Source: an uncultured Bacillales bacterium (lineage in GTDB: Bacteria; Bacillota_I; Bacilli_A; RF39; UBA660). Taken from it: a DNA stretch of 64,000 nt. Below are positions 1-64,000 of this stretch, one piece after another (position 1 is the stretch's first letter; each line of letters starts with the position of its first letter). The notes beneath the pieces were generated by a model. That model did not search any database, was not told the origin of the DNA, and saw nothing but the letters and a program-made list of their open reading frames with translations. Both the position numbers and the translations under genes were made by a program. The stretch covers positions 156-64,155 of the forward strand of contig CAMUXV010000002.1 in assembly GCA_947164795.1 (NCBI GenBank). The letters are read 5' to 3'.

Positions 1-138
1 AGATTTGATGATAACGCATGTGTTATTATTAAAGATGATAAGAGTCCAGTAGGTACACGTATTTTAGGACCAGTAGCACGTGAACTTAGAGATAAAGAAT
101 TTACTAAGATTGTAAGTTTAGCTAAAGATGTGCTATAG
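1..138 (+). CDS. rplN: 50S ribosomal protein L14, C-terminal fragment (5' end lies outside the window)
   Basis: Frame 1 reads [45 protein letters not shown], a canonical L14 C-terminus. It is followed by rplX as in spc operons. Confidence 0.9.
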
Positions 139-154
139 GTCATAAGGAGGAAAT

Positions 155-463
155 ATGAGAAAGCTAAAAACAGGTGACAAAGTCGTAGTTGTTTCTGGCT
201 CAAATAAAGGTAAAGAAGGAAAAATACTAAAAGTATTAGAAGAAAAAGTACTTGTTGAAGGTATTAATATTGTTAAGAAACATTTAAAACCTAAAAAAAA
301 TAATGGAAATGGTGAAATTGTAGAAACTGAAGCACCTATTCATAAATCTAATGTAATGCTTTTAGATCCTAAGACTAAGAAACCTACGAAAGTAAAAATC
401 GAAACTGATAATAAAGGAAAAAAAGTTAGAATATCAAAAAAATCTAATGAAAAAATAGATTAA
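155..463 (+). CDS. rplX: 50S ribosomal protein L24
   Basis: KOW-type N-terminus [27 protein letters not shown] Shine-Dalgarno just upstream. Operon position is rplN-rplX-rplE. Confidence 0.95.
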
Positions 464-485
464 TTTGGAAGGAGGGCGTAGTTAA

Positions 486-1025
486 ATGAACCGCCTAAGA
501 GAAAAATATGTAAAAGAAGTTGTTCCAAGTTTAACAGAAAAATATAACTATAAGACACCTATGCTTGTTCCAAAACTAGAAAAAATAGTTGTTAATATGG
601 GAGTTGGAGATGCTACTGTTAACTCTAAGAACTTAGAGAATGCTGTTAAAGAATTAGAAAAAATAACAGGATTAAAAGCAGTAGAGACAACTGCTAAAAA
701 ATCAATAGCTTCATTTAAAATAAGAGAAGGACACAAAATTGGTTGTAAAGTAACTTTAAGAGGAGAGAGAATGTATAACTTCTTAGATAAGTTAATCAGT
801 ATTTCACTTCCTCGCGTAAGAGACTTTAGAGGCCTATCTCCAAAAAGTTTTGATGGAAGAGGAAATTATACAATCGGTATTAAAGAACAAATAATTTTCC
901 CTGAAATCAATTTTGATGAAGTTGAAAAAGTTAGAGGAATGGACGTAGTACTAGTAACTACTGCTAAAACTAACGAAGAAGCATTTGATTTATTAAAAGA
1001 ACTTGGAGTTCCTTTTAGGAAATAA
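486..1025 (+). CDS. rplE: 50S ribosomal protein L5
   Basis: 179 aa with a typical L5 sequence (NRLREKY...[14 protein letters not shown]...RGMDV). Conserved operon position. Confidence 0.95.
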
Positions 1026-1038
1026 GGAGATAAAGAAA

Positions 1039-1224
1039 ATGGCAAGAAAATCAATGATCGTAAAATCAGAAAGAGAACCTAAATTTAAGGTTAGAAAATA
1101 CACTAGATGTCAAATCTGTGGTAGACCTCATGCAGTTCTTAAAAAATATGGAATTTGCCGTATTTGCTTTAGAGAACTTGCATATAAAGGTCAAATACCT
1201 GGTGTAAAAAAGTCAAGTTGGTAA
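1039..1224 (+). CDS. rpsN: 30S ribosomal protein S14, short zinc-binding type Z
   Basis: 61 aa [61 protein letters not shown] with CxxC...CxxC. The ATG at 1039 follows AAGGAGA. The track start at 1003 overlaps rplE and is rejected. Confidence 0.9.
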
Positions 1225-1288
1225 TTTAATATTTTGTATGGATTATAAGAAGAATAAAAAGTTGGAACTTTATTAATATGAAGGGAAA

Positions 1289-1819
1289 ATGATTATGAAT
1301 AAAAGTAAGTTAGATAAATTAAAAGATATTATTAAGTTAAGTGCATTTTTTAATGTAGTTGATCTTGCAAATATTTTGTCAGAATTGATGACTGAAAAAG
1401 AAAAAAAAGATTATGTTCCAATGATTTGTCATAAGAGCATTTATAGAGAATTTAAGACTTATGTTGTTGTAGCAGAAAAATATTTGAGTGATGAAGAAAA
1501 AATGTATGGTGATTTAGTACCAGAAACTTGGGTGCACAATATGTTTAATTCTGGTTCATATTTTGGTATTTATCATTCTGACATTGAGAATGAAGATGTT
1601 CAAAATAAAGATGTTACATATGGTCTTGGTAGTGAATCAATATTTATTCCTACTAGTCATGGTTACATAAACAAATTTATGGATTATTTGTTTGCACTAC
1701 AACTTTCCAACAACGGAAAGCGTTTGACTTATGAAGAAATGCAAGTTGCATTAAATGATTTCTTAGAATTAGAAAAAGATAAACCAAAACAAAAGATTAA
1801 AAAGCCAAATAATAAATAA
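1289..1819 (+). CDS. Hypothetical protein (176 aa) embedded in the spc operon between rpsN and rpsH
   Basis: Long ORF with GAAGGGAAA upstream of the ATG. No terminator hairpin in either flanking gap (1225-1288, 1820-1853). I recognise no motif. Confidence 0.5.
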   Translation: MIMNKSKLDKLKDIIKLSAFFNVVDLANILSELMTEKEKKDYVPMICHKSIYREFKTYVVVAEKYLSDEEKMYGDLVPETWVHNMFNSGSYFGIYHSDIENEDVQNKDVTYGLGSESIFIPTSHGYINKFMDYLFALQLSNNGKRLTYEEMQVALNDFLELEKDKPKQKIKKPNNK

Positions 1820-1853
1820 TCGTAAGATAAGATAAAAGAAGGAGGGATTTAAG

Positions 1854-2243
1854 ATGACAGATCCAATCGCAGATATGCTTACAAGAATACGTAATGCTAA
1901 TCAAAATAGAGCAGCATCTGTTGAAGTTCCAGTATCTAATGTTAAATTAGAGATAGCTAGAATTTTAAAAGATGAAGGTTTTATTGAAAATTATGAAGTT
2001 ACGGGTGAAGGCGTACAAAAGATGATGACATTAACACTTAAATATAAAAATAAAGAAAGAGTAATTACTGGACTTAAGAGAATTTCAAAACCAGGACTTA
2101 GAGTATATTCTAAAGCTGAAGAATTACCTACAGTACTTAATGGTTTAGGAATTGCTATTATATCTACATCTAAAGGAATTATGACTGATAAAGAAGCTAG
2201 AAATAATTCTTTAGGTGGAGAAGTAATTGCTTATGTATGGTAA
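1854..2243 (+). CDS. rpsH: 30S ribosomal protein S8
   Basis: [15 protein letters not shown]... is the canonical S8 N-terminus. GAAGGAGGG RBS. Confidence 0.95.
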
Positions 2244-2249
2244 TAGAAT

Positions 2250-2789
2250 ATGAGTCGTATTGGTAAAAGAGAACTATCTATACCTGAAAATGTTAATGTT
2301 AATGTCGAAAATAATGTTGTAACTGTTAAAGGTCCTAAGGGAGAACTTACTTTAGAGACAGTTAAAAATATTAAAGTAACAGTAGAAAATAATACTGTTA
2401 AAGTAGAGCCTTTAAAAGAAGATAAATTTACTCATGCTATGCATGGAACTACTAATGCTAATATCAAAAATATGATTGATGGTGTTAGTAATGGTTATAA
2501 GAAGAGTTTAGAGATTGTTGGTGTAGGTTATAAGTTTAATGTTAGTGGTAACAAACTTACTGTATCAGCAGGATACTCTCACCCAGTTGTAATGGAAGTA
2601 CCTAATGGTCTTACTGTTAAGGGTGTAAGTAATACCGAGATTGATATTGAAGGTATTAGCAAAGAATTAGTTGGTGAATTTGCCGCTAATGTACGTAAGG
2701 TAAGAGGACCTGAACCATATAAAGGTAAAGGTATTAAGTATAAAGACGAACATATTCGTCGTAAAGAAGGAAAGAAAGCTTCTAAATAA
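2250..2789 (+). CDS. rplF: 50S ribosomal protein L6
   Basis: MSRIGKRELSIPENV...VKGPKGEL is a typical L6. Confidence 0.95.
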   Translation: MSRIGKRELSIPENVNVNVENNVVTVKGPKGELTLETVKNIKVTVENNTVKVEPLKEDKFTHAMHGTTNANIKNMIDGVSNGYKKSLEIVGVGYKFNVSGNKLTVSAGYSHPVVMEVPNGLTVKGVSNTEIDIEGISKELVGEFAANVRKVRGPEPYKGKGIKYKDEHIRRKEGKKASK

Positions 2790-2807
2790 TAAATAGGAGG
2801 AATTACT

Positions 2808-3170
2808 ATGATTAAGAAAGTTTCAAGAAATGAAATGAGAAAAGTAAGACACGAGAGAATCAGAGAAAATCTTTCTGGAACAGCAGAAAGACCAAGACTT
2901 TGCGTGTTTAGATCAAATGCTAATATTGAAGCTCAAATAATCGATGATGTTAAAGGTGTTACTTTAGTTAGTGCTACTTCTTTAGATAAGGATTTAAAAC
3001 TTAAAAATGGAAGTAACATTGAAGCTGCTAAAGTAGTTGGAGCAGAAATCGCTAAAAGAGCTAAAAAAGCAAAAATTACTACCGTTGTATTTGATAGAGG
3101 CGGATACCTTTATCATGGACGTGTTAAAGCTTTAGCAGAAGCTGCACGTGAAGGCGGATTAGAATTCTAG
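2808..3170 (+). CDS. rplR: 50S ribosomal protein L18
   Basis: [24 protein letters not shown]...[26 protein letters not shown] is a canonical L18. Confidence 0.95.
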
Positions 3171-3185
3171 AAGGAGGATAACTTC

Positions 3186-3809
3186 ATGAACGAAGAAATT
3201 AAGAATGAAGAAAAAGTTGTTAATACTGAAAAAGTAGAAAAAACTGAGAAGAAAGAATTAAAACCTCGTAAGTTCGATAATAAGAACAGAAAACCTAGAA
3301 ACAATGGTGAAAGAAAAGTTTCAAAACCTAAATCTGATTTAGAAGATAAGGTTATTGAAATTAGAAGAGTAACTAAAGTTGTTAAAGGTGGTAGACAATT
3401 TAGATTTGCTGCTACTGTAGTAGTAGGAAATAAGAAAGGTCTAGTTGGTTTAGGAACTGGTAAAGCACATGAAATGCCAGATGCAGTTAAAAAGGCTACA
3501 CAAGCAGCTACAAAGAATGTTGTTAAAATTGATTTAATTGATAACAGAACTATTTCACACGATATCACTGTTAAAGAAGGAGCAGTTAGAGTTATGCTTA
3601 AACCTGCTAAAGAAGGTACTGGAGTTAAAGCAGGAGGTCCTGTTAGGGATGTACTTGAATTAGCTGGCGTTAAAGATGTACTATCTAAGTCTTTAGGATC
3701 AAGTACTAAGATTAATGCTGCTAGAGCTACTCTAAGAGCATTAAAAGGTCAAAAGAGTCCTGAACATGTTGCATACTTAAGAGATAAGAAAGTAGAGGAA
3801 TTAAGATAA
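3186..3809 (+). CDS. rpsE: 30S ribosomal protein S5 with a ~45-aa K/E-rich N-terminal extension
   Basis: The S5 core begins at ...[31 protein letters not shown]. The protein is 207 aa versus about 166 aa for typical S5. Confidence 0.9.
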
Positions 3810-4252
3810 TGAAATTACATGAATTAGAAGCAGTATATGGCTCTACTAAAAATAGAAAAAGAGTAGGAAGAGGACAAGGTTCTGGTACTGGTAAAACAAG
3901 TGGTAAAGGTGAAAAAGGACAAAATGCTAGAAGTGGTGGAGGAGTAAGACCTGGTTTTGAAGGTGGACAACTTCCATTATTCAGAAGATTATCAAAGAGA
4001 GGATTTAATAACTATAACTTTAGAACAGTATATTCAACTGTAAATGTTGAAGACTTAAATAGATTTGAAGACGGTACTGTCGTAACAATTGAACTACTTA
4101 AAGAAGTAGGACTAATTAAGAAAGAATTAGATGGTGTTAAAGTAATGGGTAATGGTAAATTAGAAAAAAAACTTACTGTTAGAGCTAATGCTTTCACTAG
4201 AAGTGCTATAGAGAAAATTAATAATAATGGTGGAAAAACTGAGGTGATTTAG
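3809..4252 (+). CDS. rplO: 50S ribosomal protein L15
   Basis: [38 protein letters not shown] is a canonical L15. Its ATG overlaps the rpsE stop (TAATG), leaving no room for rpmD. Confidence 0.95.
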
Positions 4253-5515
4253 ATGTTTAAAAATCTAAAACTTATCTTTAGTCCAAAGAATAAGGATATT
4301 AGAAAAAGAATTGGTTTTACCTTATTTGGATTATTAGTATTCGCTATAGGTACAACCATTCCTGTTCCAGGAACTAAGGGAGCTATCTCTAGTCTTGGAT
4401 TATGGGAACTATATAATGCTATCGGAGGAGGAGCACTAAAGAACTTTTCAATATTTGCTCTAGGTGTTATGCCTTATATCTCCGCTAGTATCATTACTGG
4501 AATATTACAAATGGATATAATTCCTTACTTTACTGAACTTAAAGAGTCAGGTGAGCAAGGTAGACAAAAGATTAATCAAATAAATAGATATATAGGACTT
4601 GCAATAGCTTTTGTACAAGGTTTTGCTATGGCATTTACCTTTGTAAAAGGAGCAAGTACTATAGAGTACTTAAAGATAGCAGTAATATTAACTGCTGGTA
4701 CAGCATTCCTATTATGGCTAGGAGATCAAATTACTCAGAAAGGTATTGGTAATGGTATTTCACTACTTATTATGGCAGGTATTATTTATACTGTACCTAA
4801 GATGTTTATTGATACCTTTACTACATTAGTACTAGATCATACTGGATCATTATTCGTAGGAATAATTGGTTATGTAATTTTCGTACTAGTATATCTATTA
4901 ATAATTGTTGGAGTAGTATTTGAAGAATCTTCGGAAAGAAGAGTACCAATACAATACTCTAATAGAACTGCATCTGCTTATGGTGCTAAACAAAATTATA
5001 TTCCATTTAAGTTAAATTCTGCTGGTGTAATGCCTGTTATCTTTGCATCAGTAATATTAACTATTCCAACATTTATTGCTGGCTTACTAGGAGAAGAATC
5101 AGGATTTTCTGTATTCGTATCTAAATATATAAATTATACAACTCCAACTGGTTTTGTATTATATATAATATTAATATTTGTATTTGGATTCTTCTATACA
5201 AATATGCAAATAAATCCAAAGGAACTAGCTAAGAACTTAAATAAAAGTGGTGGCTATATCCCAGGAGTAAGACCAGGAGTAGAAACAGAAAAGTATATAA
5301 AGAAAATATTAAATAGAATAACACTACTTGGATCAATATTTATAGCGGTAATTGCAGCTCTTCCAATAGTATTTAGTAGTTTTATAAATACCGGACTACC
5401 AGCATCTGCTAGTATTGGTGGTACTGGAGTACTAATCGTTGTAGGTGTTGCAATTGAAACTTGTAAGCAACTTGAAAGTAGTTTAATAAATAGAAACTAT
5501 AAAGGAGCAAGATAA
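4253..5515 (+). CDS. secY: Preprotein translocase subunit SecY
   Basis: 420-aa polytopic membrane protein with typical SecY segments (GVMPYISASIITGILQ, GNGISLLIMAGI). Position is after rplO. Confidence 0.95.
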   Translation: MFKNLKLIFSPKNKDIRKRIGFTLFGLLVFAIGTTIPVPGTKGAISSLGLWELYNAIGGGALKNFSIFALGVMPYISASIITGILQMDIIPYFTELKESGEQGRQKINQINRYIGLAIAFVQGFAMAFTFVKGASTIEYLKIAVILTAGTAFLLWLGDQITQKGIGNGISLLIMAGIIYTVPKMFIDTFTTLVLDHTGSLFVGIIGYVIFVLVYLLIIVGVVFEESSERRVPIQYSNRTASAYGAKQNYIPFKLNSAGVMPVIFASVILTIPTFIAGLLGEESGFSVFVSKYINYTTPTGFVLYIILIFVFGFFYTNMQINPKELAKNLNKSGGYIPGVRPGVETEKYIKKILNRITLLGSIFIAVIAALPIVFSSFINTGLPASASIGGTGVLIVVGVAIETCKQLESSLINRNYKGAR

Positions 5516-6165
5516 TGAAGAATTTAATCTTTATCGCTCCTCCTGCTGCAGGAAAAGGAACTATCTCAGAGATGATTGAAAATAGATTTCATTTACCTCA
5601 TATCTCTACTGGTGATTTACTAAGAGATGAGATAGCTCATATGACAAAGTTAGGTCTAGAGATAAAAGATACGATGGCAAGAGGAGAATTTGTGTCTGAC
5701 GAGGTAATTACAAAATTATTAAAGAAGAGACTAAGTAGTAAAGATGTAAAAAAAGGTTATATCTTAGATGGATATCCTAGAAACATTAATCAAGCAAAAG
5801 AGTATGATAAATTGCTTGAAGAATTATCTTTTGATATGGGTAAAGTTATTTACCTAGTAATTGATAAAGAAACCGCTACTAAGAGAGCACTATCTAGAGT
5901 AGTATGTAAGAGTTGTGGTGCCAGTTATAACCTAAGTAATCCAGATTTATCTCCTGTTAGAGAAGGAATCTGTGATCATTGTAATAATGAACTTAGTGTA
6001 AGAAGCGATGACAACAAAGAGACATTTAAAACAAGATTTGATACTTATATGAAGGAAACTTATCCTCTAATAGAGTATTATAAAGAAAAGAATAATCTAA
6101 TAGAAATAGATGCATCTAAGAGTCCAAATGAGATATTTGAAGAAATTAAGAAGGTAATTAAATAA
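5515..6165 (+). CDS. adk: Adenylate kinase (Cys4 zinc lid)
   Basis: P-loop APPAAGKGT, then LRDE, DGYPR, and a lid CKSCG...CDHCN. Confidence 0.95.
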   Translation: MKNLIFIAPPAAGKGTISEMIENRFHLPHISTGDLLRDEIAHMTKLGLEIKDTMARGEFVSDEVITKLLKKRLSSKDVKKGYILDGYPRNINQAKEYDKLLEELSFDMGKVIYLVIDKETATKRALSRVVCKSCGASYNLSNPDLSPVREGICDHCNNELSVRSDDNKETFKTRFDTYMKETYPLIEYYKEKNNLIEIDASKSPNEIFEEIKKVIK

Positions 6166-6923
6166 TGATAACTATTAAAAGTGATTATGAATTATCTTTA
6201 ATGAGAATTGCAGGTAAGATAGTTTACGATACTCATCAGTACTTAAAACCTTTTATTAAAGAGGGTATAACTACTGGTGAGTTAGATAGACTAGCTCATG
6301 ACTATATAATTAGTAGGGATGCTTATCCATCTTGCTTAAATTATGAAGGATTTCCTAAAAGTATATGTATTTCAGTAAATGAAGAAGTAGTTCATGGTAT
6401 CCCAGGCAAAAGAAAACTTAAAAATGGAGATATCGTGACACTAGATATTTGTGCATGTTATAAAGGATATCATGGAGATTCAGCTTGGACTTATCCCGTA
6501 GGAGAAATCTCAGAAGATAAAAAATATCTTTTAGAACATACTGAAAAGGCATTATATGAAGGGTTATCTAAAATAAAAGATGGTGTAAGATTAGGAGACA
6601 TTAGCTCTGCTATTGAAGAATATGCGTGTAAGCATAAACTAGGAGTAGTAAGAGAACTAACTGGTCATGGAATAGGAAGTAATCTGCATGAAGATCCTGA
6701 TGTTCCGAACTTCGGAAAAAAAGGAACTGGTCCAGTACTTAAGAAAGGAATGACTATCGCAGTAGAACCTATGCTTAATCTAGGAACAAGAAAAATCTAT
6801 ATCTTAGATGATGACTGGACAATTATTACAGGTGATAATAAACCATCAGCCCACTTTGAACACACTGTAATAGTAACAGAAGATGGCTGTGAGATATTAA
6901 CAGGAGATGATAATATTGAGTAA
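6165..6923 (+). CDS. map: Methionine aminopeptidase type I
   Basis: Metal-ligand context [30 protein letters not shown]. Confidence 0.95.
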
Positions 6924-7134
6924 AGAAGATTTAATTGAAGTTGAAGGAAAAGTAATCGATAATTTACCTCAAGGAAAGTTCAAAGTTGAACTAGATGGAG
7001 GACACATCGTAGTGGCCCATGTTTCTGGTAAAATGCGCATGAATAACATACGTATCTTACCAGGTGATACGGTTGTTTTAGCAATGTCACCATATGATCT
7101 AACACAAGGGCGTATAGTTTATAATAAGAAATAG
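6916..7134 (+). CDS. infA: Translation initiation factor IF-1
   Basis: A TTG at 6916 sits 9 nt after AGGAG and gives the canonical 72-aa (M)[12 protein letters not shown]... The ATG at 6907 is a possible alternative start. Confidence 0.85.
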
Positions 7135-7146
7135 GAGTGATGATAA

Positions 7147-7260
7147 ATGAAAGTTAGAGCATCAGTAAAGAAAATTTGCGATAAATGCAAAATAATTAAA
7201 AGAAATGGAAAAGTAATGGTTATTTGTGAAAATCCAAAACACAAACAAAAACAAGGTTAA
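7147..7260 (+). CDS. rpmJ: 50S ribosomal protein L36 (not in the ORF track; 37 aa)
   Basis: Translates to [37 protein letters not shown]. Lies between infA and rpsM as expected. Confidence 0.9.
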
Positions 7261-7275
7261 TAGGAGGAACAAAAA

Positions 7276-7641
7276 ATGGCAAGAATTAAAGGTGTAGATA
7301 TTCCTAACGATAAGAGAATAGAAATCTCTCTTACATATATCTACGGTATTGGAAGACAATTATCAAAGAAAATCTTAAAAGATGCTAAAGTAAATTTAGA
7401 TACTAAAGCAAAAGACTTAACAGATGATGAACTTACTAGAATCAGAAAAGAAGTAGACAAACACTTAGTTGAAGGTGATCTTAGAAGAGAAGTTAATATG
7501 AACATTAAGACTAAGATGGAAATTAATTCTTATCAAGGTACTAGACATAAAAAAGGTTTACCTGTAAGAGGACAAAGAACTAGTAGAAATGCTAGAACTC
7601 GTAAAGGTAAAGGAAAGACTATTGCTAATAAGAAAAAATAA
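7276..7641 (+). CDS. rpsM: 30S ribosomal protein S13
   Basis: [26 protein letters not shown] is a canonical S13. Confidence 0.95.
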
Positions 7642-7654
7642 TTAGGAGGAAAGT

Positions 7655-8041
7655 ATGGGAAAATATAATTCAAGAAAAAGAAAAACTAAGAAGAATATTC
7701 CTGCTGGAGTTGCACATATACATTGTTCATTTAATAATACAATTGTAACTATTACTGACCTAGAAGGTAATGTAGTATCTTGGGCATCATCTGGTAAACA
7801 AGGAGTAAAAGGAAGTAAAAAATCTACTCCATTTGCTGCTGGTATGAGCGCTGAAGCTGCAGGAAGAGATGCTGTCGCAGCTGGTATGAAAACAGTTGAT
7901 GTATTTACTAAAGGTTTAGGAGCAGGTAAAGAAACTGCTGTTAGAAGTTTGCAAACTGCTGGATTAGAGATTAAATCAATAACAGATGTAACACCAATTC
8001 CACACAATGGTTGTCGTCCACCTAAAAGAAGACGTGGATAA
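7655..8041 (+). CDS. rpsK: 30S ribosomal protein S11
   Basis: [18 protein letters not shown]...[15 protein letters not shown] is a canonical S11. Confidence 0.95.
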
Positions 8042-8058
8042 TTAAAGGAGGAATTCAT

Positions 8059-9018
8059 ATGTTAAAATTTGAAAAACCAGATTATAAAATAAAAGAATAT
8101 GTTGAAGATAATTTCTATGGTAAATTTGTTTTAGAACCATTAGAGAGAGGTTTTGGAACAACTCTTGGTAATGCTCTTAGAAGAGTAATGCTATCTAGTT
8201 TACCAGGAGATGCAATTACTTCAGTTAAGATTGATGGAGTTGCTCACGAATTTCAAAAAATGGATGGAGTAATTGAAGATGTAACTGCTATCGTATTAAA
8301 CTTAAAGAGTATCGTTATCAAGAATCACGCAAGAGGAACTGATAAAACTTTATACTTAAAGAAGACTACTCCAGGAGTAGTAACTGCTGGTGATATTGAA
8401 AAAGATGCAGATATTGAAATATTAAATCCTGATCAAGTTATTTGTACAGTAGTAGAAGGTGGAAAATTAAACATGGAAATGACTGTATCAGATGGCCGTG
8501 GATATGTCGTAGCAGATGATAATAAGAAATTATTTAAAGATGATAAAACAAAAGTAGGAGCAATTGCTATCGATAGTTTATATTCTCCAATTGAAAGAAT
8601 TAACTATGAAGTAGAAAATGCTCGTGTTGGACAAAATAATAACTATGATAAGCTTACAATGGAAGTTTGGACAAATGGTTCAATTATGCCAGAAGAAGCA
8701 ATGGCTCTTGGAGCACGTATTCTTATGGAACATTTAGAAGTTATCACTGACTTAAATTCAATCGCTGATGAAACTGGTCTTATGATAGCTAAAAGTGAAG
8801 ATCCTATTGTTAAGATGCTAGATACTTCTATCGATGACTTAGATTTCTCTGTAAGAGCATATAACTGCTTAAAGAGAGCAAATATTATGACATTAAGAGA
8901 TTTAACTGAGAAGACTGAAACAGAAATGATGAAAATTAGAAATCTTGGTAAGAAATCACTTAAAGAAGTTATTGATAAAGTAAAAGATATGGGTCTTACA
9001 TTTAAAGATGAAAATTAG
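8059..9018 (+). CDS. rpoA: DNA-directed RNA polymerase alpha subunit
   Basis: 319 aa. N-terminal domain LERGFGTTLGNALRRVMLSSLPG. C-terminal domain LDFSVRAYNCLKRANI. Confidence 0.95.
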   Translation: MLKFEKPDYKIKEYVEDNFYGKFVLEPLERGFGTTLGNALRRVMLSSLPGDAITSVKIDGVAHEFQKMDGVIEDVTAIVLNLKSIVIKNHARGTDKTLYLKKTTPGVVTAGDIEKDADIEILNPDQVICTVVEGGKLNMEMTVSDGRGYVVADDNKKLFKDDKTKVGAIAIDSLYSPIERINYEVENARVGQNNNYDKLTMEVWTNGSIMPEEAMALGARILMEHLEVITDLNSIADETGLMIAKSEDPIVKMLDTSIDDLDFSVRAYNCLKRANIMTLRDLTEKTETEMMKIRNLGKKSLKEVIDKVKDMGLTFKDEN

Positions 9019-9032
9019 TATAGGAGGAAATT

Positions 9033-9374
9033 ATGGCATATAGAAAATTAGGTAGAGAAACTAGACATAGAAGAAGTATGCTTTCTAATATGACAAGAGA
9101 ACTTATTTCTAAAGAGAGAATAGTTACTACTGAAACAAGAGCTAAAGAAGTAAGAAAAAGCTTTGATAAAATGGTAACTTATGGTAAAAAAGGTACTCTA
9201 GTTTCAAGAAGACTTGCTCTAGCATTTTTAGAAAATGACAAAAAAGCAGTAGAGAAAGTATTTAATGAATTAGCACCAAGATATAAGGATAGAAATGGTG
9301 GTTATACAAGAATTATTAAAATGACTGAAAGAAAAGGAGATAACGCTCTAGAAGTTATTTTAGAATTAGTTTAA
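9033..9374 (+). CDS. rplQ: 50S ribosomal protein L17
   Basis: [20 protein letters not shown]... is a canonical L17. Confidence 0.95.
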
Positions 9375-9402
9375 GAAACATATTTTTATGTTTCTTTTTT
9401 TT
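9374..9402 (+). terminator. Rho-independent terminator of the alpha operon
   Basis: AGAAACAT / ATGTTTCT stem followed by a T-run. Confidence 0.7.
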
Positions 9403-9495
9403 ATTAAAAAAATATTTGTATAAAGATTATATTTAAAATATATTGTATTTTTTACAATTGTAAAGTATAATATATAACTGAAAAGAGGAATATAT

Positions 9496-10467
9496 ATGAA
9501 TAAATATATGAAGAAAGTTATTGAAGAATTAGATAATAAAAAAGGTGAAACAGTAAGCCTTTTACTTGAAGGAAATATTCTTTATAAAGATGAGTTTATG
9601 AGTGAGCTAATTAATACTGATAATCCTTACTATATTTATAATGCTGCAAAATATATTAAGGGATTAGATTTAAAAGTACTTACTGAAGCTATTATTAAGA
9701 TTAATAATTTAGATTATATTTATAAATTCGCTAAAGATATAAAAGGAGTATCTATTGATACATTAGAGAATGCTATTACTAAAAGTAATAATCCTTATTA
9801 TATTTGCTTATTTGCTCAAAATGTAAGAAATTCTAATAAGACTAAACTTGCTAATATGTTAATACAAATAGGTAATTATACTTATATTGAATATTTTGCT
9901 AATAATATTAAGAATGGTTTAAATATTTTATTTAATATCATAGTTAAATGTAATGATGCTAAAAAGATTTATGACTTCGCATGTTATTTTAATTGTCATA
10001 TTGATGAATTATCTAAAGTTATTCTTAATACTAAAAACGCTGAATATATATATTTATTTGCTAAAGATATAAAGGATATTAATATTCAACTATTTGAAGA
10101 TAAAATTATCGAATTAAATAATCCTGAATATATATATTTATATGCTCTAAATATTAAATCTAATACTTTAAAATTAGAGAATGCTATTATTAATAGTAAT
10201 AGTGCAGAATATATATATAAGTTTGCTAGAGATGTTAAGGGGGCAGATATCAATAAATTATTTGATGCCATAGTAAAAACAAATAATTATGAATATATCT
10301 TCTATTTTTCTTTACTAGTAGGTAAAGAAAAACTAAAAGAAATAGAGACAAAACTTATAAAAGATGCCTTTTACTTACAATTATTCTATGAATTAATTAA
10401 GAATCCTAACTTTATAGGTTATCAAAATAATAAAGAAGTAGTTATGAAAAAAGTATTAAAAAAGTAA
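9496..10467 (+). CDS. Tandem-repeat protein (323 aa): 42-aa head plus about 9 helical repeats of 27-28 aa. Paralog of 62430..63188.
   Basis: Repeat consensus read from the translation: N-(P/x)-x-Y-I-Y-x-F-A-K-x-I-K-G-x-x-I-x-x-L-x-x-A-I-I-x-x-N. GAGGAA RBS. Confidence 0.7.
   Translation: MNKYMKKVIEELDNKKGETVSLLLEGNILYKDEFMSELINTDNPYYIYNAAKYIKGLDLKVLTEAIIKINNLDYIYKFAKDIKGVSIDTLENAITKSNNPYYICLFAQNVRNSNKTKLANMLIQIGNYTYIEYFANNIKNGLNILFNIIVKCNDAKKIYDFACYFNCHIDELSKVILNTKNAEYIYLFAKDIKDINIQLFEDKIIELNNPEYIYLYALNIKSNTLKLENAIINSNSAEYIYKFARDVKGADINKLFDAIVKTNNYEYIFYFSLLVGKEKLKEIETKLIKDAFYLQLFYELIKNPNFIGYQNNKEVVMKKVLKK
9622..10365 (+). repeat. Intragenic tandem coding repeats, period 81-84 nt (27-28 aa), about 9 diverged copies
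   Basis: Units begin NPYYIYNAAKYIKG, NLDYIYKFAKDIKG, NPYYICLFAQNVRN, NYTYIEYFANNIKN, DAKKIYDFACYFNC, NAEYIYLFAKDIKD, NPEYIYLYALNIKS, SAEYIYKFARDVKG, NYEYIFYFSLLVGK. Confidence 0.6.
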
Positions 10468-10489
10468 CTTCTTTTTTTATATGCAAAAA

Positions 10490-10530
10490 TTAGCAATTAC
10501 TATTGACAATTGCTAGAATAGTGCTATAAT
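10490..10530 (+). promoter_or_regulatory. htpG promoter with an overlapping CIRCE-architecture inverted repeat
   Basis: TTAGCAATT-N9-AATTGCTAG (10490-10516) overlaps the -35 TTGACA (10503-10508). Extended -10 TGCTATAAT ends at 10530, with a 16-nt spacer. A near-identical 41-nt element lies at 57232-57272. Confidence 0.6.
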
Positions 10531-10561
10531 GTACTTGTAAGATGAAAGAAGGAATACACAA

Positions 10562-12442
10562 ATGAAGAAAAGAGAATTTAAAACAGAGAGTAAAAAAGTA
10601 TTAGATTTAATGATCAATTCTATATATACCAATAAAGAAATCTTTTTAAGAGAATTAATATCTAATGCCAGTGATGCCATTGATAAGTTATATTTTAAGT
10701 CACTTACAGATAAAAATATCAAAGTAAATAAGAATGATTTAGAAATTAGAATAGACGTAGATAAAGAAAAAAGAATACTTAGTATATCAGATACTGGCTG
10801 TGGTATGAATGAGGAAGAATTAGAAAAGAATTTAGGTACAATTGCCGAATCTGGTTCTCTAAAATTTAGAGAAGAAAATGCTAATCAAGATGACGTAAAT
10901 ATAATAGGTCAGTTTGGTGTTGGATTCTATTCAGCCTTTATGGTAAGCAAGAAAGTAGTCGTAGAGTCTCATCCATATAATGAAGATAACTCTTATATAT
11001 GGGAAAGTGAAGGAGTAGAAGGTTATACTCTATCTAAAGGAAATAGAAAAGAAGTAGGTACTACAATTACTTTGTATTTAAAAGATGATACTGATGATAT
11101 TAAGTATAGTGATTATTTAGAAGAGTATAAGTTAAGAGGCATTATTAAGAAATATTCCGATTATATAAGTTATCCTATTAAAATGATGGTTACTAATACA
11201 AGAAAAAAAGAAAATTCAGATGAATATGAGGAATATAAAGAATTAGAAACATTAAACAGTATGATACCTATATGGAAAAAAGATAAGAAAAAGATAACTG
11301 AGGAAGACTATAATAATTTTTATACAGATAAATTCTTTGATTATGAAAAGCCATTAAAAGTAATGCACTTTAATATTGAGGGTAATGTTAACTTTACGGC
11401 ACTACTTTATATTCCAAGCCATGCTCCGTATAATTACTATACTAAGGATTATGAAAAAGGACTACAATTATATACAAATGGTGTCCTAATAATGGATAAA
11501 GCAAGTGATCTACTACCAGACTATTATAGCTTTATAAAAGGTGTTATTGATACTGAAGATATTCCTCTTAATATATCTAGAGAAACACTTCAAAATGATA
11601 AAAATATTAAACTTATTGCTAAGGCAATTGAAAATAAAATTAAAAAAGAACTTATTGATATGATTAAAGAAGATCGAAATAAGTATGAAGAATTTTATAA
11701 AGTGTTTGGTAATCAGTTAAAGTTTGGTATATATAATGATTATGGTATTAATAAAGATAAATTAATTGATTTACTTATGTTTTATTCTTCTAAAGATAAA
11801 AAATTAATTACTTTAAAAGAATACACAGATAAATTAAAAGAAGAAGATAAAAATATTTATTATGCATGTGGTGAAACTATCGATAAGATCGATATGCTAC
11901 CTCAAGTTGAAAAAGTAAAAGACAAGTATGAAGTATTATATTTAACTGATTACGTTGATGAATTTGCTATTATGACATTAAATGAATATGCAGGAAAGAA
12001 ATTTATTAATGTATCTAGTGATAAAAATGATATTTCTACTGAAGAAGAAAAGGAAGAAATAAAGAAAGAAAATGATAATTCCAAAGAATTATTAGAATAC
12101 ATGAAAAATATCTTAAAAGATTATGTTAAAGATGTAAAATTCACTAATGAATTAAAGAGTCATCCTGTATGCTTAGTTACTGAGGGAGAAGTATCTACTT
12201 CGATGGAAAAGGTAATTAATGCGATGCCTACTGATGAAAAGATTAGTGCTAATGAAATATTAGAAATAAATATTAATCATAAAATTAGTGATAAATTAAA
12301 AGACTTATTTAATAATAATAAAGATGAACTTACTAAATACACTAAGGTTATTTATTATGAAGCAAGATTAATTGAAGGACTTCCTATCGAAAATCCTACT
12401 GAACTAAGTAATCTTATGTGTGATATAATGGCAAACAAATAA
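10562..12442 (+). CDS. htpG: Molecular chaperone HtpG (Hsp90)
   Basis: 626 aa. N-terminal GHKL ATPase motifs IFLRELISNASDAIDK, DTGCGM, GQFGVGFYSAFMV. Confidence 0.95.
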   Translation: MKKREFKTESKKVLDLMINSIYTNKEIFLRELISNASDAIDKLYFKSLTDKNIKVNKNDLEIRIDVDKEKRILSISDTGCGMNEEELEKNLGTIAESGSLKFREENANQDDVNIIGQFGVGFYSAFMVSKKVVVESHPYNEDNSYIWESEGVEGYTLSKGNRKEVGTTITLYLKDDTDDIKYSDYLEEYKLRGIIKKYSDYISYPIKMMVTNTRKKENSDEYEEYKELETLNSMIPIWKKDKKKITEEDYNNFYTDKFFDYEKPLKVMHFNIEGNVNFTALLYIPSHAPYNYYTKDYEKGLQLYTNGVLIMDKASDLLPDYYSFIKGVIDTEDIPLNISRETLQNDKNIKLIAKAIENKIKKELIDMIKEDRNKYEEFYKVFGNQLKFGIYNDYGINKDKLIDLLMFYSSKDKKLITLKEYTDKLKEEDKNIYYACGETIDKIDMLPQVEKVKDKYEVLYLTDYVDEFAIMTLNEYAGKKFINVSSDKNDISTEEEKEEIKKENDNSKELLEYMKNILKDYVKDVKFTNELKSHPVCLVTEGEVSTSMEKVINAMPTDEKISANEILEININHKISDKLKDLFNNNKDELTKYTKVIYYEARLIEGLPIENPTELSNLMCDIMANK

Positions 12443-12469
12443 AAAAATTAAGAAAGGAAAGTGATTTAT

Positions 12470-12847
12470 ATGTTGCCAAGTAGATTGTTTTTTGATGATA
12501 GTTTCTTTAAAGGAGAAGACAAAGTAAAGACAGATGTTTATGAGAAAGAAGGTAAAATCTTCGTAGAAATGGAAGCTCCTGGATATTCTAAGGATAATGT
12601 CAACATTTCTATAGATAAAGGTGAACTTTCTGTTACATTTGAAAAAAATGAAGAAGAAGAAGAAAATAAGAAATATCTTCATAGAGAAAGAAAATGCTAT
12701 TCAAGTGTAACCAGAACATTCTATCTAGGAGATGTATCTGAAGATGAAATAGAAGCAAGTTTTAAGAATGGTGTACTTCTTATTAGTGCTCCTAAAAAGA
12801 AAGAAATTGAAACTAAGAAAACTATTAGTATTAAAGACTTTGAATAG
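12470..12847 (+). CDS. Small heat-shock protein (Hsp20/alpha-crystallin family)
   Basis: Alpha-crystallin-like core ...VEMEAPGYSKDNVNISIDKGELSV...FKNGVLLISAPKK. The ATG at 12470 is preferred over the GTG at 12461 on RBS spacing. 18-27 nt after htpG, so probably co-transcribed. Confidence 0.85.
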   Translation: MLPSRLFFDDSFFKGEDKVKTDVYEKEGKIFVEMEAPGYSKDNVNISIDKGELSVTFEKNEEEEENKKYLHRERKCYSSVTRTFYLGDVSEDEIEASFKNGVLLISAPKKKEIETKKTISIKDFE

Positions 12848-12860
12848 AAGTCTTTTTTTA
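12833..12860 (+). terminator. Rho-independent terminator after hsp20
   Basis: AAAGACTT-TGAATAG-AAGTCTTT followed by TTTT. Confidence 0.7.
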
Positions 12861-12875
12861 TGTACATACAAATAT

Positions 12876-12904
12876 TTGACTTTTAAGGTATAATGTATTA
12901 TAAT
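12876..12904 (+). promoter_or_regulatory. Sigma-A-type promoter for the 12930-13927 gene pair
   Basis: TTGACT (12876-12881), 17 nt, TATAAT (12899-12904). Confidence 0.5.
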
Positions 12905-12929
12905 AACTATTCAATTAAGGAGGATTATT

Positions 12930-13199
12930 ATGGGTAGAAATGAAGTAAAACTAGGTTTATTAAAAAAAGAAGAAACACTTAAATATTTAAAATATATTAA
13001 AAGTATTTTAGTAGAAGATCATGAAATGGTTGATTATATCGATTATATACCATTTTCTTATGATGAATATATGTTAAAAGAAATGTGCGATAAAGAGGGT
13101 ATCGATATGAGATATTCATCATCATATTCTGTAGAAGGAAAGTATAATCCATACATGCCACTTGATAAATTAACCTTTAGTAGAAAGAGAGTAAAATAA
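12930..13199 (+). CDS. Hypothetical protein (89 aa)
   Basis: AAGGAGG RBS before the ATG. Translationally coupled (2-nt gap) to the next ORF. No motif recognised. Confidence 0.5.
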   Translation: MGRNEVKLGLLKKEETLKYLKYIKSILVEDHEMVDYIDYIPFSYDEYMLKEMCDKEGIDMRYSSSYSVEGKYNPYMPLDKLTFSRKRVK

Positions 13200-13201
13200 T
13201 T

Positions 13202-13900
13202 ATGGCTTACTATTTTACTATTAGAAATAAAAATGAATATAAATCAATTAATTTAACTAATCATCCAAGTTTTGAAAGAACATCAAAATTTCAAGGAGAT
13301 AGATTTAGTTTAGATGAAATAGACAAATTTACATCTAATTATGCTAATGAATTAGCATTAAGGGAAAGTTTATATTTTTATGGATTATTAGATGAAGAAG
13401 AGGCATTTAAAGAAATATCAATAAGAATGAAAAGCAAAGGTGAATTATCTAAAGTTAAATATAGCCCAGTATATGAAGATTCTGCTAAATATTTAGATAC
13501 AGAATACTTAAGTTACAAGCTAAAATCATTTAGTAAAGATTTTAACTTTCTTAATAAGTTTTTAACTTATTACCGTAATAGTAGTGTAAATAACGATATT
13601 GTATGTGCAATAAGATCATACACTCTAGGTAACAGCGAATTAGATATATATATATTGATTGATGAATTTATTAATAGAGAATTATATAATAGAAGATACA
13701 ATATAGAAAAACATTGTTATGATTATATATCAATCAAATATAAATCTCTTCATGATTTAGCAATGTTCATTTATAACTATGAAAATAGCTCCGAAATGAG
13801 CAAAAGTGAAATTAATGATGAACTAAATAATTTTATTAATTATCTAAAACAAGATACAATAATTAATAAACCAAAAGTAAAAACAAGAAAGAAAATTTTA

Positions 13901-13927
<27 letters not shown>
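13202..13927 (+). CDS. Hypothetical protein (241 aa)
   Basis: Long ORF tightly coupled to 12930..13199, followed by a hairpin plus T-run. No motif recognised. Confidence 0.55.
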
Positions 13928-15975
<2,048 letters not shown>

Positions 15976-15977
<2 letters not shown>

Positions 15978-15999
15978 GTATCAAATGATACCTTTTTTT
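15976..15999 (+). terminator. Rho-independent terminator after ligA
   Basis: AGGTATCA-AA-TGATACCT followed by TTTTTT. Confidence 0.75.
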
Positions 16000-16024
16000 C
16001 ATATAATTATACTAGGTGATACTC

Positions 16025-16378
16025 ATGTCCAATATTGACAATTTTAAAAACTTTGTTAGAAAAAATCCATCTCTTATTGACTATGTAAAAGAAGGTAAAA
16101 ATACATGGCAAGAATTTTATGAACTATATGATTTATATAAAGAGGATTTGAATATTTGGGATAAATATTTAAAAAAAGAAACAAGAGAAAATAATAATTT
16201 TAATATAAATAATATTTTAGATTACGCCAAAAACATTAATGTAAATAAATTACAAGATGGGATAACCTCTATTCAAAAAGCAATAGATTTATTTGGGGGA
16301 ATGCTAACTAAGGATAATACAAAAGTGGAAAACAATAGTTACAGACCAAGACCAGTTTATAGGAGATTCGATGATTAG
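16025..16378 (+). CDS. YlbD-like protein
   Basis: IDNFKNFVRKNPSLIDYVKEGKNTWQEFYELYDLYKEDLNIWDKY is collinear with my recollection of B. subtilis YlbD (VEEFKKFVKKHPKLIKEVRKEQRSWQDVYENW...IWDPY). Followed by a ylbE-like gene, as in Bacillus. Confidence 0.65.
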   Translation: MSNIDNFKNFVRKNPSLIDYVKEGKNTWQEFYELYDLYKEDLNIWDKYLKKETRENNNFNINNILDYAKNINVNKLQDGITSIQKAIDLFGGMLTKDNTKVENNSYRPRPVYRRFDD

Positions 16379-16599
16379 TGACTATTGATATACAGATGAG
16401 AATAAATAATGACTTGAGACTAAAAAAATTCATAAGAGAAAAACCTATATGGTATAAATATTTAAATCGTAATCCCGATATCTTTAAAAATTTTATAAGC
16501 GATATGAAAGCTACCTATAAATTAAATACTAGTGATAAAATTTCTAAAACAATGGATAACCTATCCATGATTCAAGCTTTCTTAGATGTACTAAAATAG
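16378..16599 (+). CDS. YlbE-like protein
   Basis: LKKFIREKPIWYKYLNRNPDIFKNF resembles YlbE (KQFIREQPYWYRKLSRNP...). The GTG start overlaps the ylbD stop (TAGTG). Confidence 0.6.
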   Translation: MTIDIQMRINNDLRLKKFIREKPIWYKYLNRNPDIFKNFISDMKATYKLNTSDKISKTMDNLSMIQAFLDVLK

Positions 16600-16684
16600 T
16601 AAAAATATAAAAATATAATAATAAAATGCAAAACGCTCTTTAAAAAAAATAAAATTCGTGGTAATATTAATATGGTGATTGATT

Positions 16685-17179
16685 ATGCATTCATATCTAG
16701 TAGAATATTTAAATGAAAATGAATTTAAGAAAAAAGAAAGAAGTCTAAAAAAATATAATATGTTAGCATTTAAAGAATTAGTTTTTAAATGTGTACCCGC
16801 TCTTAGAAATGGTGAATTTCAAGGAGAAATAGTTAGTAAAAATAGTAAAGAAGGAATTACTAAATATAAGTATAAATTACCAACAGATCATTTGTTTTCT
16901 AAAGTACATGGAGATATTTATTTACATTATACTTTATATGAGAATCAAAAATTAATAATGTTAGATACTTTGACACCAGAAGAATTATTATCAGAAGGCC
17001 ATCAAAAAGAATTAACGGCATATAAAGGAGTAATGTTATCTAAAAGTCATGCTGAAAGAGATATGTTTAAAATTAATTTACTTAATAGCATGAATAAAAA
17101 TGGCTTCTTCAATAGTAAAATACTAATAGGAGTAGTATTAATACTATTAATAGTAATACTATATTTTATCTTTAGATAG
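16685..17179 (+). CDS. Hypothetical protein with a C-terminal transmembrane helix (164 aa)
   Basis: ATG at 16685 sits 6 nt after GGTGA. Hydrophobic tail ILIGVVLILLIVILYFIF. Confidence 0.5.
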   Translation: MHSYLVEYLNENEFKKKERSLKKYNMLAFKELVFKCVPALRNGEFQGEIVSKNSKEGITKYKYKLPTDHLFSKVHGDIYLHYTLYENQKLIMLDTLTPEELLSEGHQKELTAYKGVMLSKSHAERDMFKINLLNSMNKNGFFNSKILIGVVLILLIVILYFIFR

Positions 17180-17189
17180 GGGGATTAAC

Positions 17190-17624
17190 ATGCAAGATAG
17201 TATAATAGCAATAGAATTATTAAATAAAATTAACAATGAAAAAATAGTAATAAATGATATAAGAAAAATATTTAATAATGTTGAAAATGCCATTATTAGA
17301 AATATGTATAGTGATGGTAGTATTATGAATATGTTTGATAAAGAAACAGGTGATGAAGTAGTAACATTAACTAATAAAGGTAAAATAATTATTTTTAATG
17401 ACAAATATAAGGATAAAATACTTAATTTTAGTGCACTACTGGAAGATAAAGGATATAATACCTGCTATATAGTTGATTATTTAAAAACTTGCAATTTAGA
17501 TGATGATATTAATAATATATTATCACTAGAAAGTTTTGATGTCTTCATACATAACATTAATTTACTAAATAATAATTCTGGAATAGCTAGAAGAATTCTT
17601 ATAAAAAATAGAAATATAGGATAA
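17190..17624 (+). CDS. Hypothetical protein (144 aa)
   Basis: GGGGGA RBS. 10-nt gap after the previous ORF. No motif recognised. Confidence 0.5.
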   Translation: MQDSIIAIELLNKINNEKIVINDIRKIFNNVENAIIRNMYSDGSIMNMFDKETGDEVVTLTNKGKIIIFNDKYKDKILNFSALLEDKGYNTCYIVDYLKTCNLDDDINNILSLESFDVFIHNINLLNNNSGIARRILIKNRNIG

Positions 17625-17655
17625 AAAAATATGTCTACTATGACATATTTTTTAT
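17624..17655. terminator. Bidirectional terminator between convergent 17190..17624 and def
   Basis: AAATATGTC-TACTAT-GACATATTT flanked by an A-run and a T-run. Confidence 0.65.
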
Positions 17656-18200
17656 ATTTCTCTCATATTATCGGCATCTTTATATGGATTTTTAGGATCG
17701 ATATAATCTATAAATAAAATTCCATTTAAATGATCCAGTTCGTGTTGAAAAGCAATAGCAAGATCTTCACGTACTCGATATTTTTGTAAATTCCCATCCA
17801 TATCGTATGCTTCAACTGAAATCCTTGCATGTCTTGGTACAATACCTTCAACTTCTCTATTAACACTAAGGCATCCTTCACCTTCGCCAGCATAAATCAT
17901 TTCCTCAGAGTAAGATATCACTTTAGGATTAATAAGAACATAATCTTCAAACTTTCCCTTATCCCTTTCGTAGCAGACCACAAAGAACCTTTCATTAATA
18001 CCAAGTTGAGGAGCTGCTAGTCCCATACCTGGCCTTAAATTGTATTTCTTTGATAGTTTTTCTATTTGTGAATACCTTAAATGTTTTAACATCTCAGGTA
18101 TTATATTTTTATTAGTTTCATTAAGAGGGAAAGTAACATCAGTATTTTCAGCTCTAACTCGAGAATCAGATTCATCTAAAATATCTTTAGTTCTAAGCAT
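17652..18200 (-). CDS. def: Peptide deformylase
   Basis: Motifs GLAAPQLG, EGCLS, HELDHLNG. The second ATG (18200) is preferred because the RBS GAAAGGG abuts the first ATG (18209). Confidence 0.9.
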   Translation of the reverse strand: MLRTKDILDESDSRVRAENTDVTFPLNETNKNIIPEMLKHLRYSQIEKLSKKYNLRPGMGLAAPQLGINERFFVVCYERDKGKFEDYVLINPKVISYSEEMIYAGEGEGCLSVNREVEGIVPRHARISVEAYDMDGNLQKYRVREDLAIAFQHELDHLNGILFIDYIDPKNPYKDADNMREI

Positions 18201-18242
18201 AAAAACCATCCCTTTCTTTTCGCTAATATTTTAACACAAAAA

Positions 18243-18268
18243 CAAAAAAAAGGGAAGAGTTTTCCCTT
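18243..18268 (-). terminator. Rho-independent terminator after the YjcZ-like gene
   Basis: On the minus strand: AAGGGAA-AACTC-TTCCCTT followed by TTTTTTTT. Confidence 0.7.
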
Positions 18269-18275
18269 AATTTAA

Positions 18276-18461
18276 TTATAGACTAAATCTAGAACCAATT
18301 ATGATAACAAGTAGAATAAATAGAACCAAAATTATAGCAAAGTTATTACCATATCCGTATCCGCCATATCCATATCCGCCACCATAAGATGGGCAGCATA
18401 ATGTTGGTTGCTGGCAGCAGCTATTTCCGTATCCTCCAGAATATCCACCATAATAATACAT
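18276..18461 (-). CDS. YjcZ-like tiny Gly/Tyr-rich sporulation membrane protein (61 aa)
   Basis: [29 protein letters not shown] matches the 'tiny TM' YjcZ pattern (G/Y-rich head plus FALIVVLFILLIIVG-type helix). Strong GGAGGTG RBS. Confidence 0.6.
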
Positions 18462-18565
18462 GTTAACACCTCCTAGTAAGATATCTAATATAGTATAGTC
18501 AGAAATTAAAAATTGGTTCGTTTATTTTACCTAGAATATTTTTATTAATTTAATTAATAATAATA

Positions 18566-20041
18566 ATGGTGAATAAGATGAAAAATAAAAGTATATGGAT
18601 AAATAAGGATGATAATGATATTGAAGATTCTCTAGAGGAAAATATAGAATGTGACATTCTTATAGTAGGTGGAGGTATCGCAGGGCTTAGTACTGCTTAT
18701 TATTTAAAAGATAGTAATAAAAAGGTAGTACTAATTGATAAGGATAGAATAGGCTATGGAGCAACATCTAAGAATACTGGTAAATTAGATTATATGCAAG
18801 GATTAATATATCATAAAATTGAAAAGAATTATAATAAAGAAATAGCTAAAATATATTTAGAGAGTCAAAAGGAAGCTATTAATGAGGTAGTTAACATTAT
18901 TAAAAAAAATAAAATTAATTGTCATTTAGAGAAAGTTAATTCTTATGTATTTAGTGGTAATATTAATGATGAGAAAGATTTTAATAAAGAGATAGAGTTT
19001 TATAAGGATAATAATATTGATTATAAAATTGAAAGTAGTTTACCTATCAGTTATCCCTCTAGTATTGTGCTTAGTACTAATAATAATTATGTATTTAATC
19101 CTTATGAATATATGATGGGATTAAAAGGTATTATCAAAGATAAAATTAAGATATATGAGAATACTAAGTGTACGAGTATTGATAAAAAGGATGATTACTA
19201 TAAATGTTTAATAGAAGATAAGTATGAAATAAAAGCCAAATATGTTGTATGTGCTACTCATTATCCTATTTTTATAGTACCATTTCTAATACCATTTAAA
19301 ACAGAAGTACAAAACTTCTATATAGGAGCTTTCCAAGTAAATGATACTAAAAATATATCAATACTATCTTATAATAAACCAATAATATCGATGAGGTATT
19401 ATGATAAATATTTCCTATATGGAAGAAGAAGTCATTCATCTAGTACTGATTTAGATATAAGAAAAGACCTAGATTGTATAAAAATTGAAGTAAAGAAATA
19501 TTGGAATAAAGATATCGAATATTTTTATCATACAAATGATATCATGACATATGATAATCTACCTTTTATAGGTGAAATATCTCCAAATTTATATATAGCC
19601 ACTGGCTTCAATAAATGGGGTAATACTAATGGTACAATATCAGGCAGAGTAATAAGAGACTTAATAAATAAAAAGGATAATAAATATATCCAATTATTTA
19701 ATCCTAAAAGAGGAATATCATTAGATAAAATAAAGAACATACCATTATATAATATCAAAGTAAGTACTAGATATATTTTAAATAAAATTAATCCTCATAT
19801 GAATTACTATGATAAGAATGTTAAAATTAAATTTATCAACGGTAAAAGATGTGGTATATATACTGATGATGATGGTAAAGAACATATAGTAAGTAATATA
19901 TGTCCCCATATGAAATGCAATTTAATATTTAATTATGTAGATAAAACTTGGGATTGCCCATGCCATGGTTCAAGATTTACTGTTGACGGAGATATAATTG
20001 AAGGACCTTCTGTATATAGTATTAAAATAAAAGAAGAATAA
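18566..20041 (+). CDS. FAD-dependent oxidoreductase with a C-terminal Rieske [2Fe-2S] domain (YhfW-like)
   Basis: N-terminal dinucleotide fold ILIVGGGIAGLSTAYYL. C-terminal CPHMKC...CPCHGSRF Rieske motif. Start ambiguous (18566 or 18578). Confidence 0.8.
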   Translation: MVNKMKNKSIWINKDDNDIEDSLEENIECDILIVGGGIAGLSTAYYLKDSNKKVVLIDKDRIGYGATSKNTGKLDYMQGLIYHKIEKNYNKEIAKIYLESQKEAINEVVNIIKKNKINCHLEKVNSYVFSGNINDEKDFNKEIEFYKDNNIDYKIESSLPISYPSSIVLSTNNNYVFNPYEYMMGLKGIIKDKIKIYENTKCTSIDKKDDYYKCLIEDKYEIKAKYVVCATHYPIFIVPFLIPFKTEVQNFYIGAFQVNDTKNISILSYNKPIISMRYYDKYFLYGRRSHSSSTDLDIRKDLDCIKIEVKKYWNKDIEYFYHTNDIMTYDNLPFIGEISPNLYIATGFNKWGNTNGTISGRVIRDLINKKDNKYIQLFNPKRGISLDKIKNIPLYNIKVSTRYILNKINPHMNYYDKNVKIKFINGKRCGIYTDDDGKEHIVSNICPHMKCNLIFNYVDKTWDCPCHGSRFTVDGDIIEGPSVYSIKIKEE

Positions 20042-20079
20042 ATAGATATTTAAAGCATAGTTTTTACTAGGGTGAGATT

Positions 20080-21231
20080 ATGAAAAAAATATTACTATTT
20101 ACCTTCTTCATATTTATACCAGTATTAGTAAAAGCAGAAGATATTGAAGATTTAGCTCCTAATGCTAGTAGTGCAATTATGATTGAGGCTTCTACAGGAG
20201 AAATATTATTCCAAAAGAATCCAAATGAAAAGCTAGCTCCCGCATCTATGACAAAGATGATGAGTCTATTACTTATATTTGAAGAGATAGATAAAGGAAA
20301 TATCAAATGGGATGAAATGATAACTACTTCTGAGCATGCATCAAGTATGGGAGGAAGTCAAATATTTTTAAAAGTAGGAGAAAAAATGAGTGCACTCGAT
20401 ATGATAAAAGGAATAACAATAGCATCAGGAAATGATGCAACAGTAGCAATGGCCGAAAGAGTATCTGGTACTGAAGAATCTTTTGTTAAAAGAATGAATG
20501 AAAGAGCAAAAGAGTTAGGACTTAAGAACACTAATTTTATTAATGCTACTGGACTTGATGCCGATAATCATTATTCAAGTGCTTATGATATGTCACTAAT
20601 TGCTAAAGAACTAGTAAAACATGAAAAAGTACTAGAGTTTAGTAGTACCTATGAAGATTATTTAAGAAAAGACACTTCTAATCCATTTTGGCTAGTCAAC
20701 ACTAATCGATTAGTAAAGTTTTATCCAGAGATTGACGGATTAAAAACAGGATTTACCAGTAGCGCAAAATATTGTTTGACTGCCACTGCTAAAAAAGACG
20801 GAATGCGATTAATAACAGTAGTGATGAATGAACCAGATACAGGCAAAAGAAGTTCTGATACAAAAAAGATGCTAGATTATGGTTTTAATATATATGGGGT
20901 AAAGAATATTATTGATGAAAATACTATTATTGAAAAAAAAGAAGTAGAACTAGGTGAAATAAAGGTTGCCGATATTGTGCCTAAAGAAACAATAACAATA
21001 CTAAGCAAAAAATCTGATAAAGAGAGAGATATAACATATAAAACAAATATAAATAGATTAATAGCCCCAATAAAAAAAGGAGATGTAGTAGGTACTATAG
21101 ATATACTAGAGAATAATAAAAAGATATCAGAAGTAGATGCTACAGTTAAAGAAGATATAAAGAAAGCAAATATATTTAAAATATTTTTAAGGAACTTAAA
21201 GGGGGTACTAAGTACTAAATTAGTTTTTTAA
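20080..21231 (+). CDS. dacF: D-alanyl-D-alanine carboxypeptidase (PBP5 family; DacF-like by context)
   Basis: Signal peptide, then SMTKMM (SxxK), SGND (SxN) and KTGFT (KTG). Sits directly upstream of spoIIAA and sigF-like genes, as in the Bacillus dacF-spoIIA region. Confidence 0.8.
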   Translation: MKKILLFTFFIFIPVLVKAEDIEDLAPNASSAIMIEASTGEILFQKNPNEKLAPASMTKMMSLLLIFEEIDKGNIKWDEMITTSEHASSMGGSQIFLKVGEKMSALDMIKGITIASGNDATVAMAERVSGTEESFVKRMNERAKELGLKNTNFINATGLDADNHYSSAYDMSLIAKELVKHEKVLEFSSTYEDYLRKDTSNPFWLVNTNRLVKFYPEIDGLKTGFTSSAKYCLTATAKKDGMRLITVVMNEPDTGKRSSDTKKMLDYGFNIYGVKNIIDENTIIEKKEVELGEIKVADIVPKETITILSKKSDKERDITYKTNINRLIAPIKKGDVVGTIDILENNKKISEVDATVKEDIKKANIFKIFLRNLKGVLSTKLVF

Positions 21232-21297
21232 TAAAAATATAAAGAAAATTATCAAATTTTTACAATTTTCGAAAAAAAAGTTGTATATATATTATAG

Positions 21298-21320
21298 GAA
21301 GCAAATATGCTTCTTTTTTT
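21298..21320 (+). terminator. Rho-independent terminator after dacF
   Basis: GAAGCA-AATA-TGCTTC followed by TTTTTTT. Confidence 0.75.
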
Positions 21321-21413
21321 GCACAAAAAATGTCGATTAAAATAAATAACTAGTTTTGTCGAATTAAACTTTTATTTAGGAAAATATGATAAATTGTAAA
21401 GGAGGTGAATATA

Positions 21414-21722
21414 TTGCTAAAGACAAATTTAGAATTTAGTAGAGGAATACTCTTTGTAAGATTAAAAGGTGATTTAAATAGAAGTACCATCAAAGAACTA
21501 AAAATTAAAGACTTTAAATTCATTGTCTTAAATATTAACAATATGTATTCTATAGATAGTTATAGTATTAAATATTTAAATAAGATTTATAAAAAATATC
21601 AAGATAAGGATAGAAAAATGATTATATGTGATAAATTTAATATCTCTCAAAAACTATTAAAAGATATACCCAAAATTAATGAAGAATACGATGCATATAA
21701 ATTATTTGAAAGGATGATTTAA
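21414..21722 (+). CDS. spoIIAA: Anti-sigma-F antagonist SpoIIAA-like STAS protein
   Basis: Collinear with SpoIIAA: GILFVRLKGDLNRSTIKELK / FIVLNINNMYSIDSYSIKYL (Bacillus: LCIRLTGELDHHTAETLK / IVLNLEDLSFMDSSGLGVIL). The Asp-Ser of the phosphorylation site is retained. A TTG at 21414 sits 6 nt after AGGAGGTG, whereas the track GTG at 21405 lies inside the RBS. Confidence 0.7.
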   Translation: MLKTNLEFSRGILFVRLKGDLNRSTIKELKIKDFKFIVLNINNMYSIDSYSIKYLNKIYKKYQDKDRKMIICDKFNISQKLLKDIPKINEEYDAYKLFERMI

Positions 21723-21724
21723 TA

Positions 21725-22393
21725 TTGAATAAATACGATAAAATAATATCATCATGTGAAGGATTAATATATATGATAATAAATAACTATTTTAAAGGAT
21801 ACTCAAGAGAAGATTTATACCAAGTAGGTGTAATTGGAGTAATTAAGGCATATGATAAATATAAAGAAAACAAGAATACTAAGTTTTCTACTTATGCATA
21901 TAAATGGATCTATGGAGAAATATATGCATATATAAATAGTAGTAAATTACTAAAAGTATGTTCAGAAAATATAAAAACATATAAAAAAATAATAGATGCA
22001 AGAAATATTTTATGCCAAACATTAATGAGAGAACCAAGTGTTAATGAAATAGCATTATACATAGATGAATTACCAGAGACAATATATAGTACTATTAATT
22101 CAATGCAAGAAATAGACAGTATAGATAGAATTATTTTTGATGGAGATAAAGATATAAGTATGTCTGACACAATAAAAGATAAAAAAGACTACTACAACGT
22201 GGACTATATATATTTAGAAGAAGAAATATCCAAGCTTCCATTAGAAGAACAAAAAATAATATATTATCGATATTATAAAGATAAAACACAAAGTGAAGTA
22301 TCAAAAATGTTAGGTATTCATCAAGTAGAAGTATCAAGAAGAGAATATAAAGCATTAAAAAAAATACGAAAAAATTACCAAAATGTGGCATAA
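21725..22393 (+). CDS. sigF: Sporulation-type sigma factor (SigF/SigG-like), 222 aa
   Basis: Region 2: DLYQVGVIGVIKAYDKY...KFSTYAYKWIYGEI. Region 4: IIYYRYYKDKTQSEVSKMLGIHQVEVSRREYKALKKIR, very close to the Bacillus SigF pattern YLRYYKDQTQSEVAERLGISQVQVSRLEKKIL. Starts 2 nt after the spoIIAA stop. Confidence 0.8.
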   Translation: MNKYDKIISSCEGLIYMIINNYFKGYSREDLYQVGVIGVIKAYDKYKENKNTKFSTYAYKWIYGEIYAYINSSKLLKVCSENIKTYKKIIDARNILCQTLMREPSVNEIALYIDELPETIYSTINSMQEIDSIDRIIFDGDKDISMSDTIKDKKDYYNVDYIYLEEEISKLPLEEQKIIYYRYYKDKTQSEVSKMLGIHQVEVSRREYKALKKIRKNYQNVA

Positions 22394-22479
22394 ATAAGCA
22401 TAAAATCTAAAAAATGTAACCAAATCGTTTACATAAAAATTATCCAATTTATGAGACAATGAATTTAAGGTGATGTACT

Positions 22480-22755
22480 ATGAACAAAGGACAATCAAAA
22501 CATTATGATGTGTATGAATTAATTGCTAAGAACATAAAGTATTATCGAAAGCAAGAGAGAATGACACAAGCACAGCTTGCAGAGAAAGCTGAATATTCTC
22601 ACGAATTTATAAGAAGAATTGAAGCTCCTAATAGTAAGAAAAACTTCTCTCTTGAGGCAGTAAGTAACATAGCTAATGCATTAGATATTGATATAGAATT
22701 ACTATTTAGTAAGAAATTATTGGAAAAAGAAGACAATGAAAATAGTCAAAGATGA
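22480..22755 (+). CDS. XRE-family helix-turn-helix transcriptional regulator (91 aa)
   Basis: KYYRKQERMTQAQLAEKAEYSHEFIRRIE is a classic Cro/C1-type HTH. Ends in TGA. Confidence 0.75.
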   Translation: MNKGQSKHYDVYELIAKNIKYYRKQERMTQAQLAEKAEYSHEFIRRIEAPNSKKNFSLEAVSNIANALDIDIELLFSKKLLEKEDNENSQR

Positions 22756-22890
22756 CTATTTTTTTAGTTATAAGGAAAGTATACATATAAATATGTATAT
22801 TACTATAAACAAGCAATTAATGTATAGTTTTTTCTTTATTTATATAGACTTTAATAAAATACTTTAGTATAATTAAATTGGTGATATAAA

Positions 22891-23124
22891 TTGGAATATC
22901 TAAGTTTAGAAGAGCTTTATAAAGACTTACAAGGTGCCTTTAACGTAAAATTAAGACTAATAGGAAAATATTATAGCCATATTAAAATAATAGATATATG
23001 GGATTATTTAAGAATAAATAAATGGTCTAAGGATAAAGGACTAACTATATCAGAAATGGTCAATGATATTATAGATGTAGATATTAAAAAAGTAGATTTA
23101 TTTAAAAGAGAAAAAACAAAGTAA
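22891..23124 (+). CDS. ComN/YrzD-like post-transcriptional regulator (77 aa, TTG start)
   Basis: IIDIWDYLRINKWSKDKGLTISEMVNDIIDVDI resembles ComN (VDELWNFL..KKW.....ELVNDILSV). Sits immediately upstream of secDF, as yrzD does in B. subtilis. From memory only. Confidence 0.5.
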   Translation: MEYLSLEELYKDLQGAFNVKLRLIGKYYSHIKIIDIWDYLRINKWSKDKGLTISEMVNDIIDVDIKKVDLFKREKTK

Positions 23125-23136
23125 GGACGTGATATT

Positions 23137-25410
23137 ATGAAAACAATATTAATAATTTTATCTATATTAGCATTAATAATTTTAGTATTTATATTTTTAT
23201 TTAAAAATAAAAAGGTAAAAGTAATACTTGGAACTTTAGTAATTTTGATTGTTATGTTTATAAGTGGATATCTATGTATACCAATATTCAAAGATATTAA
23301 TTATGGATTAGATCTTCAAGGAGGATTCGAAGTATTATATGAAATAGAACCGCTTAATAATGAAGAACTAACTTATAACATGGTTTACAATACCTATAAA
23401 GCTATATTAAAAAGAGTAGATATTCTAGGTGTAAATGAGCCAGAAATAGCTATTGAAGATGAAAACAGAATAAGAATTGCTTTAGCAGGAATAAAAAATG
23501 AGGATGAAGCAAGAGATGTAATATCATCTACCGCCACACTATCATTTAGAGATGCCAACGATAACTTATTAATGACTGCTGACGTACTCGGTGGAACAGT
23601 AAAAGTTGCACAAGATCAATATGGCAGACCTGCTGTTAGTTTACCAATTAAAGATAAAGATAAATTCTATGAAGTCACTAATAAAGTAAAAGATATGTCA
23701 AATAACGTAATTGTTATATGGCTTGATTATGATGAAACAAAAGACTCTTATTACAAAGAAAAAGATAAATGCGGTTCTCTTTCTAATTCAAGATGTTTAA
23801 GTGCCGCTAGAGTAGATAGTGCTTTTTCTTCTGATGTAATAATTCAAGGTAATTTTACTACTGAAGAAATAAAGTCATTAGTAGAATTGATAAATTCCGG
23901 TTCTCTACCCACAAAATTAAATGAAATATCATCTCGTACAGTTGAAGCCACATATGGAGAAGAATCACTTTCTAAAACCTTAATTGCAGGAGTAATAGGA
24001 TTAGTTTTAGTATTTTTAATATTAATAATTCTATATCATTATAGTGGTTTGATAGCTTCATGCGCATTATCTTTATACACAATGGCTACATTTTTAGTTT
24101 TCTATTTAATAAATGGTACACTAACCCTTCCGGGTATAGCAGCTATGCTATTAGGAATAGGTATGGCAGTGGATGCCTCAGTTATATCATTTGAAAGAAT
24201 TAAAGATCAATTAAAAATAGGTAAAACGCTTCCAGAAGCAGTACAATTAGGTAACAAAGAAAGCTTATCAAGTATTATAGATGCCAATGTAACAACTATT
24301 ATCGTAGCAATAATACTATTTATCTTTGGCCAATCTAGTGTCAAAGGATTCGCTACATTATTAATTATTAGTATATTACTTACAATATTAATACTAGTAT
24401 TTCTATCAAAATATGTAGTAAGTTTATTTGCTAAAAGTAAGGTATTTAATAATAATCCAAATCTATTTATAGGTCTATCTAAAAAGAAAATAATACCCGC
24501 TAAAGAAATTAGAATCCCATTTAAGAAAATAGACTTTGCAAAAAGAAGAAAAGTATTACTACCTATAATTCTATTAGTTATAGTTATTGGTACAATATAT
24601 ACCTTGGTATCAGGATTTAACTTTGCTGTCGATTTTACTGGTGGTACTAGTATAACAGTAAATACTACAGAAAAAATCACTTTAGATAATTATACAATTG
24701 AAAAAGAGGATATTACTAAAGATTCTAGAACTTTAGTAATAAGTGAAAAACTTGATAAAGATGAAATAAAAGGACTAACTAATTATCTAGAAAAAGAATA
24801 TAATGTCAAATCAGATATCTTTGTCGTATCTGATTTGGTAAAAAAAGAATTAATAAAGAATGCTGTTATAGCTCTTCTAATAGCAATTATAGGAATAATT
24901 ATATATGTAAGTTTTAGATTTAAATTTAATTATGCCATTTCAGGTATTATTGCACTAGCTCATGATGTATTAATGACAATAATATTCTTTGGAATATTTA
25001 AAATTGAAATAAATAGTATCTTTATAGCAGCTATTCTAACGATAATAGGATATTCAATAAATGATACTATAGTAACATTTGATATGATAAGAAAGAATTA
25101 CAATAAAGAAGTTTCTCCAGATAAATTGGAAGAAATAGTAAATAATTCAGTTAGACTAACATTATTCAGATCAATAATAACTACTGTTACAACAATAATG
25201 CCTGTAATTTGCCTAATAATATTTGGAGCAGTAGAAATAATTAACTTTAATATAGCTTTACTTGTTGGATTTATATGTGGATTATTCTCTTCAATATTTA
25301 TTTCAAATAATTTATGGCTAATATTAGAAATAAGAAAAATTGAAAAGCCAAAAAAAGAAAATAAAAAAGAAGAAGTTGAGGAGCTAAGAATAAAAGGAAT
25401 AAATTGCTAG
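23137..25410 (+). CDS. secDF: Protein translocase subunit SecDF (fused)
   Basis: 757 aa. Two 6-TM modules with conserved LDLQGG, LPGIAAMLLGIGMAVDA and GYSINDTIV segments. Confidence 0.95.
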   Translation: MKTILIILSILALIILVFIFLFKNKKVKVILGTLVILIVMFISGYLCIPIFKDINYGLDLQGGFEVLYEIEPLNNEELTYNMVYNTYKAILKRVDILGVNEPEIAIEDENRIRIALAGIKNEDEARDVISSTATLSFRDANDNLLMTADVLGGTVKVAQDQYGRPAVSLPIKDKDKFYEVTNKVKDMSNNVIVIWLDYDETKDSYYKEKDKCGSLSNSRCLSAARVDSAFSSDVIIQGNFTTEEIKSLVELINSGSLPTKLNEISSRTVEATYGEESLSKTLIAGVIGLVLVFLILIILYHYSGLIASCALSLYTMATFLVFYLINGTLTLPGIAAMLLGIGMAVDASVISFERIKDQLKIGKTLPEAVQLGNKESLSSIIDANVTTIIVAIILFIFGQSSVKGFATLLIISILLTILILVFLSKYVVSLFAKSKVFNNNPNLFIGLSKKKIIPAKEIRIPFKKIDFAKRRKVLLPIILLVIVIGTIYTLVSGFNFAVDFTGGTSITVNTTEKITLDNYTIEKEDITKDSRTLVISEKLDKDEIKGLTNYLEKEYNVKSDIFVVSDLVKKELIKNAVIALLIAIIGIIIYVSFRFKFNYAISGIIALAHDVLMTIIFFGIFKIEINSIFIAAILTIIGYSINDTIVTFDMIRKNYNKEVSPDKLEEIVNNSVRLTLFRSIITTVTTIMPVICLIIFGAVEIINFNIALLVGFICGLFSSIFISNNLWLILEIRKIEKPKKENKKEEVEELRIKGINC

Positions 25411-25420
25411 TAAAAAGGAA

Positions 25421-27586
25421 GTGATTCTAGTGAGTGTAAATACTATTAAATTAACAATCGATGATTTAATAAATAAATTTAAAACTTATAATAATAATAA
25501 AAAAGATATAGAGTTAATAAGAAAAGCATATGAATATGCCGAAAAGAAACATTTTGGACAAAAGCGTATATCCGGAGACGATTATATTCTTCATCCACTT
25601 AATGTAGCATTAATACTTACTGAAGTATCTGCTGATGCGCCATGCATGGCAGCAGCTCTTCTTCATGATACAATAGAAGACTCTGATGCTACTAAAGAGG
25701 AAATAGAAAAATTATTTGGTAGTGAAGTAGCTTTATTAGTAGATGGAGTAACCAAAATAAATAAAATTAATTTTATATCAGATTCAGAAGCATCAGCAGC
25801 ATATCAAAGAAAAATACTAGTTGGTCTTTCTGAAGATGTAAGAGTAATAATAATAAAACTAGCGGATCGTCTTCATAATATGAGAACAATTAATGTACTA
25901 TCTGAAGAAAAGCAAAAAAGAAAAGCAAAAGAAACACTAGAAATATTAACTCCCGTAGCTCATAGATTAGGTATCTATAAAATAAAAAGTGAATTAGAAG
26001 ACTTATCACTTAGGTATTTAAAACCAGAAGCTTATTTTGATATCGTTGAAAAATTAAATCAGAAAAAAAGTGAAAGAGATGCCATAGTCAAAGAAATGAT
26101 GGATGAAGTATCAGAATTACTAAATGAGCACGGTATTACTCATGAAATAAAAGGAAGAAGTAAAAGTATATATAGTATTTATAATAAATTATCTAAAGGA
26201 AAATCATTTAATGATATCTATGATATACTAGCGCTTAGAGTATTTGTGGATACTGAACAAGAATGTTATTTAGCATTAGGTTTAATTCATTCCAAGTATA
26301 AACCAGTACCAAAAAGATTTAAAGATTATATAGCTATGCCAAAAACGAATTTATATCAATCACTTCATACAACAGTATTTGGTTTAGATGGAGAATTATT
26401 TGAAATACAAATAAGAACATATGAAATGGATAAAATAGCTGAATACGGTATAGCTTCTCACTGGTCTTACAAAGAAAATAAAGATGGTAATGTAAAAGAT
26501 GCCATGGAACAAAAACTCCAAATTTTTAGAAGTATCATGGAATTAAATGAAGATACTCCTAATACTGAAGAATTTATTTCATCAGTAAAAAATGATGTCT
26601 TATCCGAAGAAGTAATCTATGTATATACACCTAAAGGTGATGTAATAGAACTACCTAAAGGATCTACACCAGTAGACTTTGCTTATAAGGTACATAGCGA
26701 AGTAGGAGATCGTATGATCGGAGCTATTGTAAATGATGTCATTGTTCCATTAGATTATGAATTAAATACTGGTGATATAATCAAAATAAACACCAATAAA
26801 GCATCAAAACCAAGTAAGGATTGGTTAAACTTTGTAGTTACAACAGGAGCAAAAAATAAAATAAGAGCATATTTTAGTAAATTAGAAAAAGATGAAAATA
26901 TTGAGAAAGGCAGTGAGTTATTAGATAAGGAATTAAGAAAAGAAAATATTTCCACTGCAGAATTTTTGTCTAATAAAAACGTTGATATAATACTAAATGA
27001 ATTAAAATTAAAGGATATTGATGAACTATATATGTTTATAGCTCTTGGTAAATATACCCCACAAAGTGTTATTAAAATAACTAATAAAAAAGAGGAAATT
27101 AAAGAGGATTTAACTACTAAAATAAACGAAACTAAATATAATCAAGACAAAACAAGAAGCAATGATGTTTTAGTAGAAGGTATATCTGATATCAAAACAA
27201 CCTTAAGTGGCTGCTGCAAACCAGTTCCAGGAGACTCGATAATAGGCTACATAACAAGGGGTAGTGGTGTAACAATCCATCGGGCAACATGTAAAAACAT
27301 ATTAGATACTGATGAAAGATTAATTAATGTTAAATGGAACGAGACAAATAAAAAATATCCATCTGATATAATAGTACATACAAATACTTATGATAACTTA
27401 CTAGATATCATAACAAAAGCCACTGCTTTAAATATCATAATAGATAGTATTACCACTATTAATAAAAGCAATCATAAAGTATATCGAATGACGGTATTAG
27501 TAGAAAATAAAGAGAAATTAGATAAATTTACTAATGATTTATTAAATCTAAATTTTATTAAAAAAGTAGAAAGAGAGATAAACTAA
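25421..27586 (+). CDS. relA: Bifunctional (p)ppGpp synthetase/hydrolase RelA/SpoT homolog
   Basis: HD domain HFGQKRISGDDYILHPL...LLHDTIEDS, synthetase domain YIAMPKTNLYQSLHTTV, and TGS and ACT regions. The start may be GTG 25430. Confidence 0.95.
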   Translation: MILVSVNTIKLTIDDLINKFKTYNNNKKDIELIRKAYEYAEKKHFGQKRISGDDYILHPLNVALILTEVSADAPCMAAALLHDTIEDSDATKEEIEKLFGSEVALLVDGVTKINKINFISDSEASAAYQRKILVGLSEDVRVIIIKLADRLHNMRTINVLSEEKQKRKAKETLEILTPVAHRLGIYKIKSELEDLSLRYLKPEAYFDIVEKLNQKKSERDAIVKEMMDEVSELLNEHGITHEIKGRSKSIYSIYNKLSKGKSFNDIYDILALRVFVDTEQECYLALGLIHSKYKPVPKRFKDYIAMPKTNLYQSLHTTVFGLDGELFEIQIRTYEMDKIAEYGIASHWSYKENKDGNVKDAMEQKLQIFRSIMELNEDTPNTEEFISSVKNDVLSEEVIYVYTPKGDVIELPKGSTPVDFAYKVHSEVGDRMIGAIVNDVIVPLDYELNTGDIIKINTNKASKPSKDWLNFVVTTGAKNKIRAYFSKLEKDENIEKGSELLDKELRKENISTAEFLSNKNVDIILNELKLKDIDELYMFIALGKYTPQSVIKITNKKEEIKEDLTTKINETKYNQDKTRSNDVLVEGISDIKTTLSGCCKPVPGDSIIGYITRGSGVTIHRATCKNILDTDERLINVKWNETNKKYPSDIIVHTNTYDNLLDIITKATALNIIIDSITTINKSNHKVYRMTVLVENKEKLDKFTNDLLNLNFIKKVEREIN

Positions 27587-28023
27587 TGAAAGTATTAGTC
27601 CAAAGAGTATTAGAAGCTAAAGTAGAAGTAGATAAAAGAATAGTAGGCTCGATTAATAAAGGCCTACTTCTCTTTGTAGGATTTACTCATACAGATACCT
27701 CTAAAGAAATAGATTACTTAGTAAATAAAGTAATAAATTTAAGAATATTTGATGATGAAAATGGTGTGATGAATAGAAGTATTATCGATATTAATGGTAG
27801 TATTTTATCTATTAGTCAGTTTACTTTATATGCTGATTCTTCTAAAGGTAACAGACCATCATATATAAATGCTATGCCGGGAGATAAATCAATCAAACTA
27901 TATGAAGAATTTAACACTAAGTTAAAAGAAAAAAATATTCATATAGAGACAGGTATCTTTGGAGCAGATATGAAAGTATCTCTAATTAATGATGGACCTA
28001 TTACAATAATGTTAGAGAAGTAA
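27586..28023 (+). CDS. dtd: D-aminoacyl-tRNA deacylase
   Basis: MKVLVQRV...SQFTLYAD...NRPS...GADMKVSLINDGPITI is a canonical Dtd. Confidence 0.95.
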   Translation: MKVLVQRVLEAKVEVDKRIVGSINKGLLLFVGFTHTDTSKEIDYLVNKVINLRIFDDENGVMNRSIIDINGSILSISQFTLYADSSKGNRPSYINAMPGDKSIKLYEEFNTKLKEKNIHIETGIFGADMKVSLINDGPITIMLEK

Positions 28024-28228
28024 TTAAAAATAATACATAAACTGTCAAAATTTGTCTAACACTTTAAAATTCTAGAATAACTTTTTTATTATAAGTTGTC
28101 AAAGATTTTTTAATAACTAAATAATATAATTATGTCAAATAAAATCTAAATATTAGAACATACTAATAAAAGTATTACAAAGAAAGAATTACTTTGAATG
28201 AAATTAATAAAAAAATAAAGTATTCTAA

Positions 28229-28257
28229 TTGACACAAATACTTATAAATTATATAAT
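28229..28257 (+). promoter_or_regulatory. Sigma-A-type promoter of the T-box leader
   Basis: TTGACA (28229-28234), 17 nt, TATAAT (28252-28257). Confidence 0.6.
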
Positions 28258-28263
28258 ATTTAT

Positions 28264-28430
28264 GTACGAAAAAGAATTCTATAACTATTAAGTGACAAAT
28301 AGTAATAAATTAGAACGGTTAAGTACCGATAAATACTTACTCAAGAGCACGTTAAGTGAAATAAGGTGGCACCGCGGGAAATAGTCTCGTCCTTATATAT
28401 TTCTTTAATGTGCTTTTATTTATAGAAAGA
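28264..28430 (+). promoter_or_regulatory. T-box riboswitch leader upstream of aspS-asnS
   Basis: T-box sequence AAGGTGGCACCGCG (28363-28376). A textbook antiterminator can be drawn: A1 ATAAGG/CCTTAT (28361-66 / 28391-96), 7-nt bulge TGGCACC, A2 GCGGGA/TCTCGT, loop AATAG. Located directly 5' of aminoacyl-tRNA synthetase genes. Confidence 0.75.
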
Positions 28431-28440
28431 AGGAATAAAA

Positions 28441-29730
28441 ATGAAAAGAACACTATTAAAAGATTTAATTGAAAATGAAGAAACTAAAATATCAGGTTTT
28501 ATTGAAAGAATAAGAGATACTAAATATATGCTATTTGTAATAGTAAAAGATAGAACAGGATTTATTCAAGTATCCCTTGATAAGAATATTAATGCTGATT
28601 TAATTAAGAAATTAGAAAATGTAATTGCGGGTTCAGTTATAGAGTTTACTGGTAAAATGGTGCTAAGTGAATATGTAAAACAAGGCGGAAGAGAATTTTT
28701 ACCTACAGAATTAAAAGTACTTTCAAATGCAGAACCTTCCCCATTAGAAGAAACTGCTAATATTGATACTAGATTAGATTACAGGTGGATAGACTTACGT
28801 ACTGATAAAAATCAGTTAATGTTAAATGTGCAATCTACTTTAGTACAAGGAATGAGAGATTATCTTTATAAAGAAGATTTTACAGAAATACATACACCAA
28901 AATTAATAAGTACTGCATCAGAATCAGGATCATCAGTATTTGAAGTACAATACTTTGACAGAAAGGCATATTTAGCACAAAGCCCTCAATTCTATAAACA
29001 GATGGCAATTGCTTCTGGACTAGAAAGAATATTTGAAGTAGCTCCTGCTTTTAGAGCAGAAAATTCTAATACTAATAGACATACTACAGAATTCACTTCA
29101 TTTGACTTAGAATTTGCTTATATTGATTCATATGAAGATGTAATGGACATGGAAGAAGATTTAATAATTGCAGGATTAACTCTAGTAAAAGAAAAGTATG
29201 GAGATATAATTAAAGAAGTATTTGATAAAGAAGTAATAATTCCTACTAAACCATTCCCAAGAATTAAATTGCAAGATTTATATAAAGAACTAGAAAAGAA
29301 TTACGGATATAAAATACCAGAATTTGATGTAGGAGATATGAATGCCGAAGCAGAAGGATTAGCATATAAATATGCTATGGAAAAATATGGACATGAATTC
29401 ATCTTTATAACAGATTTTGCAAAGACTAAGAGAGCCTTTTATCATATGAGAAAAGATGATGTTCCACAAGGATATGACCTTATATGGAGAGGAACAGAAA
29501 TAACTACTGGTGCACAAAGAGAACATAGATATGATATATTAAAAGCGCAATGCGACGAAAAAGGATTAGGAAAAGATGTAGAATTCTATTTGCAGTTCTT
29601 TAAGTATGGATGTCCTCCTCATGGTGGTTTTGCTATTGGTGTTGATAGATTAACAATGCTTCTTCTTGGAATTCCATCACTAAAAGAGGAAATGTTTATA
29701 TTCCGTGGTCCAAATAGATTAGAACCATAA
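28441..29730 (+). CDS. aspS: Aspartyl-tRNA synthetase, short archaeal/type-2 form (429 aa)
   Basis: Class IIb motifs FRAENSNTNRHTTEFTSFDLEFAYI and PPHGGFAIGVDRLTMLLLG...FRGPNRLEP. Length and C-terminus fit type-2 AspRS rather than the ~590-aa bacterial form. Confidence 0.8.
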   Translation: MKRTLLKDLIENEETKISGFIERIRDTKYMLFVIVKDRTGFIQVSLDKNINADLIKKLENVIAGSVIEFTGKMVLSEYVKQGGREFLPTELKVLSNAEPSPLEETANIDTRLDYRWIDLRTDKNQLMLNVQSTLVQGMRDYLYKEDFTEIHTPKLISTASESGSSVFEVQYFDRKAYLAQSPQFYKQMAIASGLERIFEVAPAFRAENSNTNRHTTEFTSFDLEFAYIDSYEDVMDMEEDLIIAGLTLVKEKYGDIIKEVFDKEVIIPTKPFPRIKLQDLYKELEKNYGYKIPEFDVGDMNAEAEGLAYKYAMEKYGHEFIFITDFAKTKRAFYHMRKDDVPQGYDLIWRGTEITTGAQREHRYDILKAQCDEKGLGKDVEFYLQFFKYGCPPHGGFAIGVDRLTMLLLGIPSLKEEMFIFRGPNRLEP

Positions 29731-29744
29731 CAAAGATAGAAAGG

Positions 29745-31133
29745 ATGATAAAAATGTATTTAAATGAATTATATAAAGAACCTAAAAAATATTTAGGAAA
29801 AGAAATAACAATAAAAGGCTGGATTAGAAGTCAAAGAAAACAAAAAGATTTTGGATTTATTGATTTTTCTGATGGAACATGTTTTAAACATATCCAAGTA
29901 ATATATGATAATACATTAAGTAATTATAATGAAGTAGATAGTTTTAGATTTGGATCTGCTATTGAAGTAGAGGGCCTTTTTATAGAATCTCAGGGTCAAG
30001 GACAAGATTATGAATTAAAAGCTAATACTATTAAGCTACTAGGTGATGTAACAGAAGATTATCCATTACAACCTAAAGGAAGACCAACGAGAGAATTTTT
30101 AAGAGATATAGCTTATCTAAGACCTAGAACAAATTTATTTCAAGCAGTATTTAGAATAAGAAGTATTGCAGCTCATGCTATACATACTTATTTTCAAGAT
30201 AATGGATATATTTATGTTCATACACCACTTTTAACTACTGCTGACTGTGAAGGATCAGATCAAATGTTTAAAGTAACTACTTTAGACATGGACAACTTGC
30301 CTATAGAAGATGGTAAATGTAATTATAAAGAAGATTTATTTGGTAAAAAAACATATATAACTGGCAGTGGTCAATTACATGGAGAAACATTTGCCATGGC
30401 ATTTAATAAGATATATACTTTTGGTCCAACATTTAGAACTGAAAAATCAAATACTAAGACACATGCTAATGAATTTTGGATGATTGAGCCAGAGATAGCT
30501 TTCTGTGACATTAATGATTTAATGAATATTGAGGAAGATATGCTTAAATTTATTGTTAAATATGTCTTAGATAAATGCCCAGATGAAATAAACTTTTTAA
30601 ATAATTTTGTCGATAATACTTTAAAAGAAAAACTAGAAAAACTAGTGTCATCTAAATTTAATCGTGTTACTCATAAAGAAGCAATAGATATATTAAATAA
30701 CGCCAATATTAAATGGGAATTTACTCCATCATATGAAGAAGATATAGCTAAAGAACACGAAAAATATCTTACAGAATATTTTAATGGTCCAGTATTTGTC
30801 TATAACTGGCCTAAAGATATAAAGGCATGGTACATGAAATTAAATGAAGATGGAAAGACAGTAGCTGCAGTTGACTTAGAAGTTCCTGGAGCAGGAGAAT
30901 TAATGGGTGGTAGTCAAAGAGAAACTGATATTGAATTATTAAGAAATAGATGCAAAGAACTTGGTGTAGATACTGAGCCTATTGAATGGTTCTTAAATTT
31001 AAGAAGATTTGGTGGTTGCTATCATTCAGGATTTGGTATGGGATTTGAAAGATTATTAATCTATTTAACAGGAATAGATAATATTAGAGATGTAATACCA
31101 TTTCCAAGAACGCCAGGATCATGTGAATATTAA
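29745..31133 (+). CDS. asnS: Asparaginyl-tRNA synthetase
   Basis: FRTEKSNTKTHANEFWMIEPEIAF, GGSQRE, HSGFGMGFERLLIYLTG...FPRTPG are typical AsnRS motifs. Confidence 0.9.
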   Translation: MIKMYLNELYKEPKKYLGKEITIKGWIRSQRKQKDFGFIDFSDGTCFKHIQVIYDNTLSNYNEVDSFRFGSAIEVEGLFIESQGQGQDYELKANTIKLLGDVTEDYPLQPKGRPTREFLRDIAYLRPRTNLFQAVFRIRSIAAHAIHTYFQDNGYIYVHTPLLTTADCEGSDQMFKVTTLDMDNLPIEDGKCNYKEDLFGKKTYITGSGQLHGETFAMAFNKIYTFGPTFRTEKSNTKTHANEFWMIEPEIAFCDINDLMNIEEDMLKFIVKYVLDKCPDEINFLNNFVDNTLKEKLEKLVSSKFNRVTHKEAIDILNNANIKWEFTPSYEEDIAKEHEKYLTEYFNGPVFVYNWPKDIKAWYMKLNEDGKTVAAVDLEVPGAGELMGGSQRETDIELLRNRCKELGVDTEPIEWFLNLRRFGGCYHSGFGMGFERLLIYLTGIDNIRDVIPFPRTPGSCEY

Positions 31134-31151
31134 AATGTAGTAGGGGGTATT

Positions 31152-32567
31152 ATGAATTTAAAAGATAGTATACATTATATATTAAATAAAATAAATAATA
31201 ATGAAGAATTAGCCGTAATTTTTAAATTATATAAAGAAGAACAAGGCTCTATTGCCTATATACCAATAGGCATTATATCAGGTAAATTAGATACCGACAA
31301 TTTAACTTTTACAAGTAATAATAAAACATTCAATCACCTAATAAAAGGACCTAAAGATTATGGCTTTGCCTTCTCTAAAACATTAACTGATACAGTTAGA
31401 AATAATAAGTTTATACCAAAAATAATACAAGAAAGACAAATGTTAAAATCACTTAGTAGCTTCTATTACATATATGCTAAAGATCAGCATAAAAATCCTG
31501 TAGTAGGAGTTCAATCTATTGATGATGCATCAAATATAGATATTCTATATGAAGAAGAATTATTAAATTATTATTTAAGGAAATTTCCATCAGCTAAAGA
31601 AATAATAGAATTATTAAAAAGAGCTAGTGGGCAGTTAAATTTAGATATAAAAGAAATATCAAAATCATTAGAAGAAAACTATAGTAACAAAGAACAATCT
31701 AAACAAATATTAACTGCCATATGGAAACACTATCATAGTGATAGTTCCTATAATATTTTTATTAATGGTAGTGAAATAACTCCAAAAAGAGAGATAATAA
31801 AAAGTATTTGTGATAAAGCCAATATTCCATACTACTATTTTAGTACAGTAGAAAAATATGAAATTACTGATATTGATACTATGTTAAAAAAACTAATAAA
31901 ACAAAGTGATAATAATCTTGAACTAGCAGAAAACACCATTCTAGTAATAGATAATATTGATAAACTAGCATTAACGGATTTAAGCTCTGATTCATTTGCC
32001 AATGCTCAATTAAATTTAGCTAAAATACTAAGAGGGGAAACAATTAAATTAAGATATAATAAACATAAAAAGGTACAATTTGATACCAGTAAAATGATGA
32101 TAATAGGTATGGGTAATTATGAAGATGAAGAGCTAAAAGACATAAAGATAAATGGTTTTACTTCAAAAAAAGACACAAGAAAAGATAGTAAAGAAAAATA
32201 TAAACCTGGAATGCTAGAAGGCTTATTTGATAACTTTAAAATGATTATACAAATGGATAACCCTAATTTACAAGATTATCAAAATTATCTTACTAATAGA
32301 GAAAACGCTGGCATTATAAATAATATAAATTTCTTTAATAATCTTAATATAAAATTAACTATTTCTGATGATGTAATAAATAAATTAGCAAATTATGCAT
32401 ATGAAAATAAAATGTCTTTATCAGATTTAAGAGAAACTATTGAAAATATGCTATCTATACCTTCGTTTGAAATAGCTAAAAACCCTAATATGTATGATGA
32501 ACTAGTAGTTACTTCTGATACAATTCTTGATAATAAGAAATACATCCTTAAAAGGAAGAAAAACTAA
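31152..32567 (+). CDS. ClpX-derived AAA+-like protein with degenerate catalytic motifs and a novel ~165-aa N-terminal domain (471 aa)
   Basis: Collinear with ClpX from aa ~175: EQSKQILTAIWKHYH / NIFINGSEITPKREIIKSICDKANIPYYYFS / ILVIDNIDKLA / ANAQLNLAKILRGETIKL / VQFDTSKMMIIGMGNY / FNNLNIKLTISDDVINKLANYAYENKMSLSDLRETIENML. Walker A, Walker B, pore loop and R-finger positions are all substituted. GGGGGT RBS 18 nt after asnS. Confidence 0.6.
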   Translation: MNLKDSIHYILNKINNNEELAVIFKLYKEEQGSIAYIPIGIISGKLDTDNLTFTSNNKTFNHLIKGPKDYGFAFSKTLTDTVRNNKFIPKIIQERQMLKSLSSFYYIYAKDQHKNPVVGVQSIDDASNIDILYEEELLNYYLRKFPSAKEIIELLKRASGQLNLDIKEISKSLEENYSNKEQSKQILTAIWKHYHSDSSYNIFINGSEITPKREIIKSICDKANIPYYYFSTVEKYEITDIDTMLKKLIKQSDNNLELAENTILVIDNIDKLALTDLSSDSFANAQLNLAKILRGETIKLRYNKHKKVQFDTSKMMIIGMGNYEDEELKDIKINGFTSKKDTRKDSKEKYKPGMLEGLFDNFKMIIQMDNPNLQDYQNYLTNRENAGIINNINFFNNLNIKLTISDDVINKLANYAYENKMSLSDLRETIENMLSIPSFEIAKNPNMYDELVVTSDTILDNKKYILKRKKN

Positions 32568-32663
32568 TATATATACCATACTATAAAGAAGATATAAGAC
32601 AGCTTTCAGATATTAGGTTACAAGAAACTAGAAATATAAAAATGTAAAGTTATGTCAAAATGC

Positions 32664-32692
32664 TTGAAGAATTAATACTACTATGATATAAT
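32664..32692 (+). promoter_or_regulatory. Strong sigma-A promoter driving the 6S-like RNA
   Basis: TTGAAG (32664-32669), 17 nt, extended -10 TGATATAAT (32684-32692). Confidence 0.6.
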
Positions 32693-32698
32693 TAAAAT

Positions 32699-32881
32699 AC
32701 CTAGAGGATACGACATCTTTTGTATAAAACCGACTAAAGATATTAAACGGGGAACTAATATGATTTATGTGTTGAAAGCCTATCTATGAATAGGAATCCT
32801 GATTAAATTATTGTGTTCACCCACCTGTGACATTCGCCGCGGGTTTTATCTTACAGATTCGGTCCATCTGGGTCTTTTTTT
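32699..32881 (+). ncRNA. ssrS: Candidate 6S RNA (~183 nt rod-shaped RNA with a central bubble)
   Basis: No ORF. The 5' end ACCTAGAGGAT pairs with the 3' end GTCCATCTGGGT. ATAAAACC (32724-31) pairs with GGTTTTAT (32842-49). There is a ~17/18-nt asymmetric internal bubble. GGGGAAC (32749-55) pairs with GTTCACCC (32815-22). Apical hairpin CCTAT-CTATGA-ATAGG, then a terminal T7 run. Lies between the aaRS genes and tcdA, where I recall B. subtilis bsrA (6S-1) sits (aspS-yrvM). Confidence 0.6.
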
Positions 32882-32931
32882 ATTGATTAATATTATAAAA
32901 TTTAGTACAATAATTATGGAGTGTGATTTAT

Positions 32932-33450
32932 ATGAAAGAAATAAAAACAACTACTGAATATACTGATGATAAAATAAAAAAATTCCTAAAAATATATTAT
33001 TTTGATAAAATTAAAAATAAGAGAATAGTATTAAATATCTTAATACTAGTGATTATATTTAATTTCTTTACTAAATATGATAATGAAAGAAGTACTATTG
33101 ATATAATTGCCTTTGTATTTGCTTTAATTGGATTATTAGAATTAAATACATCTATCTTACCTAGATTTAATTATAATAAGTTAAAAAGAAAGAAAGATAA
33201 TATTATTGGTACTAAGGTTTTTTATACTTTAAAAAAGAATAATTTTAAATTAACTACTGAAAAAGATGAATATATAGATTATGATAAACTAAAAAAAGTA
33301 ATTGAAACAGATACAGATTATTATTTATATATTAATAGTTCTAGAAGTTTAATACTTGGAAAAGATAATTTATCAGAAGAAGATATTGATATTCTTACTA
33401 ATATATTTAAAGAAAAAGTATCCACTTATATAAGAAAGAAAAATGTTTGA
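32932..33450 (+). CDS. Hypothetical membrane protein (two TM helices; YcxB-like architecture)
   Basis: ATG at 32932 follows GGAG. Hydrophobic segments IVLNILILVIIFNFF and IIAFVFALIGLLEL. Confidence 0.5.
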   Translation: MKEIKTTTEYTDDKIKKFLKIYYFDKIKNKRIVLNILILVIIFNFFTKYDNERSTIDIIAFVFALIGLLELNTSILPRFNYNKLKRKKDNIIGTKVFYTLKKNNFKLTTEKDEYIDYDKLKKVIETDTDYYLYINSSRSLILGKDNLSEEDIDILTNIFKEKVSTYIRKKNV

Positions 33451-34120
33451 TCGTACTATAAAACTAATAGGTAATGATAATTATTTAAAACTTAAAAACT
33501 CTAATATATTAATAATAGGTTTAGGTGGAGTAGGTGGATATGCTCTAGAAGCACTAATAAGAAGCGGTATTGAAAATATAACAATTGTAGATTATGATAA
33601 AATAGATATAACTAACTTAAATAGGCAAATAATCAGTAATAGTTATAATATAGGTAACTTAAAGACTGAAGAATGGAAAAAAAGAATATTATCCATTAAT
33701 AGTAATGTAAAAGTAAAAGTTATCAATGAAAAAATAGAAGAAAGAAATATAGATAAATTATTTGAAGAACAATATGATTTTATAATAGATGCCTGTGATA
33801 CAATGATAGTAAAGAAATTACTAATAAAAAATTGTTGTGAAAAAAATATCAATTTAATTACTGTATGTGGGATGGGAAGAAAATTAAATCCTAAAATGAT
33901 AGAAGTAATTCCTTTATCAAAGACTAGTTATGACCCAATAGCTAAAACGCTTAGAAAATATGTTAAAGATGAAAAAATTAAAGGTAAAATAATGTGTATC
34001 TGTTCTAAAGAAGAACCTATTATTAGTGATAATAGTATTATTGCTTCAATGACTATTGTGCCTAGTACTGCTGGTATACTAGCAGCAGATTATGTTATTA
34101 AAAGCATTATTAATATGTAA
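33443..34120 (+). CDS. tcdA: tRNA threonylcarbamoyladenosine dehydratase (ThiF/E1-like; TcdA/YrvM)
   Basis: Rossmann motif IIGLGGVGGYALEALIRSGIENITIVDYDKIDITNLNRQ. 225 aa. Confidence 0.8.
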   Translation: MFDRTIKLIGNDNYLKLKNSNILIIGLGGVGGYALEALIRSGIENITIVDYDKIDITNLNRQIISNSYNIGNLKTEEWKKRILSINSNVKVKVINEKIEERNIDKLFEEQYDFIIDACDTMIVKKLLIKNCCEKNINLITVCGMGRKLNPKMIEVIPLSKTSYDPIAKTLRKYVKDEKIKGKIMCICSKEEPIISDNSIIASMTIVPSTAGILAADYVIKSIINM

Positions 34121-34122
34121 AA

Positions 34123-34148
34123 AGACAAGTATAAAATTATACTTGTCT
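34123..34148. terminator. Bidirectional terminator between tcdA and rarA
   Basis: AGACAAGTATAA-AA-TTATACTTGTCT is a perfect 12-bp stem. Confidence 0.7.
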
Positions 34149-35359
34149 TATAATTTTTCTAGTTTATCCATAATATCTTTTAATACTTTCTCATTTTTAT
34201 TATCTTTAGGATGATAATACTTAGCATTAATTAAATTATCAGGCAGATACTGCTGTCTAACATAATCATTTTTATAATTATGTGGATATTTATAATCAGA
34301 AGAAGGATTGCACAAATGCTTAGGTACATCACCAATATTACCACTTCTTACATCATTTAATGCTTGATCTATTGCAGCTTCTGCACTATTACTTTTAGGG
34401 GATAATGCCATTTCAATTACTATTTCCGATAGAGGTATTCGAGCTTCTGGTAGTCCAAGTCTAAGTGCACTATTAATCGCAGCATCTACTTTAGGACCAA
34501 TACTAGGGTTTGCTAGTCCTATATCTTCATAAGCAATGACTGATAATCTTCTTACTATAATATCAATATCTTCGGTATCGATAAGTCTAGCAAGATAGTG
34601 TAACGAAGCATTAACGTCACTTCCTCTTATTGATTTTTGAAAAGCAGATATAACATTATAATATCCATCACCATTTTTATCATGAAAATTATTAGGTCTT
34701 GAATTAACTTTCTTTAATATATCAATAGTAATCGCTTTATCTTCACTCGAGTAATAAGCAATTTCTAATAAGTTATAAACATATCTTAAATCACTACCAC
34801 CTAATTTAGCTAAGTATTCTTTAGCTTTTTTATCTATCTTTAATCCCTCTAAATAACCAGATTTAATGGCTTTATCTATTCCTTTAATAATGTCATCAGA
34901 AGTTAAATCTTTTACTTCAAATAATTGACATCTACTTCTTATTGCTGGATTAATAGCATGATATGGATTAGCAGTAGTCATACCAATTAAAGTAATAATA
35001 CCAGACTCTAAATATGGAAGTAAAATATCTTGTTTATCTTTATTTAGTCTATGTATTTCATCCACTATTACGATTAGACCATTATATAGTTTAGCTTCTT
35101 CAATTACAACATCAAAGTCTTTTTTATTATTTATAACGGCATTTAAACTACGATATCTCATATCAAGATCTCCTGCAATTGCAGTAGCTATACTAGTCTT
35201 ACCAGTACCAGGGTGACCATATAATATCATCGAAAATAATTTCTTATTTTTAACTAAATTACTAATAACTTTACCTTCACCAACTAAATGTTCTTGGCCT
35301 ATAATATCAGATAGTTTTTTGGGTCTAAGTTTTACAGATAATAATTCTTCCATATTCAT
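34148..35359 (-). CDS. rarA: Replication-associated recombination protein A (MgsA/RarA AAA+ ATPase)
   Basis: LRPKKLSDIIGQEHL, Walker A GHPGTGKTS, Walker B VDEIHRLNK, and C-terminal MgsA domain ...ISAFQKSIRGSDVNASLHYLARL. Confidence 0.9.
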   Translation of the reverse strand: MNMEELLSVKLRPKKLSDIIGQEHLVGEGKVISNLVKNKKLFSMILYGHPGTGKTSIATAIAGDLDMRYRSLNAVINNKKDFDVVIEEAKLYNGLIVIVDEIHRLNKDKQDILLPYLESGIITLIGMTTANPYHAINPAIRSRCQLFEVKDLTSDDIIKGIDKAIKSGYLEGLKIDKKAKEYLAKLGGSDLRYVYNLLEIAYYSSEDKAITIDILKKVNSRPNNFHDKNGDGYYNVISAFQKSIRGSDVNASLHYLARLIDTEDIDIIVRRLSVIAYEDIGLANPSIGPKVDAAINSALRLGLPEARIPLSEIVIEMALSPKSNSAEAAIDQALNDVRSGNIGDVPKHLCNPSSDYKYPHNYKNDYVRQQYLPDNLINAKYYHPKDNKNEKVLKDIMDKLEKL

Positions 35360-35410
35360 CTTCCTTTTCTTATTTATTATATCTTAGATTGTAAAAGAGT
35401 GTCAAGAATA

Positions 35411-35439
35411 TTGAAGAATAAACGATTCTTTGATATAAT
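35411..35439 (+). promoter_or_regulatory. Sigma-A-type promoter for the 35463-36972 gene pair
   Basis: TTGAAG, 17 nt, extended -10 TGATATAAT. Confidence 0.55.
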
Positions 35440-35462
35440 GAAAGAGAGTAGGAGTGATAATT

Positions 35463-35636
35463 ATGAAAGTAAAGTTAAAAGAAGGAAACGCATATATTGA
35501 AGTTGATACTGAATTGTCAGATGAAATAATAGATACTTTTGAAAAAGAAGTAAATGTAAAAAGAGATGAAGATTTAGAAAAAACAATAGAAATAAAATTA
35601 AATACGGAGAAAAATAATGAGACAGATGGAAATTGA
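35463..35636 (+). CDS. Small acidic hypothetical protein (57 aa)
   Basis: ATG sits 9 nt after GTAGGAG. Overlaps the next ORF by 20 nt. E/D-rich. Confidence 0.4.
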   Translation: MKVKLKEGNAYIEVDTELSDEIIDTFEKEVNVKRDEDLEKTIEIKLNTEKNNETDGN

Positions 35637-36972
35637 AAAAGTATTAAAAGATTTATATGAAAGTAACATTAATTTGAAACAATATGGAACGAAACTAACT
35701 GAAAAAATGATTTATCATTATTTGACAAAATTAGGTTTGCCAGAAAAAGAAAGAAATGAAAGAATAAATAACAATTTCCCCGATTGGATTGAAACCTTTA
35801 AAAATTTTCCTAATATAGAAGTATTTAATTCTCGTGATTGGAAATATTTTTGTCAATTTATAAATGGACATGTCGAACCTGAATGCATTAAAATGTATGT
35901 ATCCCTAGATAGTTCTCATATTAATAAAGGAGCAAAAATTATATTTAGTTTTTTAGCAAATAATAATATTTCCCATCTTTCAAAAATCGGAAGTGATGTC
36001 AGGACAGATGATATTGTAATAAGATTAACTAATGAAGATGATGCAAGAAAATTAAGTGATTTTATTTCTAATAGCAAATATATTCAAGATGGCATGCAGA
36101 AAGTAAATCCATTTTGTTTTGAACATAACGGTATAGGATATGCTTATGATGGCCATTTATCATATAATTCTTGTGTTTCTAAAATAATTGCAGATTATAT
36201 AAATAGAATGTATGAACTTGGAAAAGATAAAAATGAAATTAATATAAATAGTTTTTATCAATTTGTTGATGCATATTCACAAATTCCAGAAAAGCAAAAC
36301 GAACTTCCTTTTGTAAATGGAGACTATGAAAAAATAACCGAAGCTTCACTAGTGTTAGAACTTCTAAAAATTTCTCTAACTTCAAATAATATCAATGACT
36401 TCTTTAAATTTTATAATTATACTGTTAATAATAAAATGCAAAACAAATATAGAGCTAATTCTGAGGACAAAGAAGAATTATTTAAAGAGGCAATATTGAC
36501 AACGATGAAAAAATATTCACGAGGGTTCGATAAAAATTATCCAGAAAGATCGGGATATGATTTTTTGAATGCTTTTCTTGATGGAAATATCGATGGTATA
36601 ACTAGAGATAATAATTTAAGAAATAGAATAAGAGAAAATCTTTCATTAGAAGACACTTTATTAATAGCAAAAAAAAGCGAAATACCTGGTAAATCAAATA
36701 GAGATATTGTAATGAATTATGTCAAAACTGTTATGTTAAATGAAATAGTTAAATGTTCAGAAGAAAAATTTCCGGGATATGGAATTGCACAATTGCAAGA
36801 ATATTTAATAACAGGTCAATTAAAATACATTACCGAAAGTTTAGGCAATGCTAGAACAATTGCAAAAAATTTAAATCCAACAGAAATTTATAATTTGTTT
36901 GCTGAACTTGGTGTTAGTGATATATATCAATATATTGATTATTTTTATAAAAATAATAATAAAGTTAAATAA
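35617..36972 (+). CDS. Hypothetical protein (451 aa). Central region is reminiscent of the HopA1 / LanKC-N-terminal-like family.
   Basis: Pattern IKMYVSLDSS...AKIIFSFLANNNISHLSKIGSDVRTDDIVIRL...VNPFCFEHNGIGYAYDGHLSYNS resembles, from memory, the K-x-Y-[VI]...K....R.D..V.[YL] signature of that family. Unverified. Confidence 0.55.
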   Translation: MRQMEIEKVLKDLYESNINLKQYGTKLTEKMIYHYLTKLGLPEKERNERINNNFPDWIETFKNFPNIEVFNSRDWKYFCQFINGHVEPECIKMYVSLDSSHINKGAKIIFSFLANNNISHLSKIGSDVRTDDIVIRLTNEDDARKLSDFISNSKYIQDGMQKVNPFCFEHNGIGYAYDGHLSYNSCVSKIIADYINRMYELGKDKNEININSFYQFVDAYSQIPEKQNELPFVNGDYEKITEASLVLELLKISLTSNNINDFFKFYNYTVNNKMQNKYRANSEDKEELFKEAILTTMKKYSRGFDKNYPERSGYDFLNAFLDGNIDGITRDNNLRNRIRENLSLEDTLLIAKKSEIPGKSNRDIVMNYVKTVMLNEIVKCSEEKFPGYGIAQLQEYLITGQLKYITESLGNARTIAKNLNPTEIYNLFAELGVSDIYQYIDYFYKNNNKVK

Positions 36973-36984
36973 TTAGGAGGAAAT

Positions 36985-37905
36985 ATGCAAACAGTAAATA
37001 CAGTAAAATTGAGTGTTAAAAATAGAGAAATATTAGATAATTTTCAAATGTATTTAATAACTGTAAAGCATATGAATGATGAATCTTCCTCATATTCATA
37101 TACAGATGATATTTATAAATATTTAGAATATTTGGAAAAATGTAATATAAAAGATACCACTAATATTAATGAAAAAGATATAATAAATTATTTGAAATAT
37201 TTAGATGATAATAATTATGAAACATCTTCTATGGCTCGAAAAATAGTTTCCATTAAATCATTTCATTCATTTTTAGAGGAAACATATCATATACAAGATA
37301 TATCACTAAAAATAAATAGCCCAAAATTCTATCGTAAATTACCTGACATACTAAGTATTGAAGAAGTAGATATTCTTCTTGATATCAAAACGGAAAATGC
37401 CTATGATTACCGAAATAAAGCTATGTTAGAACTCATGTATTCATCAGGACTTAGAGTAAGTGAACTAGTAAGTTTAGATTTAAAGGATATTGATTTAGAA
37501 AACAAAATAGTAAGATGTATCGGTAAGGGAAAAAAAGAAAGAATAGTTCCTATTGGTGATTATGCATTAGATTATTTAAAAAAATATATTGAAGAATATA
37601 GACCATTATTAAAGAAAAAATATTATACTGAAAAATTATTTTTAAATAATCATGGTAAAGAAATAACTAGACAAGGATTCTTTCTAATAATTAAAAAAAT
37701 TGCCAAAGAAAAGAATATAGAAAAGAATATAACGCCACATATGCTAAGGCATTCCTTTGCTACTCATCTTTTAAATAATGGAGCAGATCTTCGTACAATA
37801 CAAGAGATGTTAGGACATTCTAATATTTCAACTACTCAAATATATACTAATTTAACAACAGATATATTAAAAGAAAACTATAAATTATATGAAAGAAGGG
37901 ATTAA
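36985..37905 (+). CDS. xerD: Tyrosine recombinase XerD/RipX-like
   Basis: Catalytic RHRY context: ...GLRVSELVSLDL..., HMLRHSFATHLLNNGADLRTIQEMLGHSNISTTQIYT. N-terminal SAM-like domain. Assigned XerD rather than XerC by the spoIIM/phosphomutase neighbourhood, as for B. subtilis ripX. Confidence 0.8.
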   Translation: MQTVNTVKLSVKNREILDNFQMYLITVKHMNDESSSYSYTDDIYKYLEYLEKCNIKDTTNINEKDIINYLKYLDDNNYETSSMARKIVSIKSFHSFLEETYHIQDISLKINSPKFYRKLPDILSIEEVDILLDIKTENAYDYRNKAMLELMYSSGLRVSELVSLDLKDIDLENKIVRCIGKGKKERIVPIGDYALDYLKKYIEEYRPLLKKKYYTEKLFLNNHGKEITRQGFFLIIKKIAKEKNIEKNITPHMLRHSFATHLLNNGADLRTIQEMLGHSNISTTQIYTNLTTDILKENYKLYERRD

Positions 37906-37906
37906 T

Positions 37907-39274
37907 ATGCAGCTTAATAAATTAATGTTTAGAGAATATGACATAAGAGGAATATGGCAAAAAGATATAAATGAAGAAATAGCATATCATATTGGTAGGG
38001 CGTATGCTACAAAACTACTAAGTTTTAATAAAAATAAAATGATCGTGGGTTATGATAATAGATTATCTTCTAAAGTAATCGAAGAAAACTTAGTAAAAGG
38101 ATTAACTGATGGAGGAGTTGATGTAGTTAGATTAGGTTTAGTTACTACTCCTATGTATTATTATGCTTGGGATGTTCTCAATATCAAATGTGGCATAATG
38201 ATAACAGCTTCACATAATCCCAAAGAGTATAATGGCTTTAAAATGAGTTATAATGGCATTCATAACTGTTTTGGTAAAGATGTAAGTGATTTATACTATG
38301 TAATAATAAATGGCATCTACAGCGAAGGAAATGGCGCTATAGAAGAATACAATATTAGAGAAGATTATATTAAAATGATACATAATCATATTAATATGGG
38401 AAATAATAAATTAAAAGTAGTATATGATTGCGGTAATGGAACTACCAGCATAATAGCTAAAGATATTTTCGTATCAAATGATAAAATTCAATATATACCA
38501 TTATATGCAGATTCAGATGGAACATTTCCAAATCATCATCCAGATCCTGCTGTTGAAGAAAATCTAAAACAGTTAAAAGAAAAAGTACTAGAAGTACATG
38601 CTGATTGCGGTATCGCCTTTGATGGAGATGGGGATAGGATAGGGGTAGTCGACAATTTAGGAAAGATGATTCCAATAGATCAATTTATGATTATTATATG
38701 GAGAGATATTTATAATAAAGTAAAAATTAAAAAAGGGTTTTACGATATAAAATGTTCAAATGCATTACGAGATGAATTAGTAAAATTAGATATTGAACCA
38801 ATTGAAACCAGAAGTGGAAATTCTTATACTAAACTAATTTCCTATGAAAACAATTATCCATTTGGTGGGGAATTATCTGGCCACCTATATTTTAGAGATA
38901 GATTCATCGGTACAGATGATGGCATATATGCAGGTCTTAGAATGGTAGAATTATTATCTAGAGTCAATAAAAAAGCATCAGAATTATTAGATGGAATAAA
39001 TAAATACTATTCTACACCTGAAGGTAAAATAGAAGTATCAGATACTAAAAAAGAACAAATAGTAAGTAGAGTAGAGGAGTACTGTATAAATAAAGCATAT
39101 ACCTACTCTAAAATAGACGGAATTAAAATATTATATGAAGATGGATTTGCTTTAATAAGAAAATCAAATACATCTCCTAATATTACATTTAGGTATGAAG
39201 CAAAAACTAAAGAACGATTAGATGAATTAAAAGCAGAATATAATGCATTACTAAATAAATTAAAAGAAGAGTAG
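37907..39274 (+). CDS. Phosphoglucomutase/phosphomannomutase-family alpha-D-phosphohexomutase
   Basis: FREYDIRG, active-site TASHNPKEYNGFK, metal loop FDGDGDR, sugar loop GGELSGH. ATG at 37907 follows AAGAAGGGA. Confidence 0.85.
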   Translation: MQLNKLMFREYDIRGIWQKDINEEIAYHIGRAYATKLLSFNKNKMIVGYDNRLSSKVIEENLVKGLTDGGVDVVRLGLVTTPMYYYAWDVLNIKCGIMITASHNPKEYNGFKMSYNGIHNCFGKDVSDLYYVIINGIYSEGNGAIEEYNIREDYIKMIHNHINMGNNKLKVVYDCGNGTTSIIAKDIFVSNDKIQYIPLYADSDGTFPNHHPDPAVEENLKQLKEKVLEVHADCGIAFDGDGDRIGVVDNLGKMIPIDQFMIIIWRDIYNKVKIKKGFYDIKCSNALRDELVKLDIEPIETRSGNSYTKLISYENNYPFGGELSGHLYFRDRFIGTDDGIYAGLRMVELLSRVNKKASELLDGINKYYSTPEGKIEVSDTKKEQIVSRVEEYCINKAYTYSKIDGIKILYEDGFALIRKSNTSPNITFRYEAKTKERLDELKAEYNALLNKLKEE

Positions 39275-39290
39275 GGAGTACCCTACTTTT
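39271..39290. terminator. Bidirectional terminator between the convergent phosphomutase gene and the small ORF
   Basis: GTAGGG-AGTA-CCCTAC followed by TTTT. Confidence 0.7.
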
Positions 39291-39294
39291 CATT

Positions 39295-39459
39295 TTAGTG
39301 GCAATTATTATTGTTTTGAGAACTACGATTATTACTCTTACTACTAGAGTTCATTGAACTAGTTTGATTACTAGATTCTAAATTATCAAAATTTCTATTA
39401 TTATTATTTTGATTAGATTTAGAATTCATGTTTGAATTCATTTCATTTCTTTTACTCAT
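39295..39459 (-). CDS. Small Asn/Ser-rich hydrophilic protein (54 aa; below the ORF-track cutoff)
   Basis: Minus-strand ATG at 39459 is preceded by GGAGGT with 8-nt spacing. Translates to MSKRNEMNSNMNSKSNQNNNNRNFDNLESSNQTSSMNSSSKSNNRSSQNNNNCH*. Confidence 0.45.
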   Translation of the reverse strand: MSKRNEMNSNMNSKSNQNNNNRNFDNLESSNQTSSMNSSSKSNNRSSQNNNNCH

Positions 39460-39552
39460 TTTAATTACCTCCATTAATATTATTAACTAACTATTTAATT
39501 ATATACGATAGAAGGTATAGTAAATATTTACCATTATTACATTCTATTTAGA

Positions 39553-39580
39553 ACTTAACATAATATTAATTATAGGAACC
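39553..39580 (-). other. dif: dif-like XerC/XerD chromosome-dimer resolution site
   Basis: Minus-strand 28-mer GGTTCCTATAA-TTAATA-TTATGTTAAGT. The XerD arm matches E. coli TTATGTTAAAT at 10/11. The whole site matches 22/28 to E. coli dif and 22/28 to the Staphylococcus/Bacillus-type ACTTCCTATAATATATATTATGTAAACT (as I recall them). It lies in the ORF-free gap where gene orientation converges. Confidence 0.6.
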
Positions 39581-39746
39581 TAAATATTTTATAAATAAAT
39601 GATTAATTATTCATCTAAAAATAAATAAAAAGATAATAAAATTATAAATAATAAACATACTAATAATACAGTTATAATTCTTATATTAAATTAATATCAA
39701 GACACATTAAATATTATCTTATCCCATATATAAAAATAAATATAAA

Positions 39747-39785
39747 TAAAAAAAGCAATGGATAAATTAATTATCTTTATCCATT
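39747..39785 (-). terminator. Rho-independent terminator downstream of the HTH gene
   Basis: AATGGATAAA / TTTATCCATT is a perfect 10-bp stem, followed on the minus strand by GC and TTTTTTT. A second hairpin CCCCTA...TAGGGG lies at 39832-39862. Confidence 0.6.
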
Positions 39786-39869
39786 ATAATATTTTAAAAC
39801 TAATAATATGAAATTAATAAAATATATATATCCCCTATTTTTATAAAAATTTAAAGTAGGGGACTAATT

Positions 39870-40664
39870 TTAAAATTTTGCAGACATAATTTCCGCTATC
39901 TTATCTAATACTTCACCAGCATTTTTTTCATCTATTTTATCATATCCAAGTTCTCTTAATGCTCTAAATTTAGCAGTATTTAATTCTTGAGTACGAGACA
40001 TTTTTTCTTCTTTTTTAGCAGCCAAAACTTCTTCCCAGCGCCTATGAGATTCCGCTAGTTTCGAACGTGAGGCTCCCCCATTACCATACAATGTAATAGC
40101 AGAAAACATGATGCTCTCAAAAATAAATTGATTATTTTCATCAAATATATATTTATTAGGAGAAGTATATCCAAAGTTCTTTGAGAAGAAAGCCAATATA
40201 TATTTTAATTCTTTATTAGTATTCAAATTTTGAATAAAATTGTAAACATATTCTACTAATGCTGAATTTTCTTCGCTTCTCCCCTTCCCTTCCACTAATA
40301 TATTTTTTAACATAATCGCAATATCATTAATTAATCTAGACTCTTCTTTATCCAATCCAGATAAATCAATAGATACATTTTCTTTTGATTTATCATTAGA
40401 AGTAACCTTTTTATCAGTAAATATCTTACTTGACACTTCTTTTAAATAATCACTTGTAATTTGTTTTTTAATAATTTCTTCTTTTGAAGAAACGCCTAAT
40501 AAATCAAATAATAGTTTACACTTTTCTTTAGGAAATTTTGACAAATCATCGCCATCTAAATAATTATAAACCATTTGTCTAGATACTCCTAAATACTTTG
40601 ATAAATTAACTTTAGAAATACTTGCTTCTTTTAGTATTTGATTTATTTTATCAATAACATTCAT
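39870..40664 (-). CDS. HTH-domain protein of unknown function (264 aa)
   Basis: N-terminal XRE-like HTH ISKVNLSKYLGVSRQMVYNYLDG. Start is at 40664 (AGGAGG plus 9 nt). The track extension to 40757 has no RBS. Confidence 0.6.
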   Translation of the reverse strand: MNVIDKINQILKEASISKVNLSKYLGVSRQMVYNYLDGDDLSKFPKEKCKLLFDLLGVSSKEEIIKKQITSDYLKEVSSKIFTDKKVTSNDKSKENVSIDLSGLDKEESRLINDIAIMLKNILVEGKGRSEENSALVEYVYNFIQNLNTNKELKYILAFFSKNFGYTSPNKYIFDENNQFIFESIMFSAITLYGNGGASRSKLAESHRRWEEVLAAKKEEKMSRTQELNTAKFRALRELGYDKIDEKNAGEVLDKIAEIMSAKF

Positions 40665-40753
40665 TATTGCCATCCTCCTATGTATATTACATATATATTT
40701 TATCATTAACACTTCTTTAATGTCAAGTAAACTAATTAAATTTCCAAAAGTTA

Positions 40754-40786
40754 TCAAAAAAAAGACTATTTAATAAAATAGTCTTT
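40754..40786 (-). terminator. Rho-independent terminator after mnmA
   Basis: AAAGACTATTT-loop-AAATAGTCTTT followed on the minus strand by a T-run. Confidence 0.7.
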
Positions 40787-40790
40787 ACAG

Positions 40791-41873
40791 TTACAAACCG
40801 TTCGTATCCTTAATAATACCACCGCCAAGACAAATATCGCCATCATATAATACACAAAATTGGCCTGGTGTCACTGCCCTTACACCATTATATTTTACTT
40901 TTATAGTATTATTATCCAAATATTCAACTTCAATCTTAATATCTGGCTGTCTATATCTAAATTTACATGTACATTTATTTGGCCTTTCCTCAGTCATGTA
41001 ATTAAATTCTTCAATAATAGCTTCAGTACTATATAGAGAGCTACTGTCATCACCTATAGCCACATATAATATATTTTTATCCAAATCTTTTTTTACAACA
41101 AAGCATCTATTTTCTGTACCACCAATATTAAGACCTCTTCTTTGACCAATTGTATAATACATAAGTCCAATATGTTTTCCCAGCTTCTCCCCAGTATCAA
41201 TATTAACTATATCACCTGGTATATTTGGTAAATAATTTTCCAAAAATTTGGTGAAGTTTCTTTCGCCAATAAAACAAATGCCCGTCGAGTCTTTCTTTCT
41301 AGCGGTAACGAGTCCAAACTGCTCTGCTATTTTTCTTACTTCTGGCTTTTCCATCTCTCCTAATGGAAATAAGACATCTTTAAAAATATCTTTATCAACA
41401 TAAGCAAGGAAATAAGACTGATCTTTATTTAAATCCTTAGCCTTAGCTAGCTTTCCGTCTTTTATTCTAGCATAATGACCTGTAGCAATGTAATCTGCCT
41501 TTAACTCTTTAGCTTTTTTATAAAATAAGTCGAACTTAATATACTTATTGCACATAACATCAGGATTGGGTGTTCTTCCCTTTTTTAATTCATCTAAAAA
41601 ATACGTAAAGACAAAATCCCAATATTCTCTAACAAAATCAACGCGATGAAGAGGAATACCAATTTTATTGCAAACTTCAAGAGCATCATTATAATCCTTT
41701 TCCTGAGGGCAAATATCATTATCTAAATTAGGATTACCCAAATAATCATTATTAATAGTACTATCCCAGTTACGCATAAAAAGGCCTACTACATTATAGC
41801 CCTGCTCTTTTAACAATATCGCAGCAACAGAAGAATCAACTCCTCCTGACATACCAATAACAACGGTTTTCAT
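40791..41873 (-). CDS. mnmA: tRNA-specific 2-thiouridylase MnmA
   Basis: PP-loop [15 protein letters not shown], plus NPDVMCN and TGHYAR motifs. Confidence 0.95.
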
Positions 41874-41917
41874 ACTACTACCCTCTTTCAGGTAATAATT
41901 ATATCATAAAATTAAAA

Positions 41918-42550
41918 TTAAATAAACAATTTTATAACTAATTTCATCATTGAGGGAAGTAAAAAGGCTTCTGAAAGAGATGAAACAGTAATAATACTAA
42001 AGGATATTAATAGTATTAATAAATATTTTTTTATATAACTTTTTAAAATAATATTATTAGCCTTATTAAAAATGCTTTTAAACAGCATAATAGAAAAAGT
42101 AAATGAATAAACACTAATTATTATTATCATTAAAAAATTAATTATAGTAGTGGGAAACACATAAATAAATGATGAAATAATACCCTTATAACCATAAACC
42201 GCTATAAAAGAAGAAATAGTAAAACCCACTATAAAGCCTTTTAAATATGTTAAAAATATATTAAAAACAATTCCAATAATTGAAGCACCTAATAACCATA
42301 TAAGTATAATGTATAAAGAATTTTCAATAAAAGCATTTTTAAGTGCATCAATATTATTTATTTTATTTGTATTAATATTAGACATAAAACTAGTAATTTT
42401 AGATGAAACTAATTCTTTGTCGCTGCTATTTAAAATAATTAAAAAAATAGTACCAGATATTATACCTAACAATATTATAAATATCACAAATAAATTAATC
42501 TTTTTATTAGGAAGAACTATGCTTAGAAAATTATTAAATCTATTTTTCAT
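41918..42550 (-). CDS. spoIIM: Stage II sporulation protein M-like membrane protein
   Basis: 210-aa polytopic protein collinear with SpoIIM: LKGFIVGFTISSF (Bacillus LKGVVVGFTVGFL) and SEAFLLPSMMKLVI (Bacillus IEAYLSPVLMEKVV). Confidence 0.7.
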   Translation of the reverse strand: MKNRFNNFLSIVLPNKKINLFVIFIILLGIISGTIFLIILNSSDKELVSSKITSFMSNINTNKINNIDALKNAFIENSLYIILIWLLGASIIGIVFNIFLTYLKGFIVGFTISSFIAVYGYKGIISSFIYVFPTTIINFLMIIIISVYSFTFSIMLFKSIFNKANNIILKSYIKKYLLILLISFSIITVSSLSEAFLLPSMMKLVIKLFI

Positions 42551-42633
42551 ATATTATCACCACTTAAGTATATTAAAAATATATTGAAAATATGCAAAAC
42601 ATTTAGTATAATTAAATAGTGAGGTGTTAATAA

Positions 42634-42765
42634 ATGAGCAATAATAAAAAGAAAAAGAAAAAAGCAAAAAACATAACTACTAAAATATTTGCATATATAA
42701 TGCTTTTTTTAGGAGTTGTTTCTGCTATTTCAAGTATACTAGCATATGCACTATCATCTAAATAG
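42634..42765 (+). CDS. Possible tiny membrane protein (43 aa; below the ORF-track cutoff)
   Basis: GTGAGGTG RBS. Translates to MSNNKKKKKKAKNITTKIFAYIMLFLGVVSAISSILAYALSSK*, a K-rich head plus one TM helix. Confidence 0.35.
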   Translation: MSNNKKKKKKAKNITTKIFAYIMLFLGVVSAISSILAYALSSK

Positions 42766-42773
42766 TGTTTTTT

Positions 42774-43505
42774 TTATTTTATAAAGGCAAATAATAATCC
42801 AACTGAAACAATAAAAGTAATAATACCAAGTAGTATATAAGAGACAAATCCAGCATTAGAAGTTTTATTTTTTTCTTCTTTTTCAATATTTTTTAACATA
42901 TTATCAAAAGTTTCAACTTCTACTTCAAAAGTCTTCTCTAACTTTGGTTCGTTTTCCTTTCCTACTACAAAATTCATACTTGGTGTTTCTACAACATTAT
43001 AAGAATGATAACTACCATTTTCCTTTACTAAATCAACTACTGTTTTATATTCAATCCTATTATTATATCTAGATACATACCAATTAGTAAAAGCTTTAAA
43101 AGAATCATTATTAATAAAATATATATTACTGTTAACTTTTATTTTGTTTTTAGTCAAGAACTTATAAGCTTCATTAAATATTTCTCCAAGATTTTTATCC
43201 ATCTGCTGATATAATTCAATATCGTTAACTACTCTAATTCGATCGAGAATTTTATCATAAAAAATAGGAAGTATTAATGTAATATTATAATTATCAATGT
43301 TTTTATAATAATTAATAAGCTCACCTTCTACTTTACTTAAATCATTTTTATTTAAATCATACATTTCATAATTACTTTTAAGTCTAATAGTAATATTTGT
43401 TTCATTATAATCCTTATAAGGAACTAATATATAAAAACCAAATTTACTGTTAGATAAATAATATATATAATGTTTTTCTAATTTACATATAAGAGTCTCT
43501 TTCAT
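42774..43505 (-). CDS. Hypothetical tail-anchored protein (243 aa, single TM helix at the extreme C-terminus)
   Basis: AGGAGGA RBS. The last 25 aa, GFVSYILLGIITFIVSVGLLFAFIK, are hydrophobic. Directly downstream of a sigma-factor gene. Confidence 0.55.
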   Translation of the reverse strand: MKETLICKLEKHYIYYLSNSKFGFYILVPYKDYNETNITIRLKSNYEMYDLNKNDLSKVEGELINYYKNIDNYNITLILPIFYDKILDRIRVVNDIELYQQMDKNLGEIFNEAYKFLTKNKIKVNSNIYFINNDSFKAFTNWYVSRYNNRIEYKTVVDLVKENGSYHSYNVVETPSMNFVVGKENEPKLEKTFEVEVETFDNMLKNIEKEEKNKTSNAGFVSYILLGIITFIVSVGLLFAFIK

Positions 43506-43531
43506 ATTATCCTCCTACTCTATCTAATGTA

Positions 43532-43560
43532 ATTATAGCAAAAAAAAAGTAACTTGTCAT
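43532..43560 (-). promoter_or_regulatory. Sigma-A-type promoter in the sigma / tail-anchored-protein gap
   Basis: Minus strand ATGACA, 17 nt, extended -10 TGCTATAAT. The -35 overlaps the sigma gene stop codon. Confidence 0.5.
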
Positions 43561-44465
43561 TACTTTTTATTATTTTTATCAATATATTTTAAACTAACAG
43601 CGGTTTTATTTAATTTCTTTATTGCACTAATTTTTAATTGGCTAATTCTTTGAGTTGATAAATTCAAAATTTTTGATATTTGATTTTGTTTATATTGCAT
43701 TCCACCATATAATCCATAATGTAATTTTAAAAATAGTAGTTCATTTTTATTCAAATCAGTTTTATCAATTATTTCATATAGGCTATATCTATCGATAATT
43801 TTATCAATATCACATTGATTTGCTTGAGATATAGAATGAATAGATAGATAATCAACTATATCATTTAAATTTTGACAGTCCTGTGTTATATCAGACATCA
43901 AATATACATCATTATATATCTTTTCAAATTTTTTTATCTCATCTACATCAATATTATAATGCTCTGAAATTTCTTTTTGAGTTGGCTCTCTTCCTAGAAT
44001 GTTTGTTAGTTCTTTTACCTTTCTATTATAGCTTTTTAGTTCCTCCATCAATCTAACAGGTAAAGATATTATTCTAGTTTTCTCATCAACAGCTCTTTTT
44101 ATACAACGATCGATCACTAGAAATGCATAACTCGAAAATGCAATATCTGCTTTTTTAGCATATCCATCAATAGCTTTAATTAATCCAACATTTCCCTCTT
44201 GTATAATATCAAGAAATGGTAACCCACAATTAATATATTTTAGAGCAATACATCTTACTAATCTTAAATTTCTCTGAATAAATATTTTACGAGCTCTTTT
44301 ATCCCCCAGAGAAATTTGATATAAAAGTACTTCTTCCTCATCCTTTTTAAGTAGAGGAAGGTTAATTAAATTATTATACCAAACCATTGTATCTACATTA
44401 TACTCATCATATGTAATTTCATCCTCTAATCTCTTATATAATTGATTTAGTTCTATATTGTTCAC
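43560..44465 (-). CDS. Sigma-70 family RNA polymerase sigma factor (301 aa, regions 1.2-4, divergent)
   Basis: RNLRLVRCIALKYINCGLPFLDIIQEGNVGLIKAIDGY (region 2.1-2.2), ISLPVRLMEELKSY (region 3), QNQISKILNLSTQRISQLKISAIKKL (region 4.2). GTG start after GAGGGGTGA. Confidence 0.8.
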   Translation of the reverse strand: MNNIELNQLYKRLEDEITYDEYNVDTMVWYNNLINLPLLKKDEEEVLLYQISLGDKRARKIFIQRNLRLVRCIALKYINCGLPFLDIIQEGNVGLIKAIDGYAKKADIAFSSYAFLVIDRCIKRAVDEKTRIISLPVRLMEELKSYNRKVKELTNILGREPTQKEISEHYNIDVDEIKKFEKIYNDVYLMSDITQDCQNLNDIVDYLSIHSISQANQCDIDKIIDRYSLYEIIDKTDLNKNELLFLKLHYGLYGGMQYKQNQISKILNLSTQRISQLKISAIKKLNKTAVSLKYIDKNNKK

Positions 44466-44530
44466 AAAATATCACCCCTCAGTAAATATTTGTGGAATAT
44501 TATATCACAAAAAGAAAAAAAAAGATACTT

Positions 44531-45283
44531 TTATAAAATAAATCTAACTAGCATAAATATAAATCCTATAATAAAAAACAATATCACATGGTATTTATCA
44601 TTATATTTCTTAGTACTAGGAAGTAACACTCTAAAAGATATTTCAAGCATTATTCCCGCTACTATAGATAATATTATACCAAGCATTAAATTAGTCATTA
44701 CTCTTCTTAAAAATAAATAACATAGAATAGCTCCTAAAGGTTCAGATAAAGCTGAAATTAATGTATATAAAAAAGCTGTTTTTTTATTTCCTGTACTATA
44801 ATAAATAGGAACTGATATGGTTATACCTTCAGGTATATTATGCATTGCAATAGCAATTGCTAACGATATTCCTAATTTTATATTATTAGAACTAGCCATA
44901 AAAGTAGCAATACCTTCGGGTATATTATGTAAAACGATTGCCAGTAGTGAAATTATACCAACCCTAAATAATGATTTATTATTTATATTTCCAATATCAG
45001 GAACATAGTAATCAATTATCATCGAAATAGTAATTCCAAATAAAATACCCAAAAAACATAATATAGTTGTACCTAATGAAGATAATTTATTATTAATAAG
45101 AATAATACTTTCAGGAATCAAATCAGTAATAGAGGTACATATCATTACGCCAGAAGCAAAAGATAGTGAACTAACTATTATTTTATTATAACTTTTTCTT
45201 TTTATGAAAATAACAAAAAAGCCTATAATAGTAGAAATACCTGCCAATGTAGTTATTAAAAAGGCATATAAATTACTATTCAT
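44531..45283 (-). CDS. zupT: ZIP-family zinc transporter (ZupT-like)
   Basis: Duplicated HNIPEGIA / HNIPEGIT motifs in a polytopic membrane protein. Start at 45283 follows GGGTGATAA. Confidence 0.85.
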   Translation of the reverse strand: MNSNLYAFLITTLAGISTIIGFFVIFIKRKSYNKIIVSSLSFASGVMICTSITDLIPESIILINNKLSSLGTTILCFLGILFGITISMIIDYYVPDIGNINNKSLFRVGIISLLAIVLHNIPEGIATFMASSNNIKLGISLAIAIAMHNIPEGITISVPIYYSTGNKKTAFLYTLISALSEPLGAILCYLFLRRVMTNLMLGIILSIVAGIMLEISFRVLLPSTKKYNDKYHVILFFIIGFIFMLVRFIL

Positions 45284-45322
45284 TGTTATCACCCAATTAA
45301 ACATATGAAAAAAAGTACTATT

Positions 45323-45595
45323 TTATTTTTTAGTACTTTTATTTTTTATCTTTATTTTAGTTTTATTTTTTTCAAATAAATATAAATAATCTATTTTATA
45401 ATCCTCAATATTAGTTGTGACAAGACTATCTTTTATAACATAATCTTTTTTAGTAGTATCAGTGGAATACCATTTTTCACCAAGCAAATCAAAGTAATAA
45501 TCATAATCTTCAGAGTATAAAACTACTTGTTCTATATATGAAAACTTTATTTTTCTGCGATGATAAATATTACCCACAAAAAAATTATTTTCCAT
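45323..45595 (-). CDS. Hypothetical protein (90 aa)
   Basis: ORF overlapping the upstream gene by 11 nt. No motif recognised. Confidence 0.45.
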   Translation of the reverse strand: MENNFFVGNIYHRRKIKFSYIEQVVLYSEDYDYYFDLLGEKWYSTDTTKKDYVIKDSLVTTNIEDYKIDYLYLFEKNKTKIKIKNKSTKK

Positions 45596-45956
45596 ATTTA
45601 ACCACCTTATAAATGTTGTCTTTTACTGTATTAATATCTAATACTAAAGAAAAATCTATCTTAGTAAAAGTATTTCTTATATCATTTAAAATATAACTAT
45701 AATTATCAATTACTTTGTAAATATTAAAAACATAATATATAGATAATAAGAGCGTAATAATATTGATGACAAGTATATCAAATATCTGATTAATCAATAG
45801 AAAAACCGCTAATAAAATTAAATAGATTAAAATCTTAGTAACCATTTTCATAAAGAAATAATTATAACTATTTCTTGCAGAATCACTTTGCTTTTCTAAG
45901 AAACAATTCTTCATACTATTACCTTCTTTCCTCATAGATGGATATATATCATACAA
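45585..45956 (-). CDS. Hypothetical membrane protein (2 TM helices)
   Basis: TM segments ILIYLILLAVFLLI and VINIITLLLSIYYVF. The more likely start is ATG 45914, after AAGAAGG. Confidence 0.45.
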   Translation of the reverse strand: MYDIYPSMRKEGNSMKNCFLEKQSDSARNSYNYFFMKMVTKILIYLILLAVFLLINQIFDILVINIITLLLSIYYVFNIYKVIDNYSYILNDIRNTFTKIDFSLVLDINTVKDNIYKVVKYGK

Positions 45957-45983
45957 TAAATAACGAATTTTGTCAAGAAATTA

Positions 45984-46670
45984 CTATATATTAAATAATT
46001 CCCTAGGAGTCTTAGTCTTAACTAATTTTCTTTCTAACACTTTAGCAGGATCTTCTTTATATCCTGTATAACCAAATAAATATGATAAATAATTTTTAAC
46101 GGTCATATTATTAATCATTTCATTTTCAATATCCATACCAATATTTTTTAAGGCATCTTTATATAATCCTTGAAATACATATAGTAGACTACCTATATTA
46201 TGATATAAAGCACTATCTTTGTCTCTATTTATAATAAAAGAATCAAAATCAATTAGTTTTATATTAGAGTCTCCTACTATAGCATTTCGATAGTATAAAT
46301 CAAATGTTTCAATATTATTATTAGCAAGAATTACCATTTCCTTATGAAGTCTAGCCAAATTATCTAAGGTGTATTCAGTAGGCATATCAAGAATACTTAT
46401 TTTCGTTTTTTCTAAGTACTCCATAGTATAAGCCTTTATTTTACCATCGATATAAAAAGGTATACCAAGTTTAACTAAGCCATCAAGAGATAAATACTTT
46501 ATAATATCATATACTTTTTCATTAAAATAATTAGATGGATCTCTATTTAGTACCTTTAAACATTCATCATCACATATTTTATATACTTTTGCATTTCTTC
46601 CACGATCAAAATAACTATCTTTAGAAATGTTATAACTATATTTATTACCTTCTTTATCATAAAAAACCAT
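45984..46670 (-). CDS. Minimal protein-kinase-like fold protein (228 aa)
   Basis: GRNAKVYK (beta3-Lys-like), hinge AYTMEYLE, catalytic-loop-like FDLYYRNAIV (D...N) and IKLIDFDSF (DFG-like DFD). GGGGGT RBS. Confidence 0.55.
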   Translation of the reverse strand: MVFYDKEGNKYSYNISKDSYFDRGRNAKVYKICDDECLKVLNRDPSNYFNEKVYDIIKYLSLDGLVKLGIPFYIDGKIKAYTMEYLEKTKISILDMPTEYTLDNLARLHKEMVILANNNIETFDLYYRNAIVGDSNIKLIDFDSFIINRDKDSALYHNIGSLLYVFQGLYKDALKNIGMDIENEMINNMTVKNYLSYLFGYTGYKEDPAKVLERKLVKTKTPRELFNI

Positions 46671-46694
46671 GAGTACCCCCTAAAAGCAGTGAAT

Positions 46695-46723
46695 ACTATA
46701 ACATAATTAGGAATATTTGTCAA
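46695..46723 (-). promoter_or_regulatory. Sigma-A-type promoter for the kinase-like gene cluster
   Basis: Minus strand TTGACA (46723-46718), 17 nt, TATAGT (46700-46695). Confidence 0.6.
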
Positions 46724-46746
46724 AAAAAGAGTAGCTAAGCTACTCT
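46722..46746 (-). terminator. Rho-independent terminator of glmS
   Basis: Minus strand AGAGTAGC-TTA-GCTACTCT followed by TTTTTTT, which runs into the next -35. The stem includes the glmS stop codon. Confidence 0.7.
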
Positions 46747-48503
46747 ACTGTTACTGATTTAGCTAAATTTCTAGGTTTATCAATATCACAACCTTTTAAT
46801 TTAGCAACATTATATGCAAGCATTTGCATTGGAACTATTACTAATAAAGGATTTAATATTTCATCATAGTCATCTATTTCAATAGAATAATTATAAAAAT
46901 CCTCTTTTAAATTAGTAATAGCAATTATTTCTGCTCCACGAGAAGAAACCTCTTTTAAATTACTTATAGTTTTATCACTAATAGTTTTATCTGTTACAAT
47001 AGATATTACACCAAAATCCTTATCAATTAGTGAAATACTACCATGTTTTAATTCTCCTGCTTGAAAAGCTTCACTATGAATATAAGATATTTCTTTTAAT
47101 TTTAAGCTTCCCTCCATAGCTAAATAATAATCAATTCCTCGTCCTAAATAAAATACATGCTCTTTTTTAGCTACTATTTTAGCAATACTCAAATAATCAT
47201 ATTCATTAATATACTTAGTAATTAAATTAGGAAGTAGTTTTAAATCATCTATAGCTTTTCCTTCATACTTTGTATCTTTTATAGCCATTAATAATAATAC
47301 TATTATTTGTGATAAATATGCTTTAGTAGTTGCCACTGCTATTTCAATACCAGCTTCAGTATATACTACATATTTAGCTTCTCTTGCTATTGAAGAATCT
47401 TTTCTATTAACAATAGCAAGTGTATCAATATTATTCTCCTTTGCTAGTTTTAATGCTGCTAATGTATCAGCAGTCTCTCCTGACTGAGATATTAATAGTA
47501 CTAAAGTATCTTTATCAAAGAAATTCTTTTGATATCTATATTCTGATGCGTAGTAGACATTAACTTTAATATTCTTATATTGTTCTATATAATATTTACC
47601 TATTTGTCCTGCAAAAGAAGCGGAACCACAAGCAACTATATCAATACATTTATATTTATTCAAATCAAAAATATCCTTTACATTACCATTATCAGTATAT
47701 AAATTTAAATGTTTTTTTACAATATCAGCTTCCTCGTTTATTTCTTTTAGCATAAAATGATCATAACCATTTTTACTAATAGCTTCTTTGTCAAAATTGA
47801 ATTCTTTTATTTCTTTCTTTATTTCATTTAAATTTCTATCATAAATAGATACTTTATTACTAGTCACTTTAACAATATCATAATTATCTAACAATATATA
47901 TTTATTAGTTACATGAAGTACCGCTGGTATATCACTAGCTAAAATATTTTCCTTCTCACCTATTCCAACAATTAGAGGGCTATCCTTTCTAATACCATAT
48001 ATTATATCAGGTTCATCCTCACATATAATATTAAAAGCATAACTACCTTTCAATACATTAGTAAGCTCTGATAAACTTCCTAACATATTACCTGTTCTAT
48101 TATATATATAATCTAAATAAGCAGAGGCAACTTCTGTATCTGTATCGCTTTTAAAAATATAACCTTTACTTATTAATTCTTTCTTTAATTCATTATAATT
48201 CTCAATAATCCCATTATGAACAAGAGTAATCTTTCCTTGTTTATGAGGATGAGCATTAGTATCATTAGCTACTCCATGAGTTGCCCATCTTGTATGGGAT
48301 ATTGCAATATCAATATCTTCCTTATAATCTAAACATTTATCTAGATTAACTATAGGTCCTTCTTTTTTTATTATGTTTATTTTATTATTCTTCATATATG
48401 CAATACCTGAAGAATCATAACCACGATATTCCAAGGATTTAAGACCTGTCATAACCTTAGATATACCATTTTCTTTTCCTGCATAACCTACTATGCCACA
48501 CAT
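46740..48503 (-). CDS. glmS: Glutamine--fructose-6-phosphate aminotransferase
   Basis: The protein must begin Met-Cys (MCGIVGYAG...), so the start is set at 48503, after ATAGGAG. The track start at 48530 adds 9 non-conserved residues. Two SIS domains and a C-terminal ...KPRNLAKSVTVE. Confidence 0.95.
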   Translation of the reverse strand: MCGIVGYAGKENGISKVMTGLKSLEYRGYDSSGIAYMKNNKINIIKKEGPIVNLDKCLDYKEDIDIAISHTRWATHGVANDTNAHPHKQGKITLVHNGIIENYNELKKELISKGYIFKSDTDTEVASAYLDYIYNRTGNMLGSLSELTNVLKGSYAFNIICEDEPDIIYGIRKDSPLIVGIGEKENILASDIPAVLHVTNKYILLDNYDIVKVTSNKVSIYDRNLNEIKKEIKEFNFDKEAISKNGYDHFMLKEINEEADIVKKHLNLYTDNGNVKDIFDLNKYKCIDIVACGSASFAGQIGKYYIEQYKNIKVNVYYASEYRYQKNFFDKDTLVLLISQSGETADTLAALKLAKENNIDTLAIVNRKDSSIAREAKYVVYTEAGIEIAVATTKAYLSQIIVLLLMAIKDTKYEGKAIDDLKLLPNLITKYINEYDYLSIAKIVAKKEHVFYLGRGIDYYLAMEGSLKLKEISYIHSEAFQAGELKHGSISLIDKDFGVISIVTDKTISDKTISNLKEVSSRGAEIIAITNLKEDFYNYSIEIDDYDEILNPLLVIVPMQMLAYNVAKLKGCDIDKPRNLAKSVTVE

Positions 48504-48544
48504 ATTTACTCCTATCTTATATTCAGTCATTATATTGTTACAAT

Positions 48545-48655
48545 TTTAATTTTGCTTTTTGATAATAACCTAATGAGCATATAAACCCAAAGCAGCATCC
48601 GCCGAATATTCGATAAACCACTTTCCTCGTTAACTATTTCTAGTCTGGCGCTAAG
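48545..48655 (-). ncRNA. glmS ribozyme (GlcN6P-dependent self-cleaving riboswitch)
   Basis: Minus strand reads A|GCGCCAGACTAGAAATAGTTAACGAGGAAAGTGGTTTATCGAATATTCGGCGGATGCTGC..., matching the conserved core (AGCGCCAGA, ACGAGGA, CGAAnnTTCGGCGGATGC). Lies immediately 5' of glmS. Confidence 0.85.
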
Positions 48656-48823
48656 TTAATAATTATCCTCCCATCTATTACTAACTTTACTATAGTATAT
48701 CAAAATATAATATAAATGTAAACTGAATATAATGATTTTCCATATTTTATCTTTCATACTTATAATTAAAAAGTAAATAATAATAATGTAGTCTGTGATA
48801 TAAGTAAAAGGAGATGTTATTTT

Positions 48824-49816
48824 ATGTTTTTTAAAAAAATAAAAAACAAATTTTTAATGCTTCTTCTACTACTTATTATGCCCAGCATTGCATTAGCTTA
48901 TTCAGATTATGTAATAGCAGGAGGAGAAAATATTGGTATATCCCTTCACTCAAACGGAGTAATAATTGTTGGATCTTATGAAGTTGAAGGAAATAATCCT
49001 GCTAGAGAAAGTGGATTAAATAATGGCGATAGAATAATCAAAGTTAATGATACAGAAACTCCAAGTATAGAAAAAATGTTAGATATAATTGAAAATTTAA
49101 ATGCAAAAGATAATATTAAAATAGCATATATTAGAGGTAATAAGGAATATACTACTAATCTTAGTTTAAAGAAAGATACAAATAATGTTTACAAAACAGG
49201 ATTATATGTTAAAGATAGTATAACAGGAGTTGGCACATTAACATTTATTGATCCAAACACAAAGAAATTTGGAGCATTAGGTCATGAAATAATTGAAAAA
49301 AATACTGGGCAAAAACTTGAAATAAAAGATGGAAGTATCTACTCATCTACTGTAACAGGAATAATTAAAAGCACAATTGGAACTCCTGGAGAAAAAAATG
49401 CTAAATATGATAGTACTAATATATTTGGAAATGTAAAAGAAAATACTACAAGAGGTATCTTTGGTGAATATACAAAAGAAATACCTGATAAAAAACTATA
49501 TAAAGTAGCAAGCCCTAATGAAACAAATGAAGGAAATGCTACTATTCTAACTGTAATAGAAGATGATAATGTCGAAGAATTTAAAATAAATATATTAAAA
49601 GTAAGTTTAAATACTGATTCTTCTAAAAACATATTATTTGAAGTAACAGATAATATTCTTCTTAAAAAAACTGGTGGTATAGTTCAGGGTATGAGTGGTA
49701 GTCCAATTATTCAAAATGATAAAATAATAGGAGCAGTAACCCATGTAGTAGTTGATGATCCCACTAAAGGATATGGTACTTTTATTACTAAAATGTTAGA
49801 AGAAGCAGAAAATTAA
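48824..49816 (+). CDS. spoIVB: SpoIVB signalling serine peptidase (S55) with a PDZ domain
   Basis: Signal/TM head, PDZ NPARESGLNNGDRIIKVND, catalytic region GALGHEI...GIVQGMSGSPII. Confidence 0.9.
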   Translation: MFFKKIKNKFLMLLLLLIMPSIALAYSDYVIAGGENIGISLHSNGVIIVGSYEVEGNNPARESGLNNGDRIIKVNDTETPSIEKMLDIIENLNAKDNIKIAYIRGNKEYTTNLSLKKDTNNVYKTGLYVKDSITGVGTLTFIDPNTKKFGALGHEIIEKNTGQKLEIKDGSIYSSTVTGIIKSTIGTPGEKNAKYDSTNIFGNVKENTTRGIFGEYTKEIPDKKLYKVASPNETNEGNATILTVIEDDNVEEFKINILKVSLNTDSSKNILFEVTDNILLKKTGGIVQGMSGSPIIQNDKIIGAVTHVVVDDPTKGYGTFITKMLEEAEN

Positions 49817-49818
49817 TA

Positions 49819-49840
49819 GAGTCTTAGGACTCTTTCTTTA
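49819..49840 (+). terminator. Terminator after spoIVB
   Basis: AGAGTC-TTAG-GACTCT followed by TTCTTT. Confidence 0.55.
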
Positions 49841-49964
49841 TAGTTTTTTTGAAAGATAATTTTTTTATCTCTCAAAATACAAAAAAAAAAATACTCAGTT
49901 AATTAAACATAATAAATACTTATTATCAAAATAATTATATTTAAAAAAAAGAGCTCAATGAACT

Positions 49965-50195
49965 CTATTCTTCTACTGTAAACTCTTCTAATTTACCATT
50001 TTCAAGCATAATTTTATTTACTTTATCAGATACTTCATTAAGCTTATCTGAACACTCTTTAGCAAGTTTCATAGCCTCAGTATATTTATTAATAGCATCA
50101 TCTAATGGTACTTCTCCACTTTCTAATTCTTTTACTATTTCCTCTAATGTTCTAATTTTATCTTCAAAACTAATTTCTTCTTTTTTCGTAGCCAA
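49965..50195 (-). CDS. xseB: Exodeoxyribonuclease VII small subunit
   Basis: 76 aa. SFEDKIRTLEEIVKELESGEVPLDDAINKYTEAMKL is a typical XseB. Confidence 0.9.
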   Translation of the reverse strand: MATKKEEISFEDKIRTLEEIVKELESGEVPLDDAINKYTEAMKLAKECSDKLNEVSDKVNKIMLENGKLEEFTVEE

Positions 50196-50197
50196 TT

Positions 50198-51475
50198 CTA
50201 CTCACCTACCTTTATTATTTTACTAATTAATTCTCCATCTTTTAATGTTATTTTTATTTCATCATCTTTCATAATTTTTTTAATACTAGATATTACCTTG
50301 TTATCTTTCTTTATAATAGAATAACCTCTAGATAAAGTATTTAAAGGATTTAGTACTTCTAATTTAGATATTAAATGGTTAAGAGATTGCTCTTTGTATT
50401 TATATAAAACATTGGGATTATTAAGCACATAACTATTATTTAAAGTATATACTTTAATCTTAGCATTATCTACTAACTTTAATATAGACTTATTTAAATT
50501 ATCCATAAGAATATCTAATTTCTGTTCTTTTATTTCATACATACTAATAGGTCTGGATAAAATATAACTACTCTTTAAACTATCTAATTTTTTTCTATTA
50601 ATAGTAAGAATATTACTAATAGCAGTATAGCTTCTGCTTCTAGCAGAATCTAAGTATGTAATAATAGTATTAATATCAGGTACTGCTAGTTCACCAGCAG
50701 CAGTTGGAGTAGGAGCTCTAAGATCCGCTACATAATCAGATATTGTAATATCAATTTCATGACCTACAGCACTAATTACAGGTATATTACATTCATATAT
50801 GGCTCTAGCTACTATTTCCTCATTAAAAGGCCATAAATCCTCTAGAGATCCTCCTCCACGACCTACTATTAAAGTATCAAGTTCTAATTCATCACGAAGT
50901 GAATCTGCCAATTTAATTTTTTTAGCGATATCACTTGCGGCATTTTCACCTTGCACTAAAGCAGGAAATAAAATAATCTCTGTAATTGGATATCTTCTTT
51001 TAATCGTCGTTAAGATATCCTTAATTGCTGCACCAGTAGGAGAAGTAACTACTCCTACTCTTCTCGGAATTCTCTTAATTTTCTTTTTCTTTTCTTTATC
51101 AAATAAACCTTCACCAGATAATTTCTTCTTTAGTTCTTCAAAGGCTACATACAGAGCGCCAATACCATCTGGCATCATATCCTCAACATATATTTGATAT
51201 GAACCAGAAGCCTCATAAACATCAATTTTACCAGTTACTAATACTTTCATGCCATCATTAGGTACAAATTTTATATTCTTATTATTAAAAGAAAACATAA
51301 CAGCATTTATTCTACTATTCTCATCTTTTAAAGTAAAATAATAATGCCCTCTAGAATGAGCCTTAAAATTAGATACTTCTCCCTTTAAATATACCTTTTT
51401 TAGTAATAAATCATCATTAATAACTTCTTTTATATATTTATTTACTTCTGAAACAGTAATATAATTATTGTTCAT
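50198..51475 (-). CDS. xseA: Exodeoxyribonuclease VII large subunit
   Basis: N-terminal OB fold (VSEVNKYIKEVI...GEVSNFK.HSRGHYYFTLKD) and catalytic core RGGGSLEDLWPFNEE. Confidence 0.95.
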   Translation of the reverse strand: MNNNYITVSEVNKYIKEVINDDLLLKKVYLKGEVSNFKAHSRGHYYFTLKDENSRINAVMFSFNNKNIKFVPNDGMKVLVTGKIDVYEASGSYQIYVEDMMPDGIGALYVAFEELKKKLSGEGLFDKEKKKKIKRIPRRVGVVTSPTGAAIKDILTTIKRRYPITEIILFPALVQGENAASDIAKKIKLADSLRDELELDTLIVGRGGGSLEDLWPFNEEIVARAIYECNIPVISAVGHEIDITISDYVADLRAPTPTAAGELAVPDINTIITYLDSARSRSYTAISNILTINRKKLDSLKSSYILSRPISMYEIKEQKLDILMDNLNKSILKLVDNAKIKVYTLNNSYVLNNPNVLYKYKEQSLNHLISKLEVLNPLNTLSRGYSIIKKDNKVISSIKKIMKDDEIKITLKDGELISKIIKVGE

Positions 51476-51905
51476 TATCTAACCTTTCATGATATATTTT
51501 ATCAAGTACTCCATTAATCATTTTAGACACCTTCTCATCAGAATATTTCTTTGATAATTCGATAGCTTCATTAATGCTTACAAGTGGTGGTGTCTTTGTA
51601 TACATAAGTTCATATATAGCCATCCTAATAATTGCTTGATCAGTAAGGCCAAGTCTTTCAATATTCCAATTTTCTAAATATTTACCTGCTTTTTCATCTA
51701 TTTTATCAATATTGTCTAATACACCATTAATAAGTAAATTTAAAAATTCAATATCAATTCTCTTTCTTTCTTCAATTTCAATATCCTCTAACATTTCTTC
51801 TATAACTTCTTCGATAGTATATTTAATATTGTTTTTATTATATAAGAAAATTTGATATAAAATAGTCATAGTCTTTTCTCTCGTAATTGTTCTACTTGTT
51901 TTCAT
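51465..51905 (-). CDS. nusB: Transcription antitermination factor NusB
   Basis: REKTMTILYQ...AIIRMAIYEL...INEAIELSKKY. Start at 51905 follows GAGGTG. Confidence 0.9.
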   Translation of the reverse strand: MKTSRTITREKTMTILYQIFLYNKNNIKYTIEEVIEEMLEDIEIEERKRIDIEFLNLLINGVLDNIDKIDEKAGKYLENWNIERLGLTDQAIIRMAIYELMYTKTPPLVSINEAIELSKKYSDEKVSKMINGVLDKIYHERLDNEQ

Positions 51906-51988
51906 CTGCCACACCTCAATAAATATCATATCACAAAAGAGATTTTTTTTAAATACAAAAAGAAAAAAACATCACTATAAGTGACATT

Positions 51989-52753
51989 TTATTCTATTAT
52001 TATTTTTAATCTAGATTTATTTTTAGATTGCTTACGATAATCATCACAAATATCTTTCAACTCGCCATATTCATTTTTTGAAATCGGAAAGCCATATAAC
52101 AATCTTTCCGGATATGATAACTCTTTTCCATATTCTATCAACTCTTTATTCTCTTCATACTGATTAGTTTCTTTAAAAAATGTTTCTAATGGATAAGATA
52201 AAGAGCACTCATTGATAGCGTAGCCATCTATAAGATAATTATATAACATTCTTTTCTTTCTAAATATTTGATCATGATATTTTAAAAAATTCTCTGATAA
52301 AATATTAATACACCACATAACTGATTTTATATTTGCAAGCCTTTCATCTGGTATATAGTCATGTAACTCCCCAATTCTTTCTTTAATAATCGCATGATTA
52401 CTAATTTCTAATAATCTATTTTGCAGTTTATTATTATGCCTTTTTTCTTGAGTAACATGAGCAAATTCATGAAGTATTATAACTAATATTCCAATATTCT
52501 TATCCAATTGAGTAATATCATATTTATCTAAAGCAGAAATATCAATATAAATACTTTTATTATGTGAATTATATAAACCATCAAAATATTTTTCTTCTTT
52601 GTTCTTAGTATTATATCTATATACAAGAACTTTTTTTAGATAATCTTCACAGTGATAGTATTTCCTTAAAATAAATAATATATCTCTAACAAATTCAAAA
52701 TCAGCAGGTTTATTTTCATATTCATCTAGAATACTCAATATCTCTTTTATCAT
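51989..52753 (-). CDS. Hypothetical protein with an HExxH zinc-metalloprotease-like motif (254 aa)
   Basis: GILVIILHEFAHVTQEK is an HExxH in a hydrophobic helix context. No other motif recognised. Confidence 0.5.
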   Translation of the reverse strand: MIKEILSILDEYENKPADFEFVRDILFILRKYYHCEDYLKKVLVYRYNTKNKEEKYFDGLYNSHNKSIYIDISALDKYDITQLDKNIGILVIILHEFAHVTQEKRHNNKLQNRLLEISNHAIIKERIGELHDYIPDERLANIKSVMWCINILSENFLKYHDQIFRKKRMLYNYLIDGYAINECSLSYPLETFFKETNQYEENKELIEYGKELSYPERLLYGFPISKNEYGELKDICDDYRKQSKNKSRLKIIIE

Positions 52754-52807
52754 ATTTCCCCCTCAAGTAGAAAATATGATAACACAAAATTATAAAAAAG
52801 TAAACAA

Positions 52808-54001
52808 TTATTCGCTTTTCTCTGTACTGTTAGGTATAATTTCTTGATACTTAGTTATATCCTCAATAACTTTTACAAATAGATTCATATTAATTTTACC
52901 TTTATCTTTATCTTCATTTAATATAATTACATTAGTTATATCTTCGATATTCTGGTATTTTTCTTTTAATAACTCCTTTACTTTTTTAACGGAAGCTTCC
53001 TTCGCTTCTTCATAATTATATTTCTTATCAATTATATTAGTTTCGTATTGATACTCAATAATAAAATTAAATGGAAAGATAATATCATTAAATATATATT
53101 TAATATCCTTATCAAATGATTTATATTCATTAAAATCAAAGAAAGGTATTCTTTTATTAATAATATTAAGCACTAATACTTTTTTCTTATTGCCAGTATA
53201 TATAACTTCATGATAGTGATATGGAAAAACTATCGACACATTATACCAGACTTCTCCAATTACTCTTCCACTAGCAGAATCCACTGCTATTTCGTTATTA
53301 GGTTTAATAATCTCAGGAGATATTATTACCTCACCTTTCTTTACATAAGTATCTGTTTTTTTTACCTTTTCCCCACTTTCAGCATAAATTCTTTTAATGA
53401 CGGCATTTTTACTAGCCACTATTTCATATATTCTATTATCCTTACTTTTCTTATTCAAGATTCTTTCTTCTACTCTTACAATATATTTAGTACCATTTCT
53501 AATTATCTCTAGCCATTCTATTTTATCTTTATTATTTTCTAATATTTTATTTTCTATCTCTTCAATTTCATCATAACTCTTTACAAAGGAATACTTTTTT
53601 ATACCATAATTAGATAATTCTTCAATTAAAGAATTAATTAATTTATTATTGGAATGAATAACTTCTACTTTAAATATTATATTAGATAATATAGTGATTG
53701 TTATTATTCCAATAATTAAAAATACAAAAATATACATATTTTTCTTAATAAATTTTAATATATTTAGTTTACCATAATACTTTATTACCTTTATATCATA
53801 AATAGCTTTATATTTTAACACATCAGCATAATCATTATAATCTATAATCAAATCTACTTCCTTATATGATACAGGTATTACCTTAACAATATTAATCTTG
53901 TTTCTAATCAATCTTTTAATAAAATTATTTGTATTTTTTCCACTTACTCTGATTCTAACATCACTTGAAAAAAATCTAAATATTTTATCTTTCATATACA
54001 A
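52808..54001 (-). CDS. yqfD: Sporulation protein YqfD
   Basis: 397 aa. N-terminal RIRVSGKNTNNFIKRLIRNKINI, one TM, and GEVWYNVSIVFPYHYHEVIYTGNKKK (Bacillus GETWYRSEVTVP...VYTGKVRTK). Confidence 0.85.
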   Translation of the reverse strand: MYMKDKIFRFFSSDVRIRVSGKNTNNFIKRLIRNKINIVKVIPVSYKEVDLIIDYNDYADVLKYKAIYDIKVIKYYGKLNILKFIKKNMYIFVFLIIGIITITILSNIIFKVEVIHSNNKLINSLIEELSNYGIKKYSFVKSYDEIEEIENKILENNKDKIEWLEIIRNGTKYIVRVEERILNKKSKDNRIYEIVASKNAVIKRIYAESGEKVKKTDTYVKKGEVIISPEIIKPNNEIAVDSASGRVIGEVWYNVSIVFPYHYHEVIYTGNKKKVLVLNIINKRIPFFDFNEYKSFDKDIKYIFNDIIFPFNFIIEYQYETNIIDKKYNYEEAKEASVKKVKELLKEKYQNIEDITNVIILNEDKDKGKINMNLFVKVIEDITKYQEIIPNSTEKSE

Positions 54002-54007
54002 TCACCC

Positions 54008-54256
54008 TTAAATAAAAGTAATTTTCTTAATATCACCAGTAATTAATATTTCTTCCTCCATCATTTTAGATATAACAAGATTATCCCCTTCTACATAATA
54101 TGAATTATTATTAAATTCAAAAGAAATTAAAGAAGAAGAAAAATCTAATATTTTAGTATAATTAATAACATCTAATGATTTATTCTTATATATCATACTA
54201 AAATTATTATCATTTATATAATTATCTACTACTCTAAATAATCTATTTTTTTTCAT
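54008..54256 (-). CDS. yqfC: Sporulation protein YqfC (YabP family)
   Basis: 82 aa, immediately upstream of yqfD, ending ...EEEILITGDIKKITFI. The track extension to 54349 is rejected (no RBS, non-conserved). Confidence 0.7.
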   Translation of the reverse strand: MKKNRLFRVVDNYINDNNFSMIYKNKSLDVINYTKILDFSSSLISFEFNNNSYYVEGDNLVISKMMEEEILITGDIKKITFI

Positions 54257-54383
54257 AATAATATATATGATTAATAGAAATAAATTATGATAATAGAAAA
54301 AATACCTTATTTTAGGTATTCGTAGTGTAACTTTAGCACATATTTGCATAAGTTATATTGAATATAAAAAAGGGGTGGATTAT

Positions 54384-54803
54384 ATGTGTAATAATGACAA
54401 CAATTCTTGTGAGAATTGCATCGCGGATATCCTTAAAGTTATCCTATTACTTCAACAAAGTGTCTGCAAAAGCGATTGCTGCTTAGAAACATGTGATAGA
54501 GGTTTCTTAGGACAAAATAGCAGTTTATACTATAATACTAGACCAATAGTATTATATACATGTGGTACAGGAAGTGAACCACTAGCAATGCCAATAAGTA
54601 AGGATCCTTCAGTTACCACTACTAGTACGGTCTTTAGATTAGAAAAATTAGATGATTGCTGTGCAACATGCAGAGTACTAGCACCAAATACTGATACAAC
54701 TAGTATGTTTCCATACGAAGCAACAAATTCTTTCTTTACAATTAATCTAAATTGCGTCTGTGTCCTAAGATGCTTAGATGATACATTTGTTGATTGTATT
54801 TAA
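54384..54803 (+). CDS. CotY/CotZ/ExsY-family cysteine-rich spore coat or crust protein
   Basis: NSCENCIADILKVILLLQQ...CC..C...YNTRPIVLY...TVFRLEKLDDCCATCRVL parallels CotZ/CotY features (C-rich N-terminus, NT.PF..Y, TVFFRVE....CATL). 16 Cys in 139 aa. Confidence 0.6.
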   Translation: MCNNDNNSCENCIADILKVILLLQQSVCKSDCCLETCDRGFLGQNSSLYYNTRPIVLYTCGTGSEPLAMPISKDPSVTTTSTVFRLEKLDDCCATCRVLAPNTDTTSMFPYEATNSFFTINLNCVCVLRCLDDTFVDCI

Positions 54804-54828
54804 AATAGGTTTAATTACCTATTTTTTT
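54803..54828. terminator. Terminator shared by convergent cotY/Z-like and tmk genes
   Basis: AAATAGGT-TTAATT-ACCTATTT followed by TTTT. Confidence 0.6.
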
Positions 54829-55482
54829 CTTTACTAAGCTATATATTTTATTATGTATTTCTTCAATACTAAGCATTTCATCATTATTTGAGCATTCAAC
54901 AAAATCCCAACTATATTTATTAGCAATATATATTGAAGTATCCGATACTTTTCTCATGAATTCTAAATCGCTTTCATGAATATCATCTTTTACTCCTGTT
55001 TCTCTTTTTCTTTTTTCTTTTAAACTTTTCGCAAGTTCAAAAGGTACATGCAAGAATATTACTAAATCAGGGATTGGAAGACTAAGCTTATTATATTCAT
55101 AATCATAGATATAATTAATAAATTCTTCTCTTCTATTTTTATTCTCAATTGATGTGGCTTGATATATTAATGACGAAGTAGTATATCTATCTAAAACAAT
55201 AATACCATCTTTTTCAAATTCATTCTTTAAACCAGTTTCCCAAGTTATAGCCCTATCTTGAGCATATAAACTATTAACAAAGTAAGGAGATAATTCACTA
55301 ATTTTACCAAAATTTCCTTTTAGGTATTCCTCTACAGGTCTACCCTGATATGTTCCATAACTAGGAAAATGATGTTTAATAATATTATATCCTTCCTTTT
55401 GCAATCTATCTATTAATAAATTATATTGAGTGCTCTTACCTACCCCATCACAAGATCCTTCAATTACAATTAATTTTCCCAT
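54811..55482 (-). CDS. tmk: Thymidylate (dTMP) kinase
   Basis: P-loop IVIEGSCDGVGKSTQ, FPSYGT...G..VEEYL, and DRY motif LDRYTTSS. Confidence 0.8.
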   Translation of the reverse strand: MGKLIVIEGSCDGVGKSTQYNLLIDRLQKEGYNIIKHHFPSYGTYQGRPVEEYLKGNFGKISELSPYFVNSLYAQDRAITWETGLKNEFEKDGIIVLDRYTTSSLIYQATSIENKNRREEFINYIYDYEYNKLSLPIPDLVIFLHVPFELAKSLKEKRKRETGVKDDIHESDLEFMRKVSDTSIYIANKYSWDFVECSNNDEMLSIEEIHNKIYSLVKKKIGN

Positions 55483-55976
55483 TATTTAACCCTCTTTCTC
55501 GTATATTTATTCCTAGTATAATTAAGTTCATTATATGAATATTCTCCTAGTACTTCTACATCCCATTCATTAACATCAAATTCCGGAAAGAAAGTATCAG
55601 CATTAAAGTATTCATCTACTTCAGTTAAATACATTGTATCTACGTATGGAATAAATTGTTGGTATATAGAAGCACCTCCTATCACCATAAATTCATCTTT
55701 ATTGGTGCCAATATAATTAAGTAGCTTATCCATACTATCAAATGAATTAACATCAAAACTAACATCTAAGTTATCAGGAGATAAAACAAAGGCAGTTCTA
55801 TTTTCAAAAGCTTTAGAAGGCATACTAAATAAAGTATTTCTCCCTACTACTACATTTTTACCCCAAGTCATTTCTTTATAAAAGACTAAATCCTCTGGTA
55901 TATGCCACAACAAATGATTATCTAATCCTAATTCTCTATTTTTACCAATAGCGGCTATTAAACTTAAATTTTTCAT
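55482..55976 (-). CDS. folA: Dihydrofolate reductase
   Basis: LSLIAAIGKNRELGLDNHLLWHIPEDLVFYKEMT..VVVGRNT...VIGGASIY. Start is 55976 or 55979, after AAGGAGGA. Overlaps the thyA stop. Confidence 0.9.
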   Translation of the reverse strand: MKNLSLIAAIGKNRELGLDNHLLWHIPEDLVFYKEMTWGKNVVVGRNTLFSMPSKAFENRTAFVLSPDNLDVSFDVNSFDSMDKLLNYIGTNKDEFMVIGGASIYQQFIPYVDTMYLTEVDEYFNADTFFPEFDVNEWDVEVLGEYSYNELNYTRNKYTRKRVK

Positions 55977-55986
55977 CATATCCTCC

Positions 55987-57153
55987 TTATTGGGCAACAT
56001 CCATAGATATCTTACCCATATGCTTATAATTTACCACTTTTATATCCATTAATTCTTTTGAATTATCAAACTTAAAGAAATTATCTATATCTGGATTAAT
56101 CCATAATTTGGGTTTAACTGGATCTAGTATCATATCAATAACTCTAATATCACTATCCATGACTTGATATTCTTTTGAATTCTTATCTAAAACTAATATT
56201 TCTTTTTCTAAATTATCCTTCATTGATATAAGCTCTTCACTACCCAGTTTAGATAATTCATCATATTTTTTCCCTCTCCTCAATTGTTCTTTCATACCAT
56301 CAATTTCATTTACATAGATATGGGGATCATTAATTGAATATGATATAGTTGTAGGAGTTAAACCAGTAACTTGAGCAATCATTTTAAGTAAGCAAGCATA
56401 CTGAGTTACATTAAAAGGAAGCCCTAAAGGTACATCGCAACTTCTTTGATGAACCATTAAACTAAGCTCATTTCCCGTTACATTCCATTCCGTACTCCAA
56501 ACACAAGAGGGAAGAACCGCAGTTCTAAGAAATTCATCTTGCCATAAACTTTTAACTTTTCTTCGATCAGTAGTAGCATAATTCTTAATTGACTCAATTA
56601 GCATTTCAGTATGATTATATCTATTTACTATAAATCCATATGCAGTACCAATTGTATAGGCATAATCTTTTCCATACCATTTAGCAGCTTTAATATTTTT
56701 CCCATCGATTTTACTCTTAGCTTTCATAACATTACCATTATCATCTAATTTATTTTTAAATTTATTTTTAAGACCAAAAGGATCAGATACAGGAACACTT
56801 AAAGGGTCTATTACATCAACTTCTTTATCAGCATCAAAATTTATCGTATTTGGTTCATATATTCTATAAATACCATCTTCATCTACCATCCACTCATCCC
56901 ATATATGAACATTTCTCTCTTGCAATTCTCTTACATCATTAGAGCCCATTTGCCATATCCATAACATTTCCGTAATAGCTTGTCTTGCAAAAAACTGTTT
57001 AGTAGTAAGTATTGGGTCTTCATTTCTCAAATCAAATTTAAAGGAATATTCAGGTATTTTAATAGTATTTATTCCTGTCCTATTCTCCACTTCTATTCCT
57101 TCATCTAATATTTTTTTAACTAATTTTAAATACTCTCTATCAAACTCTGTCAT
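55987..57153 (-). CDS. thyA: Thymidylate synthase ThyA (Bacillus ThyA-type) with two large insertions (388 aa)
   Basis: FDREYLKLVKKIL..., ILTTKQ...AI.E.LWIWQ..SNDV, HIWDEW, TIGTAYGF, catalytic LPSCVWSTEW, RSCDVPLGLPFNV, NDPHIY, LWINP...NYKH. Start at 57153 follows AGGAG. Confidence 0.85.
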   Translation of the reverse strand: MTEFDREYLKLVKKILDEGIEVENRTGINTIKIPEYSFKFDLRNEDPILTTKQFFARQAITEMLWIWQMGSNDVRELQERNVHIWDEWMVDEDGIYRIYEPNTINFDADKEVDVIDPLSVPVSDPFGLKNKFKNKLDDNGNVMKAKSKIDGKNIKAAKWYGKDYAYTIGTAYGFIVNRYNHTEMLIESIKNYATTDRRKVKSLWQDEFLRTAVLPSCVWSTEWNVTGNELSLMVHQRSCDVPLGLPFNVTQYACLLKMIAQVTGLTPTTISYSINDPHIYVNEIDGMKEQLRRGKKYDELSKLGSEELISMKDNLEKEILVLDKNSKEYQVMDSDIRVIDMILDPVKPKLWINPDIDNFFKFDNSKELMDIKVVNYKHMGKISMDVAQ

Positions 57154-57231
57154 CTTATACACTCCTATTACAATGATAACATAATGACATTTAATAATCA
57201 ATTCATTTTAACTATCAGTTTACAAAATATT

Positions 57232-57272
57232 TTAGCAATCTATATTGACAATTGCTAAAAAGGTGCTATAAT
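57232..57272 (+). promoter_or_regulatory. clpB promoter with an overlapping CIRCE-architecture inverted repeat (second copy)
   Basis: TTAGCAATC-N9-AATTGCTAA (57232-57258) overlaps the -35 TTGACA (57245-57250). Extended -10 TGCTATAAT ends at 57272. About 35 of 41 nt are identical to 10490-10530. Confidence 0.6.
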
Positions 57273-57297
57273 ATATATGAAAGAAAGGGTGATATAT

Positions 57298-59415
57298 ATG
57301 AATATGAATAATCCGTATGAAGAAAATTTACAAAATCCATTAGAAAAATATGGTAGAGATATTACTTCACTAGCTAAAGATGGTAAAATAGATCCAGTAA
57401 TTGGGCGTGATGAAGAAATTAGAAGTATTACAAGAATATTATCTAGAAAAACAAAAAATAATCCTGTATTAATTGGGGAACCAGGTGTTGGTAAAACCGC
57501 TATTATCGAAGGTCTTGCTCAAAGAATTATAAAAGGTGATGTTCCAGATAATTTAAAAGGAAAAACATTATGGGAATTAGATATGGCGTCTCTAATCGCA
57601 GGAGCTAAATATCGTGGTGAATTTGAAGAGAGATTAAAAGCTGTATTAAAAGAAATCAAGGAATCTGACGGTAATATCATCATGTTTATTGATGAAATAC
57701 ATATGATAGTAGGAGCAGGTGCCCTTGAAGGAGCTATGGATGCAGGTAATATGTTAAAGCCAATGCTTGCTCGTGGTGAAATCCATTGTATAGGAGCTAC
57801 TACTCTAAATGAATACAGAAAATATATTGAAAAAGATGCTGCCCTAGAGAGAAGATTCCAAAAGGTATTAGTAAAAGAACCTTCTGTACTTGATACTATA
57901 ACTATACTTAGAGGACTAAAATCAAAGTTTGAAGTATTCCATGGTGTTAATATTAAAGACAAAGCACTAATAGCGGCTGCTACCCTATCAGATAGATATA
58001 TAACAGACAGATTTCTCCCTGATAAAGCAATTGATCTAGTAGATGAAGCATGTTCTACTATTAAGGTGCAAATGAATTCAGTGCCTACTGAGCTAGACGT
58101 TTTAGAAAGAAAAATAATGACCCTTGAAGTAGAAAAAGAAGCATTAAAAAAAGAAAAAGATGATATATCTAAAAACAGAGTTAATGATATTGATAATGAA
58201 TTATCTACATTGAAAAATAAAGAAAAAGATTTAAGAGTCAAATGGGAAGATGAGAAAAATATTAATACTTCAATTAATAAAAAGAAAGAAGAAATTGATA
58301 AAGCAAACTTTGATCTAGAAAACGCTGAAAATAATTATGACTTAGAAAAAGCTGCTAAACTAAGACATGGTATTATTCCTAAACTTGAAAAAGAATTAAG
58401 AGAACTAGAAGAAAGAAATAAAAATGATATTTTATCTGATACAGTTGGTGAAGAAGAAATAGCCTCTATTATATCTAAATGGACTAATATCCCAGTATCT
58501 AAATTAACTAAAGGAGATAAAGAAAAAGTACTTAATCTTGAACAAAATATGAAAGAAAGAGTTAAAGGCCAAGATGAGGCTTTAAAATTAGTAAGTAATG
58601 CCATTTTACGTTCAAGAGCGGGTATCAAAGATCCTAATAGACCTATTGGTTCATTTATCTTCTTAGGACCTACTGGTACTGGTAAAACAGAAGTAGCTAG
58701 AACTTTAGCTTATGAACTATTTGATGACGAAAGACATATGATAAGAATCGATATGTCCGAATATATGGAAAGCCATTCCGTAGCTAGATTAATCGGAGCT
58801 CCTCCAGGATATGTTGGCTATGATGAAGGCGGACAATTAACTGAGGCAGTAAGACGTAATCCCTATTCTATTATCCTATTTGATGAAATAGAAAAAGCTC
58901 ATAAAGATATCTTTAATGTATTATTACAAATATTAGATGATGGAAGAATAACAGATGGTCAAGGCAGAACCGTAGACTTTAAAAACACTATAATTATAAT
59001 GACTTCAAATCTAGGTAGTGAATATATATTAGATAATAATATAAATGCCAAAGAATTAGTGTTAAAAGAATTAAAAAGCACTTTTAAACCAGAATTCTTA
59101 AATCGTATTGATGAAATAGTAATATTTAATTCACTATCTAAAGAAATAGTAAGAGAAATATTGGATAAAATAATTAAAGATACCGAAAAAAGATTAATAA
59201 ATAAAAACTTACATCTATTAATTACTGATAATGCCAAAGAATATATAATCAATTCATCATACGATGAGAAATATGGTGCAAGACCAATTAAAAGATTTGT
59301 AAGTAAAAATATTGAAACTTTAATCGCCGAGAATATCATTAATGATAATATTAAATATGGAGATAATATTATTATCGATATTAAAGATAATAAAATAGTT
59401 TTATCCACTAAATAA
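57298..59415 (+). CDS. clpB: ClpB disaggregase lacking the N-terminal domain (705 aa)
   Basis: Begins about 25 aa before NBD1: [54 protein letters not shown]. Has a coiled-coil M-domain and NBD2 [11 protein letters not shown]...DEIEKAH. ATG 57298 is chosen because the track ATG at 57277 lies only 5-10 nt downstream of the -10 hexamer, at or before the expected transcription start. Confidence 0.9.
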
Positions 59416-59419
59416 TGTA

Positions 59420-59456
59420 AACTAATGTCAACAATTATTGACATTAGTTTTCTTTT
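59420..59456 (+). terminator. Rho-independent terminator after clpB
   Basis: AACTAATGTCAA-CAATTA-TTGACATTAGTT followed by TTCTTTT. Confidence 0.75.
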
Positions 59457-59488
59457 ACTATATATTTATTATAGGAGGTATCTTAAAT

Positions 59489-60178
59489 ATGTATGATAAT
59501 AATGGATATGATAAAAAAAGTGGAGAAGCAGATTACACAGACGCATGGAAAAATGTATTAAAAGGAAACAATCAACCTGCAAGAAATCAACTAGATAATT
59601 TAACAGCAAATAGTACCAAGAAAGGAAAAACAAAAAAGAGTTTATTTGACATATTGAGCACGCCAAAATTAAAAAAAGCAATTATTGGAGCAATAACTAC
59701 AATTACCATTTTAGGTACAACTTATGGAATATTTGATGCAAAAACGAGAGATGCAAGAGAAGCTATTGGTATAAGTAAAGAATCAGTTTCTATAGCTATG
59801 GAAAATCATGGAGTAATTGCAAAAGATGAAAAAGGAAAACTAAAAATTGTTAATTTGGATGCCTTATCAGAATTTAAACTTGATACTAAAGAGGATATGT
59901 TCTTATGTTTGCTCGCCTTAAAAGAAACAGACAACTATGATGATATGGCAAATGGTTATGGAGATTATATTGTAAAGAATAATGTTGCTGAACATATACA
60001 ATACAATGGTGCAGATAGATGTATTAGTTTTAGACAAGCCCTTAATATTTTTGGATATCCTACTGAAACAGAATTTTATAATGATATGATTAATACATTA
60101 ACTGAACAGTATAAGAATGGTAACCTTGATGATTTTCTAATTGAAACACTAAATAGCAAGGGAGGGCAAGTAAAATGA
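59489..60178 (+). CDS. Hypothetical single-pass membrane protein (229 aa)
   Basis: ATG follows TAGGAGGT. TM helix AIIGAITTITILGTTYGIF. The track start at 59438 lies inside the clpB terminator. Confidence 0.5.
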   Translation: MYDNNGYDKKSGEADYTDAWKNVLKGNNQPARNQLDNLTANSTKKGKTKKSLFDILSTPKLKKAIIGAITTITILGTTYGIFDAKTRDAREAIGISKESVSIAMENHGVIAKDEKGKLKIVNLDALSEFKLDTKEDMFLCLLALKETDNYDDMANGYGDYIVKNNVAEHIQYNGADRCISFRQALNIFGYPTETEFYNDMINTLTEQYKNGNLDDFLIETLNSKGGQVK

Positions 60179-60384
60179 AAGCAATAAAATTATTTGATGA
60201 TAAAGACTATATAGTTGTTCAGGAAAAAACCATAGATGGTATAACATATACTCTATTTGTTAATGCAGATAATCAAAATGACCTTTGTTTCAGAAAAACA
60301 ATAATTGAAAATGGAGAAGAATATTATACTAATTTAGAAAATGAAGATGAAGTAAAAAAAGTATTATTAGAATTTACAAAATAG
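60175..60384 (+). CDS. Hypothetical protein (69 aa)
   Basis: ATGA overlap with the upstream ORF, which suggests translational coupling. No motif recognised. Confidence 0.45.
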   Translation: MKAIKLFDDKDYIVVQEKTIDGITYTLFVNADNQNDLCFRKTIIENGEEYYTNLENEDEVKKVLLEFTK

Positions 60385-60410
60385 ATAAGTATCCTTATCT
60401 ATTTTCTTTT
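60383..60410. terminator. Bidirectional terminator between convergent genes
   Basis: AGATAAG-TATC-CTTATCT followed by ATTTTCTTTTT. Confidence 0.6.
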
Positions 60411-61067
60411 TATTCTAATTACATATAAAGAATTACCTCGATAATTTCCATTTTCATCAAAGTCATCATCACTATCATAAGTAAAAGCACTTAGAATAAT
60501 ACTCTCCACTTCATCAATACCATCTACTGCATATAATTTAATCGAAGTAATTAATGAATCGCCATTCATACTTTCAAGATGGCTATAAAAGGAACCATCC
60601 TTTTGATGAATATCATCATATAAATATATGTAAAAATATTTACCAAATTTAAATATATCAGATTCTAATATATTAGATTCAAAATGATTACTATCATATA
60701 ACATAAATTTAATATTAAAACCTATTTTATAATTACTTATATCCTCATAACCATCATAATATTTATTCCAAGTATCTTTAAAATTATTACCATCAATAAC
60801 TTCATTATCAGTTAAAAACACTTCAAAAGAACCAATATCTTTATTGCTAATAAAATCAGTGTAATATGCATCTTTAATAACTTCCTTATTATGATAATTA
60901 TTATTATATAGAAATAAACCTAGCCTTATAGGATTATCATCTACATATTCTAGTTCTTTTTCCTCAATAATAGTTTCGTCATTCTCTACTTCCCTATCTA
61001 ATTTTTTTTCAGTTTTTATAGAACAACCTGCTAGTAACAATAAACTTAATAATAATAATTTTTTCAT
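60399..61067 (-). CDS. Putative lipoprotein (222 aa)
   Basis: Signal peptide plus lipobox MKKLLLLSLLLLAGC. Confidence 0.7.
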   Translation of the reverse strand: MKKLLLLSLLLLAGCSIKTEKKLDREVENDETIIEEKELEYVDDNPIRLGLFLYNNNYHNKEVIKDAYYTDFISNKDIGSFEVFLTDNEVIDGNNFKDTWNKYYDGYEDISNYKIGFNIKFMLYDSNHFESNILESDIFKFGKYFYIYLYDDIHQKDGSFYSHLESMNGDSLITSIKLYAVDGIDEVESIILSAFTYDSDDDFDENGNYRGNSLYVIRIKRK

Positions 61068-61128
61068 ATAATACCTCTATTCTTCTATAAATTAAGAGAT
61101 GATAAATATCATCTCATTTTATTACATA

Positions 61129-61202
61129 TGGTGCCAAATGTAAGAATCGAACTTACCTCTAGGCATTACGAGGGCCTTGTTCTACCACTAAACTAATTTG
61201 GC
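61129..61202 (-). tRNA. tRNA-Thr (anticodon CGT), CCA encoded
   Basis: Minus strand GCCAAAT-TA-GTTT-AGTGGTA-GAAC-A-AGGCC-CTCGTAA-TGCCT-AGAG-GTAAG-TTCGATT-CTTAC-ATTTGGC-A-CCA. The cloverleaf folds with one C:U mismatch at positions 31:39. Anticodon loop is C-U-CGU-A-A. Confidence 0.85.
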
Positions 61203-61210
61203 ATGAGGAA

Positions 61211-61699
61211 TTATCTTCCTTTTCCTCTTTTTGGTTCTTCATCTTCCATGGACATACCATTTAACATTCTAAAAAACATTTCCTTTTGTCTTATAGTATT
61301 TATTTCGTATAATTTAGTTCTATATCCATCAATAATAATTTGCATCTTTTTTATAGTTAAAGCTACATAACTTTTACCTAGATATTTTTGGTAAGTATTC
61401 ATGATCATTAATTTTAATTTTTCTGCTTCCATAAGCTTATTTCTGTATCTAGTTGCACCACCATCTTCTTCATCATCATAACTAGTATTGAGTTCCAACA
61501 ACAATTTAGATATTTTACCACTTATTTTCTTTTTTAATAATTTTTCTGTAAGACTAGGAGAAACAAAAACAATTTTATTTACTTCAATAGCATCTTCCTT
61601 TTGAACTTTTGGCTTAACATTGTAACCATCTTTATTATATTCTAAATATACTACTTCCCCACTCTTTTTATCCTTACTCACAAAATAATTACTACTCAT
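61211..61699 (-). CDS. Hypothetical protein (162 aa) overlapping the trmD stop
   Basis: 8-nt overlap with trmD. Occupies the slot where rplS normally follows trmD. It is not L19-like. Confidence 0.5.
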   Translation of the reverse strand: MSSNYFVSKDKKSGEVVYLEYNKDGYNVKPKVQKEDAIEVNKIVFVSPSLTEKLLKKKISGKISKLLLELNTSYDDEEDGGATRYRNKLMEAEKLKLMIMNTYQKYLGKSYVALTIKKMQIIIDGYRTKLYEINTIRQKEMFFRMLNGMSMEDEEPKRGKGR

Positions 61700-62369
61700 T
61701 TCCTAATCCCCCTAGTAAGTCTGGTCTATTTTCTCTTGTTAATCTAAGTCTTTCACTATCTCTAAATTTCTTTATATTTTCATGATGCCCTGATAATAAT
61801 ACTTCAGGTACTTTCATACCACGATACTCTACTGGTTTAGTATAATTAGGATAATCTAATAAGTTATCATCAAAACTTTCACATTCTAAAGATTCACTAC
61901 TTATTACATTATCTACTAATCTTATAATACTATCCATTACAACCATTGAAGGAAGTTCTCCTCCTGTTAGAATATAATCGCCAATAGATAATTCGATATC
62001 AATAATACTTTTTATTCTCTCATCAAATCCTTCGTAGTGGCCACATAGTATTATTAAATGTTCCTCTTTAGATAATTCTCTAGCTGTACTTTGCTTAAAT
62101 ATTTTACCAGATGGTGTCATCATAATTACTTTAGTACTCTCTTTCTTTAGAGATTCAATTGCTCTAAAGATTGGATCACACATAAGCACCATACCACCAC
62201 CACCACCAAATGGATAATCATCTACTTGCTTATTTTTATATGTAGTATAATCTCTAATATTATGAATATTTATTTCTATCTTTTTATCATCAATTGCTCT
62301 TTTAATAATTGATTCTGATAAGAAATTATCATACATATTAGGAAATAATGTCAATACGTCTATTTTCAT
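61692..62369 (-). CDS. trmD: tRNA (guanine37-N1)-methyltransferase
   Basis: MKIDVLTLFPNMY...DDYPFGGGGGMV...LCGHYEGFDERI...IGDYILTGGELP is a canonical TrmD. Confidence 0.95.
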   Translation of the reverse strand: MKIDVLTLFPNMYDNFLSESIIKRAIDDKKIEINIHNIRDYTTYKNKQVDDYPFGGGGGMVLMCDPIFRAIESLKKESTKVIMMTPSGKIFKQSTARELSKEEHLIILCGHYEGFDERIKSIIDIELSIGDYILTGGELPSMVVMDSIIRLVDNVISSESLECESFDDNLLDYPNYTKPVEYRGMKVPEVLLSGHHENIKKFRDSERLRLTRENRPDLLGGLGNE

Positions 62370-62429
62370 GAGTATCCCTCATTTCTAACACTTATTATAA
62401 TATATAATTATATAAAAGTAAATTATTAT

Positions 62430-63188
62430 TTAATAACCTCGATCATTTAATTTCTTCATTAATACTTTAGATTTAATACTAGGTTCTTTAAATAAATAAG
62501 CATATTTATCTTTATTATCTTCTAAATCATTTAAATCATTATCCTTAAGAGAAATACATAGTTTATCAAAATCAACACTTTGTACACTTTCTTTATAATC
62601 TAAAAATTCTTTATATTGATCTAATGATAATGTTTTAGTATTAACTAAAGCTTCCTCTAATAACTCAAGATTAGAATTCTTAATATATCTAGCAAATAAA
62701 GAAATATATCTAGGTTCACCAGTATTAATAATCGCATTAGCCAATCTATTAATATTAGCTCCTGGTACTTCTTTAGCAAAGAAATAAATACCTTCCGGAT
62801 TATTAATATTTATAATAGCATCTTCTAACAATTTAATATTAGCTCCTTTAACTTTTAAAGCAAATGTTTTAATTATGCCAATCATTCTAAGATCAATTAT
62901 AACTTTTTCTATTTCTTCTACAGGAGCATCTTCAATTTCACATGCATAATGTAATAAATATGTAAAACTCTTTCTTTTTATTAATTCATTTATAATTAAT
63001 CTTCGATCATCACTATTTAATACTTTTACATACTTAGCACACTTATATAATAATTCGTCAGTACCTTCATTTAATAAAGTATCGAGTGTCTCTTTATAAT
63101 TAATTATTCCCTTATTAATTAATATATTTATTATTTTACCATTATCTCTATCAATATTCTTTAAAATAATTCTTAAATATTCTGTCAT
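62430..63188 (-). CDS. Tandem-repeat protein (252 aa), paralog of 9496..10467, inserted between rimM and trmD
   Basis: Same 42-aa head (IDRDNGKIINILINKGIINYKETLDTLLN vs LDNKKGETVSLLLEGNILYKDEFMSELIN), followed by about 5 repeats of 28 aa (e.g. NPEGIYFFAKEVPGANINRLANAIINTG). GGGTGAAAGG RBS 11 nt after rimM. Confidence 0.7.
   Translation of the reverse strand: MTEYLRIILKNIDRDNGKIINILINKGIINYKETLDTLLNEGTDELLYKCAKYVKVLNSDDRRLIINELIKRKSFTYLLHYACEIEDAPVEEIEKVIIDLRMIGIIKTFALKVKGANIKLLEDAIININNPEGIYFFAKEVPGANINRLANAIINTGEPRYISLFARYIKNSNLELLEEALVNTKTLSLDQYKEFLDYKESVQSVDFDKLCISLKDNDLNDLEDNKDKYAYLFKEPSIKSKVLMKKLNDRGY
62634..63062 (-). repeat. Intragenic tandem coding repeats (about 5 units of 28-31 aa)
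   Basis: Units begin TDELLYKCAKYVKV, SFTYLLHYACEIED, MIGIIKTFALKVKG, NPEGIYFFAKEVPG, EPRYISLFARYIKN. Confidence 0.55.
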
Positions 63189-63199
63189 AACCTTTCACC

Positions 63200-63682
63200 C
63201 TAATCAAATAAACCATCTATATCTTTAATATATATTTTCTTATTATTTATATCTATACTATCAATTAAATTATATGGAATTAAATACTCCTTATTATCAT
63301 TCTTAATAACTAATAATACTGTTTTTTCATATCTTTCAATATTAATAACATCACCTTTATAATCATCTATAACATAAGCATTAAGTCCAATAATATCTTC
63401 GTCTAAATAATTATTATCTAATTTAATATCTACTTTATCTACATATACATATTTACCTTTATATTTAAGTACTTCATTGATATTAGAATAACCTTCCATA
63501 GTAATCATATCAAAATTCTTATGCCTTCGATAAGTACTAATTACCCCTTTATCGATCTTATCAATATATATATTCATACCTTTAACAAATACTTTATCTT
63601 TATAAGGAAATTTAGAAAGTAATCTAAGTTCTCCTTTGATACCATGAGTATTAACTATTTTACCTATCTTAACTAACTCCAT
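63200..63682 (-). CDS. rimM: 16S rRNA processing protein RimM
   Basis: MELVKIGKIVNTHGIKGELRL...PRC-barrel C-terminus is a typical RimM. Confidence 0.9.
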   Translation of the reverse strand: MELVKIGKIVNTHGIKGELRLLSKFPYKDKVFVKGMNIYIDKIDKGVISTYRRHKNFDMITMEGYSNINEVLKYKGKYVYVDKVDIKLDNNYLDEDIIGLNAYVIDDYKGDVINIERYEKTVLLVIKNDNKEYLIPYNLIDSIDINNKKIYIKDIDGLFD

Positions 63683-64000
63683 TATTTATTCCTCATCTCA
63701 TACATGATAATTGAAGCTGCTACTCCAACATTTAAACTTTCTACATTGTTATCCATATCAATATATAAATTATAATCACACAAGTTTTCAATATCAGTAC
63801 TCATACCATTACCTTCATTACCAAAAATAATAGCATATTTATCTCTCTTATCAATTTCTTTAATATTTATACCATGATCTACTTTCGTACCATATATAGT
63901 GTAATTATTATTCTTTAGTTCTTCAATAAAAGGTATTAATTCTCTTACTATAATATTAATATGAAACATCATACCTTGAGTACTTCTAATTACTTTAGAA
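63682..64000 (-). CDS. SpoU/TrmH-family RNA 2'-O-methyltransferase, C-terminal part (ORF continues past the window end)
   Basis: IFGNEGNGMS...ESLNVGVAASIIMYE are SPOUT motifs 2-3. The reading frame stays open to position 64000 (...SKVIRSTQGMMFH...). Confidence 0.8.
   Translation of the reverse strand, partial: SKVIRSTQGMMFHINIIVRELIPFIEELKNNNYTIYGTKVDHGINIKEIDKRDKYAIIFGNEGNGMSTDIENLCDYNLYIDMDNNVESLNVGVAASIIMYEMRNK

Follow-up and report, generated by a model that had tools for sequence, protein, structure and literature searches.

The switch formed by SpoIIAA, SpoIIAB and SpoIIE is the textbook account of how the two daughters of one division take different fates. The locus described here can be compared with spoIIA of Bacillus, Geobacillus and Clostridia (PDB 1TH8, 1L0O), with which it shares a SpoIIAA-fold STAS gene directly upstream of a SigF-type sigma factor gene, a Spo0A box in the promoter, a dacF gene upstream in this genome (and spoVA downstream in other genera of the order), and a sigma region 4.2 near-identical to that of sigma-F. 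It departs from that system in several respects: the order lacks SpoIIAB and SpoIIE and does not conserve the phospho-serine, helix 1 of the STAS protein is shortened and its phospho-loop no longer contains GLG, the sigma factor is shorter by approximately 17-30 N-terminal residues, and both proteins fall below their NCBIfam equivalog cut-offs. The RsbV-RsbW-sigma-B module of Bacillus, Listeria and Staphylococcus also sets a STAS antagonist gene beside a sigma gene of the SigB/F/G family, but that module needs the HATPase kinase RsbW and PP2C phosphatases, whereas the sigma factor here scores far better as SigF than as SigB (167 against 76 bits) and is accompanied by a Spo0A box and sporulation-gene neighbours. 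The HsbA-FlgM/HsbR system of Pseudomonas aeruginosa shows that the partner bound by a STAS antagonist need not be a HATPase kinase (PMC5085249), although HsbA is switched by phosphorylation via HsbR, its target is an anti-sigma factor rather than a sigma factor, and both lineage and pathway are unrelated.

The order RF39, to which the present lineage probably belongs, was found to lack spoIIAB and spoIIE in a 2024 survey in Microbial Genomics, which predicted sporulation 'with markedly different regulation' (PMC10868615). The survey reported KEGG presence and absence, and does not deal with the retained STAS-sigF pair, the decay of the phosphorylation site, the promoter or a mechanism. The SpoMAG predictor, which counts spoIIAB as one of nine genes shared by all predicted spore formers, assigned RF39 MAGs a sporulation probability of 0% (PMC12536801), while in an egg-transplant experiment RF39 ASVs and spore formers were transferred jointly (PMC7028958). 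That the two genes are absent is already published in outline; new here are the serine retained in one genus, the dN/dS values, the order-wide positional Spo0A box, the loss of the STAS gene in some lineages and a negative result on terminus position.

The window, that is, the whole 64,000-nucleotide stretch of DNA that was analysed (contig CAMUXV010000002.1, positions 156 to 64,155), belongs to a 0.88 Mb assembly from an uncultured gut member of the class Bacilli, with a GC content of 26.8% and an estimated completeness of 76%. The features of the locus, in window coordinates, are the following:

20080..21231, + strand: D-Ala-D-Ala carboxypeptidase gene, dacF-like (Peptidase_S11 273.5 bits, plus PBP5_C)
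21296..21322, + strand: terminator-like hairpin (21296-21315) and T-run closing the carboxypeptidase gene
21331..21337, + strand: additional heptamer resembling a Spo0A box imperfectly, TGTCGAT, 26 nt upstream of the perfect one
21357..21363, + strand: perfect Spo0A box TGTCGAA, 57 nt ahead of the STAS start codon
21387..21395, + strand: candidate extended -10 element TGaTAAATT
21414..21722, + strand: SpoIIAA-type STAS gene, 102 aa, TTG start (Pfam STAS 26.2 bits)
21725..22393, + strand: SigF-type sigma factor gene, 222 aa, TTG start (TIGR02885 best family)
22480..22755, + strand: XRE-family HTH protein gene (HTH_3 36 bits)
22891..23124, + strand: Post_transc_reg (ComN-like) small protein gene, with secDF next, shown for context only (PF13797 27.8 bits, synteny)

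A preliminary description of this DNA, made from its letters and open reading frames, had read the locus as a spoIIAA-sigF pair with no spoIIAB between the two genes, downstream of a dacF gene with its own terminator. Both points hold. The STAS stop (21722) and the sigma start (21725) are separated by 2 nt with no kinase gene between them, and the Peptidase_S11 gene is followed by a hairpin and T-run that constitute the single terminator-like site within 21150-22950 (chance expectation 0.1). The same description had given the STAS protein 105 residues from a GTG at 21405; its identity as STAS stood, but the TTG at 21414 is favoured as the start, being preferred by gene callers and by an AGGAGG at 21400-21405. 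The carboxypeptidase gene lies upstream in some congeners only, with other genes occupying that place in loci L005, L006 and L007, while the XRE-family gene downstream is conserved in this genus and also in a second one (synteny in L002-L007, L027 and L033).

The best NCBIfam match of the 222-aa sigma factor is SigF (TIGR02885, 166.6 bits, against an equivalog cut-off of 321 bits), followed by SigG models at 116-126 bits and SigB at 76 bits. The best match by sequence in the PDB is sigma-F of G. stearothermophilus (1L0O_C, E 1e-33), in which residue 31 pairs with residue 5 of the protein described here and region 4.2 is near-identical, bearing out an earlier assignment as SigF/G-like with a region 4 close to that of SigF. 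The N-terminus, also noted earlier as short, has approximately 17-30 residues fewer than canonical sigma-F, and this is a real feature because the upstream frame is open for just five codons. Short forms predominate among the top ~90 clusters of sigma relatives, and the gene is present in 21 of the 24 other congeneric species at 54-80% identity. Orthology with SigF rests on gene order: here a STAS gene precedes the sigma gene, and in other genera spoVA follows it. An exact look-up of the protein returned no record, and a scan of the genome contigs with it returned nothing but one irrelevant match.

By sequence profile the STAS assignment is marginal, the Pfam score of 26.2 bits standing against a cut-off of 22.6, and the protein scores 19 bits against the SpoIIAA equivalog TIGR02886 (cut-off 114.75); identity to canonical SpoIIAA of a genome from a related family (G030) is 30%. 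An AlphaFold2 model (pLDDT 91.6, pTM 0.83) was searched with Foldseek, and the five top PDB matches were all SpoIIAA chains of SpoIIAA-SpoIIAB complexes, led by 1TH8_B (E 8e-8, TMq 0.77). In the model helix 1 is reduced to a single turn and the helix-3 region is non-helical. On its predicted fold, the small protein is a SpoIIAA-type STAS, and an initial doubt that it might not fold as STAS at all is thereby removed.

Among 151 sampled genomes of the order, a sigF-like gene was found in 127 and the STAS gene in 101. Wherever both were detected (98/98 genomes), the STAS gene immediately precedes sigF and is transcribed from the same strand, and 44 of 45 loci have a distance from STAS stop to sigma start between -8 and +24 nt. 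In this genus the STAS gene has a dN/dS of about 0.11 and the sigma gene one of 0.19; a value this low, and under that of sigma, indicates strong purifying selection, so that the STAS gene is no relic in this genus. Ten genomes that appeared to hold the sigma gene only were inspected, of which five yielded a diverged STAS to a broader profile and at least five truly lack it upstream of sigF, which implies that the protein is dispensable in some lineages. The STAS-sigF pair was not detected in one genome of 96% completeness (G020).

The SpoIIAB kinase and anti-sigma factor and the SpoIIE phosphatase are missing throughout the order. The 76%-complete genome considered here gave no match to SpoIIAB (TIGR01925), HATPase_c_2 (PF13581) or SpoIIE (PF07228), and phmmer and tblastn searches of it with canonical SpoIIAB returned only noise (best E 0.67). 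Relatives were examined because this assembly is incomplete. Neither a small HATPase_c_2 ORF nor SpoIIE was found in any of 25 genomes of the genus, and across an order-wide sample of 251 genomes, almost all of them 90% complete or better, from 110 genera, none encoded a HATPase_c_2 ORF of 140-155 aa and 248 had no match to SpoIIE. The sole strong match in the order was an unrelated 625-aa PP2C-HATPase fusion (G264). The same searches recovered canonical spoIIAA-spoIIAB-sigF together with SpoIIE in four further families of this class (G029, G030, G033 and G038), one of them represented by a 0.9-Mb genome, demonstrating that the method does detect these genes. A scan of the present genome for Hanks-kinase and PP2C motifs found nothing, which is weak evidence given its incompleteness. 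Two options had been raised for this locus, a kinase encoded elsewhere or a lineage that controls sigma-F differently; the first is rejected by the absence of spoIIAB here, in 24 congeners and in ~250 genomes of the order, and the second gains support from the order-wide absence of both SpoIIAB and SpoIIE.

The STAS protein of the window retains D48-S49 (SIDSYS) without the glycines of the canonical DSSGLG loop, DSYS standing in place of DSSG, and the D48-S49 pair does not vary among the 14 loci of the genus or among 19 aligned genus sequences. In 33 STAS proteins from other genera the serine column holds Ser in three, all from one genus, and N, L, E, K, I, V, C, Q or M in the remaining 30, whereas the preceding Asp is kept in 29 and the Gly two residues on in 28. 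The phospho-serine is thus kept in this genus and not conserved over the order, and the 'phospho-site context' first noted at this position, while present here, is a property of this genus and one other. Because the kinase and phosphatase are absent and the serine is replaced in 30/33 proteins elsewhere, Ser49 is weak evidence for phosphorylation.

Of 47 STAS-sigma loci from the order, 44 have a perfect Spo0A box, counted in both orientations, at a distance of 49-73 nt before the STAS start codon and for the most part at -57 to -61, compared with a genome-wide density of perfect boxes of 0.068 per kb on both strands. The imperfect box further upstream in the window is invariant as TGTCGA (followed by T, A or C) in eight aligned congeneric species whose flanking sequences have diverged, and the candidate -10 element, TG-N-TAAATT, is invariant in the same eight-species genus alignment. 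Judged from these motifs, the operon would have a Spo0A~P-activated promoter, and the -10 element, if real, would place the Spo0A box across the -35 region. The same layout is seen in the spoIIG promoter of B. subtilis.

Much of the remaining sporulation cascade is in place, and the genus retains Spo0A, SigF, SigE, SigG, SigK and SpoIIGA. This genome and nearly all congeners encode a Spo0A with a score above the cut-off, SigG is encoded on another contig of the assembly (C4:26049-26846, 353 bits) and GerQ is also present. SigE (about 305 bits) and SigK (about 215 bits) were found in each of the 24 congeneric species and are missing from this assembly alone, which probably reflects the 24% of the genome that is lacking; the missing portion accordingly weighs on any claim made from this single genome. 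SpoIIGA (PF03419, 144 bits) adjoins pro-SigE in one congener (G018), and in other genera the downstream neighbours of sigF are spoVAC/AD or yqfC/D. A forespore-type promoter, GAATA-N18-CATAATGA, is conserved upstream of sigG in most of 13 species, the -35 position reading GTTTA in this genome and in G011. One congener (G015) carries pseudogenes of sigF, sigE and sigK.

With SpoIIAB and SpoIIE absent, forespore genes cannot be switched on here in the way that the textbook model describes. We tentatively favour, at somewhat less than even confidence, the reading that the operon is the spoIIA of an entire order of uncultured gut Bacilli with reduced genomes, cut down to spoIIAA-sigF, induced by Spo0A, and with the STAS protein acting on sigma-F free of phosphorylation. 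Under this proposal Spo0A~P would switch the operon on at the onset of sporulation, coupled translation would supply STAS and sigma-F together in similar amounts, and the STAS protein would modulate sigma-F without being phosphorylated, the likeliest mode being direct binding, by which it would hold or inhibit sigma-F until the forespore is established. From there events would follow the course known in other spore formers, sigma-F driving sigG and SpoIIR-SpoIIGA-SigE signalling. The more specific form of the proposal, which we regard as rather doubtful, is that the four-protein switch (SpoIIE, SpoIIAA, SpoIIAB and sigma-F) has collapsed to a phosphorylation-free pair in which a SpoIIAA-derived STAS binds a minimal sigma-F and cell-specific release is achieved by other means, for example differential stability or the septum.

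Several observations count against direct binding. To our knowledge, the STAS antagonists described so far bind anti-sigma factors or kinases and never sigma factors. No STAS-sigma fusion was found among the 150 best sigma relatives, the STAS gene is truly missing in some sigF-positive lineages, and the retention of Ser49 in the genus leaves room for phosphorylation by an unrelated kinase. The apparent STAS-sigma fusion P0081 is most likely a TGA stop read as Trp, and the longer proteins in the same set of 150 are unrelated fusions or duplications.

Two other accounts, each of which we consider unlikely and to the same degree, assign the STAS protein another part. The first supposes that a partner switch persists around a new, non-homologous anti-sigma-F, a small protein of which STAS is the antagonist, so that regulation would not pass through SpoIIAB/SpoIIE phosphorylation. 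The STAS protein does retain the loops of the SpoIIAA partner face, including GxL(N/D), with Asp48 in 29/33 and the Gly two residues on in 28/33 proteins of other genera, and the binding of Pseudomonas HsbA to FlgM, an anti-sigma factor that is not a kinase, offers a precedent (PMC5085249). HsbA itself is, however, kinase- and phosphatase-dependent, and no candidate gene is consistently linked to the operon, the genes downstream being XRE and ComN-like here and spoVAC/AD or yqfC/D elsewhere. The second supposes that STAS no longer regulates sigma-F, which would be governed by Spo0A-dependent transcription only, perhaps with gene position or proteolysis, and that STAS is kept for some other role or by operon inertia. 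Genomes of the order without STAS upstream of sigF speak for this, as do the very strong conservation of the Spo0A box and the position of the operon in this genus, 17 kb from dif and the GC-skew switch in the window and alike in congener G019 (dif 145974, sigma 162667). Such terminus proximity would suit a transient genetic asymmetry, an idea that we rejected: three other genera show no skew switch within 65-110 kb of the operon, so proximity to the terminus is not general to the kinase-less operon. A STAS protein without a regulatory role also sits poorly with a dN/dS of 0.11, lower than that of the sigma gene, and with adjacency and tight coupling to sigF in 98/98 genomes. An altered phospho-switch, with Ser49 still phosphorylated in this genus by a kinase unrelated to SpoIIAB, appears quite improbable. 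The invariance of D48-S49 in all 14 genus loci and 19 aligned sequences is what recommends it, but one residue invariant within a genus is unremarkable because dN/dS is 0.11, the available 76% of the genome holds no Hanks-kinase or PP2C motifs, the genus is without SpoIIE or HATPase_c_2, the glycines of the phospho-loop are gone (DSYS for DSSG), and sister genera have N, L, E, K or I at the position.

It is slightly less probable still that the lineage is non-sporulating and the STAS-sigma pair a remnant, or recruited to a programme other than sporulation. Spores have not been observed, the SpoMAG result for RF39 MAGs is 0% (PMC12536801), sigF, sigE and sigK are pseudogenes in G015, and STAS-sigF went undetected in G020 (96% complete). 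Set against this, Spo0A, SigF, SigE, SigG and SigK are intact in most species, and SpoIIGA, spoVA, GerQ and YqfC/D occur as well; purifying selection is seen, and the Spo0A and forespore promoters are conserved. RF39 ASVs moved alongside spore formers in the egg-transplant experiment (PMC7028958), and sporulation of RF39 has been predicted (PMC10868615). That a canonical spoIIAB was simply missed, through lying in the unassembled 24% of the genome or being too divergent, is very improbable. The genome is 76% complete, and this assembly is indeed the only one to lack sigE and sigK; yet the operon slot is a 2-nt gap, the gene is also absent from 24 congeners and from ~250 genomes of the order at 90% completeness or above, and the same searches detect spoIIAB in other families.

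The proposal that sigma-F is controlled by a phosphorylation-free STAS, tentative as it is, bears on a large and common gut order that has kept Spo0A and all four sporulation sigma factors while both enzymes of the switch are gone. Either the forespore specificity of sigma-F arises in another way in these bacteria, or the cascade serves something else. Predictors of sporulation based on marker genes that include spoIIAB will label them non-sporulating, possibly wrongly.

The cumulative GC skew of the window reaches its maximum at ~40 kb (~40000), beside a dif-like site, and the replication terminus therefore lies inside the window. The STAS-sigF operon, in which a SpoIIAA-type STAS gene precedes a SigF-type sigma gene, is 17 kb from this terminus, as it also is in the congener G019; the same proximity was not found in three other genera.

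Window ~39553-39580: dif-like site
Window 43563-44471, (-) strand: extra RpoD-like sigma paralog
G000:C16:14676-16022, (+) strand: extra RpoD-like sigma paralog
G000:C4:26049-26846, (-) strand: sigG, outside the window
G000:C4:22293-22676, (+) strand: clear GerQ homologue (PF09671, 113 bits)
L026 (G018:C18) 700-760: imperfect Spo0A box and TATAAT upstream of spoIIGA-sigE

Besides the housekeeping RpoD on contig C7, the source genome (G000) encodes two additional RpoD-like paralogs of about 275-300 aa and 444 aa, neither of which was assigned a sporulation sigma identity by NCBIfam models. On contig C4, sigG is preceded by rluD and lspA rather than by spoIIGA-sigE, with a kinase-like gene and ylmC/ymxH on its downstream side. 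Across 13 species of the genus, most share a conserved sigG promoter, GAATA-N18-CATAATGA, directly ahead of the ribosome-binding site; in the source genome and the congener G011 the -35 position reads GTTTA. The same contig carries gerQ, a gene listed as reduced or absent in RF39 by a 2024 survey of gene content (PMC10868615). Upstream of spoIIGA-sigE in a single genome, the congener G018, we observed an imperfect Spo0A box (ATCGACA) ~39 nt ahead of the start codon, with TATAAT following it.

Only one strong SpoIIE/HATPase_c_2 match was obtained among the 251 genomes of the order, in G264.

G264:C2:142342-143340 (locus L070): ORF of 625 aa, PP2C fused to HATPase_c_2

This single ORF does not constitute a SpoIIAB/SpoIIE pair, and the gene may have been acquired horizontally. 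In a public protein cluster of 13 sequences (P0081), some gene calls join the STAS protein and the sigma N-terminus as one protein (…ERMV-W-LNKY…), most likely through translation of a TGA stop as Trp under genetic code 4, applied to these low-GC genomes. Such annotation artefacts could mislead surveys of domain architecture.

Searches of G020, a 96% complete genome of the same genus, detected spo0A, sigE, sigK and sigG but no STAS gene and no sigF-like gene, which reflects either an assembly gap or a true loss of sigma-F alone. The assembly of the congener G015 consists of one 1.5-Mb contig, with completeness rated at 69%.

G015:C1:814273-814937: sigF-like gene, internal stop codons
G015:C1:66493-67119: sigK, internal stop codons
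G015:C1:1284107-1284622: sigE, truncated

This species looks to be in the process of losing sporulation.

Follow-up and report, generated by a model that had tools for sequence, protein, structure and literature searches.

The window analysed here is a 64,000-nt stretch of DNA from an uncultured Bacillales bacterium. Around its aspS gene, the order of genes and features is relA-dtd-[T-box]-aspS-...-6S RNA-...-tcdA-rarA, and a ClpX-like open reading frame (ORF) lies between asnS and the 6S RNA gene (Table 1). This order resembles that of the hisS-aspS region of B. subtilis, where a T-box-controlled hisS-aspS operon is followed by 6S-1 RNA (bsrA), yrvM (tcdA) and yrvN (rarA). However, the window operon differs from the Bacillus arrangement in having an extra, non-synthetase gene, the ClpX-like ATPase homologue that is the subject of this analysis.

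Table 1 Features of the aspS operon and of the ClpX-like gene in the window.
Feature	Position	Strand	Remarks
Sigma-70-type promoter of the aspS operon, TTGACA-17-TATAAT	28229..28257	+	directly 5' of the T-box-like leader
Compact T-box-like leader	28253..28397	+	Rfam T-box RF00230, 50.9 bits, E 2.6e-09
Candidate Asp specifier, GAC	28294-28296	+	inside a short hairpin loop of the leader
T-box core, AGTGAAATAAGGTGGCACCGCGG	28355-28377	+	in the aspS leader
aspS, archaeal-type non-discriminating aspartate--tRNA(Asn) ligase	28441..29730	+	429 aa; NCBIfam NF003483, 445 bits (cut-off 353)
asnS, asparagine--tRNA ligase	29745..31133	+	462 aa; NCBIfam NF003037, 589 bits (cut-off 414)
Ribosome-binding site of the ClpX-like ORF, AGGGGG	31142..31147	+	within the 18-nt asnS-ORF spacer
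ClpX-like gene, putative pseudo-ATPase	31152..32567	+	471 aa; ATG start; subject of this analysis
Family-specific N-terminal alpha/beta domain, aa 1-~160	31152..31631	+	in place of the ClpX zinc-binding domain
Degenerate Walker A, NGSEITPKR, aa 205-213	31764..31790	+	GSTGVGKT in alignments to ClpX and intact family members
Degenerate pore-1 loop, KYEI, aa 235-238	31854..31865	+	GYVG in ClpX
Degenerate Walker B, LVIDNID, aa 264-270	31941..31961	+	aligned to IIDEID; catalytic Glu replaced by Asn
Remnant of the ClpP-docking IGF loop, N-G-F, aa 334-336	32151..32159	+	first hydrophobic residue lost
Former arginine-finger segment, GLFDNFK, aa 356-362	32217..32237	+	aligned to ELIGRFP
Former sensor-2 segment, SLSDLR, aa 422-427	32415..32432	+	aligned to GARSL/GARGLR; MSLSDL aligned to FGARSL
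Promoter-like site, TTGAAG-17-TATAAT, extended TG	32664..32692	+	immediately 5' of the 6S RNA
6S RNA (ssrS)	32695..32878	+	Rfam RF00013, 71.6 bits (gathering score 46.4)

The aspS operon and its leader

The promoter listed ahead of the leader is the only site within 27500-33600 that matches the consensus at 12/12 positions. The initial annotation had described the aspS-asnS pair as T-box-controlled. The score of the window leader is under the Rfam gathering score of 93 bits because most of Stem I is missing, with 4 nt standing in for 74 Stem I model positions in the Rfam alignment. Equivalent leaders are present in loci L009, L011, L013 and L014, and across loci such leaders are ~140 nt long and score 37-53 bits. 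Although these matches are sub-threshold, the T-box assignment holds up, as neither AGTGAAATAAGGTGGCACCGCGG nor GTGAC(A) varies in alignment A3 or among 22/22 leaders located 5' of aspS. The conserved T-box sequence includes the UGGNACC bulge, and the candidate specifier GAC is an Asp codon followed by a purine. In the consensus leader fold, a long hairpin carries the T-box element at its tip, and a U-rich tract comes after it. The operon is similar to the T-box synthetase operons of Firmicutes in pairing a T-box core with a specifier codon that matches the regulated synthetase, but it differs from them in its short, largely Stem I-less and low-scoring leader. Since the leaders fall under the Rfam threshold, regulation of this kind is invisible to standard annotation. 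With a compact Asp-specific T-box leading the operon, expression of the ClpX-like gene is most likely tied to uncharged tRNA-Asp.

The aspS product matches the tRNA-synt_2 and OB-fold families of Pfam. A ribosome-binding site in the 18 nt that follow asnS, and a spacer free of terminators, had also been described for the ClpX-like ORF; the site is indeed present, and a terminator scan found no terminator-like site between asnS and the ORF. From this spacing and the lack of a predicted terminator, we infer that the ORF is co-transcribed with asnS. The 6S RNA begins 127 nt past the stop codon of the ORF and ends in a terminator-like hairpin that carries a T-run (32855-32875); within the ORF-to-6S RNA interval, the scan found no terminator-like site. 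A 6S RNA lies 3' of the ClpX-like gene in L001, L002, L004, L006, L008, L009, L011 and L013, the match in L013 being slightly under the gathering score.

Sequence and predicted fold of the ClpX-like protein

The ORF was originally described as ClpX-derived, with its zinc-binding N-domain replaced and five motifs substituted, and each of these points is borne out by sequence and modelled structure. In a phmmer search of PDB sequences, the best 15 matches are all ClpX chains (top match 1um8, E 3.1e-08) and every significant match is to ClpX, and the NCBIfam ClpX model PRK05342 matches the protein at E 3.8e-14, a significant relationship even though its 52.4 bits lie under the cut-off of 359. The ClpX equivalog TIGR00382 is likewise under its cut-off (37.1 vs 370.75 bits). 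Collinearity with ClpX extends from about aa 168 to the C-terminus. When the AlphaFold2 model of the protein (pLDDT 83, pTM 0.72) was compared with the PDB by Foldseek, 50/50 of the matches listed were ClpX (best E 5.7e-18; TM 0.53-0.71 normalised to target), and the model shares the large and small AAA+ fold of ClpX (TM ~0.6 normalised to ClpX). By these sequence and model comparisons, the ORF is a well-conserved relative of ClpX with a predicted ClpX-type AAA+ fold. The other Clp protein encoded in the window is a ClpB without N-domain.

Unlike ClpX, which begins with a C4 zinc-binding domain, the window protein has no cysteine cluster in residues 1-160, and these residues are modelled as a unique alpha/beta domain (pLDDT 85, pTM 0.78). 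Foldseek searches with this N-domain returned nothing significant among PDB structures (best E 0.056, TM ~0.2, mostly proteasome subunits) or in BFVD, and neither an N-domain profile run against PDB sequences nor a comparison of 20 N-domains with Pfam at E <= 1 gave an assignment. A homologue search with an alignment of distant N-domains (A4) gave no matches. An HslV/Ntn-like reading of the domain was dropped, given meaningless TM-scores and the absence of an N-terminal Thr.

In the AAA+ module, HMMER alignments to ClpX and alignments with intact family members place all five substitutions at the residues originally given, so that every ATPase and pore motif of ClpX is altered in the window copy. 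The Walker A pattern GxxGxGK[ST] has lost its second and third Gly and its Ser/Thr, with K212 kept; Walker B reads DN or DD in the clade to which the window protein belongs (hereafter the degenerate clade); a 4-residue deletion adjoins the pore-1 loop; and both the arginine finger and the sensor-2 arginine are absent. Judging from these alignments, no canonical ATPase or translocation motif survives, and the protein is probably catalytically dead.

At the position of the ClpP-docking IGF loop, the window protein, like ClpX, has a flexible loop (aa 329-350, modelled as disordered) in which G-F is retained. G335 and F336 are invariant in a 14-sequence alignment (A1), and GF is near-universal among the 84 full-length family members tabulated for their motifs, with few exceptions such as GY and GI/GV. 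Intact members carry an [IVL]GF loop, whereas the degenerate clade has N/S/G/R/K/A-GF; with the first hydrophobic residue lost, docking to ClpP by this clade may be weakened or gone.

The retained residues also bear on whether the word 'dead' is right, since the protein could still be an NTPase or a nucleotide-binding switch that uses a non-canonical site. Alignment A1 shows no variation at K212 of Walker A or D267 of Walker B. Of all segments in the clade, the remodelled P-loop, NGS[ED]I[TS]PK[KR][ED], is conserved best (0.90 vs a mean of 0.76), a pattern that suggests selection on a pocket rather than drift. With these features, the protein could still bind a ligand or nucleotide at a non-canonical site. 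However, five independent elements changed together (P-loop, Walker B Glu, arginine finger, sensor-2 Arg and pore loop), the P-loop went from GxxGxGK[ST] to GxxIxPKK/R, and the Pfam AAA match is under its gathering score (20.3 vs 21.2 bits). To our knowledge, no AAA+ protein hydrolyses ATP without both the Walker A Ser/Thr and the catalytic Glu. Retained NTPase or switch activity is thus considered quite improbable.

An unnamed family with intact and degenerate members

On sequence grounds, the window protein falls in the degenerate branch of a large family of ClpX-like proteins, as yet unnamed, from uncultured gut Bacilli. An N-domain profile, in which the window sequence was itself included, matches 119 clusters at 50% identity, whose full-length members are mostly 440-540 aa long and share one architecture: a unique N-domain of ~150 aa and a ClpX-type large/small AAA+ module with an [IVL]GF loop. 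At 90% identity, the family comprises at least 279 clusters (E <= 1e-40 to one intact member). Its carriers, all of them uncultured, are metagenome-assembled genomes labelled Bacilli, Bacillales or 'Tenericutes'. The degenerate form is found in GCA_016648615.1, CAMODE01, CAMVMQ01 and a 690-kb scaffold of ERZ28653906, and the intact form in UQSR01, CAKOOV01 and OJJV01000001.1 (702 kb). Most members retain GxxGVGKT, GYVG, DEID, [IVL]GF, GR and GAR, and the window protein aligns with intact members over its full length (96-100% coverage). On the family tree, no fewer than three or four branches show motif loss.

Intact members score 187-222 bits on the ClpX equivalog, far under the cut-off of 359, which indicates that the family is a distinct paralogue family. 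The proposed descent from ClpX stands, but in a modified form: the window protein derives not directly from the housekeeping ClpX but from this family of intact ClpX-like paralogues, in which the new N-domain was already present. After ClpX, HslU (ClpY) gives the strongest NCBIfam match to intact members, at 91-131 bits. The family resembles HslU in having no zinc-binding domain, but the I-domain insertion of HslU is absent from it and no hslV-like gene is nearby. Gene context also sets the family apart from ClpX, as its genes are placed after aspS and under a T-box, whereas canonical clpX is usually found in a tig-clpP-clpX context (PMC10149685). ClpI, considered as a precedent (PMC10149685), was rejected because ClpI proteins are double-ring ClpC-like proteins. 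In 292 kb covering the window and loci of the family, tblastn searches for ClpP (query from B. subtilis) and for ClpX and HslV (queries from E. coli) matched only the ClpX-like genes and found no ClpP, canonical ClpX or HslV.

The initial annotation knew of no prior description. The only database name found for the family is the generic 'AAA family ATPase [Bacilli bacterium]', and literature searches (ClpX paralogue/pseudo-ATPase; RF39/Tenericutes ClpX-like; aspS+ClpX+T-box) found no description of it. Although ClpX ranks among the protein-unfolding motors that are understood best, no account was found of a ClpX-type protein that is maintained in nature with all of its motifs dead.

Loss of every motif might mean that the gene is a decaying relic, a ClpX-like gene that lost its use, for instance when ClpP disappeared, and is heading for deletion. 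The gene does evolve faster than its housekeeping neighbours (51-78% amino acid identity vs 90-97% for asnS), and the repeated motif loss in the family would fit such a fate. However, 16/16 full-length cluster representatives of the clade carry intact ORFs of 470-483 aa, undisrupted across a synonymous divergence of ~0.6-1.4. Selection on the gene is purifying, with dN/dS (NG86) of 0.11-0.28 among five orthologues, alongside 0.03-0.09 for asnS, 0.10-0.18 for tcdA and xerD, and 0.20 for ycxB; all three domains of the protein are constrained (omega 0.19-0.32). The AlphaFold2 model is confident, and the substituted motifs are themselves conserved. Decay was rejected on dN/dS and ORF integrity; it is already largely refuted and, in our estimation, extremely improbable. 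The claim of a maintained ORF is therefore upheld, and the combination of lost catalytic residues, an intact ORF and purifying selection in several lineages is that of a pseudoenzyme. In one locus (L039), aspS, the ClpX-like gene, ycxB and tcdA are all fragmented, and this was taken as an error-rich assembly rather than a pseudogene.

Intact and degenerate forms are also found at the same locus in close relatives. Between L001 (degenerate) and L036 (intact), AsnRS is 98% identical (asnS dS 0.38) and TcdA 95% identical (tcdA dS 0.17), whereas the ClpX-like proteins are only 35% identical (dN 0.66, dS 1.12), and nucleotide identity, initially ~93%, has fallen to background by 30-60 nt into the gene. 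Acceleration in situ was rejected as the source of this low identity, since the dS of the gene is 3-6 times that of its flanks (0.17-0.38) and the boundary is abrupt. Such abrupt homology breakpoints imply cassette replacement. This comparison of sequences indicates that the two forms are interchangeable cassettes at one locus in close relatives. The closest relative of the window protein (P0002, L020), 98% identical, differs only in a 23-nt mosaic patch at codons 284-309, and the differing sites are too few, and all in one patch, for a meaningful dN/dS. Because they are swapped by recombination in near-identical genomes, the intact and degenerate forms look like alternative functional states and not like stages of decay.

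Dimorphism and fast evolution might instead reflect conflict with phages or other mobile elements, in which the degenerate form, as a variant of a targeted unfoldase, would act as a decoy or confer immunity. Both the abrupt replacement between near-identical flanks and the 23-nt patch are consistent with such a conflict, as are the translationally coupled, variable, unannotated ORFs downstream of the gene (118-120 aa in L008, L009 and L023; 451 aa in L036). However, PADLOC returned only generic P-loop matches for intact forms and no defence-system match for the degenerate form or its neighbours, and no relatives of the family were found among IMG/VR viral contigs. The locus is a core housekeeping operon and not a defence island, and evolution within the clade is purifying. 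We regard an origin in such conflict as very improbable.

Linkage to aspS and possible function

The recurrence beside aspS or asnS that the initial annotation had raised was indeed observed: one or the other lies immediately upstream of the family gene in 35/36 loci, with a spacing of 13-30 nt. The linkage characterises the family as a whole and extends to its active members, and it holds for both bacterial-type (580 aa) and archaeal-type (429 aa) AspRS despite differing downstream genes.

Linkage of this consistency could mean that the family, including its degenerate form, acts on the machinery of Asp/Asn-tRNA charging or tRNA modification. Its members might serve AspRS/AsnRS or a tRNA-modifying enzyme as chaperones, assembly factors or regulators, and the degenerate form would be a pure scaffold of such a complex and more than a co-regulated passenger. 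Beyond the adjacency itself, which persists in lineages whose other neighbours differ, the surrounding genes are suggestive. In the lone exception among the 36 loci, the gene upstream is tgt, encoding queuine tRNA-ribosyltransferase, which modifies tRNA-Asp, Asn, His and Tyr; a PP-loop (TilS/TtcA-type) ATPase gene follows the family gene in L014, L018 and L019; and tcdA, for tRNA ct6A37 synthase, is found two genes downstream in the group of the window. However, the linkage survives both the exchange of bacterial-type for structurally different archaeal-type AspRS and the insertion of asnS, a pattern explained better by shared T-box regulation than by a specific interface between proteins, and no tRNA- or synthetase-binding domain is detectable in the family with Pfam. 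Moreover, relA-dtd-...-aspS-6S-tcdA-rarA is an ancient housekeeping cluster in Bacilli, as seen in B. subtilis, so that tRNA-related neighbours are expected by default. A role in the charging or modification machinery therefore seems unlikely, if still worth weighing.

We consider it fairly probable instead that the ORF encodes a folded, selectively maintained pseudo-ATPase, a degenerate form of the ClpX-like family that acts by binding. The window protein would no longer hydrolyse ATP or translocate substrate and would act through binding alone. Its N-domain and ring surfaces may hold the same partner or partners that the intact homologues process, and the degenerate form would then be a trap, adaptor or competitor that needs no ATP; it may still contact ClpP or mix with active ClpX-type rings.

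Catalytically inactive paralogues of AAA+ and Clp proteins are known, among them ClpR of plastids and cyanobacteria, plastid FtsHi, the clamp-loader subunits delta and delta', and the Torsin activators LAP1 and LULL1. The pseudo-ATPase proposed here is similar to these proteins in that the fold is kept under purifying selection after catalytic loss, with a presumed role in binding or scaffolding. It differs from these examples, which are stable paralogues beside active subunits in a defined hetero-complex, in that the degenerate form takes the orthologous locus of the active form. Unlike LAP1 and LULL1, the window protein is also without an arginine finger.

A wider proposal, which we put forward tentatively and hold to be doubtful as a whole, is that the family is an unfoldase family wired to tRNA-Asp charging via a minimal T-box and maintained in two ancient, recombining allelic states, one an active motor and the other an ATP-independent trap or regulator of the same client or clients. 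If this is true, one housekeeping operon could answer a shortage of Asp-tRNA with proteolysis in one state and with sequestration in the other.

Active and degenerate versions with a common N-domain and locus amount to a natural experiment, which could reveal what a ClpX-type ring is capable of without ATP; comparing the two could also show what the new N-domain recognises. The almost invariable coupling to aspS and to an Asp-specific T-box points to a possible, so far unexplored circuit in reduced gut Bacilli by which tRNA charging would act on protein quality control.

Kinship to ClpX and loss of the canonical motifs

The initial annotation described the ClpX-like ORF as collinear with ClpX, and three independent measures agree that the kinship is significant. 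In a phmmer search of all PDB sequences, ClpX chains were the top 15 matches of the ORF protein (best 1um8, E 3.1e-08); the NCBIfam ClpX model PRK05342 covers residues 168-468 (E 3.8e-14); and the best PDB matches of an AlphaFold2 model (pLDDT 83, pTM 0.72) in Foldseek are ClpX (top E 5.7e-18). The relationship is nonetheless remote: with 52 bits, PRK05342 stays far from its curated cut-off (359), and Pfam AAA, at 20.3 bits, falls just below its gathering score of 21.2.

Catalytic motifs were compared with those of ClpX in HMMER alignments and with those of intact relatives in a further alignment; all five substitutions originally proposed are present. Walker A reads G-S-E-I-T-P-K-R (G-S-T-G-V-G-K-T in intact relatives), the pore-1 loop KYEI (GYVG), Walker B VIDNID (IIDEID), the arginine finger GLFDNFK (ELIGRFP) and sensor-2 MSLSDL (FGARSL); the lysine of Walker A (K212) and the aspartate of Walker B (D267) are retained. 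In the ClpP-docking IGF loop, G-F does not vary across a 14-sequence alignment of dead and intact members and is present, with few exceptions, throughout the full-length members tabulated; the dead clade has N, S, G, R, K or A in place of the hydrophobic residue before it. The window protein shares the ClpX fold, but it scores below the equivalog cut-off and lacks canonical Walker A/B, GYVG, arginine finger and sensor-2, as well as the zinc-binding domain. The unrelated domain said to replace the latter is modelled confidently (pLDDT 85, pTM 0.78) and has no significant match in PDB structures, BFVD, PDB sequences or Pfam; its fold may be new.

A search of 5.8 billion proteins identified 19 close relatives (55-100% identity) with no Pfam annotation, and five relatives matching over the full length at 29-35% identity, which carry AAA_2 and ClpB_D2-small, intact catalytic motifs and the same N-terminal domain. 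With a profile of this domain only, 119 clusters were recovered from 1.84 billion cluster representatives, the full-length matches being mostly 440-540 aa with the domain at the N-terminus. Most of the 84 full-length members have GPTGVGKT, GYVG, DEIDK, [IVL]GF, GR and GARG. On the ClpX equivalog, intact members reach just 187-222 bits and therefore form a family of ClpX-like paralogues separate from ClpX proper; the window ORF belongs to a degenerate branch of this undescribed family.

With one intact member as query, at least 279 clusters at 90% identity were found (E <= 1e-40), with no source name among the matches listed. The sole name recovered for the family is 'AAA family ATPase [Bacilli bacterium]', and the MAGs that carry it bear the labels uncultured Bacillales, Bacilli or Tenericutes. 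The family is unnamed; literature searches turned up no account of it, its link to aspS or any dead ClpX, in agreement with the initial annotation. In a neighbour-joining tree the window's clade groups with several other degenerate clusters, a grouping possibly inflated by long-branch attraction, and at least three further degenerate branches are separate (clusters P0043/P0044, P0064/P0081 and P0123).

Purifying selection and allele replacement

Pseudogenised orthologues would have counted against the initial annotation; the dead clade instead retains intact ORFs of 470-483 aa in 16/16 full-length cluster representatives. Among five orthologues with DNA, NG86 dN/dS is 0.11-0.28 for the ClpX-like ORF, 0.03-0.09 for asnS, 0.10-0.18 for tcdA and xerD and 0.20 for ycxB; partial saturation of synonymous sites (dS 0.6-1.4) makes these ratios rough, yet they remain far below 1. 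The N-domain and the large and small AAA+ domains are all constrained (omega 0.19-0.32). These comparisons indicate a gene that is maintained and not decaying. The remodelled P-loop, NGS[ED]I[TS]PK[KR][ED], is the clade's most conserved stretch (0.90 against a mean of 0.76), which argues for the former nucleotide pocket being a selected new state. The same conservation is the main ground for leaving a small probability to a non-canonical ligand site in the window protein.

In two relatives' loci, L036 and L023, a metagenome scan found asnS followed by an intact-type gene, which keeps all motifs in L023 and all except the sensor-2 arginine in L036. Against L001, whose copy is dead, L036 shows 98% amino-acid identity in asnS (dS 0.38) and 95% in tcdA (dS 0.17), and 35% in the ClpX-like gene (dS 1.12, dN 0.66). 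Nucleotide identity is ~93% across asnS, the spacer and the gene's first ~30 nt, falls to background over the following 30 nt, is partly regained (77%) in the final ~140 nt and returns to 92% ahead of the 6S RNA. Acceleration of the gene in situ was considered and rejected, given the excess synonymous divergence and sharp boundaries. The same features point to replacement of a cassette by recombination; the intact and dead forms are therefore old, with exchange among close relatives.

Comparison with the closest relative, L020 (98% identical gene), revealed 23 nt differences, all in codons 284-309 (8 non-synonymous and 6 synonymous codons among 26), and none across 300 nt upstream. This patch looks like a small recombination tract in the region equivalent to ClpX RKH/pore-2. 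A conserved ORF of 118-120 aa (54-74% identity), whose start overlaps the ClpX-like gene's stop, accompanies both dead and intact forms and is replaced in L036 by a 451-aa ORF; no Pfam or PADLOC match was obtained for either, and neither follows the ClpX-like gene in the window, L002 or L020. The patch and these variable overlapping ORFs fit a recombining locus.

The aspS operon and its leader

Genes in the window run in the order secDF, relA, dtd, leader, aspS, asnS, ClpX-like ORF, 6S RNA, ycxB-like, tcdA, rarA (minus strand), xerD-like recombinase and glmM, an aspS...6S...tcdA-rarA arrangement that mirrors the B. subtilis aspS-bsrA-yrvM-yrvN region. As first noted, a ribosome-binding site precedes the ORF, which starts 18 nt past asnS, and no terminator is predicted between these genes; nor were terminator-like sites found between aspS and asnS or between the ORF and the 6S RNA, which could also be produced by read-through from the aspS operon.

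At the Rfam gathering threshold no T-box was detected in the window. The leader belongs to a compact variant (~140 nt, almost no Stem I), missed by standard annotation because it scores 37-53 bits, well under the gathering score of 93. A five-leader alignment shows no variation in GTGAC or in the core AGTGAA.TAAGGTGGCACCGCGG. In 22/22 leaders a regular-expression scan placed the core ~75 nt ahead of aspS and GTGAC no more than 110 nt upstream; one leader outside the 22 (L015) was not recovered. The candidate specifier GAC, an Asp codon, occupies the loop of a short hairpin and has A as its 3' neighbour. In the predicted fold a long hairpin carries the T-box element at its tip and a U-rich tract comes next; such nesting is unusual for a terminator/antiterminator switch. 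The proposed T-box control is supported at sequence level by the core and specifier, with the amendment that the variant is atypically compact.

Recurrence beside aspS/asnS, a check suggested in the initial annotation, holds in 35/36 loci with an identifiable upstream gene (window included): the neighbour is aspS in 25, asnS in 10 (aspS just before wherever the contig reaches) and tgt in one (L019), with spacers of ~13-30 nt. In L039 the aspS, ClpX-like, ycxB and tcdA genes are broken into many short in-frame pieces, probably by error-rich assembly rather than pseudogenisation. Linkage to aspS is a property of the whole family, kept despite differing downstream genes: the window's group has 6S RNA, ycxB and tcdA, L014 a PP-loop ATPase with ddl and ruvAB, L040 ddl and ruvAB, and L018 and L019 a PP-loop ATPase.

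It is also kept with both bacterial-type (~580 aa) and archaeal-type (429 aa) AspRS, the window's being archaeal-type and non-discriminating, and the leaders of the window and L009 are nearly identical although their aspS types differ. For these reasons we read the association as primarily regulatory, through shared control by tRNA-Asp charging, and not as a specific AspRS interaction. A direct tRNA-linked role for the family is kept alive, as a rival reading, by its tRNA-related neighbours tgt, PP-loop ATPase and tcdA. The same contrast of synthetase types at one position sets L008, L013, L018 and L036 against L001, L011, L014 and L015. Close relatives with non-orthologous aspS share nearly identical T-box leaders and asnS, and the essential aspS gene looks to have been displaced in situ.

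Positions of features in the window and in relatives' loci
Feature	Locus	Position	Strand	Remarks
Sigma-70 promoter	window	28229-28257		perfect consensus; sequence scan
T-box match	window	28253-28397		145 nt, 50.9 bits, E 2.6e-09, Rfam E-value mode; most of Stem I missing
Equivalent leader before aspS	L009	4659-4800		compact T-box variant
Equivalent leader before aspS	L011	6055-6193		compact T-box variant
Equivalent leader before aspS	L013	6503-6643		compact T-box variant
Equivalent leader before aspS	L014	6065-6201		compact T-box variant
aspS, archaeal-type	window	28441-29730		429 aa
aspS, bacterial-type	L009	4845-6587		~580 aa, GAD domain
Ribosome-binding site	window	31142-31147	+	AGGGGG, read from sequence
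ClpX-like ORF	window	31152-32567	+	ATG start, 471 aa, 18 nt past asnS stop
Patch differing from L020	window	32001-32078		codons 284-309
Interval without overlapping ORF	window	32568-32694
6S RNA	window	32695-32878		directly 3' of ORF; own promoter-like site; terminator-like hairpin 32855-32875
118-120-aa ORF	L008	9433-9795
118-120-aa ORF	L009	9415-9771
118-120-aa ORF	L023	1862-2218
451-aa ORF replacing it	L036	5526-6881		29-aa motif common to both
Fragmented genes	L039	1639-6383
60-aa ORF	window	35454-35636		overlaps next
451-aa ORF	window	35617-36972
SpoIIM	window	41918-42550	-	sporulation gene
glmS	window	46740-48530	-
glmS ribozyme	window	48516-48663	-	directly upstream of glmS
SpoIVB	window	48824-49816	+	sporulation gene
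YqfD	window	52808-54001	-	sporulation gene
Thymidylate synthase ORF	window	55987-57201	-	404 aa
ClpB-type AAA+ chaperone	window	57277-59415		712 aa

Host organism and proposed role

The organism carries SpoIIM, SpoIVB and YqfD and is therefore likely a spore-former, though relatives are labelled 'Tenericutes'; these genes are compatible with the described RF39/RFN20/ML615J-28 group of Bacilli (PMC10868615). Elsewhere in the window, a 451-aa ORF without Pfam, NCBIfam or PADLOC match is 44-45% identical to its L001 and L008 counterparts (neighbours 80-93%) and missing in L002 and L009, and appears fast-evolving and variably present. The thymidylate synthase ORF, adjoining DHFR and thymidylate-kinase-like genes, has its Pfam domain at residues 23-320 only and an unexplained ~80-aa C-terminal extension. 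A ClpB-type double-ring chaperone is without the usual N-terminal domain (NCBIfam ClpB 1137 bits, cut-off 1232, match from model position 144).

The ORF very probably encodes a genuine, motif-dead and maintained member of a new ClpX-like family. It would share a transcript with aspS-asnS, with uncharged tRNA-Asp as the inducer. The protein would be unable to hydrolyse ATP or thread substrates, and could bind clients or partners processed by intact homologues through its N-domain and ring or loop surfaces, acting as an ATP-independent trap, adaptor or competitor. Neither ClpP nor canonical ClpX was found in the 292 kb searched. We offer this overall picture as the best explanation, with fair but limited confidence; any specific binding partner would be a doubtful proposal.

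Inactive paralogues such as ClpR, FtsHi, clamp-loader delta' and LAP1/LULL1 are kept inside AAA+ or Clp assemblies, where they coexist with active subunits. They are the closest concept, but here the dead form takes the active form's place at an orthologous locus, a finding that bears on the AAA+, proteostasis and riboswitch fields.

Follow-up and report, generated by a model that had tools for sequence, protein, structure and literature searches.

The DNA analysed here, a 64-kb stretch referred to below as the window, carries on its minus strand a 28-bp sequence (39553..39580) that raised the question of whether it is the chromosomal dif site of its host and whether it lies at the replication terminus. 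The host is a low-GC, sporulation-gene-bearing, uncultured member of the class Bacilli, and the window has ~26% GC overall. An earlier note on this DNA had described a minus-strand 28-mer with an 11-6-11 layout, and the sequence is indeed present at 39580..39553. Read on the minus strand, an XerC/CodV-type arm GGTTCCTATAA (39580..39570) is followed by the central region TTAATA (39569..39564) and an XerD/RipX-type arm TTATGTTAAGT (39563..39553). Directly outside the XerD arm lies a TCT (39550..39552, minus strand), which is conserved along with it in the lineage and also in phage attachment sites. The assignment as dif draws on the match to published dif sites, on PWM scores and on conservation in relatives. 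The 28-mer has the features by which a dif site is recognised, namely two 11-bp arms, a 6-bp centre and a match to the phylum consensus. Its two arms differ from each other at 4/11 positions, which makes the dyad symmetry imperfect, and folding of the 28-mer as single-stranded DNA gave nothing beyond shuffles.

The PWM was derived from 41 distinct published Firmicutes dif sites (Kono et al. 2011, Additional file 2, PMC3025954). On this matrix the 28-mer scored 30.4 bits, with the 41 training sites ranging from 26.9 to 41.8 bits. It was the single strong match in the 64-kb window, where the second-ranked match on either strand reached 6.6 bits, leaving a margin of 24 bits. The closest whole sites in the published list (PMC3025954) were those of B. 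halodurans (GGTTCCTATAATATATATTATGTAAACT) and Desulfotomaculum reducens, each identical at 24/28 positions; in the same list the XerC arm of B. halodurans is identical to that of the window, and the XerD arm of Moorella thermoacetica likewise. The comparisons made in the earlier note were checked against the published sequences (PMC3025954). The 10/11 match of the XerD arm to the E. coli arm was confirmed with E. coli dif (GGTGCGCATAATGTATATTATGTTAAAT), and the TTCCTATAA said to be shared by the XerC arm with Staphylococcus-type dif was found in S. aureus dif (ACTTCCTATAATATATATTATGTAAACT). The Bacillus side of that claim was only approximately right, as B. subtilis dif (ACTTCCTAGAATATATATTATGTAAACT) has TTCCTAGAA, one mismatch away from TTCCTATAA.

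Such a match might in principle be an AT-rich palindrome that arose by chance in a gap of like composition. In a genome of ~26% GC, with a gap of 14% GC, AT-rich near-palindromes are common and many were found. However, among 300 first-order Markov sequences of 64 kb with the same composition, the mean best PWM score was 7.3 and the highest 24.9, and none (0/300) reached 30.4. Considering also the 24-bit margin over the next match in the window and the persistence of the site in relatives whose flanks cannot be aligned, the chance reading, which the earlier note had named among its refuting conditions, is effectively refuted.

Conservation was assessed in two samples of relatives. The XerD protein, searched against one genome per species, gave 80 xerD-anchored loci, all from uncultured low-GC (22-34%) MAGs with XerD identities of 44-86% and labelled as Bacilli, Tenericutes/Mollicutes, Erysipelotrichaceae, UBA660 or Clostridium sp. 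CAG:914. Two of them are on chromosome-scale contigs (OZ007025.1, 1.34 Mb; DAJPHG010000001.1, 1.19 Mb); on these, and on a further large contig of a relative (a Hadza contig, 1.00 Mb), the sequence covered extends 10 kb from the match in each direction. The second sample was independent of xerD and was obtained by scanning metagenome contigs for the pattern TTCCTATAATNNATATTATGTTAAST, which gave at least 120 contigs with one copy each. In the xerD-anchored sample, a dif site of at least 16 bits was found in 43/80 loci, most of them scoring 28-41 bits with a second-best match below 10. The 28-mer is kept in ~100 related loci despite the unalignable flanks, and related contigs carry one dif copy each, except where a phage has inserted. 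When the loci were aligned on the site, information was confined to the 28 positions and the TCT, and the flanks held ~0.1 bit per column. The relative entropy of the TCT (positions 29-31), which played no part in site selection, was 0.6-1.1 bits vs ~0.1 in the flanks, and the unit conserved is thus ~31 bp, i.e. the 28-mer plus TCT. The lineage consensus reads ACTTCCTATAA-TNNATA-TTATGTTAACT-TCT, varying in the central region as the published list does, and the sites of the closest relatives begin with AGTTCC... (L001) and ACTTCC... (L002) and have the central region and XerD arm of the window. The pattern TTCCTATAATNNATATTATGTTAAST also occurred in contigs of 33-60% GC that had no xerD or HTH neighbours, which fits the wide conservation of the Firmicutes-type dif (Kono et al., PMC3025954).

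The surroundings of the site in the window were then compared with what had been described. The site lies in an AT-rich non-coding interval of 410 bp and 14.4% GC (39460..39869), in which an Rfam scan gave no family at E <= 1. The description of this interval as coding-free was borne out, the only ORF of at least 20 aa being one of 20 aa that overlaps the left edge. It had also been described as bounded by terminators, and this was correct at most on one side. At the left edge are the RBS and start of an Asn/Ser-rich ORF of 54 aa (39295..39459, minus strand, RBS GGAGG), and a predicted bidirectional terminator-like hairpin (39266..39291) lies beyond this ORF. At the right edge, a hairpin directly 3' of the HTH gene stop codon (39830..39864, minus strand, -11.8 kcal/mol) is plausible as the terminator of the minus-strand operon, with a folding energy indistinguishable from shuffles (z = -1.2). 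Since the predicted terminator lies beyond the 54-aa ORF, strict transcriptional convergence falls at 39275-39294. The site had been placed exactly at the convergence of gene orientation; the orientation junction is real, but strict convergence is ~260 bp to the left of the site.

To the left of the site, xerD (36985..37905, plus strand), encoding a tyrosine recombinase of 306 aa, has its 3' end pointing at the site, and a phosphoglucomutase/phosphomannomutase-family gene (pgm; 37889..39274, plus strand) is the last plus-strand gene before it. To the right, the first minus-strand gene (39870..40664) encodes a lineage-conserved protein of 264 aa with an N-terminal Cro/C1-type HTH, its 3' end facing dif, and mnmA and spoIIM (40791..42550, minus strand) are conserved neighbours. 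The order in relatives is rarA, pointing left, then xerD and pgm and/or a ZIP transporter gene, pointing right, then dif, and then the HTH gene, mnmA and spoIIM, all pointing left; one or more genes thus separate xerD from dif, and in many relatives pgm is among them. The 264-aa HTH protein matched no Pfam family above cutoff and, profile search included, no sequence in PDB. Its AlphaFold model was poor from the single sequence (pLDDT 53) and reached pLDDT 69.6 and pTM 0.38 with 32 homologues; in a Foldseek search of this model against PDB only the N-terminal Cro/C1 HTH was matched, and nothing at E <= 0.001. A 54-residue gene is called at the place matching the 54-aa ORF in GCA_016648615.1, and a homologous ORF of 53 aa with an identical RBS-to-start sequence adjoins dif in L211-L213.

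This setting would also allow a role of the 28-mer in transcription, as an operator bound by the HTH protein or as a promoter driving the 54-aa ORF, with a coincidental likeness to dif. The site is 94 bp upstream of the start codon of that ORF, and a weak promoter-like match (TTAATA-17-TAGAAT, 9/12) overlaps it, but promoter-like matches are rarer in the region than in shuffles (11 vs 16.6). The HTH gene is a conserved neighbour, but dif is found at its 3' end, at distances varying from ~40 bp to several kb, and in one locus (L075) the HTH operon has moved away and dif has stayed with xerD. Moreover, the site occurs in either orientation relative to the flanking genes (10/43 loci), it has the sequence that dif shows in several phyla, and phage insertion with hybrid junctions, described below, is evidence of recombination and not of regulation. 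A transcriptional element is therefore considered very improbable.

Whether the site also marks the terminus was examined from strand bias. The ORFs taken as genes divide into 40 plus-strand and 3 minus-strand genes on the left side and into 24 minus-strand and 3 plus-strand genes on the right, in agreement with the orientation pattern reported before. The earlier note had proposed asking whether the skew extremum of the full replicon falls at ~39.5 kb, and within the window the cumulative GC skew has its maximum near there, at 39,278, which is 288 bp from the centre of dif. In 2-kb windows, GC skew lies between +0.1 and +0.3 as far as 39 kb and between -0.2 and -0.3 beyond, changing from +0.21 to -0.24 directly across the site; a change from positive to negative at the site was also found in 19/25 related low-GC loci. 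The GC skew of the window largely tracks gene orientation and is positive again at 57-60 kb, where the genes are on the plus strand. Since skew follows gene orientation, genes were split by side and orientation before the third-codon-position (GC3) skew was read. On the plus strand this skew was +0.06 for left plus-strand genes, -0.20 for left minus-strand genes, -0.13 for right plus-strand genes and -0.43 for right minus-strand genes, i.e. in both orientation classes the left side exceeded the right by ~0.1-0.2, a side effect independent of orientation. With counter-oriented genes this few (92 and 176 G+C third positions), GC3 cannot place the switch more finely. The side effect is consistent with a real replication-strand switch on top of the transcription effect; in the left arm, the few minus-strand genes show no replication-type GC3 skew, and the leading/lagging contrast there is not as expected.

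Other signals of polarity were less clear. The guide motifs GGGNAGGG and GAGAAGGG occur 0-1 times in this window of 26% GC and are essentially absent, and the counts of GAAGAAG (26/5 on the left, 3/6 on the right) are confounded with the coding strand. Only ~30 kb from the site, the window also has a portion of the S10-spc-alpha ribosomal protein cluster, together with secY, adk, rpoA and rplQ. A ribosomal protein cluster near the terminus is unusual for Firmicutes, and its presence therefore counts against the terminus reading. The site probably marks the replication terminus of the host chromosome.

The gene content further shows that the DNA of the window is chromosomal. Besides the ribosomal protein genes, it includes htpG, ligA, secDF, relA and two class II tRNA synthetase genes, as well as the sporulation genes spoIIM, spoIVB and yqfD and genes for sigma factors. 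A plasmid multimer-resolution site of the cer/psi type was rejected on the basis of this housekeeping context (ribosomal proteins, secY, rpoA, ligA, secDF, relA, tRNA synthetases) and of the unconserved flanks, vs the ~200 bp of accessory sequence expected for such a site.

Further evidence came from insertions at the site in related species, and the recombination footprint described here is theirs and not that of the window's own genome. Contigs encoding a homologue of the HTH protein (P0078) led to four strains of one species (L210-L213). In three of them (L211-L213) the site is empty and reads ...tatctt ACTTCCTATAA TTAATA TTATGTTAAGT tctgttttgaaggg..., differing from the site of the window only at positions 1-2. 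The fourth, L210, has an insert of 5.07 kb at this site. At its left junction, the host flank is followed by the host XerC arm, the central region, an XerD arm with C and not G at position 27, and then foreign DNA. At its right junction, the foreign DNA is followed by TGTCTTGATAC-TTAATA-TTATGTTAAGT, in which position 27 is G, and host sequence continues exactly at the end of this hybrid site. The occupied and empty sequences thus bracket the crossover by the XerC arm on one side and position 27 on the other, with the central region in between. Xer-type strand exchange is predicted to fall here, and the junctions can be read as a natural footprint of Xer recombination in these relatives. An excised element of the L210 type would have a circular junction reading TGTCTTGATAC-TTAATA-TTATGTTAACT-TCTAAAAG.

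The L210 insert encodes a rolling-circle Rep (PF23343, phrog_3419), a Zot-like ATPase (PF05707 above cutoff, phrog_197), an HTH_3 repressor, several small membrane proteins and a protein of 70 aa with a hydrophobic core and a basic C-terminus, which looks like a major coat protein. Judged by these genes, the insert is a filamentous-phage-like element. No tyrosine recombinase or integrase family was matched among the 10 ORFs scanned in it, and an element in which no integrase is found would have to rely on the host recombinase, i.e. it would be an IMEX. Paired sites in direct orientation, one full and one hybrid, sharing the central region, XerD arm and TCT and lying 4.6-5.0 kb apart, were found in three further loci (L025, L102, L121). 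In total, filamentous-phage-like insertions of 4.6-5.1 kb lie exactly at dif in at least 4 related loci, each between a full and a hybrid site. Genes of related elements also adjoin dif in L085 (an IMG/VR contig), L137 and L156; in L052 and L206 the only such gene beside it is a Rep gene. The attachment sites of the elements have a perfect XerD arm and central region, and the TCT is also present at the element-derived junctions; their XerC-side arm is degenerate, with 4-7/11 matches to the host arm. This degeneracy was the most unusual observation of the analysis. In the window itself, an IMEX junction was rejected as a candidate, as there is a single site with no partner site and no homologue of the element proteins; its dif is an empty attB. 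Reasoning from insertions to dif has been used before, for the dif of Legionellales (PMC9765430). With small viruses inserted exactly at the site in related bacteria, dif is unusually well supported.

Given the match to published sites, the GC-skew junction, the conservation, the convergence of xerD and the HTH gene on the site and the phage-like insertions in relatives, the 28-mer is very likely the chromosomal dif site of the host and of the canonical XerCD/CodV-RipX type. Within the window, none of the refuting conditions set by the earlier note arose.

The position of xerD deserves closer consideration. The distance from the site had been given as 1.6 kb, and it measures 1,648 bp from the end of xerD (37905) to dif. 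The product scored 329.7 bits with the XerD model TIGR02225 (cutoff 329.6) and 286 bits with the XerC model, under the cutoff of the latter. Its alignment to the E. coli XerD structure 1A0P (E = 8e-53) covers R, K, H-x-x-R, H and Y, and the catalytic residues are thus intact. In the xerD-anchored sample, the site was downstream of xerD in 41/59 loci having at least 5 kb of downstream sequence, mostly 1-3 kb away. In the dif-pattern sample, 13 low-GC contigs had at least 3.5 kb on both sides, and xerD was present in 10/13 and the HTH gene in 12/13. Wherever either gene accompanied the site in related loci, its 3' end faced the site (xerD 66/66, HTH gene 82/82). The linkage of xerD and dif is not universal in the lineage, as one subclade (L005, L009-L014, L016-L018) has xerD without dif within 10 kb and the order xerD-pgm-tcdA.

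These results bear on the possibility that the site is a real dimer-resolution site worked by XerD alone, in a single-recombinase module like XerS/difSL or XerH/difH. Such a module would account for the linkage at 1-3 kb kept across the lineage, since classical XerCD genes are distant from dif (PMC1914069), but at least one gene separates xerD from the site and one subclade has lost the linkage. The phage attachment sites, with their perfect XerD arm and centre and degenerate XerC-side arm, point in the same direction; in the hosts, however, the XerC-side arm ACTTCCTATAA is conserved as strongly as the XerD arm and is the arm of Bacillus/Staphylococcus, where CodV/XerC binds. A tblastn search found no second Xer gene in the xerD-anchored loci (~20 kb each), although xerC is not expected near xerD anyway, and within the 64-kb window there is no xerC and no ftsK/spoIIIE gene. 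The small genomes of the lineage (~1.0-1.3 Mb) would also suit a single recombinase. On the other side, the arms differ at 4/11 positions as in two-recombinase sites, and known single-recombinase systems use atypical sites, whereas that of the window is canonical. What was found, namely a canonical site, an XerD orthologue and intervening gene(s), does not support a single-recombinase module, and recombination by XerD alone is regarded as quite unlikely compared with the canonical two-recombinase dif.

By analogy with CodV/RipX-Bsdif of B. subtilis and XerCD-dif of E. coli, we infer the following steps for the canonical dif reading. When sister chromosomes are joined as a dimer, their two dif copies would meet at the division septum. 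An XerC/CodV-type recombinase would bind the arm GGTTCCTATAA, and the arm TTATGTTAAGT, probably along with the TCT next to it, would be bound by XerD, encoded 1.65 kb away. Strand exchange by the two recombinases at either border of the central TTAATA (6 bp) would then resolve the dimer. In B. subtilis, a review (PMC5357621) places CodV on the left half-site and RipX on the right, with exchange at the 6-bp central region. The same analogy underlies the presumed assignment of proteins to arms, the XerC partner, the order of cleavage and control by a translocase of the FtsK/SpoIIIE type. A bolder interpretation would take xerD, dif and the uncharacterised HTH gene as a conserved terminus module and the XerC-side-degenerate attachment sites of the integrase-less elements as mirroring those of the characterised IMEX classes; this could mean XerD-first or XerD-only recombination at a canonical dif, unlike the E. 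coli/Vibrio models, and we consider it unlikely.

The site is a probable replication terminus marker for a large group of small-genome gut Bacilli known only from metagenomes, and it could be used for the orientation and closure of MAGs, for reading peak-to-trough growth estimates and for spotting prophages at dif. Two aspects are mildly new. One is the short distance, a few kb, that much of the lineage keeps between xerD and dif, in contrast to the classical arrangement. The other is that small filamentous-phage-like elements, with attachment sites degenerate on the XerC side, have repeatedly inserted at dif in these bacteria. Finding dif at a skew switch is nevertheless ordinary, the element being well understood, and neither the linkage nor the insertions alter the understanding of Xer recombination. 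In the incomplete literature that was searched, neither dif nor IMEX was found described for these uncultured Bacilli.

Among the known systems, the site resembles Bsdif of B. subtilis (CodV and RipX), with which it shares a length of 28 bp, the 11-6-11 layout, 21/28 identical positions, the location at a skew switch, which for the window is a local one, and a host from the Firmicutes/Bacilli. The XerD orthologue of B. subtilis also has spoIIM in its neighbourhood, as in the window. The differences from Bsdif are that xerD of this lineage is 1-3 kb from dif, whereas classical xer genes are distant (PMC1914069), that a conserved TCT extends the XerD side, and that the CodV partner and the SftA/SpoIIIE translocases are not seen in the 64-kb window. 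Kono et al. (PMC3025954) likewise place xerD nearer the origin. With E. coli dif/XerCD/FtsK the site shares the architecture, 10/11 positions of the XerD arm and the location at what is, in the window, a probable junction of oppositely polarised replichores, whereas the XerC arms differ (GGTGCGCATAA in E. coli, GGTTCCTATAA in the window). The predicted dif of Acholeplasma laidlawii (AGTGCCTATAATGTATATTATGTTAACC), a Mollicutes relative of the uncultured Bacilli orders, is identical at 22/28 positions, both sites being predictions; that of A. laidlawii was predicted 0.04 degrees from the GC-skew shift point (PMC3025954), and no xerD linkage is reported there.

XerS/difSL of Streptococci/Lactococci and XerH/difH are similar in having the recombinase gene linked to the site at the terminus (PMC1914069). 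Their sites are atypical (difSL is 31 bp long) and lie immediately upstream of the gene, and their recombinases are unrelated to or divergent from XerCD, whereas the window has a canonical site, an XerD orthologue and at least one gene between the two. The small filamentous-phage-like elements of the relatives, with no integrase found and located at dif between full and hybrid sites, resemble IMEX. Filamentous phages are known from Gram-positive gut bacteria in a study that does not mention dif or Xer (PMC10061712). In the characterised IMEX classes, as described in a review (PMC5357621), attP keeps the XerC side and diverges on the XerD side, whereas in the elements of this lineage it is the XerC-side arm that is degenerate. 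The hosts also differ, being uncultured gut Bacilli of the Gram-positive type, and the site of the window itself is empty.

The dif site was found to be interrupted precisely by elements of 4.6-5.1 kb in several relatives. In L210, one of four strains of one species, the insert together with its flanking sites spans positions 11094-16221, and the corresponding empty site is at 11082-11109 in the sister strain L211. Comparable inserts with their flanking sites were located in the related loci L025 (12855-17454), L102 (6957-11882) and L121 (1199-6219), and every one of the four is bordered by one full dif and one hybrid site. The L210 insert, which resembles a filamentous phage, encodes a small coat-like protein and a repressor in addition to a rolling-circle Rep and a Zot-like ATPase; several of these genes are also present in the L025, L102 and L121 elements. 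An integrase family match was obtained for none of the 10 ORFs scanned in the L210 insert. The dif-inserted elements are probably IMEX, which lack an integrase and rely on the host Xer recombinase, of uncultured gut Bacilli.

The same dif variant was observed in both orientations between the same flanks, with xerD on one side and the HTH gene on the other. Of the 43 loci of one sample, 10 show the alternative orientation, as do 2 of the 23 loci of the second sample; the ten that differ in this way from the other xerD-anchored loci are L022, L025, L026, L029, L034, L050, L052, L061, L067 and L068. The short segment carrying dif has been inverted repeatedly. In one subclade (L005, L009-L014 and L016-L018), where the gene order is xerD-pgm-tcdA and XerD is 55-63% identical to that of the window, there was neither a dif-like site within 10 kb nor the HTH-mnmA-spoIIM neighbours, and the linkage between xerD and dif is therefore broken there.

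The HTH gene (window 39870-40664, minus strand; 264 aa), with homologues in L001-L213, is the first gene adjoining dif, and its 3' end is directed toward the site in all 82 of 82 related loci. The protein begins with a very conserved Cro/C1-type HTH (ISKVKLAKYLGVSRQMVYNYL), and the remainder is all-helical and gave no match in Pfam, PDB sequences or Foldseek. Few of its 4,727 homologues carry a source name, and those are labelled 'hypothetical protein'. Also kept next to dif is a small ORF of 53-54 aa (window 39295-39459, minus strand; counterpart at L211 11220-11381), the upstream region of which contains dif. Its sequence from ribosome binding site to start is the same in the window and L211 (GGAGGTAATTAAAATGAGTAA), its composition is Asn/Ser-rich in the former versus Cys/His-rich in the latter, and no family match was found for it. 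A 20-nt inverted repeat (window 39277-39296 and 39846-39865; 85% complementary), consisting of halves of the two terminator-like hairpins, encloses a segment in which the small ORF and dif lie along with the AT-rich gap.

The S10-spc-alpha ribosomal protein cluster, which is origin-proximal in most Firmicutes, lies at window 155-9374 together with secY, adk, rpoA and rplQ, and its end is separated from the putative terminus by a mere 30 kb or so. As for sites elsewhere, a viral contig from IMG/VR (L082, 41% GC) carries two identical dif-like sites (2063-2090 and 2417-2444) that are inverted relative to each other and separated by about 330 bp, and L081, L083 and L088 each carry a single one, with GC skew changing from - to + rather than from + to -. 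All of these may be attachment sites belonging to elements from other hosts. In the survey of Kono et al. [quoted passage not shown]

The trinucleotide TCT (TGT in some loci) adjoins the XerD arm on its outer side (window 39550-39552, minus strand; positions 29-31 of the aligned sites). Because it is kept together with dif, in both orientations and at the phage attachment sites as well, the functional unit may be 31 bp. In the hybrid sites (L210 16194-16221, L102 11855-11882, L121 6192-6219 and L025 17427-17454), the host's central region and XerD arm, along with the TCT, recur unchanged or almost so, whereas the XerC-side arm comes from the element (TGTCTTGATAC, AGTCCGTATAC, AGTCCGCATAC, CTTTAATATTG) and matches the host arm at 4-7 of 11 positions. 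The divergent arm is on the XerC side here, in contrast to the characterised IMEX classes, for which a review places the divergence on the XerD side (PMC5357621).

Follow-up and report, generated by a model that had tools for sequence, protein, structure and literature searches.

ORF X, a gene inserted between rimM and trmD, appears to encode a dispensable, lineage-specific accessory protein, a stand-alone cytoplasmic binding module rather than a core ribosome factor, and a rough probability of 0.55 is given to this reading. Its position in the window (the whole stretch of 64,000 nucleotides analysed) is, as judged from sequence comparison, best explained as a recent and reversible insertion into a permissive junction, and X may be taken as a clean case that insertion into a near-universal gene pair need not imply functional coupling. 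The repeat family to which X belongs is undescribed, having no Pfam or NCBIfam model, and its fold class is ordinary; what is gained overall is modest, namely a new repeat family. The genes and signals at this locus are arranged as follows.

63682 to 64000, reverse strand: SpoU/TrmH-type RNA methylase gene (3' part), extending past the window edge; first gene of the spoU-rimM-X unit
63200 to 63682, reverse strand: rimM (Pfam RimM 2.5e-14, plus PRC_RimM)
63189 to 63199, reverse strand: rimM-X spacer of 11 nt, GGTGAAAGGTT, containing a Shine-Dalgarno sequence (GGTGAAAGG) and without a terminator
62430 to 63188, reverse strand: ORF X, 252 aa, ATG start, a predicted acidic (pI 5.7) alpha-solenoid
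62394 to 62422, reverse strand: promoter-like site TTTACT-17-TATAAT, directly 5' of trmD
61692 to 62369, reverse strand: trmD (Pfam tRNA_m1G_MT 6.7e-58)
61211 to 61699, reverse strand: p162, a conserved ORF of 162 aa, function unassigned, with an 8-nt overlap with trmD; in another genus it is fused to TrmD
61129 to 61202, reverse strand: tRNA-Thr(CGU) (Rfam), last gene of the trmD unit
61096 to 61115, strand not given: terminator-like hairpin 3' of the tRNA-Thr, closing the trmD-p162-tRNA-Thr(CGU) unit

The coordinates, the strand and the two spacers (11 nt to rimM and 60 nt to trmD) that a preliminary description had given for a 252-aa ORF in this place were all confirmed, and the ribosome binding site credited to the gene is present as the Shine-Dalgarno sequence within the 11-nt spacer. 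The G+C content is 26.5% in the window and 22% in X, and in such DNA an open frame of 252 codons is no chance event. Eight orthologues of 250 aa, all metagenomic and with 46-61% identity, occupy the same position between rimM and trmD, in agreement with the earlier claim that X is an inserted gene. These orthologues, together with a dN/dS below 1 and a predicted structure with a pLDDT of 93.7, establish X as a real gene, beyond chance. Apart from the tRNA-Thr, Rfam detected no RNA elements around X.

Given the lack of a terminator in the rimM-X spacer, X is taken to be the final cistron of the spoU-rimM unit, and it would be translated from its own Shine-Dalgarno sequence at the tail of the spoU-rimM transcript. 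The constant spacing of 9-11 nt after rimM, by which expression of X is tied to a ribosome-maturation operon, was counted against the accessory reading. The promoter-like site TTTAC(A/T)-17-TATAAT in front of trmD is kept in 15 of 15 loci of the genus, whatever lies 5' of it (rimM, X, another insert or an unrelated gene). This indicates that trmD, p162 and tRNA-Thr(CGU) form a separate unit, and that rimM and trmD were already transcriptionally uncoupled in the genus. Between X and trmD in the window no terminator was detected (z = +0.7); a strong bidirectional terminator (-12.4 kcal/mol, z = -5.9) comes after X in the L008 lineage, with a convergent 72-aa ORF behind it. The rimM-trmD junction in the genus is fluid and permissive for inserts. 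X would have landed at a junction which, being already uncoupled by the trmD promoter, tolerates insertions, and its arrival would not be due to a functional tie with RimM or TrmD.

All 30 species of the genus compared have trmD, and a full-length X is present in two (G000 and G219). What lies 5' of trmD in these species is listed below.

2 species: X, between rimM and trmD
16 species: rimM, directly adjacent to trmD
1 species (G221): an unrelated 210-aa ORF, between rimM and trmD
7 species: no rimM, its place being taken by BspA-type LRR proteins, thymidylate kinase or agmatine deiminase
4 species: flank too short to call

X is retained in at least nine species-level lineages, always at this place, always 9-11 nt after rimM and under purifying selection, and wherever the DNA suffices the genes are arranged as spoU-type methylase, rimM, X, trmD and p162. 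In a maximum-likelihood tree of TrmD and p162 all X-bearers (G219, G000 and the metagenomic L001 and L008) group in one clade with a support of 100/99. Inside the same clade fall G203 and G218, which are devoid of X, G218 being the sister of the X-bearing L008. The simplest history compatible with this tree would be that X was gained once in a sub-clade of six lineages and then recently lost in two of them, G203 and G218. In G203 the spacer between rimM and trmD is 206 nt long and starts, at the proper distance from the rimM stop, with MMLYLKLLMKSY*KDCEKIFNL, while X orthologues start with MTTYLKWIIKNIESDKGKVFNL. The match of this spacer to the X head scores 22.3 bits, at about the 97th percentile of shuffled spacers, and its frame continues to a tail-like ...KAKTFIK; the spacer is a probable head-to-tail deletion scar of X. 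The corresponding spacer in G218 is just 74 nt. X-like paralogs with a common head and C-terminal tail are also found in the genus, at sites that differ between species.

Compared to its neighbours, X evolves rapidly. In the same genome pairs dN is 0.29-0.47 for X and 0.04-0.21 for rimM, trmD and p162, a 4-8 times greater protein change, and dS is alike for all four genes. As X and its flanks have equal dS, the divergence represents fast protein evolution of a vertically inherited gene, and allelic replacement or horizontal transfer as its cause was ruled out on the same ground. The omega of X ranges from 0.17 to 0.72, being 0.17-0.20 in the two least saturated pairs, against 0.03-0.18 in the flanks. 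By these rates X appears to be a working gene on which constraint is relaxed or partly diversifying.

The preliminary description had also divided the protein into a 42-aa head and about five helical repeats of 28 aa, and both are seen in X, with a self-correlation peak at lag 28 (shared by the paralog at 9496-10467, here termed Y) and with hairpins in the AlphaFold2 model. The parts of X are the following.

63063 to 63188, reverse strand: N-terminal helical cap, residues 1-42 (MTxYLxxLxxNI...KGIINYKEVL), common to paralog Y
62643 to 63062, reverse strand: repeats, residues 43-182, five 28-residue helix-turn-helix units with the consensus xxxxxxxIxxFAxxVxGANIxLLExAII
62433 to 62642, reverse strand: C-terminal four-helix extension, residues 183-252, the best-conserved part (…YAYLFKEPSxKAKxLxKKLNDRGY)

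The repeat quoted earlier as an example, NPEGIYFFAKEVPGANINRLANAIINTG, corresponds to residues 129-156. In the AlphaFold2 model, which had a nine-orthologue alignment as input (mean pLDDT 93.7, pTM 0.82), X is all-helical with regular hairpins every 28 residues, and residues 183-252 form one long helix and three short ones; this extension is common only to X-like paralogs within the same genus. The invariant repeat positions across the orthologues (I8, F11, A12, G17-A-N-I20, L23, E24 and A26-I-I28) are those of the hydrophobic core and the turn while the rest vary strongly, as is usual when a structural core bears a variable surface. Altogether 48 columns of the orthologue alignment are invariant, the conserved C-terminal tail included. 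The variable repeat positions would form a surface to which a protein or peptide partner binds. No signal peptide or hydrophobic segment was found in the sequences of X and Y. The X orthologues are mildly acidic (pI 5.1-5.9), as opposed to the basic Y (pI 8.6).

By their predicted structures X and Y belong to the alpha-solenoid fold class, as had been expected: both models are hairpin solenoids, and all Foldseek matches are solenoids. Against the PDB these were generic or de novo designed solenoids only, with a best E of 0.027 and TM of at most 0.40 for X and a TM of at most 0.28 for Y. Searches with X, Y and relatives against Pfam, NCBIfam, PADLOC, PHROGs and PDB sequences gave no specific match, and an hmmscan of X, Y and 20 more family members against the Pfam helical repeat families (HEAT, HEAT_PBS, TPR, ARM, Sel1, PPR, DUF4116 and LRV were considered) gave no match at E up to 0.001-1, varying by search. 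The repeat length is 34 residues in TPR, 35 in PPR, about 42 in ARM, 37-47 in canonical HEAT and 36-44 in Sel1, none of which fits the 28-residue period of X and Y; the PBS-type HEAT repeat, of about 27-31 residues, is alone similar in length. Indeed, the short HEAT-like and DHR solenoids (PBS-lyase-type HEAT and the de novo DHR proteins topping the Foldseek lists) are, like X and Y, made of stacked two-helix hairpins of about 28-30 residues, and like these cytoplasmic and presumed surface binders. X and Y differ from HEAT, TPR, ARM and Sel1 in having no HMM match at E up to 1 and in their distinct consensus xIxxFAxxVxGANIxLLExAII, and from solved solenoids in a Foldseek TM of only 0.1-0.4, the predicted superhelix geometry being without a solved counterpart. 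Features of an RRNPP-type receptor (Rap, NprR, PlcR) were not detected, neither a TPR HMM match nor a small same-strand ORF after X; a peptide gene of this type was not found there, the 60-nt spacer to trmD being occupied by the trmD promoter.

The paralog Y lies at a distance from X, in the interval between rplQ and htpG.

9373 to 9403, forward strand: intrinsic terminator 3' of rplQ, with a stem of 10 bp (-9.5 kcal/mol, z = -6.2) and then a run of U
9496 to 10467, forward strand: paralog Y, 323 aa, about nine 28-residue repeats, basic (pI 8.6), between rplQ and htpG
10503 to 10530, forward strand: htpG promoter, a perfect TTGACA-16-TATAAT with TG before the second hexamer

The proposed paralogy of the two ORFs is borne out by BLASTP (E = 2e-18), by N-terminal heads that align from residue 1 and by the 28-residue period in both, and the AlphaFold2 model of Y is a solenoid of about nine hairpins (pLDDT 87.9). 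The terminator after rplQ and the promoter of htpG make Y its own transcription unit, outside the alpha operon. The notion that each paralog is attached to a ribosomal operon consequently stands for X, the tail gene of spoU-rimM, and fails for Y, which is separated by the rplQ terminator and which in relatives has other genes between it and rplQ. Orthologues of Y adjoin the htpG region in G000, G219 and L012, and a remnant does so in G203. The interval between rplQ and htpG contains, in L012, a reverse-strand DUF3800 gene and a reverse-strand gene of 192 aa around the Y orthologue; in G219, a 202-aa ORF with the Y orthologue; and in G203, a WG-repeat protein, a partial rplQ duplicate and a protein whose repeats, as read from its sequence, are presumably of the helicase-associated type. 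The remnant in G203 comprises the last 81 residues of Y only, with 63% identity. X and Y are both present in G000 and G219 and both decayed in G203. Their decay in the same species shows that both are dispensable, and the joint pattern hints that they may share a selective fate.

A profile of the X orthologues matched 1542 representative clusters (at 50% identity) at E ≤ 1e-3 and 842 at E ≤ 1e-10, with lengths of 190-1676 aa. This defines a large helical-repeat family of more than 1500 clusters, with a predicted solenoid geometry lacking a close solved counterpart. In an order-level sample 31 of 201 genomes and 20 of 98 genera had matches, and in a class-wide sample of 399 genomes there were seven with a match, all in one family. 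The lineage specificity proposed earlier is accordingly upheld, the matches in the genome samples being restricted to one family of uncultured gut Bacilli with small genomes, to which, as sampled, the repeat family seems confined. Each genome carries 0-12 matching stretches, tandem arrays exist, and fusions to PcfJ-like and AAA_5 domains recur (twice each). Relatives were found on two IMG/VR contigs, on one of which the relative lies among three tandem DUF7666 proteins, and none was found in cultured phages (INPHARED). The sole meaningful structural match to X in Foldseek is A0A6J5RY29, an uncharacterised protein of an uncultured Caudovirales phage in BFVD (E = 1.2e-5, TM 0.44, 23% identity), while the DUF7666-repeat fusions of the IMG/VR contig UViG_3300026488_000030 match residues 41-182 of X in tblastn with 27-34% identity. 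These proteins have the same repeat fold as X and probably belong to the same family. Unlike X, A0A6J5RY29 and the IMG/VR relatives are phage-borne and lack the X-type head and C-terminal tail, and the IMG/VR copies have an N-terminal DUF7666 domain.

The genomic contexts of the family are diverse. The 142 genes that neighbour 42 members in 38 loci (two on each side) are spread over 165 Pfam families, none of which dominates. The contexts include NrnA-like/ackA, whiA, murT/gatD with thyA, DnaD/nth with radical SAM-SPASM and Bro-N, DUF5131, T2SSE, a reverse transcriptase, a cadherin-like protein and AAA_14/DUF4143. Sigma-70 was considered as a conserved neighbour (4 of 142) and rejected, since only that in G046 lies within about 1.3 kb, and those in G164 and in the related pair G095/G123 (of one genus) are about 3 kb off. 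X, Y and three further members were searched against PADLOC without a match; the only signal was a weak one to DolB, from the AAA_5 portion of a fusion protein. The turnover and copy-number swings of the family, its phage copies and its fusions to PcfJ-like, DUF7666 and AAA_5 domains suggest a role in conflict, and within the accessory reading the leading sub-hypothesis is a strain-specific interaction or conflict role, which might for example be directed against phages or mobile elements. As for the genes around the family, no toxin, effector or defence gene adjoins X, and the absence of such neighbours together with the recurrence of members beside translation operons was counted against the accessory reading.

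The preliminary description had further suggested that the two paralogs represent a ribosome- or translation-associated factor family, and had asked whether its members always lie next to translation genes. The survey shows that they do not. Most of the 42 members are in unrelated contexts, and X itself is lost in two of six lineages; the scattered homologues that the description had named as grounds against its proposal are largely what was found. Some members do flank translation operons. A distant member occupies the trmD-rplS interval in the genus g38, where trmD carries the p162 fusion; the paralog closest to X is directly 5' of rpsJ-rplC in G217, as another member is of infC in G103. In G134 a member comes before a MiaB-type enzyme, and in G113 one is found two genes past rpmA. 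Such flanks make up about seven of about 38 loci, a floor count that includes X and Y. The chance expectation for one of two immediate neighbours is about 24%, a rough figure rather than a computed null, based on our estimated share of about 13% for translation genes in genomes of some 1.1 Mb, and against it no enrichment near translation genes is seen. Nor is X retained with its partner genes, trmD being present in 30 of 30 species and X in two, and the sister lineages G218 and G203 being without X. The g38 copy in the trmD operon was discarded as an X orthologue, since many other members are at least as close to it as X is, and accordingly there is no operon-specific subfamily. Likewise, the idea that members in different genera flank the ribosomal-protein supercluster, at its S10 start or L17 end, was rejected, as it holds only in genus g1, for the Y orthologues and the G217 copy. 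A minority of the family thus flanks translation operons, and by position such members may be linked to translation.

Among other explanations, the main rival is a link of X or the family to translation, for instance as an acidic escort of a basic ribosomal protein or as a RimM/TrmD adaptor co-expressed with rimM, and this is considered unlikely. It would be consistent with the position of X 11 nt after rimM without a terminator, kept in all nine orthologue lineages, with the acidic character of the orthologues (pI 5.1-5.9), with the members at trmD|rplS, before rpsJ-rplC, before infC and after rplQ, and with X and Y being jointly present (G000, G219) or jointly decayed (G203). However, two of six clade lineages have lost X and 28 of the 30 species in the genus lack it, its rate of evolution is 4-8 times that of the neighbouring genes, and the majority of the family is in non-translation contexts; the g38 member found in the trmD operon has no specific relationship to X, Y is transcribed as a unit of its own, and the phage-borne members and those fused to PcfJ, AAA_5 or DUF7666 are ill-suited to a role in translation.

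The patchy distribution of X, its recent losses, the deletion scar, an omega as high as 0.72 and the same repeat module on viral contigs could also be understood if X were a passenger with no current cellular role, a decaying gene of mobile or phage-derived repeats in a tolerant site. This is rather improbable, as at least nine lineages keep the frame intact (46-61% identity), the two pairs with least saturation have an omega of 0.17-0.20, 48 columns are invariant, the C-terminal tail included, the fold is predicted at very high confidence, and the Shine-Dalgarno sequence and tight spacing to rimM are preserved. Far less credible still is an analogy to the TPR co-chaperones of eukaryotic Hsp90, by which Y, and by extension X, would be an HtpG co-factor. 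Orthologues of Y do stay by htpG in G000, G219 and L012, with the remnant in G203, but htpG has its own perfect promoter, a reverse-strand gene lies between Y and htpG in L012 and G203, the rplQ-htpG cargo differs by species, HtpG ends in ...DIMANK with no MEEVD-type tail, and X is far from htpG.

In eukaryotes, Yar1 (ankyrin), Acl4 (TPR) and Syo1 (HEAT/ARM) are dedicated ribosomal-protein chaperones and acidic repeat proteins. By analogy, the family might comprise bacterial escorts or chaperones that serve assembly factors or basic ribosomal proteins, and would then be the first such counterparts in prokaryotes, although this is held to be improbable. It would explain why unrelated subfamilies settled independently at rimM|trmD, at trmD|rplS, before rpsJ, before infC and after rplQ, and why retention and loss of X and Y go together, and would, if true, be a new concept for bacterial ribosome assembly. 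X may be likened to Yar1, Acl4 and Syo1 as an acidic repeat protein, its co-expression with rimM being suggested by gene spacing only. However, it has no sequence or specific structural relation to them, and its dispensability and patchy occurrence would be unusual for a chaperone of their kind.

A bacterial parallel is offered by ylqC and ylqD, which are small non-repeat proteins conserved across Bacillota. Like X, their genes are lineage-restricted, have no assigned role and lie within a rimM/trmD operon, co-transcribed with rimM (for X, as suggested by the spacing). In Bacillus subtilis ylqC and ylqD are extra small genes inside the rpsP-ylqC-ylqD-rimM-trmD-rplS operon (PMC10100781). Both precede rimM in that operon, while X follows rimM and precedes trmD, and X is a 252-aa solenoid restricted to a sub-clade of one genus.

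Downstream of trmD, p162, the 162-aa ORF of the trmD unit (trmD-p162-tRNA-Thr(CGU)), is retained in 30 of 30 species of the window's genus, and in another genus, g38, it is joined to the C-terminus of TrmD in proteins of 398-399 aa (motif ...EAEMLKS.IISTYA.YLGK...). The gene fusion speaks for a p162 role linked to TrmD. The unit is followed by a lipoprotein without a family match, which is kept in G218, a species of the genus, and in the X-bearing metagenomic locus L001.

Window 61211-61699, minus strand: p162, 162-aa ORF, 8-nt overlap with trmD
L087 5804-7000, minus strand: TrmD-p162 fusion gene, genus g38
L088 5891-7090, minus strand: TrmD-p162 fusion gene, genus g38
Window 60399-61067, minus strand: 222-aa lipoprotein (MKKLLLLSLLLLAGCS...), 3' of the trmD unit

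The 1.5-Mb single-contig genome G209 seemingly has both trmD and p162 broken up into several blast pieces (L069; G209:C1, ~866673-867242), which may reflect frameshifts or an assembly problem.

Directly 5' of trmD, a promoter-like element occupies the same site in 14 other loci of the genus, independent of the upstream gene; trmD is not preceded by rimM in seven species of the genus, and in G221 an unrelated ORF separates the two. In one X-bearing lineage, X, the helical-repeat ORF, is separated from the trmD promoter by a strong bidirectional terminator together with a convergent ORF of 72 aa (L008, 2828-3076).

Window 62394-62422, minus strand: promoter-like element GTTTAC(A/T)-17-TATAAT before trmD
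L061 2318-2950: unrelated 210-aa ORF between rimM and trmD, G221

The interval between rplQ and htpG, where the X paralogue Y resides, is a hotspot for accessory cargo, as listed here for the window, a Y-orthologue locus (L012) and the G203 locus (L115).

Window 9375-10561; L012 3481-6698; L115 1376-5735: rplQ-htpG interval
L012: DUF3800 gene
L012: reverse ORF, 192 aa
L115: WG-repeat protein, 483 aa
L115: 341-aa protein with putative helicase-associated-type repeats, read by eye from the sequence
L115 3658-3887: partial rplQ duplicate with an internal stop, G203

The 28-residue repeats of the family also occur on a 52-kb viral contig (IMG/VR UViG_3300026488_000030), in the C-terminal part of at least one, the 327-aa member, of three closely spaced, same-strand DUF7666 proteins (397, 327 and 314 aa; L113:1466-6728), whose genes are interspersed with one for a radical-SAM protein and with a short ORF. 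In G051, a repeat-family gene encoding 416 aa is directly preceded, on its own strand, by a reverse transcriptase gene; the two could form a retron- or DRT-like pair.

L081 3578-4687: stand-alone 370-aa reverse transcriptase (RVT_1), G051
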